Positions 1 through 64,000 of a stretch of 64,000 nt of DNA are shown piece after piece. Each line of letters starts with the position of its first letter. Positions within the stretch are counted from its first letter, which is position 1. The notes under the pieces are model-generated. The model saw nothing but the letters and a program-made list of their open reading frames with translations, made no database searches and was not told the origin of the DNA. Origin of the DNA: a virus. A program made the translations under genes and the position numbers. The stretch is from the IMG/VR virus record IMGVR_UViG_3300036402_000303, positions 1 through 64,000 of that record; one strand, given 5' to 3'.

Positions 1-897
1 CTAGCACCAAGGAATACAGACACGGTGTCCTCCAACTGTACCAAGATTGATAGGTGGTGGGGCAAGCTGACTAGGATTGTTCGCGATGGAATTTGGGCCG
101 CCTAGTATCTGACCGGGATTGTTAATCACTGAATTTGGACCACCGGCGATCTGGCCTGGCTTGTTGATGACCGAATTTGGCCCGCCCGTAATTTGACTTG
201 GATTATTGATGATCGAGTTAGGACCGCCGGCTATTTGACCGGGGTTATTGAATACAGAATTTGGGCCTCCTGCGACGCCCTTCCAAGCATCCCGTACCGC
301 CTTGACCACAGTGTTGTTGTCGCCAAAACATCCCGATCCGCCGATTCCAATCGTCAGACATTTTTGAAGCTCGTACGTCGTAAGCTGTCCACCTACGCAG
401 CCGGAGAAAGCGAATGGCTGACCGCCGGTTTGGACCGCGCAATTCGCAACCACTGCTTGCTCTGGAGTTAGATTCCTGCCGCCGGCGCATATCGCTGCTC
501 CAAAAACGTTCGTGCCATTGCTGGCTATACACCCCACGAGCCGTTGCTGATCTCTATCGAGGTAACCATAGCCAGCGCATGACGCGGTAGCGGCGGTGTT
601 TCCACCTGACTGAAAGGCGCACGCGGCGAGGCGTTGTTCTGTTTGAGACAAGGGTCTCTGGGTCGCACAGAATACGAACTCCGCCGGAGAGCTGCTTTGA
701 GATACGCAGTCTGCTACTTGTCGCTGCGAATTCGACATCATTTCACGGCTCCAGCAGGCAGAAAAATCATTAAGATTTCTCTCGGTCTGACATCGAGCGG
801 CGGATAGAGTTGGATCGCCCTGCTCTGCTCTAAGAACCGAGCACCCCACGACGAGCCAAGAACAACAGAGAATTGCGTATTTCAAAAATGCTTGCAT
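1..897 (-). CDS. Secreted Cys-rich repeat protein (signal peptide, ~30-aa Cys-pair repeats, five 14-aa GGPNS repeats)
   Basis: ATG at 897 preceded by AAGGAG; hydrophobic N-terminus; GGPNS(V/I)xN(N/K)P(G/S)Q repeated five times; stop at 1-3. Confidence 0.8.
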   Translation of the reverse strand: MQAFLKYAILCCSWLVVGCSVLRAEQGDPTLSAARCQTERNLNDFSACWSREMMSNSQRQVADCVSQSSSPAEFVFCATQRPLSQTEQRLAACAFQSGGNTAATASCAGYGYLDRDQQRLVGCIASNGTNVFGAAICAGGRNLTPEQAVVANCAVQTGGQPFAFSGCVGGQLTTYELQKCLTIGIGGSGCFGDNNTVVKAVRDAWKGVAGGPNSVFNNPGQIAGGPNSIINNPSQITGGPNSVINKPGQIAGGPNSVINNPGQILGGPNSIANNPSQLAPPPINLGTVGGHRVCIPWC

Positions 898-1089
898 GTC
901 TCTCTCCTTTGAGAGGGACGCGGTGCGGCGTCGAAAGCGCATACAATCACCGATTGAGCTCCTCTCGTCAAGGCGTCGCGTGGGGCTTGGAAACAGTTAT
1001 CGTATGCGGGGAAAACCGCCGAACAGAGGTCCCGTAGCTCCGAGTAACCTTCTCCGTCGATCTGGGTTAGCCCTGCATCCCCCTTATAG

Positions 1090-1281
1090 GACGGCCACGT
1101 CGTAGCGGTCGGTGACACGGCCTACGATGCCGAAGCAGCAGGTAAGGCGAAGACCGCGACCATCGGCGTGCTGTGCGGCGGCTTCACGGAGGACTCGCTG
1201 CGGCAGGCCGGATGCGTCGAGGTGTATCCAGGGCCGGTCGCCCTCCTTGCTTGCTTCGGGGACTCGCTCCTCACAAGATAG
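1090..1281 (+). pseudogene. C-terminal remnant of a HAD-family hydrolase
   Basis: Manual translation VAVGDTAYDAEAAGKAKTATIGVLCGGFTEDSLRQAGC...LLTR*; HAD motif IV GDxxxD; no start codon. Confidence 0.7.
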
Positions 1282-1289
1282 ATCCCATG

Positions 1290-1902
1290 GCGCGAAGCCG
1301 GCGATGGTCACGGTCTCCCGCTGCGCGCAGGTCTTCTTCACCCAGTCATTGCTTCGCCCGGTCGGGTAGACGCTGTCGCGCACCTTCGGCACCACGCCTT
1401 CCAGGCTGTCGACCTCGAAGCTTTCGCTGAACTGGACGTCGGTCCCGGCGATGATCTTCTTCAGTTCGGCCTTCCGCTGGAACAGCGGCACTTTCCGGAG
1501 ATCGCGCCCGTTCAGATAGAGCAGATCGAAGGCGACCAGAACGATGCTGGTCGACTTGCCCTTGAGCTTGTTCTGCAGCACCGCGTAGTCCTTAATACCG
1601 TCGGCGGCCGGAACTACGACCTCGCCATCGATGACGGCGGAGCCTGCCTTGATGTGCCAGGCGTCGTGGGCGACTTTCTTGAAGCGATGTGTCCAGTCGT
1701 GACCGCGCCGGGAGAATATCTGCAGCTCTTCGCTGGCAAGGTGGACCTGGACCCGGTAGCCGTGGAATTTGATTTCGTGAATCCAGCGGGACCCGGACGG
1801 CACCCTGTCGATCGCGGATGCCACGGCCGGCTCGATGAAGCCCGGCAGCGGCACCTTGATGCTTGATTTCGGCAGATTTCCTACGCTGGAACGCCCCGAC
1901 AA
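1290..1902 (-). pseudogene. Degraded ATP-dependent DNA ligase (LigD ligase-domain-like)
   Basis: Motif I reads EIKFHGYR (KxDG Asp replaced by His); IDGEV, AFDLL and EGVVxK present; apparent internal deletion; OB domain truncated at the HAD remnant. Confidence 0.75.
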
Positions 1903-1948
1903 ACTCCACGCAACAAGCGGCTCAAACTGGCAGAGATCAGTCTGTTCC

Positions 1949-1973
1949 GGAACCGGTAAATCCTTGCTCCGTT
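1949..1973 (+). promoter_or_regulatory. Putative sigma-EcfG (general stress response) promoter
   Basis: GGAAC-N16-CGTT upstream of GAGGAGG RBS and ATG 2003. Confidence 0.5.
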
Positions 1974-2002
1974 ACTTCGGCACACCGAAAGAGGAGGAAC
2001 CG

Positions 2003-2196
2003 ATGGCAGTAGTAAAAAGACTAAGTCGGCGCGCGGACGCAAACAGGACCGGTCCCGCGTGGCGGGCAAGCAGGACTACGAAGTCCGGTACGAATCCAAG
2101 AAGACCGGGAAGTCAGCGAAGGCGGTGAAGAAAGCGATCAAGAAGGCTGGCAACGTCCGCAAGAGAGTGGAAAAGCGTCTAACCCGAAAGAAGTAG
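2003..2196 (+). pseudogene. DUF3606-like small basic protein, frameshifted in an A-run
   Basis: After ATG GCA GTA GTA, a shifted frame reads KTKSARGRKQDRSRVAGKQDYEVRYESKKTG...VEKRLTRKK*; the A5 run needs A6. Confidence 0.65.
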
Positions 2197-2212
2197 GTTT
2201 GCGAGCCCGCCC

Positions 2213-2476
2213 TCATTGCGGCGGGCACTCGGGGCATGTGTCACCTATCGACTCTAGAACTTCCCGGACCTCCGCCTCGGCGACCTCTGGAGAGAGGCCC
2301 GGAGGCGGATCCTGCCGGGCGATATCGAAGGCGTGCTCCCGGGCGTGGGGGTCAGCGCGGTCCTGCATCCATCCGTGCTCTTCGCATTCACGGATGACGC
2401 CGGCCTCGTTGAGGACTGAGATGGCCCAGCCTCTGTGCGTGCGGATCGCTGTTCTTCTGTCTTTGGTCGTCGGCAT
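2213..2476 (-). CDS. Hypothetical protein with Cys motifs (CEEH, CPEC)
   Basis: 87-aa ORF with AGGAG RBS. Confidence 0.7.
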   Translation of the reverse strand: MPTTKDRRTAIRTHRGWAISVLNEAGVIRECEEHGWMQDRADPHAREHAFDIARQDPPPGLSPEVAEAEVREVLESIGDTCPECPPQ

Positions 2477-2672
2477 CGAATACTCCTGCTGAGACGGAAT
2501 CTTTCAACAGGCAGCTTGTTCCGCGCAACTTGAGCGATAATCGGACTGTTCGCAGCCGATGCCAGCTTGCTCCTATCGGACTGGTTGAACTTAGAATATC
2601 CCGCGTCGCGTTCTCGTGGACCCACTTGAACTTCTTGTCCCATCCGACTGACCACTTAGACTCGGCGCTCAG

Positions 2673-5558
2673 TCACGCAGCACTGGGAACGGGATAGACG
2701 TTCATTTTCACTCCGCTTCGGGCGTTTCCGCTCAATTCTATAACCTTCAGGGGTTTGACCAATCCTTCGGGAGTTGACACCGATCCGATGTTCATAAATT
2801 TCTCGACCAAGTGTCGAGCGAAAGCTCGACTTGCAGTCGTCACAACCAAGTTTTGGCGGGAACTGCCCTCCATGACTGTTGCTCGGAATACGTCAAGCAG
2901 TCCAACCCGGTTAAGATCGTCCAAATGTGTCACGGGCTCGTCAAGAAAAAACGTCCCGCCGAGGCTGCGCGCACGTGCCAGGAAAAGCGCGAGCGCTAAG
3001 TCCTGTCGCTGCCCCTGACTGAAATCCGTTCTAGGATCGAGTTGGGCTTCACCAGCTGTCGCTAACCAGTGGAGGAAGTTATCAGCCTGTCCCATCTCGA
3101 TTTCATCAAAAACTCGATTTGCATGCATGCGAGCAAAGAGCGGATTGACGACACAGCTCAGAGCCCGCACCTGCCTTCCACTGATCTCGGTATACGCCTC
3201 GTGAAAAGTCTTGGCTGCGCGCCGAGCAGCCGACAATCGCCTTCGGATGCTCGTGTGTCGCTTTTTCAACGGAGCGATATTTGCTTCAAGCTCAGATAGC
3301 TGCGTCTGCCTCACTTCGGTGGACCACGATTTGCGCGCCGCTGCGATATGAGTATCAATGATCGCAAGTTGAGCCGCTTCCGCCGCAAGTTCGGCCCGAA
3401 CTTCGTTCAAAGCGCTTGGTGTCCATTCGCGGTCGACGGCCGCCTGGGACCACAGCCTCCGCAACCCTTCAAGCTCTCCCGCTGCCGCCGCAATCCGCTC
3501 GCGCAAATTTCGCAAGTTAGATTGAGTCGAGATAAATTCGGCCCGTAGTCTATCGCGTTCTTTGATAGCAGCGCGTTCGTTGGCCGACGCCAAGGCAATA
3601 GTTCTCTCAATCGCCGCGCCACGTCCCTTGGTCAGCTCCGAAAGATGTACAGTGGCGTTCACCAGCGGGATGAAATCAGGGAGAGGCGAACCGACATTTT
3701 TCTCAAAAACCGTCGATGCAAATCGATCGACATTTCTGTAGAGATCAACGAATACCTGCGCCACTAGGAGCCGGTGTTCAAAATGGGTGAGCACGACCCG
3801 GGCGTCAGAACGTTCTATACTGACTCCGAGTTCGCGGTAGTTCTGCGCCCGAACTTGCACAGCCTGAGACACGGCGTTGAGTTCAAATCTCAAAGTTTCG
3901 ACGTCATTGCGGCGCGCCAAAGCGGACTGATGGGTCGCGCGAGCCTCGCGGGCCAAACGGGCTGCATCTGCAGCTGTCCTTTCGGCGATTTTTAGAATCG
4001 CGGGCGCTCCAGCGAGTGTTTGGCTAACCGCCTCTTTTAGATTCTGCAGCGAATTCCAATCATGCCCACATAGAGGACAATCCGACGCCGTTTCACCGTG
4101 CGAGTGCGATAGAAACTCTCGTCCCGCAGCTTGGAGACGAGAAATCGGGGCAGCCATCGAATCAAAGCGATTCCTTGCCTCGGTAGCCCTTGCGTTCGCT
4201 TGGTCAGCTACCCGCCGCAGCGCAGCCATGTTGTCTTCGGACTGCACAAACTTTTGCAACTCTGCCCATCGAGCGTTCAGAAGTTGCAAGCGTTCGCGTT
4301 CAGCTTGCGCTTGGCTGAAATTTGATAGGGCGGTCCTAATTTGCGAGAGTCGATATTGAATCTGATCCAACGTCCATGTGACTTCTGGGAGCGCTTGACG
4401 TAGCTGCCCAAAAGTGGCGTTAGACGGCAACGGAACAGCAGCACTCGCGTTGGCCAAAGTTTGTGATAGCCGCGCTATCAATGGGGGCAACACATCTCGA
4501 ACTTGCTGAAGACCGGGAAGCAGATTTTGAGCGGCCGTCCTTTCTTCTGTGTACCTCGCTACGGCAGCGGCAATCGATCGACCTGACTCCTCTATCTTAG
4601 AAAATTGCAAAGCGAGATTGACTTCTTCGTGACTCAATATTTTGAGTTGGGCCTCCACATCCAACCGATGGTTCCAATCACCAGCAACTCTGTCGAAGGA
4701 TGTCTGACGCTGCAGACGCGCTCGATCTTTTCGAGCGTGTTCAGCAGTTGCAGCCTCTATGCGCCGACCAAGATTTGAGGAACTAGCTCGAGATTGCTTT
4801 GGTTGCGACCCTAGTTGGCGCTCCGCATTCTCGATTTCTGCTAAGCTGGAGGTCACACGAGCTTGACCATCCGGAGAATTGGCGCGGGCAATTTCAAGCC
4901 GAAGCTGTGTTGCCGATTTTTCAAGACTTTGGATAGACGTTGCTATGCTGCGCTCAATACTTGTCAATTCGCTCCGATAGCGGTCGCAGCTTCGCTCGGC
5001 ATCCAATAGATGTCGGATGCCGAGCAAGTCCGCGAACACCTGGGTGCGGCGTTCAATGGTGCTGTCGTCCGTATCCACCAACGCCGAGAGCGCCTCCGCG
5101 GATAGAAACCGCGTTCCTCTAAGCCAGTTTTGGCGAAGGCTGATAGCTGTCTTGTGATGAGCGTCGGCAGCGGCAGCGGCAGGCGCTAAAATAGCCAATA
5201 GGTCCCCGATCCGCGCCGCCTTACCTTTCGGAATTTCTTGGAGCCAAGCACCGGATGCCGTACGAGTCAGCACCCGTTGGTCGGCACCGATACGCAGGTG
5301 GGCTCGCACCATCGGCTCGGCGTCATCGGCAGCGAACTTAGAGTGAAGAACATCTGCATCAAACGTCTGGCCTTCGCGAAGACGTTCTACCTGCGCAGTA
5401 AGAAGCCATTCTACAGCTTCGCACATGGTCGTCTTACCCGTACCGTTTGGGGCAAACACCACCGTAATCGGAGAGCTTAGGTCCAGATCGAGCGGTTCGC
5501 TTATTCCACGAAACGACTCAATGTGAAGTCTAGAGATTCTGATGCCGTCGTGCTTCAC
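2673..5558 (-). CDS. Rad50/SMC-like ABC ATPase of an ABC-three-component (Lamassu-like) system
   Basis: Walker A APNGTGKT, long coiled coil, Zn-hook CPLCG, signature FSQGQ, Walker B FFLDEP. Confidence 0.9.
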   Translation of the reverse strand: MKHDGIRISRLHIESFRGISEPLDLDLSSPITVVFAPNGTGKTTMCEAVEWLLTAQVERLREGQTFDADVLHSKFAADDAEPMVRAHLRIGADQRVLTRTASGAWLQEIPKGKAARIGDLLAILAPAAAAADAHHKTAISLRQNWLRGTRFLSAEALSALVDTDDSTIERRTQVFADLLGIRHLLDAERSCDRYRSELTSIERSIATSIQSLEKSATQLRLEIARANSPDGQARVTSSLAEIENAERQLGSQPKQSRASSSNLGRRIEAATAEHARKDRARLQRQTSFDRVAGDWNHRLDVEAQLKILSHEEVNLALQFSKIEESGRSIAAAVARYTEERTAAQNLLPGLQQVRDVLPPLIARLSQTLANASAAVPLPSNATFGQLRQALPEVTWTLDQIQYRLSQIRTALSNFSQAQAERERLQLLNARWAELQKFVQSEDNMAALRRVADQANARATEARNRFDSMAAPISRLQAAGREFLSHSHGETASDCPLCGHDWNSLQNLKEAVSQTLAGAPAILKIAERTAADAARLAREARATHQSALARRNDVETLRFELNAVSQAVQVRAQNYRELGVSIERSDARVVLTHFEHRLLVAQVFVDLYRNVDRFASTVFEKNVGSPLPDFIPLVNATVHLSELTKGRGAAIERTIALASANERAAIKERDRLRAEFISTQSNLRNLRERIAAAAGELEGLRRLWSQAAVDREWTPSALNEVRAELAAEAAQLAIIDTHIAAARKSWSTEVRQTQLSELEANIAPLKKRHTSIRRRLSAARRAAKTFHEAYTEISGRQVRALSCVVNPLFARMHANRVFDEIEMGQADNFLHWLATAGEAQLDPRTDFSQGQRQDLALALFLARARSLGGTFFLDEPVTHLDDLNRVGLLDVFRATVMEGSSRQNLVVTTASRAFARHLVEKFMNIGSVSTPEGLVKPLKVIELSGNARSGVKMNVYPVPSAA

Positions 5559-6160
5559 AGATCTTCTCCGCCGTCTTGCCGGGCGAGCGTGGCCGGGTTT
5601 ACACCCTCCAATTCACGCCATAATCTTTCGGCCTCTTTGTCGAGTCGAGGCCAATAGACATCTGCCGAACCTGCGGTATCCGCAACTGGTAAACCGAGCA
5701 CTGTAACGTCTGCGATCCTAGCCCAAGTGGCATTGGAAGCAACGGGCTGATTGAGATCCTCCGAAGGGCTTGGCCAGATTATGTGTTTGCGGCAGACTCG
5801 AAATGAGAGTTCCAATTCCCTGATCATCACCTGCAAATCTTTCGTCGGCGCGGTCGGTAACGCGAGAATGAGATACCCATCGACCACGCGACCATTCACT
5901 TGCGCTTCTTTTACTCCAAGCAACTCGTCGAAATAGCTTTGGCCTTGCTCTGCCGCCAACTGCAATTCTTCTGCACCAATTTTCTGGATCGGCCAAAGTA
6001 ACAAGCTAGCATAATCACTCGCCCAGAGCGTCGTTCCACGCGGAGGATCAATAGCAAGATTCTTGAACGTGGGAATTAACTCCATTCGAAATCCAACCTT
6101 TTCGCAAAGATCGCTGATCTCTAGCTGAGCGTTCTCAAGAAGATCTGCATTGATGCTCAT
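5555..6160 (-). CDS. ABC-three-component middle component (MC1-like)
   Basis: 201 aa between effector and ATPase, overlapping the ATPase start; GYLIL...ELE...VCRKHII pattern. Confidence 0.7.
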   Translation of the reverse strand: MSINADLLENAQLEISDLCEKVGFRMELIPTFKNLAIDPPRGTTLWASDYASLLLWPIQKIGAEELQLAAEQGQSYFDELLGVKEAQVNGRVVDGYLILALPTAPTKDLQVMIRELELSFRVCRKHIIWPSPSEDLNQPVASNATWARIADVTVLGLPVADTAGSADVYWPRLDKEAERLWRELEGVNPATLARQDGGEDL

Positions 6161-6163
6161 CGT

Positions 6164-7999
6164 TCAGGCCGCCTTCGGATTGAAGTATCGTCTAAGACGC
6201 AAGATCAATTCTTTCAGATCTTCCTCGTCTCCGGGCTTGCTCACGTCGTAGTCGGCATAGACCGAATTCACCGCGTCCAGCCTTACGCAAGCGACGGAGC
6301 GCTCGAATTGCGACGCCGTGATATCACTTTTGATTGGTGCAAGACTTCCTCCGACATGCAGGTCATCAGCTCCAGGCGGAGGCTCGCCAAAATTCGCTCT
6401 GCGGCCGCTCTTGACCAATCCTTCAGGCGGCGCGCCGTGCGGGCCATCGCAGAGAACAATGAGCGGTGGGTGATATCCAACGATTGTCTTCCAAGCAACA
6501 ATCTCTGACAAGATCTGACGTTGCGTCCTTTCCGCATCCTGCCAAACAAGGATTGTCAGCTCATCGGCAAACCGCAATTGCCCCTGAATGTCATCATCGC
6601 TTTGCCAGACAATTCCCTTCGACGTTGAGATCGTTGCAAGTGCAAACATCGCATTTCGAAATGAATGCTCGACAGCCGGTACATGCAAGCGGTCCGGGTC
6701 ATGAATTGTTCCCGAGCTAACACCGTGCAAGAGTGTTCGTAGAAGCCGTTCTGACGTCGGCCGATCTCCCGCATCCAAGTGTACGGCCAATCGCTTAAGG
6801 CCTTGGCCCACCCGAGGTGCCCAAGTAACCAGCGGCGGATGTCGATGCAAGAATCGGGCGACTTCGGTTTGGCAGATCGGGGGTGGCTCAGTTACGGGCG
6901 CTGATATGCCGGCGTTAACGAGAGAACAACACAGGCTCGCGTGCCAAACAAAGAGGTTGCCCGTTGGGACATAAGGACTCCACGCTATCGGCCCTCCAAC
7001 GATCTGAGGCCGCGTGTCTCGAACGACGGCCCCCCTAACGTTTTGGCTCTCGATAGCCCGACCAGCCGGCAAATTCTTCTGATTGCGTGGTATTTCTGTG
7101 AAGCGAGCATAGACGCCAGACAGGGAACGCCATTTGTCGGTAGCCTCGTCCGCCAGGTAACAACTATTGGCGATGTTCGCTAGCGCTACCACAGTGGGTC
7201 TGCCGATCGTTGCTACATTGAGCCAATAATTAATCGCCGCATTCCAGTTGTCGTTCTGACGTACTTGATAGGTCGAGCCCGCGACAAGCACGGGACGAAC
7301 GGTGCCTCTACTCGGCACGAGAGACTGTTCGATACGCCTTAGCGCTGTCCCCTCCCCGTCGGCATAAGATTGAACAAGATCAGCACAAATTAGGGGGAAA
7401 ATGTCCAGATCGTTGAAGGCAATACGCAAGAGCATCTGACCACATGCCAGCGCAAGCTGCGCCTCTGCAGTCTGCTCAAGATGGTTTTTCAGGTGTGCAA
7501 TGCACATTGTCTCGGCAGCGAACCCGTGGATCCAACACCACCCGCCGTTAACCCGTAGGACATTGGAGATTGGCTGCTCGTCTTGATCCCATCCCAAATG
7601 GCGCGAGGTTACTCCGGCTGTTGCAGCCCATTGCAGCACGTCCTGGCCCCTAGTCGCACCAAATCCCGCGATAAGAACGAGCGGTTGAGGGCTAGCCCGC
7701 ACCGCCGCATCAATGGCGACCCAATCACCTGAGCCGAAGGCGTACTCGGGAGCAATAATCACCGCTGGAAGATGGCCCGGAGCCAAGTCGCGCAGCACGG
7801 GAGCACCGTGTCGAGCCCCCCCATTGAGTAGGTCGTTAATCACCGCGACCGTGGATGGCCTCGATGCGTCCGATCCAATCCACTCTAGAGGCGTTGGCTC
7901 GGTTTGAAGAATCACAAGATTGAGCCGGCCGTCTGCTAATCTGACGTTTGCGTCAACTGTCAAACTGGCGATTTTTAGATGGGTATCGAATTCAATCAC
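6164..7999 (-). CDS. Carbon-nitrogen hydrolase (nitrilase-fold) effector with C-terminal domain; start uncertain (GTG 7999; ORF open to 8284)
   Basis: Triad motifs IIAPEYAF (Glu), HLKNH (Lys), PLICADL (Cys); stop 3 bp before the middle component. Confidence 0.7.
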   Translation of the reverse strand: MIEFDTHLKIASLTVDANVRLADGRLNLVILQTEPTPLEWIGSDASRPSTVAVINDLLNGGARHGAPVLRDLAPGHLPAVIIAPEYAFGSGDWVAIDAAVRASPQPLVLIAGFGATRGQDVLQWAATAGVTSRHLGWDQDEQPISNVLRVNGGWCWIHGFAAETMCIAHLKNHLEQTAEAQLALACGQMLLRIAFNDLDIFPLICADLVQSYADGEGTALRRIEQSLVPSRGTVRPVLVAGSTYQVRQNDNWNAAINYWLNVATIGRPTVVALANIANSCYLADEATDKWRSLSGVYARFTEIPRNQKNLPAGRAIESQNVRGAVVRDTRPQIVGGPIAWSPYVPTGNLFVWHASLCCSLVNAGISAPVTEPPPICQTEVARFLHRHPPLVTWAPRVGQGLKRLAVHLDAGDRPTSERLLRTLLHGVSSGTIHDPDRLHVPAVEHSFRNAMFALATISTSKGIVWQSDDDIQGQLRFADELTILVWQDAERTQRQILSEIVAWKTIVGYHPPLIVLCDGPHGAPPEGLVKSGRRANFGEPPPGADDLHVGGSLAPIKSDITASQFERSVACVRLDAVNSVYADYDVSKPGDEEDLKELILRLRRYFNPKAA

Positions 8000-8069
8000 G
8001 GGAGGGGACACTATCAAATTGGTGGGACCAGAATGACTATAACCACCATAGCGGTGGTGCACGAGCACG

Positions 8070-8225
8070 TCACCAACAGGTTGTAGTGGAGGCGCATATA
8101 ATCGCTTTGTTGAAGGCGGCTTCCATTGCGAGCTTACCATTGACCACAAGGCTTTCAGCAATGTCAGCAATAGCGATGTGACCGCTGACGTCGTAGTCGG
8201 CCCGGTGCGGCAGCAATGCGTCCAT
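8070..8225 (-). CDS. 51-aa peptide ending in CASTTTCW, first gene of the ABC-3C operon
   Basis: GGGGGAAACAAAG-ATG; followed by ACCACC/GGTGGT hairpin at 8042-8058. Confidence 0.55.
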   Translation of the reverse strand: MDALLPHRADYDVSGHIAIADIAESLVVNGKLAMEAAFNKAIICASTTTCW

Positions 8226-8842
8226 CTTTGTTTCCCCCGAGTAGATGCAGTGCACGGGAGGAGCAACTTCAGGCGGTCATCCATATGACCTCTTGTGACG
8301 GGACAGCTTACAGGAAGCGGAATCCTGCTCTGTTCTCGCTACGCGATCTGAAAACGTAGAGAAATCAGCGTCGCGCCTCATACTTGAGGTCCCGTAGCCC
8401 CCGACAAGCGTTGGATTTGCTGCCTGCCCGGATTGATGCCGCCGATGAAGAAGGCGATCGTGTTGTGGATGACCTTGGCGTTGCGGTCGTTCTTAGGCGG
8501 CGGCCATCGACACGGTGCGTGTCTGCATGCCCCCCATCATCGGTGCTCCATCCAATTTGATCAATTTGGCCAGCCTGACCCATTGAATTGACCTTCCAGA
8601 ACACAGGTTGATAGGCCAAACCAAATTTTAGCCCGACAGCGGAGAATGCCGCCGCGCTTAAACCGCGCTTTGGGAACTCCTCGCCAAACATACCGTTCGT
8701 GTGGACAGGCCTGATGCTAGGCATCACCATCTAGGTGATCTCTTCTATTCATGACGGCGTGCCCACTTCCTGCCCTACCCACCAAGAGCCAATCGGCCTC
8801 TTTTGGGCTCCCTCTGTTTAACATCAACCATGGAGAAAAAAC

Positions 8843-9022
8843 CTGTCCTACATCTACGACCCCTGTAACGATCGACCTGTTCTCGCTGTTCGCCTTAAGA
8901 CCCACGAAATGGCTCGCATCGACGAAGCCCGTCACCGCATGAAGCTCTCGCGAAGCGACCTAGCTCGCCGTGCGTTGAGCAGCCTTTTAGATAAGCTTCA
9001 GGCTGAAGCTGCCGCGAAGTGA
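8843..9022 (+). CDS. CopG/ribbon-helix-helix regulator, CTG start (not in ORF track)
   Basis: GGAG-N7-CTG; VLAVRL...ARIDEARHRMKLSRSDLARRAL; TGA overlaps rep GTG (GTGA). Confidence 0.65.
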   Translation: MSYIYDPCNDRPVLAVRLKTHEMARIDEARHRMKLSRSDLARRALSSLLDKLQAEAAAK

Positions 9023-10104
9023 TCCGTCATCACGAGAAAAAGCCCCGAAAGCGCGTCGACGCTCCGGGGCCGATAACCTATTTCGTCACAGGAAACACCA
9101 TGCCACAACACAACCGCAAAAACAAATCCAGTAACGACAATAACCGCCCGTCTCCAATCATCACCTCACCGGAAGGTGTGAAGATTCAGATTACCGCTGG
9201 CCGCAAGCTTCAAGCGATCCGCTCCTTTGCCCGTGATCCTGAAATTACAGACGCCCAATTCAGGTCGATAGTCTGCATCGTTGACCGGCTGAATGAGGGG
9301 CGTGGCGAAGAGAGGCTCTGGGGAAGTGCCTATCCGAACTTCGAAACGCTGGCAGCAGATATCGCGAAGGATGTGCGCTCTGCAAAGCGAATCGTCAAAG
9401 AACTGGAAACCGGCCAGCGTGAAACCCGTTCCGACGGAGTAAAGAAGCTGAGCCCCGGCAAGGTCGTTCTGAGCGTCCAGCGATCAAAGGATCAGGACGG
9501 AAAGGACAGTGTTAATGAGTACCGCTTGAAGGAATGGGGTGCGTTCGTTGTCGCAGAACAATTCGAGGAGGGTGCGGTGACCGCACCCATACAGTCCGGG
9601 GAGGGTGCAGTGACCTGTAAGGAAGGGTGCGGTGACCTGTCAGGGAGGGTGCGGTCACCTGTCGGGAAGGGTGCGGTGACCGCACCCGACTCTACCCACT
9701 TACTCTCCTCAGAAACTCCACCCACAAACTCACCTCACATGGCGCCCGCCTGCGTCGAGCGTGAGCCGGTTGCTTCGATTGTTGATGAAGTCCGACCCAC
9801 CCAACCGGGAAATGACAACGATCCAGAATGGCCGTCAGCGGACGATGCCGTCGCCAAGTTCGCATTCCACTACCCCAAGGCAGTAGATCCTTCGAAGATA
9901 CGCAATCTCTTAGAAGAGATCAGGAAAGACGGCCGGACCAAGTTTAAGGATATCCTGCGAGGTGCCAGCCACTACAAGAAAGAGACGGTTGAGACCAAAC
10001 TCGAGTTCATCAAGTGGCCGGAGAACTTCTTGAAGGGCCGGCACTGGGAAGGGTATCAGCGAGACCGCACCAAAACGAGGTTCAAGAAGGTCGTGGCGAT
10101 CTAA
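9019..10104 (+). CDS. Phage-type replication initiator (HTH N-terminus, lambda-O-like layout)
   Basis: AYPNFETLAADI...AKRIVKEL...NEYRL HTH; internal iterons; C-terminal YPK...ILRGA..Y...FL..R.WE domain. Confidence 0.8.
   Translation: MIRHHEKKPRKRVDAPGPITYFVTGNTMPQHNRKNKSSNDNNRPSPIITSPEGVKIQITAGRKLQAIRSFARDPEITDAQFRSIVCIVDRLNEGRGEERLWGSAYPNFETLAADIAKDVRSAKRIVKELETGQRETRSDGVKKLSPGKVVLSVQRSKDQDGKDSVNEYRLKEWGAFVVAEQFEEGAVTAPIQSGEGAVTCKEGCGDLSGRVRSPVGKGAVTAPDSTHLLSSETPPTNSPHMAPACVEREPVASIVDEVRPTQPGNDNDPEWPSADDAVAKFAFHYPKAVDPSKIRNLLEEIRKDGRTKFKDILRGASHYKKETVETKLEFIKWPENFLKGRHWEGYQRDRTKTRFKKVVAI
9568..9687 (+). repeat. Five iterons (A/G)AGGGTGC(G/A)GT(G/C)ACC, putative origin of replication
   Basis: Starts 9568, 9601, 9623, 9645, 9667 (spacing 33, 22, 22, 22); first and last are palindromic GGGTGCGGTGACCGCACCC. 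Confidence 0.85.
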
Positions 10105-10116
10105 GGCTGACAATCC

Positions 10117-10314
10117 CCACCGGACCTCGAAAGGGGAGGCCGGTGGTTTCCGTGCGTGGGGCGAAGGATCGACCCTAGGTGTCTCACAGCGCGTCAGCTC
10201 TAGTTTTGAGGCGCCCGCCGGGTGGTCACCTTATCGACCGTGGTACACCTCCCGAGCGGTCCTGAGTGTACTCTCGATTGAGCGTGAGGTGCATCGACCC
10301 GGCTCCTTGCGCAC
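10117..10314 (+). ncRNA. Candidate structured RNA of unknown family
   Basis: GAAA-capped hairpin 10117-10146; closing stem 10152-61/10305-14; stems 10178-86/10207-15 and 10217-23/10297-303; many G-U pairs on the + strand. Confidence 0.5.
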
Positions 10315-10471
10315 TCCTTAAAGAGAGCAATTGTGATTTTCTTCCGCGGTCGTCCGACTTATGCCTGAAAACAGCGCGTTTCCTCAATTCTGGGGCTCAG
10401 ATCTTGAGATGACATTCGCTGCTATTGCCTAACAGCTGGGTGCTGACATTTGCATCCGGTTTGTGCGCCTC

Positions 10472-10500
10472 TTGACAAAAGAAGGGTATCCCTGTACAAG
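10472..10500 (+). promoter_or_regulatory. Sigma70-type promoter
   Basis: TTGACA-N17-TACAAG. Confidence 0.6.
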
Positions 10501-10541
10501 ACCTGACACCCTGCAAGAATTCTGAAAATCACCCAACCCGC

Positions 10542-10572
10542 AAAACCCCGCCCTCACCGGCCGGGTTTTTTC
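10542..10572 (+). terminator. Intrinsic terminator
   Basis: AAAACCCCGCC-loop-GGCCGGG followed by T7. Confidence 0.65.
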
Positions 10573-10713
10573 CGTTTTGGGGGTCGGAATTTTTGGCCGA
10601 TATCGCATCCGCCAGCCCGATCATCAGCATTTGCCGGGCGGTCCTGCCACCTCTCGCCACACCGCAACCCACCCCTAACGTCCGCACGTCATCGCGCGGG
10701 CAAACCTTGACCC

Positions 10714-10932
10714 ATGTCTCAACTAGGAAATTTCATGCCGCAAGAACTAAACGTAGCAAACATGTGGACCGAACCGACTCGGACTGTCGGCACGGTCTTT
10801 CCTCGATCGATGGTCGATGCGATCGAAGTTCGAGCGAGAGCCGAACTAATTTCTCGATCGTCTTGGATGCGCCGAGTCATCCTCGCCGAGCTTTCGAAGC
10901 GGTTCTCGGTGACTCAGGAACAGAATCGATGA
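10714..10932 (+). CDS. Ribbon-helix-helix regulator
   Basis: TRTVGTVFP...VDAIE...ISRSSWMRRVI pattern; ATGA-coupled to next gene. Confidence 0.6.
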   Translation: MSQLGNFMPQELNVANMWTEPTRTVGTVFPRSMVDAIEVRARAELISRSSWMRRVILAELSKRFSVTQEQNR

Positions 10933-11189
10933 AGAACTTGGATTTGATATCTGGCTGGTCCAATACGCTTACGGCTTTGCGCTGTTACACTCGGTCACGG
11001 GGTGTTGCACTTTCGTCTGAGCTTGAGAACCAGCTGACGGTCGCGCTTGTCGGCCGCATTAAGTTTGCGACGACGGACGAGCCTGTAGTGTTTGTCGACG
11101 ATAATGGCAAAGAGCACGATCTACTCACTCACGTCCTTGGAAGGCGGCCGGTCACGCCGCGGGCTCAGCTCAAACGAGAGGCAGCGTAA
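10929..11189 (+). CDS. Hypothetical protein
   Basis: ATG 10929 overlaps previous stop; GAGG RBS for next gene. Confidence 0.6.
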   Translation: MKNLDLISGWSNTLTALRCYTRSRGVALSSELENQLTVALVGRIKFATTDEPVVFVDDNGKEHDLLTHVLGRRPVTPRAQLKREAA

Positions 11190-11576
11190 ATGGCCGATCC
11201 TCTCGAAACCTTGATCCTGACAGAAGCCCGCAAGCAGGGCTGTCAGCCGAATACAGACGCAATGCGACAGGCGACCATTCATCTTGCCGGGGCTACCCTA
11301 AACGACCAAGGCCTGATCCATTTACCGAACGTCGGCAGCATCGCTCCGGCCGATTTCATTCGCTCGCTGCGAAGCCAGGCGCCGGAGTCGTTTGCAGCCC
11401 TCAGCGACAAACCGCCGGTCACTAAATCGAGCGGCAATCTGACGGCCGACATGAAGGCCGAAGTTGCTGCAAACCGCCGCCAGCGGGCGTTACCCAGCGA
11501 CTGGTGGGCCGTTCGCTCGAATACCACCGGAACCACGGCCCAGCACATGGCCGAACGCGAAAGGAATTGGAAGTGA
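11190..11576 (+). CDS. Hypothetical protein, possibly capsid-scaffold-like
   Basis: Coupled operon; SIAPADFIRSLRSQAPESF resembles C-terminal motifs of phage scaffolds. Confidence 0.6.
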   Translation: MADPLETLILTEARKQGCQPNTDAMRQATIHLAGATLNDQGLIHLPNVGSIAPADFIRSLRSQAPESFAALSDKPPVTKSSGNLTADMKAEVAANRRQRALPSDWWAVRSNTTGTTAQHMAERERNWK

Positions 11577-11854
11577 GACGACCGGGATTTATCGCTCGCC
11601 AGAAGGCGGCGAAATTGAAAGCGGAGGGGTATGACGTTGGCGAAGGCGTTCGGGCCGCTCGTGGCCTTGCCCTCGCGCTATATGATCTCCGCAGACGGCA
11701 ATGCGACGCCGACCAGCGAGTCAATAATGCCCGTGCAAAGCTTGAAGCCGTTGACGTGTCCGCGCTGGAAGTTGAACTTTCCGCCGCGTTGGCGGAACAA
11801 GCAGCAGTCTCGGGCGAGTTGAAGGCGCTAGAGCAGCAAGCGTTGGCGGCCTGA
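11573..11854 (+). CDS. Coiled-coil hypothetical protein
   Basis: GTGA overlap; Ala/Glu/Leu heptad-rich C-terminus. Confidence 0.6.
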   Translation: MRRPGFIARQKAAKLKAEGYDVGEGVRAARGLALALYDLRRRQCDADQRVNNARAKLEAVDVSALEVELSAALAEQAAVSGELKALEQQALAA

Positions 11855-12136
11855 CGGCAAGCGGGTTAGATTTTGGACGGCAGTCACGGCCTCGCCCCCG
11901 GGGGCTGCAGTCCCTGGAGGCGCCGTGGATGATTGATGCTCGAAAGATCCTGGGCTCGCGGCTTTCATGTGCATCACGTCTCCGGCGGTTGCTGACCCTT
12001 ACTGCCGACCGACAAAGGATCGTGACCAGATCGCCAAGGCCGGCAACGTTTCTCCGGTTGGATACTTGGCTTCAGGACTATGCTGCATTCAGTTCATTCC
12101 GACTCGCGACGGGCTTATGCTAAACTCCCCGGCCGA

Positions 12137-12880
12137 TCATGCCCGACTGGATCGTTTGTTAGTACCACCAGCTACTGCGTTTTGTTTCGGTAGTCGTGAC
12201 AAGACGCGCTTCACCTGTACTGCTTGCCACTGACCACGGCCGCGTGGCGTCTCAACGCCCTGATCGCTGAGGCGCGAGGCAATGCCGCTAAGTGACGTTA
12301 CGCCGGCAGCCTGTAGCTCTAGGATGGCAAGTGCAGCATTTGCGGCCTTGGCGTCTGCGCGCTTGGCGATGGTCTCCCTGCCCTTCGCAATCGCATCAAG
12401 AGTTAAAGTGACTGGCTTACCGTCAGCGTGTGTCCGCCGACCGCCAAGCTTCACGCCCCGGGCTTTAGCGGCCTGTAAAGCGGCCGTTGTGCGGGCAGAA
12501 GCCATGCGCCGCTCTTCTTCCGCAACCATTGCCATGATGCCGATGGTCAGCCGGTTGGCGTTGGGCATGTCGGCAGCCACGAAATCAACGCCGTCCTCTT
12601 CCAATCCGAGAAGGAAATGCGCATTGCGGGAAAGCCGGTCCAACTTTGCGATGACCAGCTTCGCACCAAACATCCGGCATGCAGCACGGGCCGCCTCGAG
12701 CTGCGGCCGGTCGGATCGTTTGCCGCTCTCGACTTCCGTGAATTCTTTGACGAGCTTCCAGTCGCCTCCATTCAAATAAGCGGCGACAGCCGCTCGTTGA
12801 GCTTCAAGACCGAGGCCACTTTTGCCCTGCTTGTCTGTCGAGACGCGATAGTACGCGACCCATTTTCCAGTTGCTTTCAT
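12137..12880 (-). CDS. Serine recombinase (resolvase family with short C-terminal recombinase segment)
   Basis: YYRVST catalytic Ser, SG...RPQL, KLDRLSR motifs. Confidence 0.9.
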   Translation of the reverse strand: MKATGKWVAYYRVSTDKQGKSGLGLEAQRAAVAAYLNGGDWKLVKEFTEVESGKRSDRPQLEAARAACRMFGAKLVIAKLDRLSRNAHFLLGLEEDGVDFVAADMPNANRLTIGIMAMVAEEERRMASARTTAALQAAKARGVKLGGRRTHADGKPVTLTLDAIAKGRETIAKRADAKAANAALAILELQAAGVTSLSGIASRLSDQGVETPRGRGQWQAVQVKRVLSRLPKQNAVAGGTNKRSSRA

Positions 12881-12889
12881 CTCGGTCCT

Positions 12890-12923
12890 TACATTCTAGT
12901 CAACGTTCGTTGACTAGTTTGTA
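12890..12923. promoter_or_regulatory. Palindromic resolvase crossover/autoregulatory site
   Basis: TACA-TT-CTAGTCAACG-TT-CGTTGACTAG-TT-TGTA immediately upstream of the resolvase. Confidence 0.6.
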
Positions 12924-13275
12924 TACAGCGGGTGAGGCCTCAGCAACCGAAAACTTGCACACGATCAAAGAATCTTGCTCTCGAATCGTCAGGTCATGAC
13001 GCGGCGGCGGGCGAGGCACCTTGCTGTGTAAGGGCAGGCCCAAACATCCGCTGCATTGATCCATCCACCACGGCTTCCCAGCGCTGCACGTCGACGGCGG
13101 TGTGTCCGCGCGCCCGTGATCGATGGCCGAACTTTTCTGACGGTATGCCGCCGCATCGACCGACCGCTCAACGCAACGAATTCCTAAAAGGCCATTTACC
13201 GGCCCCCCATACGCCCCTCCAAAAGACCCACCCTATTCAGCGGGCCGCTCTAAATCGCTGCCAGAAAGAAAAAAC

Positions 13276-16200
13276 ATGTCCGAAAACCTATCCGTCATGA
13301 CCAAGTTCACAGCTCATGACGAAGCTTCGCCAGTCGTCAGGAAACTGCTGTCGAACATCCAGCGGCTTGAACGCGGTGTGAAGAACTTCAACAGCGCGTT
13401 TGGTGCATCCGCTGACGCCGGAACTGCCGCGTTCGGCAATTGGTCGAAATTGACCGACCGATTGAACCAATCGTTAAAGGCTTCTGTCCGTGGCGCAAAC
13501 GATTATGGCCGGGAATGGCAGCGGAATCATGAAACCCGTCTGCGTGGCGAACAGCGCTTGCACGCCTCAATCCTTCGCTTGGATCAAATTGCCTTTAATC
13601 GCCGCATGTCGCAGCATGCCGCCATCACCAGGCAGCAATCAAGTCTTACACATCGTGAACCCGCTCCATCGCGCATGACCGGTAGTAGCCGGTACGGCAT
13701 CTCGCCAGTGAGGACCGCAATCGTCGGTGGCATCGCCTCTGCGGGCATCGCGTCGGTCTTCAAGCGCCGAATGGAAATCGACACCGCTGAAGTGAAGGCC
13801 AGAATTTTCGGAGAGCTTTCGAAAGACGATATCAAGCAGTCCCGTCGCTGGATCGATAAAGACTCGATCAAGTACGGAGTTTCGTCTGGCAAGATCGTTG
13901 ATGCCTTTACGGAATCGCTCAAGGCCGGATTCAGCCGGGATGCGGCGCAACAGATCGCGCAAGGCGCTCTGAAGGCCCAGAGCGCGGTCGAACTCGATAT
14001 CGGCCAGCTGATTAAGCTGAGCGGCAAAACGGCAACTATTTTCGGCGGCGACGTTAAAAACACGGATCCAGCCCGCGTCTTGAAATTGATGAATGCCATT
14101 GCCGTGGCGTCGGCTGAGACCGCCGCGGACCCGGATGAGGTCATTGAAGGCTTCAAGAAAGGCAACGCAGCGCTGGCGATGTCGAAAATGTCGGAAGCCG
14201 ACCTTGCGGCGATTCTGTCGGTCGGCATCTCGGGCGGCATCCAACCAAGCAAGGCGGGAAATGCCGTCTCCAATCTGGTCTCGACTATTGTCGGCGGCAA
14301 GAGCGCTCGCGGGCAGAAGGCCCAAGACTTGAACGAAGCCGCCCGCATGCTCGGTTACGGTGGCAAGAACAATCTTTCAGATCGGATGACGAACGATCCG
14401 ACCAACGTCCTGGTCGAGATGTTCCAGCGATTGAACGCCTTGTCGGAGCAGAACAAAACCAAGGTTGCTCGCAGGCTCGGTGGGTCAGAATGGGACGATG
14501 AGATTTTGATGCTGGCTAAGCCGGTCGATCAGATCGTTGCGACGCTCAGGGCCGTGAAGTCCAAAGTAGATATGATGGACAAGTCATCGGCTGAGAAGCT
14601 GAATTCGCTTCAAGGACGGTGGTCTAGCATCTCGGCTGCGTTCGGTCTCGGATTGGAGAAATTTGGAGCAGGCTTCGAAGATCCATTTATCGAGATCTCC
14701 GACTGGTTCCGATCAAAAATCGATAAGCTTGATTTCGATTCCGTCAGGAGGAAATCAAAGCAACTCGTCGACGGATTTAAGGCGGCTTTTGGTATTGCAG
14801 ATATCAAGCAGTCCCTCGACGGCATGCTGAGCAAAATTCAATCCACCAACGTCACGAAGGTTGTTGATTTTGCGGCCGGGGTCGCGTCAGGCATCAAATC
14901 GGTCGCTGACAGTTTCGCAACTGCGATCAGATCCATCGCCAGCGTCATGGGCAAGGATGGTAATGACACCGCAGTCCTCGGCAAACTCACCGGACAGATC
15001 ATCGGCTTGTCCGTAGCGTTAGGATTGCTGGCGCCTGTCCTGACCGTGCTCGCGGGCTTGATTGGCATTGTTCGTGGTGCAGCACTGTTGCTTGGAGTCG
15101 GCACTGCCGCCCGCATTGGTGCACGTACTGCACTTGGAGTGGCCGGTGGACCCGCCGCTGGGATGGCGTTGCTTGGCGACGGTAAGCCCGGCAATAGCGC
15201 ATCCGACATCACCGGGCTTCAGGACGCGATCAAAGCGGAGAGGGAGAGGAAGCGTCTGCTTAAGGAAGCTGGTAAGGGCGATGGCAGAGCCGACCCGCTC
15301 TTCCATCCGACCAGCCTCCGCAGCGACATCGGCGACAAGTTCGATAAGATGGGCGCGAAGCTTGAGCGCATCGCCTTCCAAGGCGGCGGGATGACCGACC
15401 TCAGTTCGAGAAATCGGACCGGTGGCGGCATCCAGAACGCCATAATGGGCGGCGGATCAAGCAGCGGCGGCACCGGTGGTATGACAAAATTGCTCAGCGG
15501 CGTCGGAACTCCGAGCGCTTTGTTCAATGGCGTGCCGGGTAGCGCTTTGCCAAACTTCGGCATAGGCCGCAGCGGAACCATCATCAGGCGAGGCGGAGTT
15601 GGTGGCATCGTCAACCAGGACAGTATCCCGTCGTTCACTGGCGGTGGTGGATCGGTGGCCGACAATGTCGGGGCCGGCTTGTCGGGTAACGCGTTCCTTG
15701 CAGCTCGCCGAGGAAAGTTCGCCGAGGAGATGAAGAACGATCCAAGCCTGAGGATGCATCTCGCTGCCATGCAGCAGACCGAGGGTATCAGCAAAGGCGG
15801 AACTATTGAGAGCCTGATGAACCGCGCGGACATGCAAGGGAAGTCCCTCCGGCAGATGCTTGGCTACAGTGCTGACGGACAGATCAACCCGAGGAGCTTC
15901 TACGGTCCAATCCGTCGAGGTGAACTCGGTCCGGCAATCCGCAGGCTGCAGAGCAACCCGAAGGAGTTCGCGAAGTACGACGGCTACACCCAGCGCGCTC
16001 TTGCGGGCAATCACGCCATTGGCGGTTACACTGACCAGGGCCTGCCCACTGATCCGAACGGATCGAAGAGAACCGGCGGTCGGTTCCCGTTCATGAAGAT
16101 CAGTCCGAAGGACGGTAACGAGTTCACTGATTGGGTTGGACCGGGATCGCAATGGGGTAAGGGCCGTGCCGGTGCGATGAACTATCGCAAGTTCATCGAA

Positions 16201-16446
16201 AACGGCATCGCCGGGTCCGGCCCGGTGACCAGCAACGTGCCTTCAGCTGCTGAGAACATTCAGAACGTCCCGATGCTGAAGCCGAATAACGACGCAGGTC
16301 TCGGCGGCAGGGGCGGTCGTGGCGGCTCGACGATCAATATCAACGGTGGAAGCCATGACGCGGAGTCGCTTGCAACGCTGGTCCAGCGTCGCGTCGACGA
16401 CTCGATGCAGTGGCGAACCCACGACAGCGAGTCTGAATATACATGA
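13276..16446 (+). CDS. Phage tail tape measure-like protein with Gly-rich linker and putative C-terminal cell-wall hydrolase domain
   Basis: N-terminal FTAHDEASPVV, helical core (S.AGNA...), hydrophobic segment, C-terminal INING...LATLV. Confidence 0.75.
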   Translation: MSENLSVMTKFTAHDEASPVVRKLLSNIQRLERGVKNFNSAFGASADAGTAAFGNWSKLTDRLNQSLKASVRGANDYGREWQRNHETRLRGEQRLHASILRLDQIAFNRRMSQHAAITRQQSSLTHREPAPSRMTGSSRYGISPVRTAIVGGIASAGIASVFKRRMEIDTAEVKARIFGELSKDDIKQSRRWIDKDSIKYGVSSGKIVDAFTESLKAGFSRDAAQQIAQGALKAQSAVELDIGQLIKLSGKTATIFGGDVKNTDPARVLKLMNAIAVASAETAADPDEVIEGFKKGNAALAMSKMSEADLAAILSVGISGGIQPSKAGNAVSNLVSTIVGGKSARGQKAQDLNEAARMLGYGGKNNLSDRMTNDPTNVLVEMFQRLNALSEQNKTKVARRLGGSEWDDEILMLAKPVDQIVATLRAVKSKVDMMDKSSAEKLNSLQGRWSSISAAFGLGLEKFGAGFEDPFIEISDWFRSKIDKLDFDSVRRKSKQLVDGFKAAFGIADIKQSLDGMLSKIQSTNVTKVVDFAAGVASGIKSVADSFATAIRSIASVMGKDGNDTAVLGKLTGQIIGLSVALGLLAPVLTVLAGLIGIVRGAALLLGVGTAARIGARTALGVAGGPAAGMALLGDGKPGNSASDITGLQDAIKAERERKRLLKEAGKGDGRADPLFHPTSLRSDIGDKFDKMGAKLERIAFQGGGMTDLSSRNRTGGGIQNAIMGGGSSSGGTGGMTKLLSGVGTPSALFNGVPGSALPNFGIGRSGTIIRRGGVGGIVNQDSIPSFTGGGGSVADNVGAGLSGNAFLAARRGKFAEEMKNDPSLRMHLAAMQQTEGISKGGTIESLMNRADMQGKSLRQMLGYSADGQINPRSFYGPIRRGELGPAIRRLQSNPKEFAKYDGYTQRALAGNHAIGGYTDQGLPTDPNGSKRTGGRFPFMKISPKDGNEFTDWVGPGSQWGKGRAGAMNYRKFIENGIAGSGPVTSNVPSAAENIQNVPMLKPNNDAGLGGRGGRGGSTININGGSHDAESLATLVQRRVDDSMQWRTHDSESEYT

Positions 16447-16453
16447 TCTATTC

Positions 16454-16482
16454 CCGGCCCTTCCACTGAGGGGCGGGCTTTG
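16454..16482 (+). terminator. Putative terminator after tape measure gene
   Basis: GC-rich hairpin followed by TTTG. Confidence 0.4.
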
Positions 16483-16561
16483 TCTGAATGCAAACGAATA
16501 CAAATCGCTATGCAAATGCGAATCAGTCTGAGTGATCTATCTCAACCAGAGATAGAGGGTC

Positions 16562-17101
16562 ATGAATATGGAAATTGAAAGCAAAGTCGAAACTCTGATC
16601 CATCAACTTTTCAAAGTTGATGGATCAGCCGTTCTCGTCAACGCAGCGCAGTCCTCTGCCTACTCCCTATTGGTATTCCTTGATTTTGTCACAGCGCAGG
16701 AGTCCTTTAACGGAATTGGGCACACCCAGCCGTTACACAACGGCTGGCCGAAACAGTCGCGCTCCGTCATCACGATCTTGAAGGCCGCGTATCCCCCTTA
16801 CCCGAGGGGTAACATGGCGCAGGAGAACAAACTGGCGGCAGCGGAATTGGAAAAACTACGAGGAACGATCGACTTTCAACATATCTTGGACGGCGCAGTG
16901 CGGTATGCAAACAGTCGGCGGGGTCAGAACTGTAGGAATAATGACAGACTTTCGGCGTTCCTTGCCGAACGGAAATGGGAAGTCCAAGATAATTCATCGG
17001 TCAAGCCGCCGGATAATGACAACGATCCAGATGACCGTCGGCGGAAGATGCGGTCGTCATTCTCATCTGCTAGCCCAAGTGAGGAGGCCGCTCGAAACTA
17101 G
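16562..17101 (+). CDS. Hypothetical protein containing a copy of the Rep C-terminal domain
   Basis: AYP...FQHILDGAVRY...FLAERKWE matches Rep HYP...FKDILRGASHY...FLKGRHWE. Confidence 0.65.
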   Translation: MNMEIESKVETLIHQLFKVDGSAVLVNAAQSSAYSLLVFLDFVTAQESFNGIGHTQPLHNGWPKQSRSVITILKAAYPPYPRGNMAQENKLAAAELEKLRGTIDFQHILDGAVRYANSRRGQNCRNNDRLSAFLAERKWEVQDNSSVKPPDNDNDPDDRRRKMRSSFSSASPSEEAARN

Positions 17102-17327
17102 AATGTTTTGCAACATGGGTCGCGGAGGAGGCAGGCCGCTCTTGGGGCTCGAGAGTCTCCTGGCGGGAGGTCGCCGGTGTAAATCAGGCAGGGTGCGAGA
17201 GGGGGTACGGCCTTCCAAAAGACTCCACCCCAATCGGGAGGTTCAGTGGCGCGCTGTGCTGCGCATGACCGGCGCGCGCTCCGCGCTGAGAGTCGACAAC
17301 GGCGCCGCCGTCGGGCAGAACAGTTCC

Positions 17328-17564
17328 ATGCGTATCCCTCTGATGTTGCTTGTCACCTTACCCCTCCTGACTGCTTGCGGCGGCGGTTACCACCCCCTCG
17401 AAGGCCCTGTCGCAGACATGCGAGGCGTCGACGCCAACAAATACAATCAGGATCTGGTCGTCTGCCAGGACCAGAAACGCCAGGCGTCGTTCGTAGGGTC
17501 CGCGCAAATGATCTCGAACTGCATGGCCGCGAAGGGTTACACGATCATCGAGCCGAAGGGCTGA
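17328..17564 (+). CDS. Small lipoprotein
   Basis: MRIPLMLLVTLPLLTAC lipobox; C...CM..KGY motif. Confidence 0.75.
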   Translation: MRIPLMLLVTLPLLTACGGGYHPLEGPVADMRGVDANKYNQDLVVCQDQKRQASFVGSAQMISNCMAAKGYTIIEPKG

Positions 17565-17568
17565 CGGC

Positions 17569-17817
17569 GTGCGCATCACGCTCGTCCCGCTGACCATCCT
17601 GCCGCTCCTGGCCGCCTGCAGCACCAACAGCGCCCTGGAGACGCCCGTCGTCGACCAATGCGGCGTCCCCCATGAGGAGTTCACGGCAGACTAGGCCGAG
17701 TGCATCGATCGCGCGGCCCAAAGCGCCCCAGTGTCGTTCGGCGCGCCGATGACCGCCTGCATGCGCGAGAAGGGCTACCCGATACTGGCGGGCAGGAGCC
17801 GAGGCGATCGAGTGTAG
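17569..17817 (+). pseudogene. Paralogous lipoprotein with internal TAG (17692-17694)
   Basis: MRITLVPLTILPLLAAC...FTAD*AEC...CMREKGY. Confidence 0.65.
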
Positions 17818-17870
17818 CGAGGGCTGCGCCCTGAGATGACAATTATGCCGGTGGCGCGTACCTTCCGGAG

Positions 17871-18335
17871 ATGGCCGTCATCAAGATACCAACGAGCGAA
17901 CAGCAGAAGGAAGCCGAGGACGGCTATGCCATCCTTGTCGGAAGGGTGAGCCTGCTGTGGGCAAAGATCCACGAAGACTTGGCTCAGATCTACATCTACA
18001 GGTTCAACTCTGCTGCAGCCAGACTGGCCGAGGCCGATTGGTATTCGCACAGGTCGGACAGCGCGCAGCGCGAGCTGCTGACGAAAACGATCGAGCGGAT
18101 GGATATCCGCGGCGCCGAAACCTTTCCAAATGCCAAAGGGGACTTGCTCTGGTCCATCGGCCGGATCAACACGCTCGCCAGGATCCGCACGGTGAGGTCG
18201 GTCGCTTCGCGCCCGTGCATGTGCGCCATGACCTGGCCCAGGTCACGCTTGTCGACCAGCGGCCCGCAGATATCGCAATTCCCGAAGTGCTCGATCTCGG
18301 GGCGGCTGGGGTTCTCGACGTCGGTGCCGGTGTAG
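17871..18335 (+). CDS. Hypothetical helical protein, probably truncated near 18185
   Basis: Protein-like N-terminal two thirds; 3' part overlaps an opposite-strand gene. Confidence 0.4.
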   Translation: MAVIKIPTSEQQKEAEDGYAILVGRVSLLWAKIHEDLAQIYIYRFNSAAARLAEADWYSHRSDSAQRELLTKTIERMDIRGAETFPNAKGDLLWSIGRINTLARIRTVRSVASRPCMCAMTWPRSRLSTSGPQISQFPKCSISGRLGFSTSVPV

Positions 18336-18352
18336 CGCGGGATCTTCGGCAT
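17996..18352 (-). CDS. Small CxxC/His hypothetical protein
   Basis: HFGNCDICG...RDLGQVMAHMH motif. Confidence 0.45.
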   Translation of the reverse strand: MPKIPRYTGTDVENPSRPEIEHFGNCDICGPLVDKRDLGQVMAHMHGREATDLTVRILASVLIRPMDQSKSPLAFGKVSAPRISIRSIVFVSSSRCALSDLCEYQSASASLAAAELNL

Positions 18353-18671
18353 GGCTGATTTCTATGCTGGCCAGTCAGCCGAGCAGCCGGCTTAGCGCGA
18401 CGGCGGCGGCGGTGACCAAACGTGAGAACGCTGGCTGCGGTCGGGATAAGGAAGGCGCGGTCTATGCGGGCACTCCAGGCTCACTGTGCCGGGGCCGCGG
18501 CAGTCGCACCGGAACATGGCACCTGGTTGCCGGATTTCGGATCGATCGCTCGGCTGCAATGAGCACAGGTGGGCGGAGGCTTCGTCTGTATTGATTCGCC
18601 ATCGGCTTGTGTAGGGTAGCGAGCGCTCCGCGCATCCCCTATAAGCGAGGCGCTGCAGCCGACGAGGTCCC

Positions 18672-19106
18672 GTGAAAATCGAGAAGCCGAAGATCTATCA
18701 CATCGCCAAATATCCGCCGCCGGTCGGCGGTCGCGTGAAGGTCTGGTTCGACAAAGCAACGTCCCATCTTCTGGTTGAGGACGAGACCGGTCGCGTCGGC
18801 TGGGACATCTATGGCGTGCCGCTGTCCGACGTCGTGTTCGAGACCGAAACGACGCCGCGCGGCGCCGTCCGTTGCCTGGCTCGTGGCACAATCATCGCAA
18901 CCTCGAACACCAGAGCGGACCAAGAAGCGAGAGCCAACATCATCACGACTGGCCGCCCCATCGAGTTTTACTGGACCCGCGATAAGCAGTGGCCAATTGC
19001 GTCCGCCCGCGTGGCGCTCATAAGCAAGCCAGACGGCGGCTTCACCTCGTGCTACGCCGTCGATCCATCGCCGAGGGTAGCGAGCGCTCGGTCAGGCCAG
19101 CTGTGA
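18672..19106 (+). CDS. Hypothetical protein
   Basis: 144-aa ORF, GAGG upstream of GTG. Confidence 0.55.
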   Translation: MKIEKPKIYHIAKYPPPVGGRVKVWFDKATSHLLVEDETGRVGWDIYGVPLSDVVFETETTPRGAVRCLARGTIIATSNTRADQEARANIITTGRPIEFYWTRDKQWPIASARVALISKPDGGFTSCYAVDPSPRVASARSGQL

Positions 19107-19169
19107 AGCGTTACGGATGAGCGGGGGCCGCTAAGCAGAATAGGGAAGTGCCCGCCGCATAGCTCTCTC

Positions 19170-20852
19170 TCATTGATGGGCAGTAAAGCCGCTGAGGAGT
19201 TCCGGGTCTGACGGATTGGCGACCTTGGGTATGGCGTCGATCACGCGGGTCATAGCCATCACAGACACGTCGCCATAGTCATCGCCAGATGTTCGCGCCG
19301 CATGACCTTGGATGGCATCAACGACTCGCGGATCAAACCCAAGGTCGCGGCTGATCGTCTTGAAGCGATGCCGCCATGCATGGTTAGGCTGGACTCGTTC
19401 GTCGGTGACAACCGTCCGTACCAGAGCTACGACTTGAGTGTAGCAGCCCTCTGCAAACAGCGGCCCGTCATCTGACTCATCAACGAACTCCAATAGGCCT
19501 AATTCGATCAGGTGTTGGTGGATCGGCACGAGTCGAAATATCCCGGTTTTGATCCCGCCAGCCAGCGGGTTCAGGTCGAAAATTTGACGTCCGGACTCTT
19601 CACGGATGTCCTCCTTGCGAAGCTGCAAGGCCTCGCTGATCCGGCAGCCAGTGTAAGCGGCAATAAGAGGAGACCACCGCTTGGTTGCCGCCGTTCTGGG
19701 ATACTCTTTCGGTTTTCGCACGTAAGACAAGCACGCGCGGAAAACAGCTGCCGATTCCTGATCCGTGAACCCCTTTTTCCGGGTTACAATTTTCTTCGGC
19801 GCTTTGATTTTAACTGCATCAGCCGGATTCTTGGTTAGCTTTCGATTGTCCACGGCCCAGCCGAGCACCGACTTAATCCCCGGCAGATCGCCGTCTTTGA
19901 AGGTCTTTGCGGTCACCACCTTGAGACGGGCATCCTTGTATTCAAGCATGTTTGCCTCTGTCAGGCGGCTTGCATCATCGTGATCAAGATGTTTAACGAG
20001 CCTGTCGATGGCGCCCTTGTAAGTGTCATATGTGCTTTGGGTACGTCCGGTAGCCTTGGCTTCCTTCCACCACAGGTCAAGCAATCCCGTGATCGTCTGC
20101 TTTCGTTTCGCCGCTGCGACGGTTTCGACCAGCGGGAAGCGAATGGCCTTTGGGTCAGGGCTGTAGTCGCCCTCTGCATTGCGTTTCAGTTGCCAACCAG
20201 CATCTAACGAGGCCGTCCCGACGAGGCGAAGGAGGCGTTGCCGATCTTCCGGGACAAGGTGAATGCGATGCCGAATTAATACGTAGTCCGTCAGCAAGCC
20301 GAACCGCTCTTGGAGGACGTTGTACTGCCCGGCAGGGAAGGCGTTGATCGCCTCCGTCAGGTTTCCAGTCCCGAATAGCTCTTTCGCGAGGGCCGCCTCA
20401 TTCACCTTAAGAGTGGCGGGTGGAGTACTCGGGATGCGTCCCTCAATCGCCGCTCTATGGAACGCTTTGTGGTAAGCCCAGACATCCGGCTCTCCGGGAT
20501 CATTCCCATGAACTTCCTGATAGAGCCGGTATGCCTCGCCGCTCAGTGCCACCATATCCTTGTGCGACAAGCTGACAGGACCAGCGGCGGTCATCTCAAA
20601 TAGCCGCTGCAGGTGCTCAAGGGCGTCCACATGACGCGCCTTGGCAATGCGTTCGTCGCTTTCCCCAAGGGAGAATGCAACGTCGGTCCCGATGGTCACG
20701 ACCTTGATGTAGGCCGGTCCAAGCTGGCTCGACAGGTGCAATAGAACTTTCATGCCGCGTAGCCGGTCAACAACTTTGGCCGGGACGCGACAGCGGAATT
20801 GGGGGACGCTGGATCGGGAACGCTTATCCATCAAGTACTTTAAGGAAACCAT
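19170..20852 (-). CDS. int: Tyrosine integrase (DUF6538-like N-terminus) of the satellite element
   Basis: YTGCRISE, IKT, HAWRH, QGH and DYG catalytic residues; next to tRNA 3' end. Confidence 0.9.
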   Translation of the reverse strand: MVSLKYLMDKRSRSSVPQFRCRVPAKVVDRLRGMKVLLHLSSQLGPAYIKVVTIGTDVAFSLGESDERIAKARHVDALEHLQRLFEMTAAGPVSLSHKDMVALSGEAYRLYQEVHGNDPGEPDVWAYHKAFHRAAIEGRIPSTPPATLKVNEAALAKELFGTGNLTEAINAFPAGQYNVLQERFGLLTDYVLIRHRIHLVPEDRQRLLRLVGTASLDAGWQLKRNAEGDYSPDPKAIRFPLVETVAAAKRKQTITGLLDLWWKEAKATGRTQSTYDTYKGAIDRLVKHLDHDDASRLTEANMLEYKDARLKVVTAKTFKDGDLPGIKSVLGWAVDNRKLTKNPADAVKIKAPKKIVTRKKGFTDQESAAVFRACLSYVRKPKEYPRTAATKRWSPLIAAYTGCRISEALQLRKEDIREESGRQIFDLNPLAGGIKTGIFRLVPIHQHLIELGLLEFVDESDDGPLFAEGCYTQVVALVRTVVTDERVQPNHAWRHRFKTISRDLGFDPRVVDAIQGHAARTSGDDYGDVSVMAMTRVIDAIPKVANPSDPELLSGFTAHQ

Positions 20853-20856
20853 GGTC

Positions 20857-20879
20857 TGTGTGGCACCATTGTGTGGCAC
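20857..20879. repeat. Direct repeat TGTGTGGCAC x2, likely integrase arm sites
   Basis: 20857-20866 and 20870-20879, between int and att. Confidence 0.5.
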
Positions 20880-20924
20880 TCAGGACCGAATTTCCAATAA
20901 AATCAACATCTCCAATGGGATGAG

Positions 20925-20976
20925 TGGTGCTGCCAGACAGGATTGAACTGTCGACCTCTCCATTACCAATGGAGTG
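20925..20976 (-). tRNA. 3' fragment (52 bp) of tRNA-Thr(GGT) serving as att site; not an intact tRNA
   Basis: Reverse complement CACTCCATTGGTAATGGAGAGGTCGACAGTTCAATCCTGTCTGGCAGCACCA: anticodon arm, T-arm and CCA present, D-arm and 5' acceptor absent. Confidence 0.9.
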
Positions 20977-20993
20977 GGCGATTTGACATAAAC

Positions 20994-22403
20994 TCATGCG
21001 GGACGGGCCTTTCTTGGCTTTGCTACACCGTCGCGTGTCAGGTTCGTGCCCATATCATCCAGCTCATTCACCAGCTGGCGCCGGTATTCCGGGGCGTCGT
21101 GCGAATAGCCCATGACCGACCGGATATCGAGCCAGCCGCCTTGCTCCATTGCCGCGCGGGGGTCTCGCCGCAGCATCTTCTGAGCCAGCATGTGCCTGAA
21201 CCAGTGCTGCGTCACCTTGCCGATCAGGGCGGCGTCGGCGCCGGCCTGGTCCCGCGCTTCGGCAGCGGCCTTACGCTGGCCCGCCTTCATCAGCCGCGTA
21301 TAGGTGGCCTCGCCAGCGTCGATAATGGCCGCAGCGGCCCGGCGCTTTGCTGCATTGAAGCCGGTCTTGTTCTGGCCACCGCCTGCCTTGCCATTGTCGG
21401 CGTAGGGCTGGCGGCGGTAAGTCAAGAATAGCGGTGCCTCCCGGTCATGCAGCTTGCCACGCCATTTCAGATAATCCTTCAGCACCGCCACCGCGGTCGG
21501 ATCCAGCGCCGCGGAAACGTCCTCGCCGTTCTTCGTGGCGGGGAATGTGATCTGCTCCCGGCCCTTGGCAAGGATCAGGTCGCATACTCTTGCGGCATAG
21601 ATGATCGAAGACACCCTGGCACCGGTGGCCCGCTCCACAGCGAGCTGCGCCCTGATGCTGATGTGGCAGGCATCAAACAGCGCCCTCACCAAGTCCGGCC
21701 GCAGATCCGTCACCCGCCGGCGGACCCGCCGGTTCGGATTGCGGGCAGCCTGATCGCGTTCGAACTTCGGCACCTCAGCAAGGCCGTGGTTTCGCTGAGA
21801 ATAGTGCAGAAAGGACAGTAAGCCGCCCAGGAAGCGTTCGCGGGCCGACGCTGTGTTGCCCGTCATCCGGCCTGGGAACGCGCTGCCGTCAGGCTTTGCG
21901 CCGCCGTCGATCCATTGCTTCCACTCGTCGGGCCGCAGCTCGTTGAACCGTCGAGCGCCGAACTTCTTGACCGTCTCCTTGACGATATTGACCGAGGTAG
22001 CGCCAAGCGGCCGGCGCCTGGGCATTGCCAGGTAGGCCGCGGCGGCTATCGCAACTGGATCACCTCGCCCAGCTTTGCCGGTGACCTTCGCTTTGACGTC
22101 CTCGATGTAGGAATCGAGCGCTGTTTCTGCTTCGGTCTGGCTGGTGGCCGCAACGGCCAGGCCAAGACTTTGTCGGACGCGGACTGAACGGCCTGCGACC
22201 CGTAGGGTACCGACTGCGTGCCAGTTACCGTCTCGCTCTTTGAGCGCGATCCCGCGAGCACGCCGCCCGGGGCGCTTTCCCTTTCGATCGCCGCCTCGAG
22301 ATTTTGGAACGCAGTCGCCGACCATATCCGTTTCCGTCCGCGCATCGTGTGAAACTGAAACCGCCGATCGTCGATGGCGCGCAGCAAGTCTGCCGCCAGC
22401 CAT
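20994..22403 (-). CDS. int: Prophage tyrosine integrase (true start probably downstream of 22403)
   Basis: TGARVS, TKNG, HWFRH, GGW and MGY motifs. Confidence 0.85.
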   Translation of the reverse strand: MAGGRLAARHRRSAVSVSHDARTETDMVGDCVPKSRGGDRKGKRPGRRARGIALKERDGNWHAVGTLRVAGRSVRVRQSLGLAVAATSQTEAETALDSYIEDVKAKVTGKAGRGDPVAIAAAAYLAMPRRRPLGATSVNIVKETVKKFGARRFNELRPDEWKQWIDGGAKPDGSAFPGRMTGNTASARERFLGGLLSFLHYSQRNHGLAEVPKFERDQAARNPNRRVRRRVTDLRPDLVRALFDACHISIRAQLAVERATGARVSSIIYAARVCDLILAKGREQITFPATKNGEDVSAALDPTAVAVLKDYLKWRGKLHDREAPLFLTYRRQPYADNGKAGGGQNKTGFNAAKRRAAAAIIDAGEATYTRLMKAGQRKAAAEARDQAGADAALIGKVTQHWFRHMLAQKMLRRDPRAAMEQGGWLDIRSVMGYSHDAPEYRRQLVNELDDMGTNLTRDGVAKPRKARPA

Positions 22404-22477
22404 CCGTCAAGGGTGCGCTTGCCGATTCTAAGATCGGCCGCGACCTCGTCCATTGTGCGGTCGCCTGCAGCCATCAA
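22046..22477 (-). CDS. Excisionase-like HTH protein overlapping int
   Basis: TMDEVAADLRIGKRTL HTH. Confidence 0.6.
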   Translation of the reverse strand: MMAAGDRTMDEVAADLRIGKRTLDGWLAADLLRAIDDRRFQFHTMRGRKRIWSATAFQNLEAAIERESAPGGVLAGSRSKSETVTGTQSVPYGSQAVQSASDKVLAWPLRPPARPKQKQRSIPTSRTSKRRSPAKLGEVIQLR

Positions 22478-22559
22478 TCAAGCCTTATCGCGGTGATGTG
22501 GCCCGGAGGCCCGCTCGTCTTGAAACCGGGCGCGTCGGGGTACTGCTCGGGAAGGCGGC

Positions 22560-23306
22560 TCATTGCTGCGCGGCCCTCAACGCCTGCAGCGCGATGGTGG
22601 CTCGCTGCAGGAGTTCGGGACTGGCACCGTTCCAAAGCATGTGAGACCGTCCGATAAACTCGGCGGCGGTCACCAAGGCGATAGCATCATCCAAAGTGTT
22701 GACCGGCAGCAACCGCACCGTCTCGTAGGCGACGGACATTGCCCGGAGCGCGTCACCTTCTTTGCGCTGCTTGCTGAGAATATGGTGGCGGCGGCGAACG
22801 CCGTTCACCTTCGCAAGATGCTTTCGCATTGCAGTGCGCAGTCGCTTCGCCTCTTTTGGAATCAGCGGCCATCTTTCGAGGTTCGCCGCGAGGCTCTGGC
22901 GAACCTCATACGCCAAGGCATCCTTGGGGTGGCGGCGCAGCCATGCGCGATGGTGGGCATTCTCTTGGCGAATATAGGATCGCTGGCGCTTTTCCGCTCG
23001 GTCGATTTCATCAAGCGAGCTGATGTTTTTATGTCCGTGGAAAAGCGTTCGGCCAAAAATGGCGATGTCGACAAAAAAATCAAACCGGCCCGCGTCTCCC
23101 ATGGCATCTTCGGTGTCTCTGCAATCCTTGCGCGCCGCCGCCGCCGCGTCGATTTTCTCGATCAGTCGCGCCACTGCGCGCGGCAGTTGGCCCTGCCGAG
23201 CAGAGCGCTCGCGGACTTCCTTCGCTCCGTGGGCCATGTCGGCAATCTGTGCGCGGGTGAAGCGCGGCGCTGCTGGCGCTCTCGTCGGGAGTTGTAGGGT
23301 TGCCAT
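22560..23306 (-). CDS. Phage hypothetical protein
   Basis: 248 aa, coupled to upstream gene, GGAGG RBS. Confidence 0.65.
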   Translation of the reverse strand: MATLQLPTRAPAAPRFTRAQIADMAHGAKEVRERSARQGQLPRAVARLIEKIDAAAAARKDCRDTEDAMGDAGRFDFFVDIAIFGRTLFHGHKNISSLDEIDRAEKRQRSYIRQENAHHRAWLRRHPKDALAYEVRQSLAANLERWPLIPKEAKRLRTAMRKHLAKVNGVRRRHHILSKQRKEGDALRAMSVAYETVRLLPVNTLDDAIALVTAAEFIGRSHMLWNGASPELLQRATIALQALRAAQQ

Positions 23307-24136
23307 TAGCGCGACCCTCCCTTGCGGGCCTTGCGCGCGACCGGATCGGTGGTGCGCTCGGTGTCGATCTTCAAGCTTTTGAGGACCGATCGCGCGCGGG
23401 TGGTCAGCGTGTTCTCGTCAAAGAAGGGGTATGCCTTCCGGCGGCGTTGGCTGCAGCGGTGCTTCACGCGCTGATTAACCGCGTCGTCCTCGATCCGGAA
23501 GGTGAACGCGAACTTGGCCTCGCCGTACAGATTCCAGCCGACGGTTTCCAGTTCCTGGATCAGGAAGGCTTGGTATCGATAGAGCAAGCCGGCGCGGGTC
23601 AATGTCGTGCCACGCGCAAGCCTGCCAATTTCTTTCTTCGGCAGCGTCGGCTCTGCCGCCTTGCGCGCGATTTCCGCCAGTCGAGTAACGCGCGTTTGTG
23701 TCAGCGGGGTTTCTTCCTCGTCGTTGCTGAACGTGGCCATGTGCCGAACGATGATGCGAAACAGGAAGTCGAGGTCGCCGGCCCGCGTCGCCCTGGCCTT
23801 GAAAGCGGCTTCGAAGATATCCCATCGCGTCTCGTAGAGAACATTATAGGTGGCGTCGTCGTCTTCGATATCCTTGCCGGCCTTATCCATTGTCGCTTCG
23901 TACGCAGCCTTTAGCGCGCTGGCTTTCTCGTGCCAGAAATTCAGCATCGGCAGGCTTTGCCGTTCTAAGGTGAAGCCGTCCCGGCCCATGGGCGTGGCGC
24001 CATAGATCGGATGAGGCTCGGACTTCGCCACAACGATGACGGGCGGGGAGGCTGTGGCGGTTGTCGTGCGTGCCTGGCTGGCAGTCGTTTGAGCCCGGCG
24101 TGGTCGCCGCGGTGCCGTTGCGATAGCGGTCTGCAT
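23306..24136 (-). CDS. Phage hypothetical protein
   Basis: 276 aa, GGAG RBS. Confidence 0.7.
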   Translation of the reverse strand: MQTAIATAPRRPRRAQTTASQARTTTATASPPVIVVAKSEPHPIYGATPMGRDGFTLERQSLPMLNFWHEKASALKAAYEATMDKAGKDIEDDDATYNVLYETRWDIFEAAFKARATRAGDLDFLFRIIVRHMATFSNDEEETPLTQTRVTRLAEIARKAAEPTLPKKEIGRLARGTTLTRAGLLYRYQAFLIQELETVGWNLYGEAKFAFTFRIEDDAVNQRVKHRCSQRRRKAYPFFDENTLTTRARSVLKSLKIDTERTTDPVARKARKGGSR

Positions 24137-24267
24137 GGCTAAAACTCCAACGGCTCGCGGCCGTTACGCTCCGCACAAAAGGGCGGACAAAACTGCAAGG
24201 GTTCCAAGAAAGAGGGTGAGCGCGGCTAAGGTCATCAAACCACCAGCCGCGCGCTGGAATGATGCTG

Positions 24268-25332
24268 TCATCGGCCGCGCTTCGATTTGCCGGCCTGCTT
24301 CGCCTCGCGGGCCTGAACCGCCGCTTTGGTCTGGGCTTCGAAATCCCTCGCGAACTTGGCCAAGCCAGTGGCTTCAAGGGTCGACCAAAACAGGACCATG
24401 CGACCGCTGTTGCCATCGCCCATTGTCCATTCTTCGTGCATGGCCGGCGTATAGTTGCGGAACGAAATGAGCGTCCACGCCCGCAGGGCAGTGGTGGAAC
24501 CTGACGCCGGCAGCTTCGTCAGCTTGCCCTCAAGTCGGTCGATGGTGTCGCCAATAGCGCACATTTGGTTGTTCAATTCGCGATAGGCTTTGCTGCCAGC
24601 CGTCGCTCCCGCCCATTTCACGCGCGCGGCGGCATACTCGCGGACATTCTTTTCGATATCTCCAGCCAACGCCTTAAGGGTTTCCTTGGCCTTGGCGTCC
24701 TTTGCTGCCGTCGCCCTGGCCCGGAGTGGATCGGCCCCGAAAATGTTCTCGTTCGGATCGTGCAGCAGCGTTGTGCGGTCCAGCGACTTGAATGCATTTC
24801 CGCTGTCGACCAGTGCGACGAATTGCGTACCCATCTCGGTGGGGTCGGCCGAACTTCTGATCGCGCACGCTGCAGCCGCGACGCTGCCCATGGTGGACTG
24901 GAGGGCACCGCCGATCTCCAGCATGAAGCCCAGCGCGATTGCGTCGATGCAACGTCCCGTACTCGCCGGCTCGGTCCCTTTCCGGCCAGCCTCGGCCATG
25001 TCGCAGACGATCCACCCGAGGGCAACAGGCCCAAGATTGTATGCCATCAATGGGAGGAAATAGCGGGCATAGCCTTTGCCGGTTTCGAGGTCTTTGGAGT
25101 AATCCCCGGTGGGCTTCACATTCCACCACGGGGTGTTGTCCTTCGTCCGCTTGGTGTGGAACGGCAGAGCGTTGACGAGGACATCAACGGCGGACTTGTT
25201 GGCTCGGCTCCTGGTAGTCGGCTTGGCCGCGGCAAATTTCCGAACCGATGAGCCGTGGCGCGGCATGAGTGGCGGCGCGACGGCGCCGGTGCTGAAGTTC
25301 GGTGTGTTCGGCGTAATGGTCACTGCTGGCAT
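24268..25332 (-). CDS. Phage hypothetical protein
   Basis: ATG 25332 (MPAVTIT); the longer ORF call includes HNH sequence. Confidence 0.6.
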   Translation of the reverse strand: MPAVTITPNTPNFSTGAVAPPLMPRHGSSVRKFAAAKPTTRSRANKSAVDVLVNALPFHTKRTKDNTPWWNVKPTGDYSKDLETGKGYARYFLPLMAYNLGPVALGWIVCDMAEAGRKGTEPASTGRCIDAIALGFMLEIGGALQSTMGSVAAAACAIRSSADPTEMGTQFVALVDSGNAFKSLDRTTLLHDPNENIFGADPLRARATAAKDAKAKETLKALAGDIEKNVREYAAARVKWAGATAGSKAYRELNNQMCAIGDTIDRLEGKLTKLPASGSTTALRAWTLISFRNYTPAMHEEWTMGDGNSGRMVLFWSTLEATGLAKFARDFEAQTKAAVQAREAKQAGKSKRGR

Positions 25333-25743
25333 TCCTTGCGGTTGCGGTTGCGGAATAGAGTTGGTCGGATTTTCTGACGATCGGGCGGGACGCTGTGAGC
25401 TGAGGCTTGCGGCGCGGAAAGCCGCGCGACTGCATCCGGGGTCCGGTGCGAAGGTCGATGCCGGCGTGAGCTGCTGCCTTGTGGTAGACGGTCGACTTCT
25501 CAGCGACGTCGGCGGCGGTCTTGGTCTTGTCGCAAGCCTCGTGGATGGCCCGAGGTTGGCTTCGCGGTTTGGTCCGCCATTGATGATGGCAATGCGGTGA
25601 TCGCAGACCCAGCGCTTGCCGGTGATCGGCGTCGTGCATTCCTGGCAGATGCGGTCGAACCGGATCAGCACGCGTAAGCGGACGCGCGGCGGAACGGGCG
25701 TGTCATCGGTGGCGCCGATCCATTCTTTCGGGGTGCGGCTCAT
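25184..25743 (-). pseudogene. HNH endonuclease, frameshifted near 25550
   Basis: CQEC...DH...NGG.N..ANLGP in one frame, IHEACDKTKT in another. Confidence 0.7.
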
Positions 25744-25961
25744 GGCAGGGGCCTCCGCACAAAACGGAAGGGGCGGACCCGACGATAGCTCAACGGGACG
25801 GAAGGGTTGTGATTTGGAGGGGGCGCGTCGACTGCAATAAACGTGTCGCCATTCAGCATCACGACTTCGGGACAACCTTTGTCGTCGACAACGACGTGAC
25901 CGAACTCGACAAACTTGTCATCGACGCCGATCAGCTTTATGGCCTGGGAGCGGATCATCAT
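25740..25961 (-). CDS. Phage hypothetical protein
   Basis: ATGA-coupled early-left operon. Confidence 0.6.
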   Translation of the reverse strand: MMIRSQAIKLIGVDDKFVEFGHVVVDDKGCPEVVMLNGDTFIAVDAPPPNHNPSVPLSYRRVRPFRFVRRPLP

Positions 25962-26155
25962 GACACCGCCAGATCGTTGGTGGCTCCGCGGAGCTCGCGG
26001 GCGCGTTCGGTGGCGGCGTCGGAATGAGTAACGATGTCACCGGCGCTGTTGCCAGCGGACTGCAGCAGGCGCATCACGGCCCGCTCGTCGCCAAGGTCGA
26101 CGTCGGCGCTGGCGAGAAGCGACGCCATGGATTGGCGGATCGAGACGAGCGACAT
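25958..26155 (-). CDS. Phage hypothetical protein
   Basis: ATG 26155 coupled to previous stop. Confidence 0.6.
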   Translation of the reverse strand: MSLVSIRQSMASLLASADVDLGDERAVMRLLQSAGNSAGDIVTHSDAATERARELRGATNDLAVS

Positions 26156-26490
26156 CACGCCACCCGCTTGATGATGGGCTTCGACCATTCCCGCGGTGCC
26201 GCCCAGCCGAACAGCCGCCCCCAAAGCAATTCGAATTGATCCATGAACGTCTTGAGGGTTTCGTTCTCAAGATCGCAGACCACATCCTGCTGCTCTATGG
26301 GCCAGTCTTTGGTGGGGACGTAGGTATTGATCTGGCCGAGCGTGCCGAGGCGGACGGCCAGGATGCCGACGCGGCGCTGCTCTGTCGGGCTGAGCCGGTC
26401 CCACGCCGCGTTGGCGTCGAAGCCGTCGATCTCGGTGAAGGTGGGAAGGCGGTCGTCGGGGGATACTTCGGTTAGGGCTGGCTGCGACAT
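26155..26490 (-). CDS. Phage hypothetical protein, first gene of leftward operon
   Basis: GGAG RBS, downstream of PL. Confidence 0.7.
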   Translation of the reverse strand: MSQPALTEVSPDDRLPTFTEIDGFDANAAWDRLSPTEQRRVGILAVRLGTLGQINTYVPTKDWPIEQQDVVCDLENETLKTFMDQFELLWGRLFGWAAPREWSKPIIKRVA

Positions 26491-26515
26491 GTAGTGGCTC
26501 CGCTTTGCTGAGCGG

Positions 26516-26568
26516 AAAGTAGGTTATGCCTACCTACCTTGTCAAATGGAAAAGTAGGCAACGGCTAC
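26516..26568 (-). promoter_or_regulatory. Leftward promoter PL with two repressor operators
   Basis: TTGACA (rc 26540-26545)-N18-TACTTT; GTAGG-N5-CCTAC at 26519-26533 and GTAGG-N5-GCTAC at 26554-26568. Confidence 0.7.
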
Positions 26569-26576
26569 TTATTTTA

Positions 26577-26591
26577 GTTCTTGCTTTGTTC
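26577..26591 (+). promoter_or_regulatory. Alphaproteobacterial LexA box
   Basis: GTTC-TTGCTTT-GTTC. Confidence 0.65.
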
Positions 26592-26641
26592 TTATCACCG
26601 GAGTCACAATCCGGGCCTAACGAGGATTTAGGGAGCCAGTC

Positions 26642-26908
26642 ATGAGTAAGGCCGCTGCCACCACCGGAGCCAAGGTCGTCACCTATTACGTCGTGCAGCC
26701 GTTTGAGCTGAGCCCTAAGGGGCGCTACAAGGTGGGTGCGCCGCTGCAGGCACAGAGCCGTGACCAGGCCGTGCGGCGCGCTGAGCGGCTCGCAAAAGAG
26801 CAGGGCGGGGCCATTGCCTTCAGCAGGACCGGTGACCCCGAGTTCGGGGATTTCGAGGACGCGGTGCTACTCGGCAAGTTCGGCGACGTGCCGGACGAAT
26901 TTCAATAA
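26642..26908 (+). CDS. Small hypothetical protein, likely SOS-regulated
   Basis: GGGAG RBS; upstream LexA box. Confidence 0.75.
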   Translation: MSKAAATTGAKVVTYYVVQPFELSPKGRYKVGAPLQAQSRDQAVRRAERLAKEQGGAIAFSRTGDPEFGDFEDAVLLGKFGDVPDEFQ

Positions 26909-26922
26909 CAACGCTTGGTTCG

Positions 26923-26937
26923 GTTCCGCATACGTTC
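26923..26937 (+). promoter_or_regulatory. Second LexA box, upstream of protease
   Basis: GTTC-CGCATAC-GTTC. Confidence 0.55.
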
Positions 26938-26997
26938 CTGATTACCGCTCCCGCAAAATTCGTTATTGGTAGACCCATTCTAACGGGAGTTGTTTTT

Positions 26998-28092
26998 ATG
27001 GCCACGGCCGAAGAGGTTGCCAGTTTTTTGGCATATGAATTTTTACGAAATGGTAATTACAGTGCGGCATCGGGGCCAGTGGAGGTTCCGAAGTTGGCTC
27101 AGATGGGAGCGGCCGCCGCAGATCTGGCCTTTGACGATGATCGGGAGGCCGCCGACGTCTTTGCAAACCTAGCGGTGCAATCGGTTGGACATGAGGAAGG
27201 CGTGCCTGATCCAAAGGTCCACATCTACCTGACTAGGGGATCGTCGAAACTGATCAAAGCGTTACCTACAGAACTCGATGGTGTCCCTGTTAGGGCGCAT
27301 AAAATGGGAGCGATAACTGTGCGGCCGGAAAGCGCAGCCGCCTCGACAAATCGAGGGCATTTGTTCGAAAGAAACAGCCGGGTATGCTGTGGCAGTTCTT
27401 GTGCGCCGACATCAGAGAATATTTCTGGAACGTTCGGCGCAATCGTTACGAAAGCTGGCGGTCCAGACCTTTTCTTATTGTCCAATAACCATGTTTTTGC
27501 CGGCTGCAATCACGTCCCGAGGCAGCAGCCTATACTTTCGCCAAGCAATATGGATAGCAGCCCGAATGTTCGCGCTCCTACCGAAATCGGTCGCCACCAT
27601 GAAATCCACGAATTGCGTAGCGGGGATCCCAACCTAGTGAATCCGTGCGACGCGGATCTCGCCATTGCGGTTGCAACTAATCCTGGCTCGATATGTTCTT
27701 GGCAGGGTGATGACACTTCAGGTTACGACACGCCGCAACATGCGATTGTGGCTCGATCGAATATGAAGGTTAAAAAGTTCGGACGAACTACGGCACTGAC
27801 GTTCGGGCAATTGGAAGCAAAAATTGGCACACCACAGGCGATTGCGTATAAGGCAAATCATTTTAAGGGAAAGGTTTGGTTTAAGGACGTTTGGTCGATC
27901 CGAGCACCCGCAGGTGAGGTGTTTGCCTTGTCCGGTGATTCCGGAAGTTTGGTTGTGACCGAGGATGGTCAACATGCTGTTGGTCTCGTTTTCGCAGCTA
28001 ATCCTGCGGGGGATTATGCGCTCATGATCCCGATGGCCTGCGTCAGCGCCTCGTTTGGCGGCCTTCAACTTGTTGGCGGACATGGAGTTTAG
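26998..28092 (+). CDS. Trypsin-like (Nal1-type) serine protease with N-terminal prodomain
   Basis: GTFG, LSNNHV (His), DADLA (Asp), KFGRTT, GDSGS (Ser); no signal peptide; lower GC. Confidence 0.85.
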   Translation: MATAEEVASFLAYEFLRNGNYSAASGPVEVPKLAQMGAAAADLAFDDDREAADVFANLAVQSVGHEEGVPDPKVHIYLTRGSSKLIKALPTELDGVPVRAHKMGAITVRPESAAASTNRGHLFERNSRVCCGSSCAPTSENISGTFGAIVTKAGGPDLFLLSNNHVFAGCNHVPRQQPILSPSNMDSSPNVRAPTEIGRHHEIHELRSGDPNLVNPCDADLAIAVATNPGSICSWQGDDTSGYDTPQHAIVARSNMKVKKFGRTTALTFGQLEAKIGTPQAIAYKANHFKGKVWFKDVWSIRAPAGEVFALSGDSGSLVVTEDGQHAVGLVFAANPAGDYALMIPMACVSASFGGLQLVGGHGV

Positions 28093-28093
28093 G

Positions 28094-28333
28094 ATGGTGA
28101 CCTCCGAATTAGCGGCGAAGGAACTCGATGCACGGCTGCGGGAGAACGCTTGGTATCTCTCAACGGGGGTTGGCGAAACGCGTGACGGGAAACCCGCTCT
28201 GTATGTTTATGTTAAAACCGCACGGCACCGAGAACTGACGCAACTTAGGTGTTGGATGGGATTTCCGGTCATGATTAGAGCGATCGGTTCGATCAAACCT
28301 TTAACAGCACTATCCAATAGGATCTCCGCTTAG
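28094..28333 (+). CDS. 79-aa stand-alone homolog of the protease N-terminal domain
   Basis: GGAG RBS; STGVGE...ALYVYV...MGFPV...IGSI versus protease SVGHEE...VHIYL...DGVPV...MGAI. Confidence 0.7.
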   Translation: MVTSELAAKELDARLRENAWYLSTGVGETRDGKPALYVYVKTARHRELTQLRCWMGFPVMIRAIGSIKPLTALSNRISA

Positions 28334-29011
28334 TCACCGCCTGTTGTACTTTCCGACCACCCGGTGACAGATCGGCCAATCGACGCGATCGACACTGAAT
28401 TTCCGCTCCGGATTGAACTGTTCCAACCGCCATTTGTCGGCGGTGTAGGACAACAGGTTCTTGATCATGGATTCGCCCTCGCCCGTCTTGGGGTCGTGGT
28501 CGTAGAAAACGTGAACTTCGTCATTCAACGGCTGCAGGCCGGGGTGTATCAGCGCCATGTCGCCGTGGCGGTAGGCGGGGGCCATCGAATTGCCGGTGAT
28601 GAGGATGCCGTAAGCGCCGGTGACGCCTTCAAGGTTTGCCGGGCGCCGGACGCGCTCGATGACGTCGGTGGTGACGATCATGTGGCCGTCGCCGCCGGCG
28701 GTCGCGGCGTAGATCGGAAAGTCGCGGTCGCCGACGAGCTCGGCGCCGGGGATGATCTGCGGGGTGAAGGTGTCCGGTTCCTGTGCCCGCGCCTTTGGCG
28801 GGTCCCCGACGCCTTCCATCAGCCACGGTAGACTGACCTTCAGAACGACCGCCAGCGCTGGCAGCTTGTCGGGATCCGGCCGGGTCTTACCGGCCTCCCA
28901 TTGCGTCACGGACACGCGGGCCACGTCGAAATGCTTTGCCAGCTCGTGCTGCTTGAGGCCGGCGGCGCGGCGGGCTAGGCGGATACGGTCACCGAGATCT
29001 GTCATTTCCAC
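28334..29011 (-). CDS. cI: CI-like repressor (XRE HTH + S24 autopeptidase)
   Basis: N-terminal HTH, Ala-Gly site, GNSMAP Ser, IKNL Lys. Confidence 0.9.
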   Translation of the reverse strand: MEMTDLGDRIRLARRAAGLKQHELAKHFDVARVSVTQWEAGKTRPDPDKLPALAVVLKVSLPWLMEGVGDPPKARAQEPDTFTPQIIPGAELVGDRDFPIYAATAGGDGHMIVTTDVIERVRRPANLEGVTGAYGILITGNSMAPAYRHGDMALIHPGLQPLNDEVHVFYDHDPKTGEGESMIKNLLSYTADKWRLEQFNPERKFSVDRVDWPICHRVVGKYNRR

Positions 29012-29014
29012 AAT

Positions 29015-29080
29015 GTAGGCAGAACCTACGCTCCCGTCACCTACGTAGGCCTTGACTGCGAGGTAGGTGACGCCTACCTA
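29015..29080. promoter_or_regulatory. cI/cro switch: operators and PR
   Basis: GTAGG-N5-CCTAC at 29015-29029 and 29063-29077; TTGACT at 29052 with N17-TACCTA. Confidence 0.75.
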
Positions 29081-29087
29081 TGGGCCC

Positions 29088-29423
29088 ATGCTTGATTTGG
29101 TTAAACAAGGCGTCCGGGAGGCTGGCGGCATTACAAAGCTCGCCAAGGGCCTACGCGTCCGCCATCAGTCTCTGTACAGCTGGAAGCAGGTGCCGGCCGG
29201 CCGCGTGCTTATGTTTGAGACCTTGACCGGCATTTCCCGGCATGTGCAACGGCCGGACATCTACCCGCTTCCGGTTAGTGCAAAGAGTACCCCAGCTGCC
29301 GGTGATACAGCCGACCGTGCTGGCGCTGCATGTCCCGATCCCATTCCTGAAACCTCCGAATCGCCGACGCCCTCTCGTGGTGTCGCAGATCCCGTCGTGA
29401 CGCCGGCTCCTGCCGACGGCTGA
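29088..29423 (+). CDS. cro: Cro/YdaS-like regulator
   Basis: AGGITKLAKGL..RHQSLYSWKQVP...RPDIY; divergent from cI. Confidence 0.8.
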   Translation: MLDLVKQGVREAGGITKLAKGLRVRHQSLYSWKQVPAGRVLMFETLTGISRHVQRPDIYPLPVSAKSTPAAGDTADRAGAACPDPIPETSESPTPSRGVADPVVTPAPADG

Positions 29424-29485
29424 CCCGCGCTGTCCGGCGCCGTGCGCGCTGGCCCTGTTGTGTGCGTTCCATGGTGTGACCTTTC

Positions 29486-30121
29486 ATGAGCAAACCGATG
29501 CGCAGAGCCTACGCAGGCCACCCCGGAATTTCCAAATCGGAGCCTATCCAAAACGGATACGGATTATCCGTTTTGGATCAAGTTTCGACCATCCATCAGG
29601 CGATCACCGAGTTCTTCGTTCAACTGCAACCCCTTAAAACGTGGGGCTTAATCCAAAAAACACTGGGCTTGAAAGAACACGCCGCCAAGCACCGCGCAGC
29701 GAACCACCGCGACTACTCGGTGGAGGAATTGCAGATGCTGCTGCACGGCGACAACGGCGACCAAATCCTCGATCTCTTGATGAAGACGGCAAACCCGGTG
29801 CCGCTCTGGTGGCAGGAGCATCAGGCGACGCGGACCCTCACGTATGCCCGAGGCCTGCAGGCTGCATCTCGCCAGTTGGCGCTCAGCATCGACAACGCTC
29901 CGATGGAGCAACCCACCCGGCGCAAACTCAGAAAGTTTATCGATGCCGACCGAACTATCAGTGCCGCCCGATCCGAAGCGGAAGCTACCGTGGGCCTTCG
30001 GTACCAGAACCCTGATCGGAGCCTGGATCCTGATATCGGCCGAGTGGCGCCTGCGAGTAGTCGCGCCTTGGCTGCGACCGCCGGCAAAACCGGCCTCGGC
30101 CGAGTCAGTGCACGACGATAA
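29486..30121 (+). CDS. Phage hypothetical protein (CII position)
   Basis: 211-aa ORF after cro. Confidence 0.6.
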   Translation: MSKPMRRAYAGHPGISKSEPIQNGYGLSVLDQVSTIHQAITEFFVQLQPLKTWGLIQKTLGLKEHAAKHRAANHRDYSVEELQMLLHGDNGDQILDLLMKTANPVPLWWQEHQATRTLTYARGLQAASRQLALSIDNAPMEQPTRRKLRKFIDADRTISAARSEAEATVGLRYQNPDRSLDPDIGRVAPASSRALAATAGKTGLGRVSARR

Positions 30122-30144
30122 TCATTTCGAGCAGGGAGTGAAGA

Positions 30145-30510
30145 ATGAAAAACGCTGAGGAAGCTATTGATCAAGATCGCCTGCATCTGGTGTCGGCAGT
30201 GGATGCCGAACACGCTAGTCGGGAAGCTGTGCACCCGGAGGAGGGGCTGCCCCGCCTGGCCGCAACCCAGCCCCACGTTGAAGACGACCACTGGAGCCAC
30301 AGTAACCCGGATTTGGTCATTCCGGAGCAGCGCGCGACTTGCGTCTACGCGAACAAATTCAACGCCATCGTGATCCGGCAGGAGAAGTCGTGGAATGAGG
30401 AGGATGACGCCTGCATCTATATCCATCCGCAGCATGTCGACGCCCTCGTTGAAAAGCTGATGCAATACAAAGCGCTCTGCGAGGAAGCGATTAGCGACAG
30501 CCGCAAATGA
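30145..30510 (+). CDS. Phage hypothetical protein
   Basis: GGAG RBS, ATGA coupling. Confidence 0.65.
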   Translation: MKNAEEAIDQDRLHLVSAVDAEHASREAVHPEEGLPRLAATQPHVEDDHWSHSNPDLVIPEQRATCVYANKFNAIVIRQEKSWNEEDDACIYIHPQHVDALVEKLMQYKALCEEAISDSRK

Positions 30511-31670
30511 CCCATCGGCCGATCGCACCAATTGACATCAACGGATTCGAGCCCGGCGGAACGCCCCGCTCGCTGCCGATCTTCGAGTCGGTGAAGCCGG
30601 AGACGCTGCTGGTCGACGACGCCTATCAGCGAGACCCCAGCGAACGAACGCTTAAGCTGGTTCGCAAGATCGTGTCGGGATGGGATTGGGCGCGGTTCAA
30701 GCCACCGGTGGCGGTGCTGACCGATGCCGGCCTTGAGCTGATTGACGGACAGCACACGGCAATCGCCGCCGCGACGCATCCGGAGATCGCCGAGATTCCG
30801 GTGATGATCATCGAAGCCCCGGAGCGAGCCGACCGGGCCGGTGCCTTCATCTCGCACAATCGGGACCGTGTCGCCGTTACAGCAATGGCGTTGCATCACG
30901 CGGCCGTCACCGCCGGCAACGCCGACGCCCAGGCGGTGAACCGCGTCTGCGCCGAGGCCGGCGTCGAGGTGCTTCGATCGCAGCCCGGTTCCGGCAAGTA
31001 CAAGGCCGGCACCACGGTTGCCGTCACCGCCATCGCAGCGCTGATCAGGGGGCGCGGCGAGGATGTCGCTGTCCGCGTATTGTCCGCGTTGGCGCGTGCC
31101 GGCTGTTCGCCGATCGTCGGCGTCCAAGTGAAGGCGGCGGACCTACTGCTGAACACGGAGGAATACTGGGGCCAGATCACGGCGGATTCGTTGGTCGCAT
31201 CGGTCCTGGCAATGGCGCCGAAGATCGATGCCGAGGTCGCACTGTTCCGCGCCGCCCATCCGTCGACGCCGGTCTGGAAGGCGATGGCCATCCTGTGGTT
31301 CAGAGCCCGCAGGGGCGCAAGAGCCGCAAGTAGCCCTTCGGCCCCGTCTAGTCCGGGGGCGAGCGCTGCTGTCACAAGCGGCGGCGCCGGTATTCGCCAA
31401 GGGGCGCGCGTAGATCGAGCGGACAGGCCGGTGCCGCCGGTTCCGCCTACGGCGGAAGAGAATCGGCCGCGCGTGCTGCTGCAGCCGGAGCGCAAGGGCG
31501 AGACGGTCATGGCCATGGCGAAGAAGGACAGCCGCGAGGAACTGGGCTGTTGGCAGCCTGGCAATCATCTGCGTCGGTGCGGACCGTGCGGCACGCCGTT
31601 CATCGGTGGGAGAAAGGCTGAACATTGCGCGGATTGCGCCTACCGGGCAGCGGAGGTGCTGCGAGCATGA
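30507..31670 (+). CDS. ParB/Srx-like N-terminal domain protein with C-terminal CxxC-CxxC
   Basis: VDDAYQR, IDGQHT motifs. Confidence 0.75.
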   Translation: MTHRPIAPIDINGFEPGGTPRSLPIFESVKPETLLVDDAYQRDPSERTLKLVRKIVSGWDWARFKPPVAVLTDAGLELIDGQHTAIAAATHPEIAEIPVMIIEAPERADRAGAFISHNRDRVAVTAMALHHAAVTAGNADAQAVNRVCAEAGVEVLRSQPGSGKYKAGTTVAVTAIAALIRGRGEDVAVRVLSALARAGCSPIVGVQVKAADLLLNTEEYWGQITADSLVASVLAMAPKIDAEVALFRAAHPSTPVWKAMAILWFRARRGARAASSPSAPSSPGASAAVTSGGAGIRQGARVDRADRPVPPVPPTAEENRPRVLLQPERKGETVMAMAKKDSREELGCWQPGNHLRRCGPCGTPFIGGRKAEHCADCAYRAAEVLRA

Positions 31671-31903
31671 GCGCTAATACAGTTCCTTACGGTGACCAGA
31701 ACTGCGGCAACTGCGTGTTTTACGTCGGGAATCGCGGCCTGGCCGAGCGCGTCAATCTCGGTATGAGCACGGGCCACTTGTTGACGTCCGGCCAATGTCG
31801 GCAGCGCCCGCCGCGACACAAGGAACCGCTTTGGCCCGAAGTCGATACGACACTCTGGTGCGGCGAGTGGAAGCACCAGCCTAACGGCGAGGGGCAGGAC
31901 TAA
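31667..31903 (+). CDS. Small Cys-rich phage protein
   Basis: CGNC...C...WCGEW. Confidence 0.65.
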   Translation: MSANTVPYGDQNCGNCVFYVGNRGLAERVNLGMSTGHLLTSGQCRQRPPRHKEPLWPEVDTTLWCGEWKHQPNGEGQD

Positions 31904-32793
31904 TGCTCGACGCCCGCAAGATTGCTCACACGATGGGCGGCGACGTGACGGGACGCGATAGCGTCAACGTTCCGGGGCCAGGTCACAGTAAGTCGGATCG
32001 ATCTCTGTCGATCCGGATCAACGCCCGCGCGCCGGGCGGCTTTGTCGTCTACAGCCATGCCGGCGATGATCCTATCGAGTGCCGGGATTATGTTCGCGAA
32101 CGCCTTGGGCTCGAAGCCTGGGGGCATTCTGGCGGTCGGACACGGCAGACCCCGTTCGCGGCGACCGACGCCGGGCCTGACCCGAAGAAAGAGCGGAACA
32201 AGCAATTCGCCCTGCGCATCTGGTCTCAATGCGTCGATCCGCGCGGCACCATCGTCGAGCGATACCTTCGCGAACACCGACATCTCGACCTTGACCCAGC
32301 GCTAGCCGGCAGGGTTATCCGGTTTCATGGCTCCTTGTTCTACAGCCCGGAAGTGCGCCACCCCGGCATGGTCTGCCTGCTTCGCAATATCGAGACCGAT
32401 GAGCCGACGGGCATTCATCGGACTTACCTTGACCGGGAGACCGCGGCCAAAATCGATCGGAAGATGTTCGGCATAGCGAAGGGAGCCGCGATAAAGCTGG
32501 ACCCGACATCGAGCGATCAGGCGCTGACGATCGGCGAAGGCGTCGAGACCGTCATGTCGGCGCGGCAGTGGGGCTACAGCCCGGCCTGGGCGCTCGGCAC
32601 CAGCGTGGCAATCAGGAACTTCCCAGTCCTGAAGCGGCCGGCCGAACTGACCATTCTGGAGGAGAACGACCCGACCAGCCGCAGAGATGTGCGCATCTGC
32701 ACCAAGCGATATCTGGCGGCGAAAAAGCCGGTCAACATCCTGACTTCAAAGGTCGGCAACGACATCAATGACGCATGGAGGGCTACCAGATGA
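31903..32793 (+). CDS. Toprim-domain primase-like protein
   Basis: PGPGH...DRSL, IHRT, GEGVET, D.ND motifs. Confidence 0.8.
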   Translation: MLDARKIAHTMGGDVTGRDSVNVPGPGHSKSDRSLSIRINARAPGGFVVYSHAGDDPIECRDYVRERLGLEAWGHSGGRTRQTPFAATDAGPDPKKERNKQFALRIWSQCVDPRGTIVERYLREHRHLDLDPALAGRVIRFHGSLFYSPEVRHPGMVCLLRNIETDEPTGIHRTYLDRETAAKIDRKMFGIAKGAAIKLDPTSSDQALTIGEGVETVMSARQWGYSPAWALGTSVAIRNFPVLKRPAELTILEENDPTSRRDVRICTKRYLAAKKPVNILTSKVGNDINDAWRATR

Positions 32794-34166
32794 CACTGGT
32801 GACGCCCGACATCATCGCGACCCGGCGCGCCGAACCGACCTTCGCAAACGACGTCATCAGCGAGGACGCAACCGCCATGGCGTTCATCGCCGAACACGGC
32901 GAAAACCTGCGCTTCTGCAAGAGCCTCGGGAAATGGTTCCGGTGGACCGAAACCCGCTGGATCGAGGACAGCAACAATCTCGCCTTTCATTTCGCCCGCG
33001 AGATTGCGCGTCGAACGGCTGAGGACGCCGACGAGCGCACCCGAGTGAGTGTCGGCCGATCCTCTTTTGCTTCCGGCGTCGAGAAATTCGCACGAGCGGA
33101 TCCGGTCGTCACCGTGGAGGTAGATCATTGGGATAGCGACCCGTTCCTGCTCGGCACGCCGGACGGCACGGTTGATCTTCGCACAGGGGCCTTGCGGCCG
33201 AGCTTTCGCGAAGATGGCATCACGAAATCCACGCTGGTGGCACCGGTCGACGCTGAGTGTCCGCGGTGGCTCGAGTTCTTGCAATATGCCAGCAACGACG
33301 ACGCCGAGCTTGTCCGCTTCTTACAGCAGTGGTGCGGCTACTGTCTTACCGGCAACACGCAGGCGCATTCCCTCGTGTTCGTCTACGGTGCGGGCGGCAA
33401 CGGCAAGGGCGTATTCATCAACGTGTTCTCGAACATTTTGGCCGACTACGCCACCATGGCCGCCATGGACACCTTCACGGCGTCTAAAAACGACAAGCAC
33501 AGCACGGAGCTTGCCCGCCTTCGCGGATCTCGCCTCGTTACAGCTTCGGAGACCGAGCAGGGTCACGCATGGGCTGAAGCCCGCATCAAAACACTGACGG
33601 GCGGCGACAAGATTGCGGCGCGCTTCATGCGGCAGGATTTTTTCGAGTTCCTGCCGCAGTTCAAGCTGACCATCATCGGCAACCACAAGCCAGTCCTTGC
33701 CAATGTCGATGACGCAGCTCGACGCCGGTTCCTTATCGTGCCGTTCGTCAGGAAGCCTGAGAAGCCGAACCTGCAGCTGGAGGCCCAACTGATGGAAGAA
33801 GCGCCCGCGATCCTGCAATGGATGATCCGCGGCTGCATCGATTGGCAACAGAATGGCCTGATCAAGCCCGCCAGCGTGTTGGCTGCCACGGAGCAATACT
33901 TCAGCGACCAGGACATGTTCGGTCAGTGGCTGGAGGACTCGTGCGAGGTGCAGCTCGGCAACGAACGCATATGGGAGAAGTCAGCCGACCTCTTCGACAG
34001 CTGGACCGAATATGCGGTGAAGGCCGGTGACGTTCCCGGCACGAAGAAGGCGTTCGGTCAGGCGATGCAGCGACGAGGCTTTGAGGCCTATCGGGTGCCC
34101 GGTGTTGGGACGCGAGCCTTTCGGTTTGTTAGGCTCCGGACGGCCTCTGCTGGATTCGATCAATGA
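32790..34166 (+). CDS. P4-family/D5-like primase-helicase (SF3)
   Basis: GAGGNGKG Walker A, TASE, LTGGD, GNHKP motifs. Confidence 0.9.
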   Translation: MTLVTPDIIATRRAEPTFANDVISEDATAMAFIAEHGENLRFCKSLGKWFRWTETRWIEDSNNLAFHFAREIARRTAEDADERTRVSVGRSSFASGVEKFARADPVVTVEVDHWDSDPFLLGTPDGTVDLRTGALRPSFREDGITKSTLVAPVDAECPRWLEFLQYASNDDAELVRFLQQWCGYCLTGNTQAHSLVFVYGAGGNGKGVFINVFSNILADYATMAAMDTFTASKNDKHSTELARLRGSRLVTASETEQGHAWAEARIKTLTGGDKIAARFMRQDFFEFLPQFKLTIIGNHKPVLANVDDAARRRFLIVPFVRKPEKPNLQLEAQLMEEAPAILQWMIRGCIDWQQNGLIKPASVLAATEQYFSDQDMFGQWLEDSCEVQLGNERIWEKSADLFDSWTEYAVKAGDVPGTKKAFGQAMQRRGFEAYRVPGVGTRAFRFVRLRTASAGFDQ

Positions 34167-34483
34167 CGCGCAGCGTGCTTCCCAACCGACGCTATCACGA
34201 GGTCCGCGAGTTCGAGCTCGATCGCATCCGCTACACCGTAGGAATCAGCCGGTTTCCTGACGGGTCACCGTCTGAAGTCTTCATGAACAGCAACAAGGCT
34301 GGCTCTGCCGCCGACACCAACGCTCGCGACGCAGCAATCCTGATGAGCTTCCTGTTCCAACACGGGGTCAACGTCGGGGACTTTGCTCCTGCCCTTGCGC
34401 GGGGTACCGACGGGAAGCCGCTCGGTCCGATCGGCATCGTTGCCGAGATGCTACAGGCAGAAATCGAAGGCAGCGCATCATGA
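34163..34483 (+). CDS. Stand-alone TSCPD-like (ribonucleotide reductase C-terminal) protein
   Basis: LPNRR...EVF...S...QHGV pattern. Confidence 0.65.
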   Translation: MTRSVLPNRRYHEVREFELDRIRYTVGISRFPDGSPSEVFMNSNKAGSAADTNARDAAILMSFLFQHGVNVGDFAPALARGTDGKPLGPIGIVAEMLQAEIEGSAS

Positions 34484-35304
34484 TGCACCGATATCATCGG
34501 CATGAGCGATTTCCGAAGGCGGTCCGATCCGATCCGGCCGGCCAGATACTGCTGGAGATCGCGCGACAGCAACAGCGCGATTTCATCTTGGATTGCTTCG
34601 ACCTGGTTGAGGGGCGACCCACCGCCGGTGCCAAGCGAGCGGAAGCGGAGCGTACTCGGCTTCTAAAACTGGCCCGGGAAGCAAAGCGAAGGGCGCTGTG
34701 TGGCGCCGACCCGCTCAACATCACAAACCACACCGGCGGGAAGAAGGCGAAGCAGATCCTTGGCGCCGATCCCATCGAATACGTCGGGCCGTTAGCGCGT
34801 GTCCGGCCGGCCATGTCCCGCCTGACCGGTAAGAACAAACTGGACCAGCAGCAGGTGTTGGCCGCTGACACTTATCGATCTGCGTTCGAAACATTGCACT
34901 CCAGCCTCGGCGGATCGATGGATTTCAACCGCGTTCGTGGAAGCGGCCGCGGCGGCGGACATTCGGAAGCGGCCGCCGACGCCAGCCTGACCATGCAGGC
35001 GGCCCGCAACCGCGTCGGCGTCCGCGCCATCGTCATTATAGAGCAGGTGGTTTGCCACGGCCGTACAGCCGAGGAATGCGCCAAACTGATCTATAGCTAT
35101 ACCGACGGCGAGACCGTTGCTGCGCGCGACATCAACTTTGTAGGGCGATCACTTCGAGAAGCCCTGTCGGAACTCGGCGAGCTTTGGTATCCGACATCGT
35201 CCCGCAGTCAACGGTCACGCACTTTCCGGCCTGCGGAGAGCCGACCGGGCGCCGGTCAGGCTGGCACGGTGCCGCTCAAGGGCGGGGCCTACGTATCGAG
35301 GTAG
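34480..35304 (+). CDS. DUF6456-like putative late-gene regulator
   Basis: Last gene of early-right operon; QQVLAA..Y, V.C.G...E, LREAL..L motifs. Confidence 0.6.
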   Translation: MMHRYHRHERFPKAVRSDPAGQILLEIARQQQRDFILDCFDLVEGRPTAGAKRAEAERTRLLKLAREAKRRALCGADPLNITNHTGGKKAKQILGADPIEYVGPLARVRPAMSRLTGKNKLDQQQVLAADTYRSAFETLHSSLGGSMDFNRVRGSGRGGGHSEAAADASLTMQAARNRVGVRAIVIIEQVVCHGRTAEECAKLIYSYTDGETVAARDINFVGRSLREALSELGELWYPTSSRSQRSRTFRPAESRPGAGQAGTVPLKGGAYVSR

Positions 35305-35307
35305 CAG

Positions 35308-35901
35308 CTAAAAGTACCCATTTTTGAAAGCGTAGACGATGGTGGTTAGATTTTCCGCTGGTTTGGTGCAGTAGCGATTCCAAAGGGCAGTGAATTTGCT
35401 GCCTTCGCTCGATGCGGCGGACTTGCCTGGGCCGAACACCGCCTGCCCGGGGATGATGGCATTGAATGAATTTGTGGCTCGATACTCGAAACAATAGAAG
35501 CCCTCGCCGGTGCGGCGCGCCACCTCCAGCTTAAAGCTGTCGGGATTTTTCATGCTCTTTTTTAGGGCCGTTCCGTAGACTGCGGCTTCCTGAAAGTACC
35601 TTTCCCTGAGTGCCTTGTCAGCATCAGCTTCGGCCTTGGCTTTGGCGACAGCGGCGTCGCGTTTCGCCTTTTCGATCTTGGCCTCGTCAGCGTCCGCAAG
35701 CAACTTTAGGCGATAGGGCGGCGCCTCGTTAAAACCCTTGGCGGCCGCAGCCTTTCGCTCGGCATCGTCGGCAAAGCCCGCAGCTTGCGCCGCCGCATCC
35801 ACTTGCCGCTGCTCATCCCTTGCAACCATTCCGGCATAATACAGAAAGCCGATAGATCCCGCGACAAACAGGACAGCAAATGTTCGTCGACCTGGTTTCA
35901 T
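35308..35901 (-). CDS. Membrane-anchored moron protein
   Basis: N-terminal TM; MKNPDSF...YRATNSFNA motif; antisense to flanking genes. Confidence 0.75.
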   Translation of the reverse strand: MKPGRRTFAVLFVAGSIGFLYYAGMVARDEQRQVDAAAQAAGFADDAERKAAAAKGFNEAPPYRLKLLADADEAKIEKAKRDAAVAKAKAEADADKALRERYFQEAAVYGTALKKSMKNPDSFKLEVARRTGEGFYCFEYRATNSFNAIIPGQAVFGPGKSAASSEGSKFTALWNRYCTKPAENLTTIVYAFKNGYF

Positions 35902-36079
35902 AGGATCACTTAAGTTGAGCGTCGCTTAAAGCTTGCACGGAATCCGGCACGTCAGGCAGGTGGAGCCGAATAACTTTTCTCGTGACAAATCGTCGCACTT
36001 AATTGTGGTCGAGTAAACCGAACGGACGTTTTTACGACCTCGCATTGGGCGCGGCGATAGTCATCCCGAGACAGCACAA

Positions 36080-36234
36080 TGCGTCACGATGCGTCACCCC
36101 TCGAAGGCAGTAGGTATCCTGCGGCCGCATTGCGTGACACGTGACGCATTGTGACGTGTTTATCTTATGATCGCTCACACGCGCGCGCGTAAGGCGGAGA
36201 TAGGAAATTTGCGTCACGATGCGTCACGCGTCAC
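36080..36234. repeat. Cluster of (T)GCGTCAC/GTGACG repeats, putative phage ori
   Basis: Copies at 36080, 36090, 36210, 36220, 36228; inverted copies at 36134, 36141, 36151. Confidence 0.6.
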
Positions 36235-36389
36235 CCGCCGGGTTCAGGGCGCTGCCGTTGACAGTCTGACAAACATCGGGCACTGCTGTGGCAAGCGTGC
36301 AGCTGCGCCTGAAACTCTCCCGGAAAACGCGGAGAGTTTTTTTGTGGGCGAATGGGATCGTTGCGTTGGTACCCATAGCCCCCCCGGTT

Positions 36390-36435
36390 GGGTCCTTCCC
36401 GGTAACCGGAAGCGGACGCAGGGTTGAACCGAGCC
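36390..36435 (+). other. Lambda-like cos site (cosQ + cosN)
   Basis: GGGTCCT at 36390, 17-bp spacer, then GGACGCAGGGTTGAACCGAGCC, just upstream of terS. Confidence 0.6.
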
Positions 36436-36472
36436 GTAAAACTAGCGTCAGACCCCCAAAAGGTGTTCGCAG

Positions 36473-36958
36473 GTGCAGGGAATCAGCAGGCGCGAGTTTG
36501 CAAAGCGTGACGGATGCTCCGAAACGCTGGTGCGCAGAGGCCTTAAACAAGGGCGTTTGGTCGCTTACGACGACGGCACGATTGATCCGTCATTGGCCTG
36601 CACCCCGTGGCGCGAACGGGGTGCGAACAGTTCGCAGGGTTCGCAGCAGGATGAGGGTGGTGAGCTTGTAAGCTACGCCGAGGCGCAGCGTCGCAAGGAA
36701 AACTATCTAGCCCGGCTCCGACAACTCGAGTTCGAAATCAAATCGGGCAAGCTGGTCGACGCCGAGGCAGCACGGAAGGCCGTCTTCGAACTTTCGCGGC
36801 AGGACCGTGACAGCTGGGCGAACTGGCCGTCCCGCGTAGCGCCGCTGATCGCCGCTGAACTCGGGGTCGATCTCGTCAAGCTGGCGGTGATTTTGGAAAA
36901 GCATGTCAGAGACCAGCTCGCCGAACGAGCCCAGCCAACGTTACGAATGGCAGGCTGA
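36473..36958 (+). CDS. Terminase small subunit (Nu1-like)
   Basis: ISRREFA wHTH, G.LVD motif, position. Confidence 0.8.
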   Translation: MQGISRREFAKRDGCSETLVRRGLKQGRLVAYDDGTIDPSLACTPWRERGANSSQGSQQDEGGELVSYAEAQRRKENYLARLRQLEFEIKSGKLVDAEAARKAVFELSRQDRDSWANWPSRVAPLIAAELGVDLVKLAVILEKHVRDQLAERAQPTLRMAG

Positions 36959-38855
36959 AGTTCTGACGCGCATCGCTTGGTGCGATGGGCAACGACCGGA
37001 ACCTAGTCTTACGGTCAGCGAGTGGGCGGACGAAAACCGGTACCTGTCGCAGAAGGCGGCGAGCGAGCCGGGGCGGTGGCGTACTGAACGGACGCCGTAT
37101 CTTCGGGCGATCATGGATGCCTTGTCGGCGTCCTCGCCGGTGCAGCGGGTGGTATTCGAGAAGGGCGCGCAGATCGGCGCGACCGAGTCGGGGCTGAACT
37201 GGATCGGGTACGTCATCCACCAGGCGCCGGGCCCGATGCTGTCGGTGGCGCCGACGGTCGACATGGCCAAGCGCTATTCGAAGCAGCGCATCGCGCCAAT
37301 GATCGAGGAGAGCGCGGCGCTGCGGGATCTGGTCGCCGATGCGCGATCGAGGGACAGCGGCAACACGGTATTGGCTAAGGAGTTCGCCGGCGGCGTGCTC
37401 GTGATGACGGGCGCCAACAGCGCGGTCGGTCTCCGATCGATGCCGGCGCGGTATGTGTTCCTGGACGAGGTCGACGGTTACCCGGGTGATGTCGACGGGG
37501 AAGGCGACCCGGTTGCATTGGCCGAGGCGAGGACGCGAACGTTTCAGCGGCGCAAGATTTACATGGTCTCCACGCCGACGATCGCGGGCCGCTCACGGAT
37601 CGACAGGGAGTTTTCGAAGTCGGACCAGCGCCGGTTCTTTCTGCCGTGCCCGCATTGCGATGCCTATCAGACGCTGAAGTTCTCGCAGCTGAAATGGCCG
37701 AAGCAGGATCCGTTTAAAGCAACTTACTGGTGCGAAGAATGCGGCGCCGAGATCGGCGAGCAGCACAAGACGGAGATGCTTCGTCGCGGCGAGTGGCGGG
37801 CGACTGCGGAAGGCGACGGCCGCACGGTCGGGTTTCATCTCTCCAGCATGTACAGCCCGGTTGGCTGGATGTCCTGGGTGGAAATCGCACAACGCTGGGA
37901 AGCCGCACAGGGCGACCCGGAACTGTTGAAGGAGTTCATCAACACCGTTTTGGGTGAGGTGTGGCAGGCCAAGGGTGACGCCCCGGAATGGGACGTCGTC
38001 TACAACCGCCGCGAAACCTATCTCAGCGGCACGGTGCCGGCCGGCGGACTGGCGTTGTTCGCCGGTGTCGACGTTCAGAAGGACCGACTCGAAGTCGGCA
38101 TCTGGGCCTTCGGCCGCAACCGGGAGCGATGGCTAATCGCTCACGTAGTGTTGCCCGGCCAAACCAACCGGCCGGAAGTCTGGGCCGATCTGGCCAAGAT
38201 GTTTGACGAGCCATGGGAGCACGAGTCCGGCGCCCAGATGATGGTGAGAGATTGGGGCATCGATTCCGGAGCGTTCACGGCAGAGGTCTATGCGTTCGTC
38301 CGAAGCCATGGCGGCCGCGCCAACGTCCACGCGATCGACGGCCAGGACAAGTACACCGCCGCGTACCTCGGTGTCGGAAGCAAGGATGCGGACACAAAGG
38401 GCAAGAAACTTCGCCGTGGTCTGAAGACGATCAAGATCGGCGTCTCGTTTTGCAAACAGGAACTGGTCGGCCAGCTCGCGTTGCAACGCCCGGAGGAAGG
38501 TGCGTTGCCGGCGGGTTATGTCCATCTGCCCAGGGACATCACCGAGGACCAGGCCAAGCAGCTGACCGCGGAATCGCTGGTCACGCGCATGGTCGGCGGC
38601 CGGCAGCGACGCGAATGGCAGGTGATCGAAGGTCGCCGCAACGAAGTGCTCGACTGTGCGAACTACGCGCGCGGTATCGCCGCCCTTCGAGGGTGGGACC
38701 GATGGAAAGACCACCAGTGGCGGCAGCTAGAAGAATTGTTGTCGCTGGACGGTGCGCGAGTTGAGAAGCCTACAAACGAACCGTTGCCGCCAGCGAGATT
38801 GACGTCGCCGTCTGAAAAGAGGCGCGTGGTCCGAAGCGGTTACATGAACGGATGA
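36903..38855 (+). CDS. Terminase large subunit (lambda gpA family)
   Basis: KGAQIGATE, FLDEVD, STPT, GVDVQ, NEVLDC motifs. Confidence 0.95.
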   Translation: MSETSSPNEPSQRYEWQAEVLTRIAWCDGQRPEPSLTVSEWADENRYLSQKAASEPGRWRTERTPYLRAIMDALSASSPVQRVVFEKGAQIGATESGLNWIGYVIHQAPGPMLSVAPTVDMAKRYSKQRIAPMIEESAALRDLVADARSRDSGNTVLAKEFAGGVLVMTGANSAVGLRSMPARYVFLDEVDGYPGDVDGEGDPVALAEARTRTFQRRKIYMVSTPTIAGRSRIDREFSKSDQRRFFLPCPHCDAYQTLKFSQLKWPKQDPFKATYWCEECGAEIGEQHKTEMLRRGEWRATAEGDGRTVGFHLSSMYSPVGWMSWVEIAQRWEAAQGDPELLKEFINTVLGEVWQAKGDAPEWDVVYNRRETYLSGTVPAGGLALFAGVDVQKDRLEVGIWAFGRNRERWLIAHVVLPGQTNRPEVWADLAKMFDEPWEHESGAQMMVRDWGIDSGAFTAEVYAFVRSHGGRANVHAIDGQDKYTAAYLGVGSKDADTKGKKLRRGLKTIKIGVSFCKQELVGQLALQRPEEGALPAGYVHLPRDITEDQAKQLTAESLVTRMVGGRQRREWQVIEGRRNEVLDCANYARGIAALRGWDRWKDHQWRQLEELLSLDGARVEKPTNEPLPPARLTSPSEKRRVVRSGYMNG

Positions 38856-38859
38856 GCGA

Positions 38860-39075
38860 ATGACCCGTGAAGAGATCGAAGCGGCGATAGCTCAGATCGA
38901 AATGCAGCTGAACTACGGGATCTCGCGGTCCGATATCTCCGGCGTCGGCTCGACCGAGTGGGATATCGCAGCGCTCCGGAAGCGCCGCGGCGAACTTCAG
39001 GTGGCGCTGGCTGGTATGAACCCTGACAGGCCGATCGTGCGCAGTATTCGAACCTATTCGGACAAGGGTTTATGA
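38860..39075 (+). CDS. Head-tail joining protein (gpW-like)
   Basis: Size and position between terL and portal. Confidence 0.65.
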   Translation: MTREEIEAAIAQIEMQLNYGISRSDISGVGSTEWDIAALRKRRGELQVALAGMNPDRPIVRSIRTYSDKGL

Positions 39076-40598
39076 CTGTGAAGAAGCAGGTAAAACGTAA
39101 GCCTCTGCCCACTTCGAAGGCAAAGGCTTCGAAGGCCACGGCCCTGATGCCGATCGGGTACGAGGCGTCCCGCCTCGGTCGACGTTTGAAAACATGGAAT
39201 GCCGAGCGTCGCAACATCAACGCCCTCCTGCAGTCCGGCGGTGAGCTTTTGCGAGCGCGGGCTCGGCAACTTTGCCGTGAGAACCCTTATGCAGCGAATG
39301 CGTGTGAGGAATTTGTTGCCTCCACCGTGGGAACCGGAATCAAGCCGTCCTCTTTAGTTGGTGATCGAAAACGAAAAGCCGAAATTCAGAAGGCATGGCT
39401 GCGATGGACTGACGAAGCTGACGCGGACGGCCTGACCGACTTCTATGGCTTACAGGCGCTCGCCGCCCGCGCCATGTTTGAAGCGGGAGAATGCTTTATC
39501 CGGTTTCGGCCGCGCCGCGTTGAGGATGGCTTATCGGTCCCCCTCCAGCTCCAGCTTCTGGAGTCGGAGCACTTGCCGTTCGACCACAACGAGGACACCA
39601 AGTACGGCAACACGATCCGCTCCGGTATCGAGTTCGACAAAATCGGTCGTCGCGTGTCCTATCAATTTCTTCGCAATCACCCGGGCGACAATATCGTCGG
39701 GCTCGGCGGCAACCTCGATAAGGCCATCGTTCCCGCGTCCGAGGTGTTGCATCTCTACAAGCCTTTACGGCCCGGCCAAATCCGCGGTCAGCCGGGCCTC
39801 ACGCCCGGGATGGTGCGGCTTTATTTGCTCGATCAGTATGACGACGCCGAACTCGACCGTAAGCGCGTGGCTGCGATGTTTGCGGGTTTCATCACGAAGC
39901 CAAGGGCAGAAGACGATGGACCGGTCCCAACTGAATCGACTGACGTGCTCGGCGCGGCAGTAGCAGGCCTGGAGCCGGGCACGCTGCAGGTGTTGCTCGA
40001 AGGCGAGGACATCAAGTTTTCTAACCCGGCCGAGGTTGGTGGATCCTACGAGGCCTTCCAGTGGCGGACGCTGCTTTCGTGCTGTGCAGCAGTGGGCATT
40101 CCTTATACGGCGATGACCGGGGACACGTCGAAGGCAAACTACTCCAGCGAGCGGTCCGCGCAGGTCGTATTTCGCCGGCGCGTCGAACAGTTCCAACACA
40201 TGACCCTCGTTTTTCAGATGTGTCGGCCGGTCTGGTTGCGCTGGATCGAAACAGCGGTGCTGTCGGGCGCTCTAAGCTTCAATGCCCGCGAGTTCAATCG
40301 CAATCGGGTTGAGTTGTCAGCCGCCAAATGGATTCCCTCCAAGTGGGAATGGGTCGATCCGAAGAAGGACGCCGAGGCCGAGAAAATCCTTGTCGACAAT
40401 ATGTGGAAGGCCGACTCCGACGTGATCGAAGCAACCGGTTACGATCCGGACGAGGTCTACGAACGAATTGCAGCGGACAAGGAACTCCGCGCCGACCGTG
40501 GCCTGACCAAGACGGTGCTGCCCGGCACTCCCGTGCCTGATGCTGCTCCGAGCGACGATACGGTCCCGGACGATAAGCGGTCCCAGGACGCTGCATAG
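39072..40598 (+). CDS. Portal protein, lambda family
   Basis: RPGQIRG, ANYSS.R, WVDPKKD motifs. Confidence 0.95.
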   Translation: MTVKKQVKRKPLPTSKAKASKATALMPIGYEASRLGRRLKTWNAERRNINALLQSGGELLRARARQLCRENPYAANACEEFVASTVGTGIKPSSLVGDRKRKAEIQKAWLRWTDEADADGLTDFYGLQALAARAMFEAGECFIRFRPRRVEDGLSVPLQLQLLESEHLPFDHNEDTKYGNTIRSGIEFDKIGRRVSYQFLRNHPGDNIVGLGGNLDKAIVPASEVLHLYKPLRPGQIRGQPGLTPGMVRLYLLDQYDDAELDRKRVAAMFAGFITKPRAEDDGPVPTESTDVLGAAVAGLEPGTLQVLLEGEDIKFSNPAEVGGSYEAFQWRTLLSCCAAVGIPYTAMTGDTSKANYSSERSAQVVFRRRVEQFQHMTLVFQMCRPVWLRWIETAVLSGALSFNAREFNRNRVELSAAKWIPSKWEWVDPKKDAEAEKILVDNMWKADSDVIEATGYDPDEVYERIAADKELRADRGLTKTVLPGTPVPDAAPSDDTVPDDKRSQDAA

Positions 40599-40607
40599 GA
40601 ATTAGCA

Positions 40608-41645
40608 ATGTCAGTTTTGGTGAACGGAAACGAGATCGTGCTCTCGGGCACGGTCGGCGACCTTTATTTCGAGGATTGCTTCACGGCGTCTGACGTCATC
40701 GTGGCGTTGGCGCAAGTAGGCGATGCAACCGACGTGACGATCCGACTGAACAGCGGCGGCGGCATAGCGACCGAGGGCTCCGCGATCCATTCGGCTATCG
40801 CGCGGCATTCGGGGAGGAAGACGATCATCGTCGAAGGCATTGCCGCATCGGCTGCCTCGGCAGTCGCTATGGCGGCCGACGAACTCGTCATGTCGCTCGG
40901 CGCTATCATGATGATTCACGATCCCAGCGACTTCACCTTCGGAACAGCTAAGGATCATCAGCTATCGATCGATATGCTGACGTCGCTCGGCGACGCCATG
41001 GCGTCTATTTACTCCAAGAAGTCCGGTCGTTCGCAAGCCAAATGCCGCGCCGATATGGAAGCGGAAATCTGGCTGACCGCGGATGAGGCTGTGAGGCTGG
41101 GCTATGCTGATAAGGCACTCGGCTCCGCCAACGACAACGAACCGACGGCTTTTAATTACCGAACTTACAAGAATCCTCCCGAGCGCATCGTTGCGCTCGC
41201 GGATGCCCGCGCGTGGGCCAAGCGCGCACCGAAGGCGGCGTTGTCCGCCGCCATTCTCAACACTCAAGAGGAGCCTTCCATGGCTAAAGACCCGGCGGAC
41301 CAAACCGCACCCGCAACTACCGATGCACCTGCCGCAACGGCGGCAACAGCGACCAACGTCGTCGACCTCGACGGCGCTCGAACCCAGGGCCGCAATGAAG
41401 CTTTGGCTTATATGCGCGAGATCAATGAAATCTGCGCCCTGGCCGGCCTGCCGGAAAAGGCTCAGGCCTTCATCGAGAAGGATGCGAAGCCTGTCGACGT
41501 CCGCAAGGAACTGCTGGAAGCGCGGGCGTCTGCCGATGCCGCGCGCGCTATCAGCAACAGCCCGCCCACCAACCAGAGCCAGAAGCCAACCGCAAAGGTC
41601 GACCTCGTCGCCGACATGAAGCGTCGGCACGGCATCACCGCTTAA
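40608..41645 (+). CDS. ClpP-like head maturation protease with scaffold tail
   Basis: NSGGG, AASAAS, MMIHDP, E.WLTA.EA motifs. Confidence 0.9.
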   Translation: MSVLVNGNEIVLSGTVGDLYFEDCFTASDVIVALAQVGDATDVTIRLNSGGGIATEGSAIHSAIARHSGRKTIIVEGIAASAASAVAMAADELVMSLGAIMMIHDPSDFTFGTAKDHQLSIDMLTSLGDAMASIYSKKSGRSQAKCRADMEAEIWLTADEAVRLGYADKALGSANDNEPTAFNYRTYKNPPERIVALADARAWAKRAPKAALSAAILNTQEEPSMAKDPADQTAPATTDAPAATAATATNVVDLDGARTQGRNEALAYMREINEICALAGLPEKAQAFIEKDAKPVDVRKELLEARASADAARAISNSPPTNQSQKPTAKVDLVADMKRRHGITA

Positions 41646-41657
41646 GGAGCAACGGAA

Positions 41658-42332
41658 ATGGCATTGACCACTCTCTCCTACAAGACGGACGTTGACGTCG
41701 TGAAGACGGAAGGTCCGAACCGCATCTCTCGTGACGAGGGCATCCTTGCCAGCGGCGCGTCCATCGCGGTATCCATCCCGGGTCTCGTGGTTGGCCGGAT
41801 TGCCGTCGGCGCGGCGACCCCGGCCGCGAAATCGGGTGGCAACACCGGCAACGGCGTCCTGACCATGGATGGTACCACGCCGGTGCTCGCCGGTGCGAAG
41901 CCGGGCGTTTACACCGCCCGTCTCATCACGGCCGCCGCCAACGGTGGCACCTTCCGCGTCATCGACCCTGACGGCTTCGTGCTGGGCGATGTTGCCGTCG
42001 GCGCCACGTTCTCCAACGACATCAAGTTCGCGGTCGCCGATGGCGCCACGGACTTCGTGGTCGGGGATGGTTTCGACATCACCATCGCCACTGGCTCCGG
42101 CAAATATGCCCCGCTCAATCTCGGCGCCAACAATGGCAGCGAGAAACCAGTGGCGATCCTGCTCGAGACGGTCGACGCATCGGCCGCCGACCAGCGTGTC
42201 GTGCTGCTGGCGCGCCATGCCGAAGTTGCCCTTCAGGCCCTTGTCTGGCCCGTCGGCATCACCACCACCCAGAAAGCCGCGGCGCTAGCCGCTCTCAACA
42301 ACCAGGGCATTGTCGCCCGTATGGGAGTTTAA
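41658..42332 (+). CDS. Head decoration protein (gpD-like with inserted domain)
   Basis: SRD...G...AIL motifs; position. Confidence 0.8.
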   Translation: MALTTLSYKTDVDVVKTEGPNRISRDEGILASGASIAVSIPGLVVGRIAVGAATPAAKSGGNTGNGVLTMDGTTPVLAGAKPGVYTARLITAAANGGTFRVIDPDGFVLGDVAVGATFSNDIKFAVADGATDFVVGDGFDITIATGSGKYAPLNLGANNGSEKPVAILLETVDASAADQRVVLLARHAEVALQALVWPVGITTTQKAAALAALNNQGIVARMGV

Positions 42333-42335
42333 TCC

Positions 42336-43379
42336 ATGGCTACGCCGCTCGATCTGCTGAATGCTCCCGAGTTTGCCGATGATCGGCTGACCGACAGCAT
42401 CAATATCCCGCCCTACGTCACCGGCCGGCCGGCCCAGCTCGGCATCTTCCGGGACACGCCCATTCACACGACCTACGTGAAAATGGGCATCTCCGGCGAG
42501 GAAATCACTATCATTCCGTCGCGCGAACGCGGCGGACCGGCGAACAAGAACATGCGGAACGACCGTCAGACGACGTATTTCGAGATTCCGCATTTTCCGC
42601 TGGATGACGCGATCTCGCCGGCTGACATGCAGAACCTCACCGCCTTCGGTGATGGTTATGTGATGCAGACTCTCGCCAACGTCGTGAACGAAAAGCTGAC
42701 GACGATGCGGTCGAAGCACGACGCAACCCACAATCATCTCGACTGGGGTGCGTTGAATGGCCTCGTGATCGACGCTGCCGGGGTTCAGTTGATGGACCTC
42801 TACAGTCAGTTCGACCTGACTCAAGAGAGCGTCAACTTCGCCCTCGGCACGCCAAGCACTGACGTTGCCGGCAAGAACCGCGCCATCAAGTCGTCGATCC
42901 GGAAGCAGTTGCGTGGCGCGCCGTCGAATGGCGTCCGCGTATTCGCCAGCCCGGAATGGTTCGACGCCTATGTCAACCACGCCACGGTCAAGGACGCCTA
43001 CAAGTATTACTCGACCACGGGCAACCAGCAAAACCCGGCCCGTGACGACATCACCGACGGTTTCACGCACGCCGGCCTCACGCTTGAGCGCATCGACGAG
43101 GAGTTCAGCTACCGCCAGGAAAATGGAACGTTCCTGACGAAGCTGGCTGTCCCCGCCGGCGAAGCTATCGCGGTTCCGCTCGGAACGCCGTACTTCAAGC
43201 GTTATGTGGCGCCGCCGGACACCATCCAGGACGCCAATACCGCGCCGGCGCCCGGATCGAAGATCTTCGTGTCAACGCACGACCTGCCTCACGGTAAGGG
43301 CCGCGACGTCCACAGCGAGAGCAATGTGCTGCCGATCTGCCAGCGTCCGCAGATCATCATCCGGCTGACCAACACTTAA
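42336..43379 (+). CDS. Major capsid protein (lambda gpE family)
   Basis: IPHF, SESNVLPIC.RP motifs. Confidence 0.9.
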   Translation: MATPLDLLNAPEFADDRLTDSINIPPYVTGRPAQLGIFRDTPIHTTYVKMGISGEEITIIPSRERGGPANKNMRNDRQTTYFEIPHFPLDDAISPADMQNLTAFGDGYVMQTLANVVNEKLTTMRSKHDATHNHLDWGALNGLVIDAAGVQLMDLYSQFDLTQESVNFALGTPSTDVAGKNRAIKSSIRKQLRGAPSNGVRVFASPEWFDAYVNHATVKDAYKYYSTTGNQQNPARDDITDGFTHAGLTLERIDEEFSYRQENGTFLTKLAVPAGEAIAVPLGTPYFKRYVAPPDTIQDANTAPAPGSKIFVSTHDLPHGKGRDVHSESNVLPICQRPQIIIRLTNT

Positions 43380-43392
43380 GAGGAGAACAGAC

Positions 43393-43611
43393 ATGCAGAT
43401 CCGCTCATTGAAGTCTTTCTCCTACCAGGTAGGAGACGGCAACGTTCGTGTTCCGCGCGGCCTTTCGGTTAATCTTCCCGACGATGCTGCCAAGGCCGCG
43501 ATTGCTGCGGGAGAGGCCGTGGCCGTTGGCGATCAACGCCCGGCGCCGTTGACGAAGGTGGATGTTGCCGACGACAAGAAGCCGGTAGAGCGCAAGCACG
43601 CGAAGGTGTGA
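43393..43611 (+). CDS. Small head-associated protein
   Basis: AGGAG RBS, position. Confidence 0.6.
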   Translation: MQIRSLKSFSYQVGDGNVRVPRGLSVNLPDDAAKAAIAAGEAVAVGDQRPAPLTKVDVADDKKPVERKHAKV

Positions 43612-43952
43612 TGCTTCGGATGACTCCCGAGTTCCTCCAATCCACCTTTGCCATGGCGGCGAAGCTCGAGATCGGCATGAAAGGGGAGATGGTGACCTTT
43701 CGCCGTCTCCCATCCACCGACGTCACTGTGCGCGCCAAGGTGTCAGGCTACAAACCCGACGAACTCGGCGGCGGAATACAGCAGGGCGACCGCAAGATCC
43801 TCGTCAACGCCAGTGACATTCCGTTCGATCCTGCACTGAAGCGCGGTGACAAGGCCATCGCTGTTGCGGACGGCCGGCTTCTGAACATCGAGATCGTCGA
43901 CTCCGCCTCGATGCGGGCGGCCGGCGTGCTCATGATTACGGCCCGCGGCTGA
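43608..43952 (+). CDS. Head-tail adaptor
   Basis: Position; IQQGDRKI motif. Confidence 0.65.
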   Translation: MMLRMTPEFLQSTFAMAAKLEIGMKGEMVTFRRLPSTDVTVRAKVSGYKPDELGGGIQQGDRKILVNASDIPFDPALKRGDKAIAVADGRLLNIEIVDSASMRAAGVLMITARG

Positions 43953-44551
43953 TGGCGGTGCGAACCAAGATCGAGCGTATCGATACCGACATTGCGCTGT
44001 TCATGGAGGATGTCTCACCGGCAGCGCAGAGTGAGGCCCTCGCGGACTTCGCGGAGGATCAGCTAGCCCGTGCGCTCGAAGGCAATCGGTCGGCCATCGG
44101 TGCTGAACCGGCATTCGACACATTCGTCGATGGCCGAAGAGATGCCGCACTGACGGACGTGCGCCCGGATGGGTCGATCGTCTTCGAATTTCATATTCTG
44201 TCGGACGTCATCGTCTGGATCGATGGGATGCTGATCGAGTTCTCTCCAGTCAGGACCGGACGGTATCAACGGTCTCACGTCCTGTTCGTCGATGGCGCCC
44301 CCGTCGATCCGCAAGGTGTCATTCCGGACGGAAAAGAGTTCGTTCTGCTCAATTTACAGCCCTACGCTGAGGAAATCGAAAACGATCTCTCGAAACAGGC
44401 GCCGGATGGCGTGTTTCAGGCCGTCGCGGTGCTTGCCAATGAGAAGTTCGGGCAGATCGCGGCCGTCGAGTTCGGCTACCGCGACGCTCCCGCAAATGCG
44501 CCGCGCGGCGACAATAATCGGCGCCCGGCTATCGTCATAAAGGCGCGCTGA
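43952..44551 (+). CDS. Neck/tail-completion protein
   Basis: SPVRTGRY...N..PYA motif. Confidence 0.65.
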   Translation: MAVRTKIERIDTDIALFMEDVSPAAQSEALADFAEDQLARALEGNRSAIGAEPAFDTFVDGRRDAALTDVRPDGSIVFEFHILSDVIVWIDGMLIEFSPVRTGRYQRSHVLFVDGAPVDPQGVIPDGKEFVLLNLQPYAEEIENDLSKQAPDGVFQAVAVLANEKFGQIAAVEFGYRDAPANAPRGDNNRRPAIVIKAR

Positions 44552-44958
44552 TGGCCAGCAAGGAAGTGGTCGACGCCGTCAAGAACCGGCTCTCGGGATG
44601 GACCGATCTCCCGGTCGTGCATCCTAACGAGACGGTCGAACCTCCAATCGACGGCTCGCCCTATGTGCGGGTGGAATATCCCGTTTCCCGGTCAGAGCAG
44701 GCCTCGGTCGGATCGCCCGGTTCGAACTTCTATCGCGAGGAGGGCGCTTTTCGCCTCGTCATATATTCGGCCCGGGGAATCGATGTCGCCGCGGCGCTGG
44801 CTACTGCCGGGAGCCTCGCCGCGCTTTTCCGCGGCAAGTTCTTTGATGGCGTGCATACGTTCGCGCCATCGCCACCGGCGACCAACGACGGGTCAGAGAA
44901 CGGGAACTATTACGTCCTGGCCGTGGCGGTGCCCTACCAGTTCGACACTCTCGGCTAA
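44551..44958 (+). CDS. Tail terminator-like protein
   Basis: Position before tail tube; HPN...PP...YVR, REEG. Confidence 0.7.
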   Translation: MASKEVVDAVKNRLSGWTDLPVVHPNETVEPPIDGSPYVRVEYPVSRSEQASVGSPGSNFYREEGAFRLVIYSARGIDVAAALATAGSLAALFRGKFFDGVHTFAPSPPATNDGSENGNYYVLAVAVPYQFDTLG

Positions 44959-44988
44959 CGCAACCCACATTCATCACGGAGAAACATC

Positions 44989-45912
44989 ATGGCCATTGCA
45001 TCGGGCAGCGGACGGCGCATCGCGTACATCGCCGAAGCCACCTATGGGGCGACACCGGCAACGCCCACGTTCAAGGTGCTGCGAGTCACGGGCGGGGGTC
45101 CGCGCACCACCAAGGCGACCGACACTAGCAAGGAAATCCGCCAGGACCGCAATGTCTCCGACGAAATGCAACTCGGCCAAGATGTCGCCGGTGACTATGA
45201 CTTCGAGCTCACCTACGGCACCTTCGACGACATGCTCGAAGCCGTGATGCAGGGCGCTTGGGCCACCAACGTGCTGAAAAACGGCGTCACGCCGAAGTCG
45301 TTCACCTTCGAGGAAACCCTCGAGATGGGCGCGACCGACAGTTTCAGCCGGTTCACGGGCATCATGGCAAATTCGATGAGCCTCGCGATCGCGGCGCGCG
45401 CCGTCGTCACCGGCTCCTTGTCGCTGATGGGGCAGAAGGAGCTGCTGGACACGGCAATCATCACCGACGCGACGTATACCGCGGCGAACACGGAGCCGGT
45501 ATGGACGTCATCCGCCAGCGTGGCCTCGCTCTCGGTCCTGGGCGGGACGCCAAAGGTGCGCTCGCTCAATCTGGAACTGAACAACAACCTGCGGACCCGG
45601 ACTTCCGTCGGCAGCCTCTATTCGGAGCAGTTCGGCTCCGGCTCATTCGACGTGACGGGGACGGCCGAAATTTATTTCGAGAGCAACGCGCTCTATCAAT
45701 CCGTGCTCGACCACGGCGGCGGTGCGCTGTCCTTCACGATCGGCACCACGACGCTGAAGAAATACACTTTCCTGATGCCGAAGATCATTCTCGGCAACGG
45801 CGAGCGGCGTCCAGGCGGCAATGACGACGATGTCATGGTCTCGCTGCCGTTCCGCGCCGTGTACGACGCCACCGAGGCTTGCAGTCTCAAGATCACCCGC
45901 GCCGTCGCCTGA
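44989..45912 (+). CDS. Major tail tube protein
   Basis: E.TYG.TP.TP, SKEIR.DR motifs. Confidence 0.85.
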   Translation: MAIASGSGRRIAYIAEATYGATPATPTFKVLRVTGGGPRTTKATDTSKEIRQDRNVSDEMQLGQDVAGDYDFELTYGTFDDMLEAVMQGAWATNVLKNGVTPKSFTFEETLEMGATDSFSRFTGIMANSMSLAIAARAVVTGSLSLMGQKELLDTAIITDATYTAANTEPVWTSSASVASLSVLGGTPKVRSLNLELNNNLRTRTSVGSLYSEQFGSGSFDVTGTAEIYFESNALYQSVLDHGGGALSFTIGTTTLKKYTFLMPKIILGNGERRPGGNDDDVMVSLPFRAVYDATEACSLKITRAVA

Positions 45913-45947
45913 TCCGCGCGGTCCGCATTCCTCAGGGAGCAGCGTTC

Positions 45948-46130
45948 ATGTCGATTAAAATCACCCAGAATTTTACCGGCTATCCGGACGGCAAGAAGCG
46001 GCGTGACTTCACCGTCGGCGAAACGCCGTCCGATCTGCCCGAAGCCTACGCCGAGTTGCTGGTCACCAAGGGTCATGCAGTTCGTGCCGATGGCGAAACA
46101 CGTCCCTCGCGAAAGGAAGCCAGCAAGTGA
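45948..46130 (+). CDS. Small hypothetical protein
   Basis: GGGAG RBS. Confidence 0.6.
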   Translation: MSIKITQNFTGYPDGKKRRDFTVGETPSDLPEAYAELLVTKGHAVRADGETRPSRKEASK

Positions 46131-46875
46131 AGCTCTCTGAACTGAAGGTTAACTCCGCGCGCGCCGAGAAGGGCGCCTGGGTCGGCGATATCCCGGAAAT
46201 GCCGGGCGTGCGCTTCAAGGTCCGCGGCTTCAACAATGCCGACGACAAGAAGATCGTCACCCGCGAGATGGAGAAGATTCCTGCGCGCCGGCGGCGCCGC
46301 GGCCGGATCAACGATGACGAACAGAAGGCGATCCTCAACATTCGCATTAAGGAGTGCCTATTGACGGACTGGGACGGCCTGATCGGCGACAACGATCAGC
46401 CGGTCCCGTTCTCCGCCGAGATGCTCGACACGTTTCTGACGGATCCGGATTACGCAAAGCTGCGCGATGGCATCGTCTGGGCGATCAGCATAGTCGCTGA
46501 GGACGACGCCGAAGCCAACGAGGCCGACGCAAAAAACTGACCGAGGCCCTCGTCTGGCACCTCAAGTGGGGCGACAAGATCGCCTGGCTTGAGGATCTGG
46601 CCGAGGAGGAGGGCCGCGAACTGAAGGCGCTGGCCGACCGACCTGAGGTCGACGAACACCTGGAATGGGTCTGGCAAGCGTTCTGGGATCTTTGCAGCGA
46701 TCGGCATGTCGGCTTCGGCGAAGGCCCGATCCAGTGGACTTCAATCGACGCCTACGCCCGCAGGCACCGCCTGCGTGATGACCGGTTCGATCGCCTGCTG
46801 TTCCTTTTGAGACAGATGGACCGAGCGTATCTCGGCGCGCGGGCTACACCCACCAAAGAGAAGCAAACGCGATAA
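46127..46875 (+). CDS. Tail assembly chaperone G (46127-46540) and -1 frameshift product GT
   Basis: Slippery A AAA AAC at 46531-46537; -1 frame open (WQAFWDL..DR...PI.W) to TAA overlapping tape measure ATG. Confidence 0.85.
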
Positions 46876-49800
46876 TGGCGACATCCCTGCAAACCATCCG
46901 ACGGATGACCATCGAAAGCCGCGCTGTCGGCGTCGATGAGACGTCGCAGAAGCTTGCCCGGTTGGGGCAGGCGCAGGACGCCGTTGCGGAATCGTCGGAG
47001 AAGGCCACCGCGCAAACCTCGGCCTATGAGCGCGCGCTGGACAGTCAGCGTCGCGCGCTAGACATGACCACTAGGCTAAGTGCTGAACTGGCGCGCGACC
47101 GTATGGCGATGAGCGCGCAGCTGCAGCAGCAGAACGCTATGCTTGTCGCAGCCAACGACAACAGCGCAAAAAGTTTCACTGTCATGGGCTTGGAGGCCGC
47201 GGAAGCCGCCAACCATCTGCGCGTCGCCGGCGAGGCCGCCTACTTGTTTTCTCCAGCCTTCCGGGAAGTCGTGAACGGCATGGCCGCGCCGGCCCTGCGA
47301 GGGGCGTCCGTGGCGCTGGTCGCCGTCGCCGGTGGCATCGTCACGGCCACCAACCTTGCCGGAACAGGCCTTGTCAAGCTGGGCACGTCGGCCGCGCTGG
47401 CCAGTACCGGCCTTACGCCGGTCGCCGCCAGCATCACTTCCGCCGGCCTCGCCATGCAGGCATTCAATCCCTCTGTCGCTGGAGTTGCCGCCACGATTCT
47501 AGGCAGATTGCTGCCCGCACTGCGCCTGCTCGGAACCGTCGGTCTCGTCGTCAACGCCGCGATGATGGTGGCGGACGCGTGGGAGCTCGGCGGCAAAAAG
47601 CTGGAAGAATACCGCAAGATCGCCGAGAAGGCCGCAGCGACGGACCTGTCGACCGCCTTCTTCCAGCGCATCACCAAGGCGGCTACCGACGCCAAGTTGC
47701 CGGTCGACGACCTGACGGCTTCTATGAGGAAGTTGTCCGAGGTCAGCGCCGAAAAGCTTGGCGGCAGCGATCTGCAGAACCGTCTCGACCAGTTGACCAA
47801 GGCCGGCAACTTCAAGGGCAATACCGGCGTCGGCCAGCTGGCCGCCGCCAACACCACCGAGGAAAAGTTCCGAGCAATCGTCTCCCTGGTCGACCAAGCC
47901 ATGCTGAAAGGCGAGCGTCTCGCCGCTCTGGACCTGACGTCGAAATTCCTCTCCCCGGCGACGCAAGAGGCACTGACCAAGGATAGCGAATACCTCGGCA
48001 AGATGCTGGCCTCGGCGGACAAGATCAGCGCCACCAAGCTGGTGTCGGATGAGGATATCGGCGCGGCGCTGGAGCTGCAAAACCGCTACGACGCCGCTGT
48101 CAAGATCCTGGAGACGCGCTGGCATCCGATACAGGACCTGCTCACGGCCGCCGGCGTTAAGATGCAGACAGCGTGGGTTGGCATCGTTGAGGCGGTTGCC
48201 ACCGCCGTCGACTGGATCACCCGACTGGTGATGAAGATCGGCGAAATTCCGCAGACTTTCTGGGATTATATAAAGAAAGGTGCCGCAGCATCGGTCAGTT
48301 TGGCAGTCGGAGCCGTGCCGGTGGTCGGGCCCGCCCTCAGCCTGGGCGCCCGCATTGCCACCAGCGGTGGCGAGGGCGACGTCGCTGCCGTCGACGAGAA
48401 GACCAAAGCTTACGGCCGGCTGGCGGCGGGGTTGCGCAATGTCAACGCCGTGCAGCAGAAGACAGCTGAAATCAACGCCATCCAATCTGCCGTCTGGAAG
48501 GATGCATCGAAGCCGATCGAGACCGCCACAAAAGCGGCCCTGGAGCACAAGGATGCGCTGATCCGCGCTATGGATGCCGTTGAAAAGTACATTCTCACGA
48601 CCGAGGCAGCCGCCAAGTCCGTGGGTGCCGGCGTGTTCGAACAGGAGAAGGCAAAGGTTGTCGCTCAATTAACCGCGGCTGCGCAGCGGGATGGCAAGAC
48701 CAACCTTGCACAATACGCGGCAGCCTGGGACGAGCTGGGCAACCGCGCCGGCGCAGCGGCGCAAAAGCTGGCGCTGGCCAACGCGCAGTCGCAGGCTGAT
48801 TTCGCCGGAAAAACCATGTTCATGTCGCCATCGGATCTGGCGGCTGCGAACGTGATGAAGAACATCTATGGCGACGCGTGGCAGTCGCACATGGACGACG
48901 CGCTTGCCAAACAAATCAAGATGAACAGCCTGTTGGGCGACGTAAAGAACACCGCCCAGCAGTTCGCGCAAACCTTCGTCCAGGGTCTTATGCAGGGCAA
49001 AAGCGGGATGGATGCGCTGGTCGCCGCTGCCGACCAGCTTGCCGGCAAACTCGCGAATGACGGCATCGCGAACCTGATGAGCCTCAATCCTGAACAAATG
49101 GGTGTGGGCGCGCTGCAGCTCGGCGCCTCGGCGCTGATCAGCATGTTCACCGGCGATCAAAAAGCCAAGAAGCAGCTCGAAGAGGCGAAGAAACAATGGG
49201 AGGGGATGACGAGTCAGGTCAACGCCTTCAACGCAGCAGCGGCCGGCGTCGATCTGGGACCTCTAACCAACGAACTGAACTCGCTGTTCTCCAGCTTTAG
49301 AACGTTGGCACATGCTGCCGCGGAAGCCCACGACGAGGCAGGCCGAACGAGGGTCGGCAATACGCTTTATAAGGGCGCGATGCGCGTTATCTCAGAATTT
49401 GAACGCGGCACCGATACGCTGAATCCGCTGCAGCAGTCGATCAAGGCTGTCAATGATGAGGCTGCCGGCCTGAAAGACACCCTTGCAGAGATTTCTGCGG
49501 CCAATCACTGGAGTTTTGACACGTCCGGGATCGACGCCGCGGTCAAGGTGAAGATTCAAAACCTCATCAAGAATGCAATGGATACGTTTACCGACAGCCT
49601 GACCTCGCGGCTCAACGCGGCCAACGGGCAGGGCTATCTCAATGACGCCACGGCGCTGGCCAAGCGGCGCCAGCAGGACCTGTCGGACGCGGCGATCCTC
49701 GGCAACGATCCGGCGCTGCTGGCGCAGATCTCCGCCGTTTTCCACGCTGAGGCGCAGAAGATCGTAAATGACGCCGGCCTGGTCGGCGCTGAGTTCGCCG

Positions 49801-50474
49801 ACTTCACCGCGCTGTTTCCGGATTTTGCCGGCGTGGTCACCGAATCCGCCGATGCGCTGGCCGCGGCCAACGACCGCTTCAAGGCGATGACGGAGACCAT
49901 CAACGACTATCTCGACAGCCTGCAGCTCGGCGACAAGTCGATCCTGAACCCGCAGGAACAGCTGAAGGCCGCGCAATCCCAGTTCAACGCCCAGCTGGCG
50001 CTGGCGCAATCCGGCAACGCCGATGCGATGGGGACCATCACGCAATATGCCTCGGCACTGCTGGATCAGGCCAAGGGTTTCTATGCATCGTCGGCGGGTT
50101 ACGGCGATGTCTACAGCGCGGTGACGGAAGCGCTTCGCGGCCTCACCGGTGGGCAGGGTGTGATTGCGGGCACCGGCGCAGCGATGCTGCAGCAGACCAG
50201 CCTGGCGGGTCCGCAGCTGCAGTCCAATGCCGCGCTCGCGGTCACGCAGCCACTTGCATCGCGGATCACCGCAAGCAACGACAACGGCCAGTATTTCGTC
50301 AATCTCGGCCAGCAGCTGGTGCAGGCCATGGCCGGTTGCTCGATGGGGGAAATCAGCGCGATGCGCGAGGAGAATGAAAAACTGCGCGCCGAGGTGCGGA
50401 ACCTGATCACGGCGGTGGAGGGCAACAGGCCGAGGGCGCCGCGGCCCTCGGCACGCACGGGGACGAACGGATGA
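46875..50474 (+). CDS. Prophage tail tape measure protein
   Basis: 1199 aa, Ala-rich helical, after chaperones. Confidence 0.9.
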   Translation: MATSLQTIRRMTIESRAVGVDETSQKLARLGQAQDAVAESSEKATAQTSAYERALDSQRRALDMTTRLSAELARDRMAMSAQLQQQNAMLVAANDNSAKSFTVMGLEAAEAANHLRVAGEAAYLFSPAFREVVNGMAAPALRGASVALVAVAGGIVTATNLAGTGLVKLGTSAALASTGLTPVAASITSAGLAMQAFNPSVAGVAATILGRLLPALRLLGTVGLVVNAAMMVADAWELGGKKLEEYRKIAEKAAATDLSTAFFQRITKAATDAKLPVDDLTASMRKLSEVSAEKLGGSDLQNRLDQLTKAGNFKGNTGVGQLAAANTTEEKFRAIVSLVDQAMLKGERLAALDLTSKFLSPATQEALTKDSEYLGKMLASADKISATKLVSDEDIGAALELQNRYDAAVKILETRWHPIQDLLTAAGVKMQTAWVGIVEAVATAVDWITRLVMKIGEIPQTFWDYIKKGAAASVSLAVGAVPVVGPALSLGARIATSGGEGDVAAVDEKTKAYGRLAAGLRNVNAVQQKTAEINAIQSAVWKDASKPIETATKAALEHKDALIRAMDAVEKYILTTEAAAKSVGAGVFEQEKAKVVAQLTAAAQRDGKTNLAQYAAAWDELGNRAGAAAQKLALANAQSQADFAGKTMFMSPSDLAAANVMKNIYGDAWQSHMDDALAKQIKMNSLLGDVKNTAQQFAQTFVQGLMQGKSGMDALVAAADQLAGKLANDGIANLMSLNPEQMGVGALQLGASALISMFTGDQKAKKQLEEAKKQWEGMTSQVNAFNAAAAGVDLGPLTNELNSLFSSFRTLAHAAAEAHDEAGRTRVGNTLYKGAMRVISEFERGTDTLNPLQQSIKAVNDEAAGLKDTLAEISAANHWSFDTSGIDAAVKVKIQNLIKNAMDTFTDSLTSRLNAANGQGYLNDATALAKRRQQDLSDAAILGNDPALLAQISAVFHAEAQKIVNDAGLVGAEFADFTALFPDFAGVVTESADALAAANDRFKAMTETINDYLDSLQLGDKSILNPQEQLKAAQSQFNAQLALAQSGNADAMGTITQYASALLDQAKGFYASSAGYGDVYSAVTEALRGLTGGQGVIAGTGAAMLQQTSLAGPQLQSNAALAVTQPLASRITASNDNGQYFVNLGQQLVQAMAGCSMGEISAMREENEKLRAEVRNLITAVEGNRPRAPRPSARTGTNG

Positions 50475-50486
50475 GCGCGCTGATTT

Positions 50487-50759
50487 CTAGTTTGGCTTCG
50501 TTTGGTCGCGAACTTCCCCGGTCCTTAGAATTGCCCGATCTAAGAGGTCGGAAAGGACCGATTTTGCCTCGTTCTGAATTTCTTCGGGATATTGGTCTAG
50601 CCCAGCTGCGAAGTCTGATTGGAGGGCCTGCAACAGGGCTTTCTGCTTCAACTGATCCGGATCGTTGCCCGCCATCGCGAATAGAAGGCCCATTGTGCAG
50701 ATGGCCATGGCTTCGCTCGCCGCGAGACGCGCGATCACCTGTTTCTCAAAATTACTCAT
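50487..50759 (-). CDS. Small moron protein
   Basis: GGGGGA RBS, antisense within tail operon. Confidence 0.65.
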   Translation of the reverse strand: MSNFEKQVIARLAASEAMAICTMGLLFAMAGNDPDQLKQKALLQALQSDFAAGLDQYPEEIQNEAKSVLSDLLDRAILRTGEVRDQTKPN

Positions 50760-50826
50760 GTTCCGTCCCCCCTCGTGAGATCCCCGAGTCTGGTGGTGCT
50801 GGCGGCTCTGTCAAGAGTGACGGCGG

Positions 50827-51219
50827 ATGAGCGCGACCAGCTACGCCCGCCGCAAGATCGTCGATGATCTCACCGGCGTTGCTTCCTATTCACCGCCGCC
50901 GCTGTGGCTGTCACTGCATACCGCCGATCCTGGTGTCAGCGGCTCGCACGCCTTCGAAGTCAGCGGCGGCGGCTATGCGCGCCAGCCGCTGGCCGGCGTC
51001 ATGGGCGCGGCGGACGCCGACGGGATCAGCGTCAATACCACTGTGATCAATTTCGGGCCGGCCAGCGCCGACTGGGGCACCATCATCTATCTCGCGATCG
51101 AGGATGCCGCCACGGGCGGCAACATGATGTCTCCCGGCGTACCGGCGATGCCGCGCACCATCACCTCGGGACAACCGCTGCAGATCCCGGTCGGCCGGCT
51201 GCGGCTGCGACTGACCTGA
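50827..51219 (+). CDS. Tail protein
   Basis: LHTADPG...EVSGGGYAR motif. Confidence 0.75.
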   Translation: MSATSYARRKIVDDLTGVASYSPPPLWLSLHTADPGVSGSHAFEVSGGGYARQPLAGVMGAADADGISVNTTVINFGPASADWGTIIYLAIEDAATGGNMMSPGVPAMPRTITSGQPLQIPVGRLRLRLT

Positions 51220-51277
51220 CCACTCTCATTTCTCCAACCTCAATCCGCGGCTCTCCAGCTTCTGAAAAGGAAAACCT

Positions 51278-51709
51278 ATGTCCAAGGGCGACACTTTCGA
51301 AAACGATCTCATGAAGCTGATCTTCAACGCCACGGCGATCGCCAACATCGCGGACAACGCGGCATCCTCGCCGCTGACCAGCCTCTATGTCGCCCTGCAC
51401 ACCGCCGATCCCGGCGAGGCGGGTGTCCAGACCACCAGCGAAATCTCCTACACCGGCTATGCCCGCGTGGCGGTGTTGCGCACATCAGGTGGCTGGACGA
51501 TCGTCGGCAACAGCGTATCGCCCGTGGCCGATATCTCGTTTCCGATTTCGACCGGCGGCACCGGTGGCACCGCGACCCATGCGTCCGTTGGCGTGGCCGC
51601 CAGCGGCGGCAGCAAAATTCTTTATAGCGGTGCGCTGTCGCCGAACATCGTGGTCACCACCGGCGTCACGCCGATTATCACCACGGGTTCCTCCATTTCC
51701 GAGGACTGA
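51278..51709 (+). CDS. Tail protein, paralog of previous gene
   Basis: LHTADPG...E.SYTGYAR motif. Confidence 0.75.
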   Translation: MSKGDTFENDLMKLIFNATAIANIADNAASSPLTSLYVALHTADPGEAGVQTTSEISYTGYARVAVLRTSGGWTIVGNSVSPVADISFPISTGGTGGTATHASVGVAASGGSKILYSGALSPNIVVTTGVTPIITTGSSISED

Positions 51710-51743
51710 TCGGTCCTTCAACCCCTCTTAAAGGGAGGGACCG

Positions 51744-52475
51744 ATGTTTCTCAGGGGTCCGTTTACACAATTTCCGTTCCTGGATGCCGGCGCGCGCGGT
51801 GCGCAGCTGGTCGCAGCCAGCACGTCCGTTGTCGCTTTCGTCGGCAGCTCCGGCGGCACGATCTGGAACGCGTCCGGAACCGGCACGGCGTCGTTCCGCG
51901 GCAGCTCCGGCGCGGTGTGGTCGGCAAACGGGACCGGTAGCAGCGTCCTTAAGGCCGCCTCCGGCGCGCGGCTGACAGCAGCTGGTACCGGTTCGACCGC
52001 CTTTAAGGCGGCTTCCGGCGCACGGCTCTCCGCGGCCGGCAGCGGCGCGGCGCTGTTTCGGTACGGCGTCAAGTTCACGATGCCGGGCGCTGCCACGTCG
52101 GCGCTCAAGGGTGCGGCAGGCGCGCGTTGGTCCGCGGCCGGTACTGGCAGCACAAGCTTCAAGGCGGCGGCCGGCGCGCGGCTGTCGGCGGCTGGTTTGG
52201 CCACAAGTTCGCTCAAGGCGTCATCGGGCGCGCGCTGGGCGCCAGCTGGCGCGGGCTCTACTACCTTCCGCGGCTCTACCGGCGCGCGGCTGCTCGCGGC
52301 AGGGCAGGCGTCCTCGCTGCTGTTCAGTGCCGGCGGCACCCGCTGGATCGCGACCTACAGCTCTACGGCGATCTTCGCCGGCTCCACCGCCTGGGACGTC
52401 ATGCTGTCCGACGACCATGCGCCGATCGCCTATTTCGCCGAAATTGAGCCCTGGGTTCTTACCGACAGGTCCTGA
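51744..52475 (+). CDS. Tail-associated protein with ~18-aa repeats
   Basis: SGAR(L/W)xAAGxGSxxFKA repeated about nine times. Confidence 0.7.
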   Translation: MFLRGPFTQFPFLDAGARGAQLVAASTSVVAFVGSSGGTIWNASGTGTASFRGSSGAVWSANGTGSSVLKAASGARLTAAGTGSTAFKAASGARLSAAGSGAALFRYGVKFTMPGAATSALKGAAGARWSAAGTGSTSFKAAAGARLSAAGLATSSLKASSGARWAPAGAGSTTFRGSTGARLLAAGQASSLLFSAGGTRWIATYSSTAIFAGSTAWDVMLSDDHAPIAYFAEIEPWVLTDRS

Positions 52476-54064
52476 TGATGTTCTCCGGCTATCCCATCAG
52501 CTCACAGCCCTTGTCCGCCAGCGGACGGGAGATGCGCGTCTATTTCGACATGGGGCTCGATCTCGGCGCGGACCTGACGCTGAAGATCTATGTCACCACA
52601 GCTGCAGGCTATGCCACGCTGCCGACGGATTCACCTGCGAGCCAGCCGTTCAAGGGCGTGCTGAAAAGCTTTTCATTTCAGCGCTCGATCATGCAGGGGG
52701 ACATCGGCCAGTTCGCTACCGGCACGGGTACGCTGGTGATCTCCAACGACGACGCGGATTATGACTATCTGCCGCTGAGCTACGCGATCGACGGGCGCCC
52801 GATCACGATCCGGGTCGGGAGGCGCGACGGCTCCTATGCCGACACCTTCCGGCTGGCGCGGCTGACGGCGAGCGGCTGGAAAATCGGCGTCGATAACATC
52901 ACCATCAATCTGGTCGACTTCAGCTACAAGCTCGAAGTGCCGATGCAGACCAACGTCTATGGCGGGACGGGTGGCGTCGATGGCGGCGCGGACTTGGCCG
53001 GTAAACGCAAGCCGCTGTGCTTTGGCAGCACCCTGAACGTCACCGCGGTGTTCCTGGTTCCGAACCTTTTCATCTACCAGGTGCATGACGGCGCGGTGCA
53101 GGCGATCGACGTCGTCTATATCAGGGGCATCGCGCTGACGCTGGGTTCCAACTATGCGAATTACGCGGCGCTCGTGGCAGCCGCGGTTCCGTTCGGTCAG
53201 TACGCAACCTGCACAGCACTGGGCCTGTTCAAGCTTTCGGTGGCCGCCGATGGCCAGGTCACGGCCGACGTCAGGGGCGACACGCTCGACGGTTATATCG
53301 TCAGGACTGCGGATATCGTGCGCTGGGCGCTGCGACACCGGACGGTGCTCCTCGATCCCGACGATCTCGACACCGCTTCCTTCGCGGCGGTGAACGCGGC
53401 GCAGCCGGCGCCGATCAATTATTTTCTCGGGCCCGACGACAATCTGACCGTGGCGGCCTTCATCGAGAACATCATGGGCGGCATCGGCGGCTGGGGTGGC
53501 CACAAGCTCGACGGCACTTTCGAGGTTCGCATCTTCCGCGCGCCCGCCGGCAACCCGCTGGCGCGCTTCAACCGCGGCGACATGGTCGGCGACGGCGATA
53601 TCGAACGCGACGAACTGCCTGCGGCTTACAACCCGCCGCGCTGGCGCTGGCGCGTGATCTATGCGCGGAACTGGACCGTGCAGCCCGATCTGTCCGGCAA
53701 CGTCACGGCCGCCCACAAGGCCTTCGTCGCCGAGCCCTATCGCCTGGCGGACGCGACCAGCACCACCATCCGGACCGATCATCCGTTCGCCCAGGATCGC
53801 GATCCGGTACCCTCGTACTTTTCGCTCAAGGCCGATGCCGACGCGGAAGCGGCGCGGCTGATCGCGCTGTTCAAGACGACGCGGGCGATTTACCGCTTTC
53901 CGGTTCCCCGCCGCGGCCTGCGCCGCGACATAGGAGACGAAATCGAGGTGACGCACCCCCGCTTCGATCTCACCCAGGGACGCAACATGATCGTGGTCGA
54001 AACCGGCGTCAAAGTCGTGACCTCGGCCGATATCGATACTGTCGAGATGTCGGCTTATGGCTAA
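52475..54064 (+). CDS. Tail tip/hub protein
   Basis: G..KPLCFG...N motif; position. Confidence 0.75.
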   Translation: MMFSGYPISSQPLSASGREMRVYFDMGLDLGADLTLKIYVTTAAGYATLPTDSPASQPFKGVLKSFSFQRSIMQGDIGQFATGTGTLVISNDDADYDYLPLSYAIDGRPITIRVGRRDGSYADTFRLARLTASGWKIGVDNITINLVDFSYKLEVPMQTNVYGGTGGVDGGADLAGKRKPLCFGSTLNVTAVFLVPNLFIYQVHDGAVQAIDVVYIRGIALTLGSNYANYAALVAAAVPFGQYATCTALGLFKLSVAADGQVTADVRGDTLDGYIVRTADIVRWALRHRTVLLDPDDLDTASFAAVNAAQPAPINYFLGPDDNLTVAAFIENIMGGIGGWGGHKLDGTFEVRIFRAPAGNPLARFNRGDMVGDGDIERDELPAAYNPPRWRWRVIYARNWTVQPDLSGNVTAAHKAFVAEPYRLADATSTTIRTDHPFAQDRDPVPSYFSLKADADAEAARLIALFKTTRAIYRFPVPRRGLRRDIGDEIEVTHPRFDLTQGRNMIVVETGVKVVTSADIDTVEMSAYG

Positions 54065-54839
54065 TTGCAGCATCCTCATCGACAACCTCGCCGATGACGG
54101 GACGGTGGCGGCTTCCAGCCAGGAGCTGACCATGCCGGCGTCCAACCTGAAGACGCCGCACCCCTCGATCCGCTGGCGCAGCCGCTCCAGCGCCGACTGG
54201 TTCGTGCTCGACAAGGGTAGCGTCCGCGTCGCCGATATCGTGATGGTGGGCGGTCTAACGTGCGGCCCCAACGCCACGGTGCGGTTGCGGCTGTCCTCGA
54301 TCGACGCGGCGGGGGTAGCCGCCGACATCCTGGACACGGGTCCGATCGCCAACGGCGATCGGCATTTCGACATCGAATATGGCTCGTTCGTCTGGCAATT
54401 GGCGGCCCCTGACGCATGGCGCTACCAGCGCTTCGATATCAGCGATCCCGATGCGGATTTCGTCCAAGCCGGCAGCGTGGTCGACGGCCTCTCCGATACC
54501 TTCCAGTATAATTTTGCCCCGGGCGGATCAATCCAGCATGTCGATCGCAGCCGGGTGGCAGGAACGTCTTCCGGTATCACGCTGACCTGGGACGACAACA
54601 CCTTCCGCCGGATCGACCTGTCGTTCGACTGGGTGACGGCCGCGCAGCGCTATGGCGTGATCGAGCGGCTCGACCGCGTCAAGGGCCGCAAGCGCAACGT
54701 GCTGCTGATCACGGATCCGGAAAGCGACAACCTGCCGCGGGATTCGATTTACGGCCTGGTGACCGAGCAGACGCCGATCAACTTCGGGCCGGTGTTCGAC
54801 ATTTTCGGCAAGCAGCTGCGCATCGACGAGAGGATCTAG
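54057..54839 (+). CDS. Tail protein
   Basis: NL...HPS..WRS motif; position. Confidence 0.7.
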   Translation: MANCSILIDNLADDGTVAASSQELTMPASNLKTPHPSIRWRSRSSADWFVLDKGSVRVADIVMVGGLTCGPNATVRLRLSSIDAAGVAADILDTGPIANGDRHFDIEYGSFVWQLAAPDAWRYQRFDISDPDADFVQAGSVVDGLSDTFQYNFAPGGSIQHVDRSRVAGTSSGITLTWDDNTFRRIDLSFDWVTAAQRYGVIERLDRVKGRKRNVLLITDPESDNLPRDSIYGLVTEQTPINFGPVFDIFGKQLRIDERI

Positions 54840-54841
54840 AG

Positions 54842-55066
54842 GTGAGGCCGGAACAAGAGCAACACGACGATCACTGTATGATGCGTGAGTTTTACATTCG
54901 TCTCACACGCGAACGGCGGCGAGACCGTCTCTGGTACCGCGGGACGGTGTCGAGGATGACGCAGCTGAACCAACTCGCCCGACGTGGCGATGCCGCTTGC
55001 TATGGCTGGCTCAAGGATTTCTGGCGAAGGCAGCTGACTGCTTCGAAACTTCAAAGGACCTGCTGA
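54842..55066 (+). CDS. Small hypothetical protein
   Basis: Coupled between tail genes. Confidence 0.5.
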   Translation: MRPEQEQHDDHCMMREFYIRLTRERRRDRLWYRGTVSRMTQLNQLARRGDAACYGWLKDFWRRQLTASKLQRTC

Positions 55067-55929
55067 TGGCCTTCATTCCGCCGAAGGACCGGGTGCTCGA
55101 GCGTTCGACCTCGAACAGCCAGTCCGTGTTCACCGTGACCGGTGCGGCCGACTCCTCGTTTAACGCCTTCAGCGCCTCGATGGCGGTCGGCGATTTCACG
55201 ACCGGAGGCGTGGTGGAAGCGGGCGTCGCTTTCAAATCGGGCAAGCTGACCTATACCGCGACTAACGAGATTACCATCGACAGCACCGGGTTCGAAAGCA
55301 AAGGCACCTTCTCGCCCGGCGGCGTCAAGGAAGTGTTCATGGGGCTTCCGGGCTCGCGCGCGCCGCTGCTCGATCGCCCCGCCAGCTTCACCGATACGAC
55401 CGATGCGTCGTCTTCAAGCGCTGGCGGCGCCTTCACCATCGCGGGCGGCCTTGCCGTTGCCAAGAAGCTCTACGCCGGCGCGGCGTCGTTCTTTACGGGC
55501 ATTGCGTCGTTTTTGAACGCGACGGCCTCGACGTCGACCACGACAGGCGCTGTGGTGATCGCTGGCGGCTTGGGTGTCGGCGGGCAGGTTACGGCAAACA
55601 ATTTTGTCGGGACGGCCTCGCCTTTCACGCTGGACGGTAGCCCTCAAGTCGGCGTGAATGTCACGGCTGGCAGCAGCGGGATAATCATGCCCGTCAGTCA
55701 ATATGCCCTGCTGTTCATTGCCGAGCAGACGTCGATCGGCGCGACGGCGTTTGTGATGATCACTAACACTGTCGCGACCATCGTATCGCAATCTAATCCG
55801 GGTCAGTACATTACTGGCACGTCTCCCGGCAGCGTCTTTTCTATCGGCCAGGACGGCACGAATTTCAGGATCTACAACGGGACCGCCGCGTCGCACTTGT
55901 TCAAGTGCCTTATCATTCGCGCGGCCTAA
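55066..55929 (+). CDS. Tail fiber/receptor-binding protein 1
   Basis: DRVLE.ST N-terminal anchor; STTTGAVVIAGGLGV repeats. Confidence 0.7.
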   Translation: MAFIPPKDRVLERSTSNSQSVFTVTGAADSSFNAFSASMAVGDFTTGGVVEAGVAFKSGKLTYTATNEITIDSTGFESKGTFSPGGVKEVFMGLPGSRAPLLDRPASFTDTTDASSSSAGGAFTIAGGLAVAKKLYAGAASFFTGIASFLNATASTSTTTGAVVIAGGLGVGGQVTANNFVGTASPFTLDGSPQVGVNVTAGSSGIIMPVSQYALLFIAEQTSIGATAFVMITNTVATIVSQSNPGQYITGTSPGSVFSIGQDGTNFRIYNGTAASHLFKCLIIRAA

Positions 55930-55942
55930 CAGGGGGAAGCAC

Positions 55943-56269
55943 ATGGCACTAGCACTTGGCACGGAAAGCGTCGTCGTGACGTCGCAGGAGCGGACCTGGC
56001 GCATCAACATCGAGACGCCGCTCGGCGGCGATCCGGTTGTGACGATATATCGCGAGACGGTGCGGACCGCGGTGGATGGAACCCTGATTTCCAGAGAGAC
56101 GGCTGCGGGTGTCTCCCGCTCGCTGTCGGATGTCGCCGCGCAATCATTGTCGGTTGCCGGCAACAAATACACCACGGCGGAAATCGCAGGCGTTATCGCG
56201 GCCATTGCCGACACTTGGCGGCAGGAAGATATCGACGCGGCGGCGGCCGCCGTGCGGCCGGGAGCCTGA
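55943..56269 (+). CDS. Fiber-associated protein
   Basis: GGGGA RBS, position. Confidence 0.6.
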   Translation: MALALGTESVVVTSQERTWRINIETPLGGDPVVTIYRETVRTAVDGTLISRETAAGVSRSLSDVAAQSLSVAGNKYTTAEIAGVIAAIADTWRQEDIDAAAAAVRPGA

Positions 56270-56274
56270 CACCG

Positions 56275-57432
56275 ATGGCATTCGTTCGTCCCCGCGCGCG
56301 CATCCTCGAAATCTCGACCACGTCCGGCAACGGCCCCTATACGGTGCCCGGTGCCGGCGTCGATCTGTCCCACAACAGTTTTGCGTCGTTCATGAACGTC
56401 GGCGACAGCACGGAAGGCTATGTTGCCGAGCCTGGCGTTGCGATGTGGACGGGGATCCTTACCCGTAGCGCGACCAACCAGATCACATTGACGGCGGTCG
56501 AAGAGGCCAAGGGCACCTTCGGCGCCGGCACCAAGGAGATCGGGGCCAGCCCCCTGGCATCGAGGGCGATGCTTCGCGAGGACATTGCTGGCGCGATCGT
56601 GACCGGCGGTAACGCCGTCAACTATACCGTGTCGAGCTATCGGAAATATTCAACGCTGGCGGAACTCGATGGCAACATCATTGCCTTCACGCCGCACGCT
56701 ACAAACACCGGATTATGCCAGCTCAGTGTGGACGGCATTGGCTTCAGGCCAATGCGCGCCGTGCCGGGGGTCGAGTTGTTTGCCGGCACGTTGATTCAGG
56801 GCACGCCCTACCTGGTGCTCTACAACAACACCGACCAGGTGTTTTATCTGCACGGCATGTTCGGTAATCGGTACAATGTCCCGCTGTTCGGCGGCATGGA
56901 CTACTGGGACACGATCGCTCCGAACAGCGCGTTTATTTTCCCCGCAGGGCAGGCGATAAGCCGAACCGTCTACGCCGCTGCCTTTGCTCGTTGGGGGACG
57001 ACGTATGGTCCGGGCGATGGATCGACGACTTTCAACGTGCCGGATAAGACCGGCCGCGTTTCAGCAATGAAGGAAGCGACGGCGACGCGGCTGACGTCGA
57101 CTCATTTCGGGGGAAATTCGGTGAATCTTGGGGCGGTTGGCGGCTCTGAAAGCCACACACTGACGACTGCCCAACTCGCCTCGCATACGCACGTCAACAC
57201 ATTGATCGATCCGGGGCATGTGCACGCCGAGGGCGCAGATAGTGGTTCAGGTGGGCTTGGCGGTAGAATCGTCGGCACCACGGGTAGCGGAACTAATTCT
57301 GTGGGTAACGGGAATACAACTCAAGCCGCCAATACCGGGATCACGATCACCAATGCCGCTCAGGGTGGCGGTGCTGCTCATCCCAACGTGCCGCCGACCA
57401 TCATCTGCAATTACATCATACGGGTAATATGA
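56275..57432 (+). CDS. Tail fiber protein 2 with collar domain
   Basis: GQAISRT.YA...GDGSTTFNVPD..GR, HPNVPP..I.NYII motifs. Confidence 0.85.
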   Translation: MAFVRPRARILEISTTSGNGPYTVPGAGVDLSHNSFASFMNVGDSTEGYVAEPGVAMWTGILTRSATNQITLTAVEEAKGTFGAGTKEIGASPLASRAMLREDIAGAIVTGGNAVNYTVSSYRKYSTLAELDGNIIAFTPHATNTGLCQLSVDGIGFRPMRAVPGVELFAGTLIQGTPYLVLYNNTDQVFYLHGMFGNRYNVPLFGGMDYWDTIAPNSAFIFPAGQAISRTVYAAAFARWGTTYGPGDGSTTFNVPDKTGRVSAMKEATATRLTSTHFGGNSVNLGAVGGSESHTLTTAQLASHTHVNTLIDPGHVHAEGADSGSGGLGGRIVGTTGSGTNSVGNGNTTQAANTGITITNAAQGGGAAHPNVPPTIICNYIIRVI

Positions 57433-57436
57433 GCGC

Positions 57437-64000: not shown

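Follow-up and report, generated by a model that had tools for sequence, protein, structure and literature searches.

The window, a 64,000-nt stretch of viral DNA, carries in its first 21 kb a small mobile island that is followed by a lambda-like prophage (Table 1). An earlier note had described here a Rep with iterons, two RHH regulators, a resolvase with a palindromic site and an intact 1056-aa gene resembling a tape measure protein (TMP), and all of these were recovered. RHH regulator 1 is related to a PF01402-matching member of its family (E 2e-7); its stop overlaps the Rep start, and direct reading of the sequence revealed no ATG, GTG or TTG ahead of the beta-strand. The iterons are followed by a repeat with a 13-bp period (9702-9739), and iterons with a period of 21-23 bp occur at the equivalent place in eight relatives. 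Homologues of Rep were found in 10 element loci and, at full length, in the myophage records G155 and G159. A structural model of F6 (pLDDT 78) gave no fold match, and the leads obtained from the Atlas were scaffold-like and weak. In the window copy of F5 a frameshift lies near 12089-12095 and the signal peptide is degraded; this gene and the RHH gene at 8837 look damaged, and the copy as a whole is somewhat worn. The resolvase gene was present in 17 loci and diverges from the TMP gene in every one. Its upstream palindrome, a candidate crossover or operator site, is conserved along with the related L021 and L026 resolvases, and a variant of it occurs in L003 and L005. The variable region is replaced by other DNA in a ~90% identical groundwater relative, and the 20-nt motif is shared only with other elements and with myophages, in which its copies are clustered. 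For the F3 integrase a dN/dS of 0.07-0.13 was obtained. Among the open reading frames of 8.3-21 kb no match to capsid, portal, terminase, sheath, tube or baseplate families was found (Pfam, PHROGs), in agreement with the earlier note.

Table 1. Features of the element copy in the window.
Feature	Position	Strand	Basis
ATP-dependent DNA ligase, ligase domain only	1084-1902	-	PF01068, E 7e-25
ABC-3C three-gene defence system (ATPase 2673-5558; middle gene 5555-6160; CTD3 effector 6164-8284)	2673-8284	-	AAA_23/SMC_N; PF20395 CTD3, E 1e-36
RHH regulator 1, family F7	8837-9021	+	tblastn, 57% identity to L019 F7, E 2e-17
Rep replication initiator, N-terminal HTH_36 and conserved C-terminal domain	9019-10104	+	HTH_36; phrog_270
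Origin: five 22-bp-phased iterons within rep, core GGGTGCGGTGACC	9563-9692	.	Repeat analysis
RHH regulator 2, F4-like (RHH-type gene also given as 10723-10899)	10714-10932	+	Homology to F4 (ends ...PNRSSWMRRAL...), E 9e-7; clustering
F6, conserved element-specific 128-aa protein	11190-11576	+	In 12 loci
F15, ~90-aa coiled-coil protein (listed ORF 11504-11854)	11579-11854	+	Homologues in 6 loci
F5, small secreted Cys-rich protein gene	11929-12233	+	Halves match in different frames
Small serine recombinase (resolvase)	12137-12880	-	PF00239, E 1e-28; phrog_125
16+16 palindrome, 10 bp upstream of resolvase start	12890-12923	.	Sequence analysis
TMP, 1056 aa, intact	13276-16446	+	PF10145, 65 bits; phrog_1259, E 2e-88; phrog_28, E 2e-23
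TMP variant-A domain, residues ~809-923	15700-16044	+	Fold search
Last 33 residues of TMP	16345-16443	+	Near-invariant alignment columns
Variable region, small ORFs	16562-19106	+	No family matches; strand and gene calls uncertain
20-nt motif GGGTAGCGAGCGCTCCGCGC	18614-18633	+	Second, partial copy 19074-19088
Tyrosine integrase, family F3, 569 aa	19170-20879	-	phrog_1, E 4e-31
tRNA-Thr(GGT) 3' 52 nt, right attachment-site remnant	20925-20976	-	100% match to L017 tRNA

The unit had been placed at 8843-20976 and its tyrosine integrase had been called tRNA-adjacent. The integrase was confirmed, but no tRNA gene was detected by ARAGORN and Rfam in the window or the remaining record; only the exact 3' 52 nt of tRNA-Thr(GGT) are present, truncated at 20976, where a second integrase and the lambda-like prophage start. 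The 5' part of the tRNA is displaced by this prophage, and the spacer between integrase and tRNA, including the tRNA fragment, has matches of 89.6-90.4% in L003, L005, L012 and L021. As the att core TGGTGCTGCCAGACAGGATTGAA occurs once in the window and no second copy was found in 1-20900, the left att repeat is missing from this copy. Position 8843 is the start of the RHH reading frame, not an element end. The ABC-3C system, likely cargo of the element, and the ligase, which probably belongs to its accessory region, occupy the slot left of RHH-Rep that holds restriction-modification and other defence genes in relatives, indicating that the element probably extends past the left end of the record. 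In element L012 a ligase homologue is part of the core, and the G155 and G159 copies show 66-69% identity to it. IMG/VR treats the entire 76.7 kb as a single provirus, and the two regions lie side by side; that the 9-21 kb part is an accessory arm of the prophage at 21-64+ kb is nevertheless hardly credible. Between them lie the tRNA-Thr 3' fragment and two integrases, and the prophage encodes a full head and tail of its own, with an unrelated 1199-aa gene in the TMP slot. Moreover, the GC content of 9-21 kb (0.55-0.63) differs from that of most of the prophage (0.60-0.66), the DNA left of 9 kb being at 0.53-0.58 apart from one bin at 0.62, and the element has relatives that lack this neighbouring prophage. 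The att fragment and these stand-alone relatives refute the accessory-arm reading.

The window copy belongs to a family of small mobile islands, not described before, in Bradyrhizobium and its relatives. The synteny of rep, resolvase, TMP and int, for which a search had been suggested, was found in at least 17 Nitrobacteraceae genomes or loci, all small elements with a TMP and no other tail genes; the homologues are thus not confined to full prophages. The fixed, non-phage order is RHH, Rep with internal iterons, RHH, F6, F9/F15, F5, resolvase, TMP, F10 and integrase, with three or four small genes between the second RHH and the resolvase. Insertion is usually at the 3' end of tRNA-Thr(GGT), and elsewhere in members with a different integrase. 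Copies of the F3 integrase, 45-73% identical, lie ~50 bp from tRNA-Thr(GGT) in 10 genomes, and direct repeats of the tRNA 3' end (23-30 nt) bound units of 13.5 kb (L008), 14.3 kb (L019) and 17.4 kb (L017). The modules are mosaic: between L005 and L016 dS is 0.04 for Rep and 0.01 for F6, against 0.56 for TMP and 0.80 for Int. Anti-phage cargo left of Rep varies across the family, several members carry ligase or Ku genes, and L013, L015 and L018 are decayed relatives.

The TMP matches PF10145 well above the cut-off of 33 bits. Its conserved N-terminus is followed by the PF10145 core (residues 198-403), hydrophobic segments (~570-635), a Gly-rich linker, an enzymatic domain and an invariant C-terminus. 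In a fold search the variant-A domain retrieved two SleB catalytic domains (Z 6.4 and 6.1; next match 3.7), and it is probably a SleB-like lytic transglycosylase; TMPs of relatives have M15, TIGR02594-type or PF18013 hydrolase domains at this position. The phage relatives of the TMP belong to myoviruses of ~117-121 kb resembling Bradyrhizobium phage BDU-MI-1 (KY940711). Variant-A shows 70-73% nucleotide identity to phages. For the window hydrolase domain the identity is 61-72% with phages and 62-69% with the two elements of the same domain type, whereas the remainder of the protein groups with elements. The cell-wall hydrolase domain has been exchanged between elements and phages. Element and phage TMPs are 31-45% identical overall, with 83% in the last 33 residues, 45% in the bin just before and 9-36% in most of the rest, and this end likely serves for docking onto a tail or baseplate partner encoded by the phage. 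As the lengths of element TMPs (980-1290 aa) and phage TMPs (1096-1296 aa) overlap, no tail-length phenotype is predicted.

Element TMPs are under purifying selection as strong as that on phage TMPs (dN/dS 0.10-0.12 at dS 0.38-0.56; 0.11 for the phage pair L007-L009), so the relaxed selection for which a check had been proposed was not seen. In the TMP tree, 17 element TMPs and 26 phage TMPs lie on either side of a single branch (SH-aLRT 100 for the whole protein, 99 without the last 300 residues). It is very improbable that the element is the stump of a deleted BDU-MI-1-like prophage with the TMP as an inert survivor, a reading largely refuted already. It would fit the clearly broken L013, L015 and L018, the window copy with its frameshifted F5 and lacking left att, and the many genes in common with these phages. 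However, a TMP dN/dS of ~0.1 speaks against it, as does a tree that needs one transition between element and phage TMPs instead of many independent decays. The same gene order, including genes that phages lack, recurs in at least 17 genomes, complete att-bounded units exist, and in the phage the shared genes do not adjoin the TMP.

All close TMP homologues in viral contigs lie within a sheath-tube-chaperone-TMP-hub module, which is also found in BDU-MI-1. BDU-MI-1-like phages encode head, sheath, tube and baseplate in full and are about ten times as large as an element; BDU-MI-1 and related genomes share with the elements the TMP, F5, Rep, ligase, F10, an F16-type integrase, a Cro/CI-type HTH protein and the 20-nt motif. 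G155 and G159 also carry F115 and all six non-TMP genes of this list. The element Rep and the phage initiator have both domains in common, and the F5 homologues of G159 and BDU-MI-1 are 80-85% identical, the value for BDU-MI-1 being 85%. Absent from the phages are the resolvase, F6, F4, F7, F9/F15 and the F3 integrase. Beyond the 20-nt motif only the TMP 3' end is shared as DNA. The invariant TMP C-terminus, the swapped hydrolase domain and six further shared genes point to a phage partner, and the helper would likely be a BDU-MI-1-like myovirus, not the neighbouring lambda-like prophage. Myophage sheath genes were found in none of five element-bearing genomes by direct search, and a 151-species sample gave nine TMP-positive genomes without a close sheath.

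That helper prophages were not co-resident in the genomes searched could also suit a phage-independent use, in which an integrative plasmid-like replicon with its own Rep/iteron system, resolvase and integrase captured the TMP once, for example as a membrane-inserting cell-wall hydrolase for its own transfer or competition; the single branch between element and phage TMPs agrees with this. We consider such a use decidedly unlikely. The best-conserved last ~33-60 residues match phage TMPs, for which the only obvious phage partner is a tail or baseplate protein, and no secretion or conjugation genes were found in the element. The C-terminal domain, F5, F10, ligase and Rep have been exchanged continually with one phage family, which implies that element and phage regularly share a host cell.

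The element has no recognisable terS, cos/pac signal or gene for capsid resizing, no tail chaperone, tube, sheath or hub genes accompany its TMP, and the assembled contigs contained no circle junction. These negatives weigh against a satellite life cycle, as do the separate occurrence of element and myophage in the genomes searched, the missing left att repeat and two damaged genes of the window copy, and the decayed relatives. Together with the variable anti-phage cargo, the docking end common to element and phage TMPs and the fact that element and myophage were never in one genome among those searched, the lack of a recognised packaging function would be expected of an integrative defence island whose dominant-negative TMP ruins BDU-MI-1-like tails, the element being neither packaged nor transferred by phages. 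Defences that target tails are known (PMC11364771, PMC10884400; Rta in PMC12987554). Such a decoy is rather unlikely: it would need docking parts only, yet constraint is as strong as in phages over all 1000+ residues, membrane segments and enzymatic domain included, and hydrolase domains read as working are exchanged with phages. Furthermore, Rep, resolvase, integrase and ligase/Ku suggest that the element goes through excision and replication and then re-enters in linear form, and the rapid horizontal spread and mosaicism require a vehicle, while conjugation genes are absent.

Satellites with their own TMP have precedents (PMC12987554, PMC10448857, PMC12822802). Like the elements, PLE is a small integrated anti-phage element with its own replication initiator and a TMP distantly related to that of its helper, without a full virion gene set (2026, PMC12987554). 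Its TMP replaces that of the helper myovirus in otherwise helper-built contractile tails, as is proposed for the elements. PLE, compared here by gene content, differs in host phylum, integrase type and replicon; its tail chaperone, baseplate hub and capsid-resizing scaffold, like the TMP inhibitor Rta of PLE11, have no recognisable counterpart in the elements, and its helper ICP1 is virulent while BDU-MI-1-like phages carry an integrase. The putative Escherichia coli satellites of Inny, Muut and Mt1B1_P17 (Barth, Dunham and Seed 2023, PMC10448857), likened by description, are ~13 kb and tRNA-adjacent and encode a tyrosine integrase, a TMP and a modular Rep whose DNA-binding domain is swappable, most tail genes being absent. 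They reside in Enterobacteria and, unlike the present elements, whose sole virion gene is the TMP, also have genes for major capsid, decoration and baseplate proteins. EPIPs of Mycolicibacterium aichiense (bioRxiv Dec 2025, PMC12822802) are a satellite class with a TMP and tails unlike those of the helper. They also have a serine integrase and genes for terS, adaptor, stopper, scaffold and capsid; their hosts are Actinobacteria and their helpers are of siphovirus type. P4-like satellites and PICIs are likewise tRNA-integrating, self-replicating islands of 10-17 kb with variable anti-phage cargo, but what they manipulate is capsids and packaging and not the core of the tail, and their Sid/Psu/Delta, alpha primase-helicase, AlpA, terS and capsid genes were not found in the element (Pfam, PHROGs).

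The sole virus-particle gene being a working copy of the TMP of a large local phage, phage parasitism is most likely. The satellite interpretation of the earlier note is partly supported: neither computational check refuted it, and its unit limits and tRNA adjacency needed correction. The specific form in which a satellite's own TMP is built into the helper-made contractile tails of BDU-MI-1-like temperate myoviruses is given about an even chance. Upon phage infection or induction, the element would excise and replicate from the Rep/iteron origin, and its TMP would be built into phage-made sheath, tube and baseplate via the shared N- and C-terminal segments. The DNA would be packaged in phage heads, probably as concatemers of ~7-9 units, and after injection the linear DNA would be recircularised, by ligase or Ku in several members; concatemers would be resolved to monomers by the resolvase at the palindromic site and then integrate. 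TMP-carrying satellites are already known from PLE, the E. coli candidates and EPIPs, and this family was previously undescribed. Its members, integrative and self-replicating elements of Nitrobacteraceae, most likely act as satellites of BDU-MI-1-like myoviruses, and their TMP substitution may spoil or bypass helper tails, as for PLE11 (PMC12987554), or sidestep an entry block.

The genes that the earlier note had listed for the left part of the window were all recovered, namely a Rep with iterons, a resolvase with a palindrome, a tape measure protein (TMP) of 1056 aa, an integrase and two RHH-type genes (see table). Its statement that the unit contains no other recognisable virion gene held as well: ORFs of 8.3-21 kb gave no further match to a virion family in Pfam or PHROGs, and capsid, portal, terminase, sheath, tube, chaperone and hub families were not detected in the unit with these databases. 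The phased 22-bp iterons lie inside the initiator ORF, between the N-terminal DNA-binding and the C-terminal recruitment domain, a layout termed lambda-O-type here for the arrangement of the origin inside the initiator gene and not for likeness to the lambda O sequence. The palindrome is conserved among related resolvases and co-varies with resolvase relatedness, and is a candidate cognate site. The tyrosine integrase matched phrog_1 (E 4e-31), with a PF00589 score of 23.4 bits that is under the Pfam cut-off of 27.1. In the window's copy the F5 gene, which encodes a small secreted Cys-rich protein, is frameshifted near 12089-12095, and the ORF family F10 is absent. A suspected paralogue of the Rep C-terminus at 16562-17101 was not supported by BLASTP or tblastn.

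Positions of features in the window and, where a record is named, in relatives (L-numbers, fetched genomic loci; G155 and G159, myophage records; KY940711, Bradyrhizobium myophage BDU-MI-1)
Feature	Position	Remark
ATP-dependent ligase	1084-1902	homologues within relatives' elements
Ligase	L012 5293-6021	
Ku	L003 4913-5962	PF02735, E 6e-48
Ku	L025 7881	
Small ORF	2213-2476	homologues within relatives' elements
ABC-3C system	2673-8284	in the slot that carries cargo in relatives
Rep	9019-10104	five 22-bp iterons within the gene (9563-9692)
F5	11929-12233	
F5	L022 3772-4086	
F5	G159 70-270	
F5	KY940711 37328-37585	
16+16 palindrome		10 bp upstream of the resolvase gene
Small serine resolvase (PF00239)	12137-12880	E 1e-28 across the full domain
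TMP, intact, 1056 aa	13276-16446	PF10145
20-nt motif GGGTAGCGAGCGCTCCGCGC	18614-18633	partial copy at 19074-19088
20-nt motif	L004 3171-3185; L013 13074-13088; L018 13190-13204	
20-nt motif	G159 63.5-65.0 kb; G155 51.8-52.1 kb	2-5 co-oriented copies, between consecutive small genes
Tyrosine integrase, 569 aa	19170-20879	
tRNA-Thr(GGT) 3' fragment, exact 52 nt	20925-20976	minus strand
Second integrase	20994-22403	first gene of the lambda-like prophage
Prophage TMP-slot gene, 1199 aa	46875-50474	
Prophage genes		CI/S24 repressor, primase/D5, gpA terminase, lambda-type portal, ClpP protease, gpD, E-type capsid protein, tail tube

The limits proposed for the element, 8843-20976, stood only on the right, where the match to the tRNA stops exactly at 20976. 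Position 8843 is no element end; it is the opening of the first RHH frame, which has no canonical start codon ahead of its beta-strand. Likewise, the integrase described as tRNA-adjacent adjoins the 3' 52 nt of tRNA-Thr(GGT), whereas a whole tRNA was not found in the record by ARAGORN or Rfam. A search of 1-20900 for another copy of the att core, with up to 3 mismatches allowed, found none, and no repeats of at least 12 nt joined 8.2-9.1 kb to 20.8-21.1 kb. Of the element, the right end alone is identifiable in the window. Since the ABC-3C system occupies the cargo slot of the relatives and homologues of the ligase and of the small ORF lie inside their elements, the element is probably 21 kb or longer and continues beyond the left end of the IMG/VR "provirus" record, which is 76.7 kb long and of which the window covers the first 64 kb.

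To the right of the element, from ~28 kb onward, a complete lambda-like prophage was found. Window positions 20977-64000 together with the rest of the record (64001-76726, fetched as L002) make up this prophage, located in the same tRNA-Thr, and its integrase abuts the 52-nt tRNA fragment. As the tRNA match ends 18 bp before this second integrase, the prophage inserted into the same tRNA, pushing the element off the intact gene, and its right att site lies beyond 76,726, since the remainder of the record contains no intact tRNA. On the side of its integrase, the prophage has an ORF of 535 aa on the minus strand (24268-25875) that showed a short HNH-like match only (phrog_333, phrog_589, E ~4e-6). 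The prophage was considered as helper and rejected, because its TMP-slot protein, for which Pfam and PHROGs gave no match, shows no similarity to the 1056-aa TMP. That the element is merely an arm of this prophage has practically no probability, being contradicted by the att fragment, by the unrelated TMP-slot gene and by the existence of stand-alone relatives.

These relatives were obtained by a protein search that returned 96 TMP homologues, almost all from Bradyrhizobium and other Nitrobacteraceae, among them P0002, which is 93% identical. Subsequently, 26 genomic loci were fetched and their ORFs clustered, and gene calls in the relatives refer to this clustering of our own. The synteny of rep, resolvase, TMP and int, which the earlier note had proposed to look for in other genomes, was met again in no fewer than 17 genomes, which belong to Bradyrhizobium, Afipia, Nitrobacter and Rhodopseudomonas, in the order RHH (F7), Rep (F8), RHH (F4), F6, F9 or F15 (coiled coil), F5, resolvase, TMP, F10 or F18 and integrase, with the resolvase on the opposite strand. 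Myophage tail genes other than the TMP had no homologue in 17 element loci, and TMP homologues thus do occur outside full prophages. In 10 genomes an integrase of the window type (45-73% identical) is located ~50 bp from tRNA-Thr(GGT), and direct repeats of the last 23-30 nt of the tRNA bound units of 13.5, 14.3 and 17.4 kb in L008, L019 and L017, respectively. Other family members carry a different integrase of 395 aa and are located elsewhere. Iterons with a period of 21-23 were found at the same place within rep in eight relatives, their sequence differing with the N-terminal domain of Rep.

The elements are mosaic. Between the element loci L005 and L016, dS is 0-0.04 for rep, F4 and F6, 0.56 for the TMP and 0.80 for the integrase, and a groundwater relative is ~90% identical over the window's 11.2-17.2 kb and 19.1-20.98 kb with a different rep region. 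The cargo slot, from the left att to RHH-Rep, holds variable defence genes in the relatives, including MmeI-type and Type ISP restriction-modification, DUF499, a DEAD helicase with T5orf172, an AbiEii-like ATPase and ResIII proteins. In L010 (436-3688) and L014 (648-4050) the helicase is of DEAD/ResIII type, and the protein next to it has at its C-terminus a T5orf172 (GIY-YIG-like) domain, which has been implicated elsewhere in phage-satellite conflicts (PMC10448857). The TMP family was present in 11 of 151 sampled genomes of Bradyrhizobium species, in two beside a close sheath gene (87-89% identical) and in nine without such a sheath, ~4 of the latter being truncated or split; a plasmid collection yielded only two distant Methylobacterium matches at 30%. 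Decayed copies were seen in L013 and L018 (10001-15100), L015 (10001-12162) and L023, where the TMP is split or only its C-terminal third remains and the integrase lies in three frames; in L023 only the last 41 codons of the TMP are left, beside integrase fragments. Five further Bradyrhizobium genomes (G119, G087, G115, G083 and G028), which lack the TMP family, contain a sheath homologue of 39-41% identity that bears in each case a single in-frame TAA at about the same position; this may represent another tail-like cluster or a query alignment spanning two genes.

For two small conserved proteins of the module, searches gave little. The 128-aa F6 had no match in Foldseek and no relatives in viral contigs, and its reading as phage scaffold-like was dropped, as the Atlas scores of 0.85-0.88 fall short of what is reliable and ten members scanned with Pfam gave no backing. 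For F10, the Atlas search returned unnamed clusters only. Nothing under E 0.08 came out of PDB sequence-profile searches with F6, F10 or the TMP.

The TMP itself was assigned by PF10145 (65.1 bits, cut-off 33.2) and phrog_1259 (E 2e-88). In BDU-MI-1 and in 36 viral contigs, a full-length homologue is encoded behind the sheath, tube and chaperone genes, and all 36 close IMG/VR homologues are located in one contractile-tail module that comprises tail fibre, sheath (phrog_23), tube, two small chaperones, TMP, tail proteins (phrog_76, phrog_52), a peptidoglycan hydrolase and a "DNA transfer" protein. In trees calculated by a quick search without a mixture model, a single branch divided 17 element from 26 phage proteins (SH-aLRT 100 for the whole protein, 99 with the last 300 residues removed). 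The dN/dS check that the earlier note had suggested gave 0.10-0.12 for element TMPs at unsaturated divergence (pairwise Nei-Gojobori; saturated or non-orthologous resolvase and Rep pairs set aside), which is in the purifying range and similar to the 0.11 of the phage pair L007-L009. The possibility that the elements are stumps of decaying prophages is therefore very slight, as the selection values, the one-transition tree, the conserved non-phage synteny and the att-bounded copies all contradict it.

Element and phage TMPs share only 9-36% identity over most of their length and ~32% in the first 33 residues, as against 83% in the last 33 residues, a C-terminal segment that reads …HINGxSHDPEALATLVQRRIDESMNWRTHDTESEYT. 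Just ahead of this end, a domain of ~200 residues is swapped in a cassette-like manner in elements and phages: the window's type also occurs in L003, L004 and most phages, a TIGR02594-like type in eight elements and an M15 peptidase in L021, L026 and the phages L020 and L060, and for some database TMP homologues the listed domain is a PF18013 lysozyme. Foldseek and Pfam gave no match for the window-type domain; its only standout fold match was to SleB lytic transglycosylase (VIA-align Z of 6.4 and 6.1 to two SleB catalytic domains, next 3.7; model mean pLDDT 59, 70-94 over most of the domain), and known hydrolase domains occupy the same TMP position in relatives. The window-type domain is 61-72% identical to phages (DNA 70-73%) and 62-69% to the two elements sharing the type, and the N-terminal 750 residues of the window's TMP group with elements, which indicates that elements and phages have recombined.

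Since the most strictly kept segment has no evident partner other than a phage tail or baseplate protein, which is missing from the elements' own genes, we infer that the element TMP works inside phage-made tails, the C-terminal conservation being the strongest argument at the level of sequence. Neither terS, a cos or pac signal nor a capsid-resizing gene was found in the element, and this absence, like the defence cargo, would fit a TMP that serves for defence only, as a decoy. However, such a decoy leaves both the phage-level constraint on the whole TMP and the exchange of working hydrolase domains unexplained, and we regard it as unlikely. Even less probable is a role of the TMP independent of phages, which leaves the invariant end, the candidate docking segment, unexplained.

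The likely partner is a phage like BDU-MI-1 (121 kb), the sole carrier of a TMP homologue among 50,697 phage records; it has the same tail module and an integrase, and its host is B. diazoefficiens USDA110. Two related myophage records, G155 and G159, were fetched whole. In G159 (L088-L094) bases 1-10320 overlap 117312-127632 at 99.93% identity, and because of this 10.3-kb terminal overlap the "provirus" is really a circular or terminally redundant genome of ~117.3 kb, the size of BDU-MI-1. A profile of the element Reps found full homologues in these two most complete myophage records, with the same HTH_36 N-terminal and C-terminal domains and ending …K(K/R)(V/R)VAI; the window's Rep had no match in isolated phages, and the relationship is visible with the profile only. 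G155/G159 further share with element copies a Cro/CI-type HTH protein (F60, 45% identity), the ATP-dependent ligase (66-69%), F115 (59-77%), F5 (80%), F10 (35-40%) and an F16-type integrase (58%), while the resolvase, F6, F4, F7, F9/F15 and the F3 integrase are absent from the phages. F5, a secreted protein of ~65 mature residues with conserved cysteines and a candidate factor for entry exclusion, is 80-85% identical between elements and phages; in BDU-MI-1 (85%) it is encoded near the integrase.

In ~1.9 Mb of fetched DNA, the 20-nt motif listed in the table was confined to elements and BDU-MI-1-like phages; it could be a regulatory or recognition site borrowed by the element. In addition, elements carry either Ku or the ATP-dependent ligase that is also found in the myophages, and this end-joining combination suggests that element DNA enters as a linear duplex. 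Taken together, the family consists of mobile, self-replicating, tRNA-integrating elements whose one virion gene encodes a full-length TMP of myovirus type under constraint, and which are in genetic contact with BDU-MI-1-like phages.

With an integrase by tRNA-Thr, att repeats on three relatives and a Rep with iterons, the elements have the integration and replication of their own that characterize satellites. The earlier note was correct that PLEs supply their own TMP for chimeric tails: PLE11 encodes TMP, chaperone and hub protein and forms such tails (PMC12987554). In contrast to the PLE of Vibrio cholerae, the present element has no chaperone or hub gene beside the TMP, a comparison made by Pfam/PHROGs and phage families. 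The phage chaperones F77 and F70 and the hub-region proteins F56, F26 and F44 had no homologue in any element locus, and PLE-type chaperone/hub, capsid-remodelling and helper-interference genes gave no Pfam or PHROG match in the window. Nor did 8.3-21 kb contain, by Pfam and PHROGs, markers of P4 (Sid/Psu/Delta, alpha primase), PICI (AlpA, terS, Pri-Rep) or cf-PICI (capsid, protease, adaptor). Since the element thus lacks the tested marker features of all four groups, we file it as a candidate satellite variant in Alphaproteobacteria with the TMP as sole virion gene. TMP-carrying satellites are already known elsewhere: a 2023 study described putative satellites in E. coli that have a TMP gene and baseplate genes (PMC10448857), EPIPs with TMP followed in 2025 (PMC12822802), and putative tmp genes have been noted in PLE-like elements and some cf-PICIs (PMC12987554). 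TMP replacement by satellites was shown first in 2026 for cholera PLEs and is predicted for a few other groups. No paper describing the Bradyrhizobium family was found.

We tentatively propose, as a serious possibility, a new class of minimal satellites that give one structural protein, the TMP, to virions otherwise built by a temperate myovirus of ~120 kb, where the substituted TMP, with its swappable hydrolase domain, would decide the injection target or disable helper tails. In the most likely course of events, when a BDU-MI-1-like phage infects or is induced, the element would excise and replicate, its Rep possibly using the partners of the phage initiator, and the element TMP would be assembled with the chaperones, tube, sheath and baseplate of the helper. 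Element DNA would be packaged, probably as concatemers of ~7-9 units, as estimated from 117 kb and units of 13.5-17.4 kb, and once injected it would be sealed, split into monomers by resolution at the palindrome, and integrated. As to why a TMP is carried, we can only speculate: by analogy to PLE11, the element could stay assembly-competent while the TMP of the helper is blocked, F10, F6 or F9/F15 being candidate blockers; alternatively, the TMP may control entry and F5 could block it. Assembled contigs held no direct evidence of excision or packaging, and no circle or empty-site junction was seen in those of public runs (short-sided joints disregarded). This speaks against the proposal, as do the missing packaging signals, capsid-resizing gene, chaperone and hub genes. 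Element and myophage were never found in one genome among those searched, which could equally mean phage exclusion or a mainly lytic helper.

BDU-MI-1, isolated on B. diazoefficiens USDA110, and the intact elements in named strains make a testable phage available, and the last ~33-60 residues of the TMP are a candidate docking interface for studying TMP selection in tail assembly. Because their anti-phage systems vary, the elements are likely to serve as vehicles for defence genes in rhizobia of agricultural importance, and could affect phage-based or inoculant applications. If the proposed reading is true, concatemer packaging together with resolvase and ligase/Ku processing would replace capsid resizing, and the tail core, not the capsid, would be the sole point of piracy. 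TMP replacement would then also occur in Alphaproteobacteria of soil and nodules, and with its single virion gene this family would show the strategy at its most reduced.
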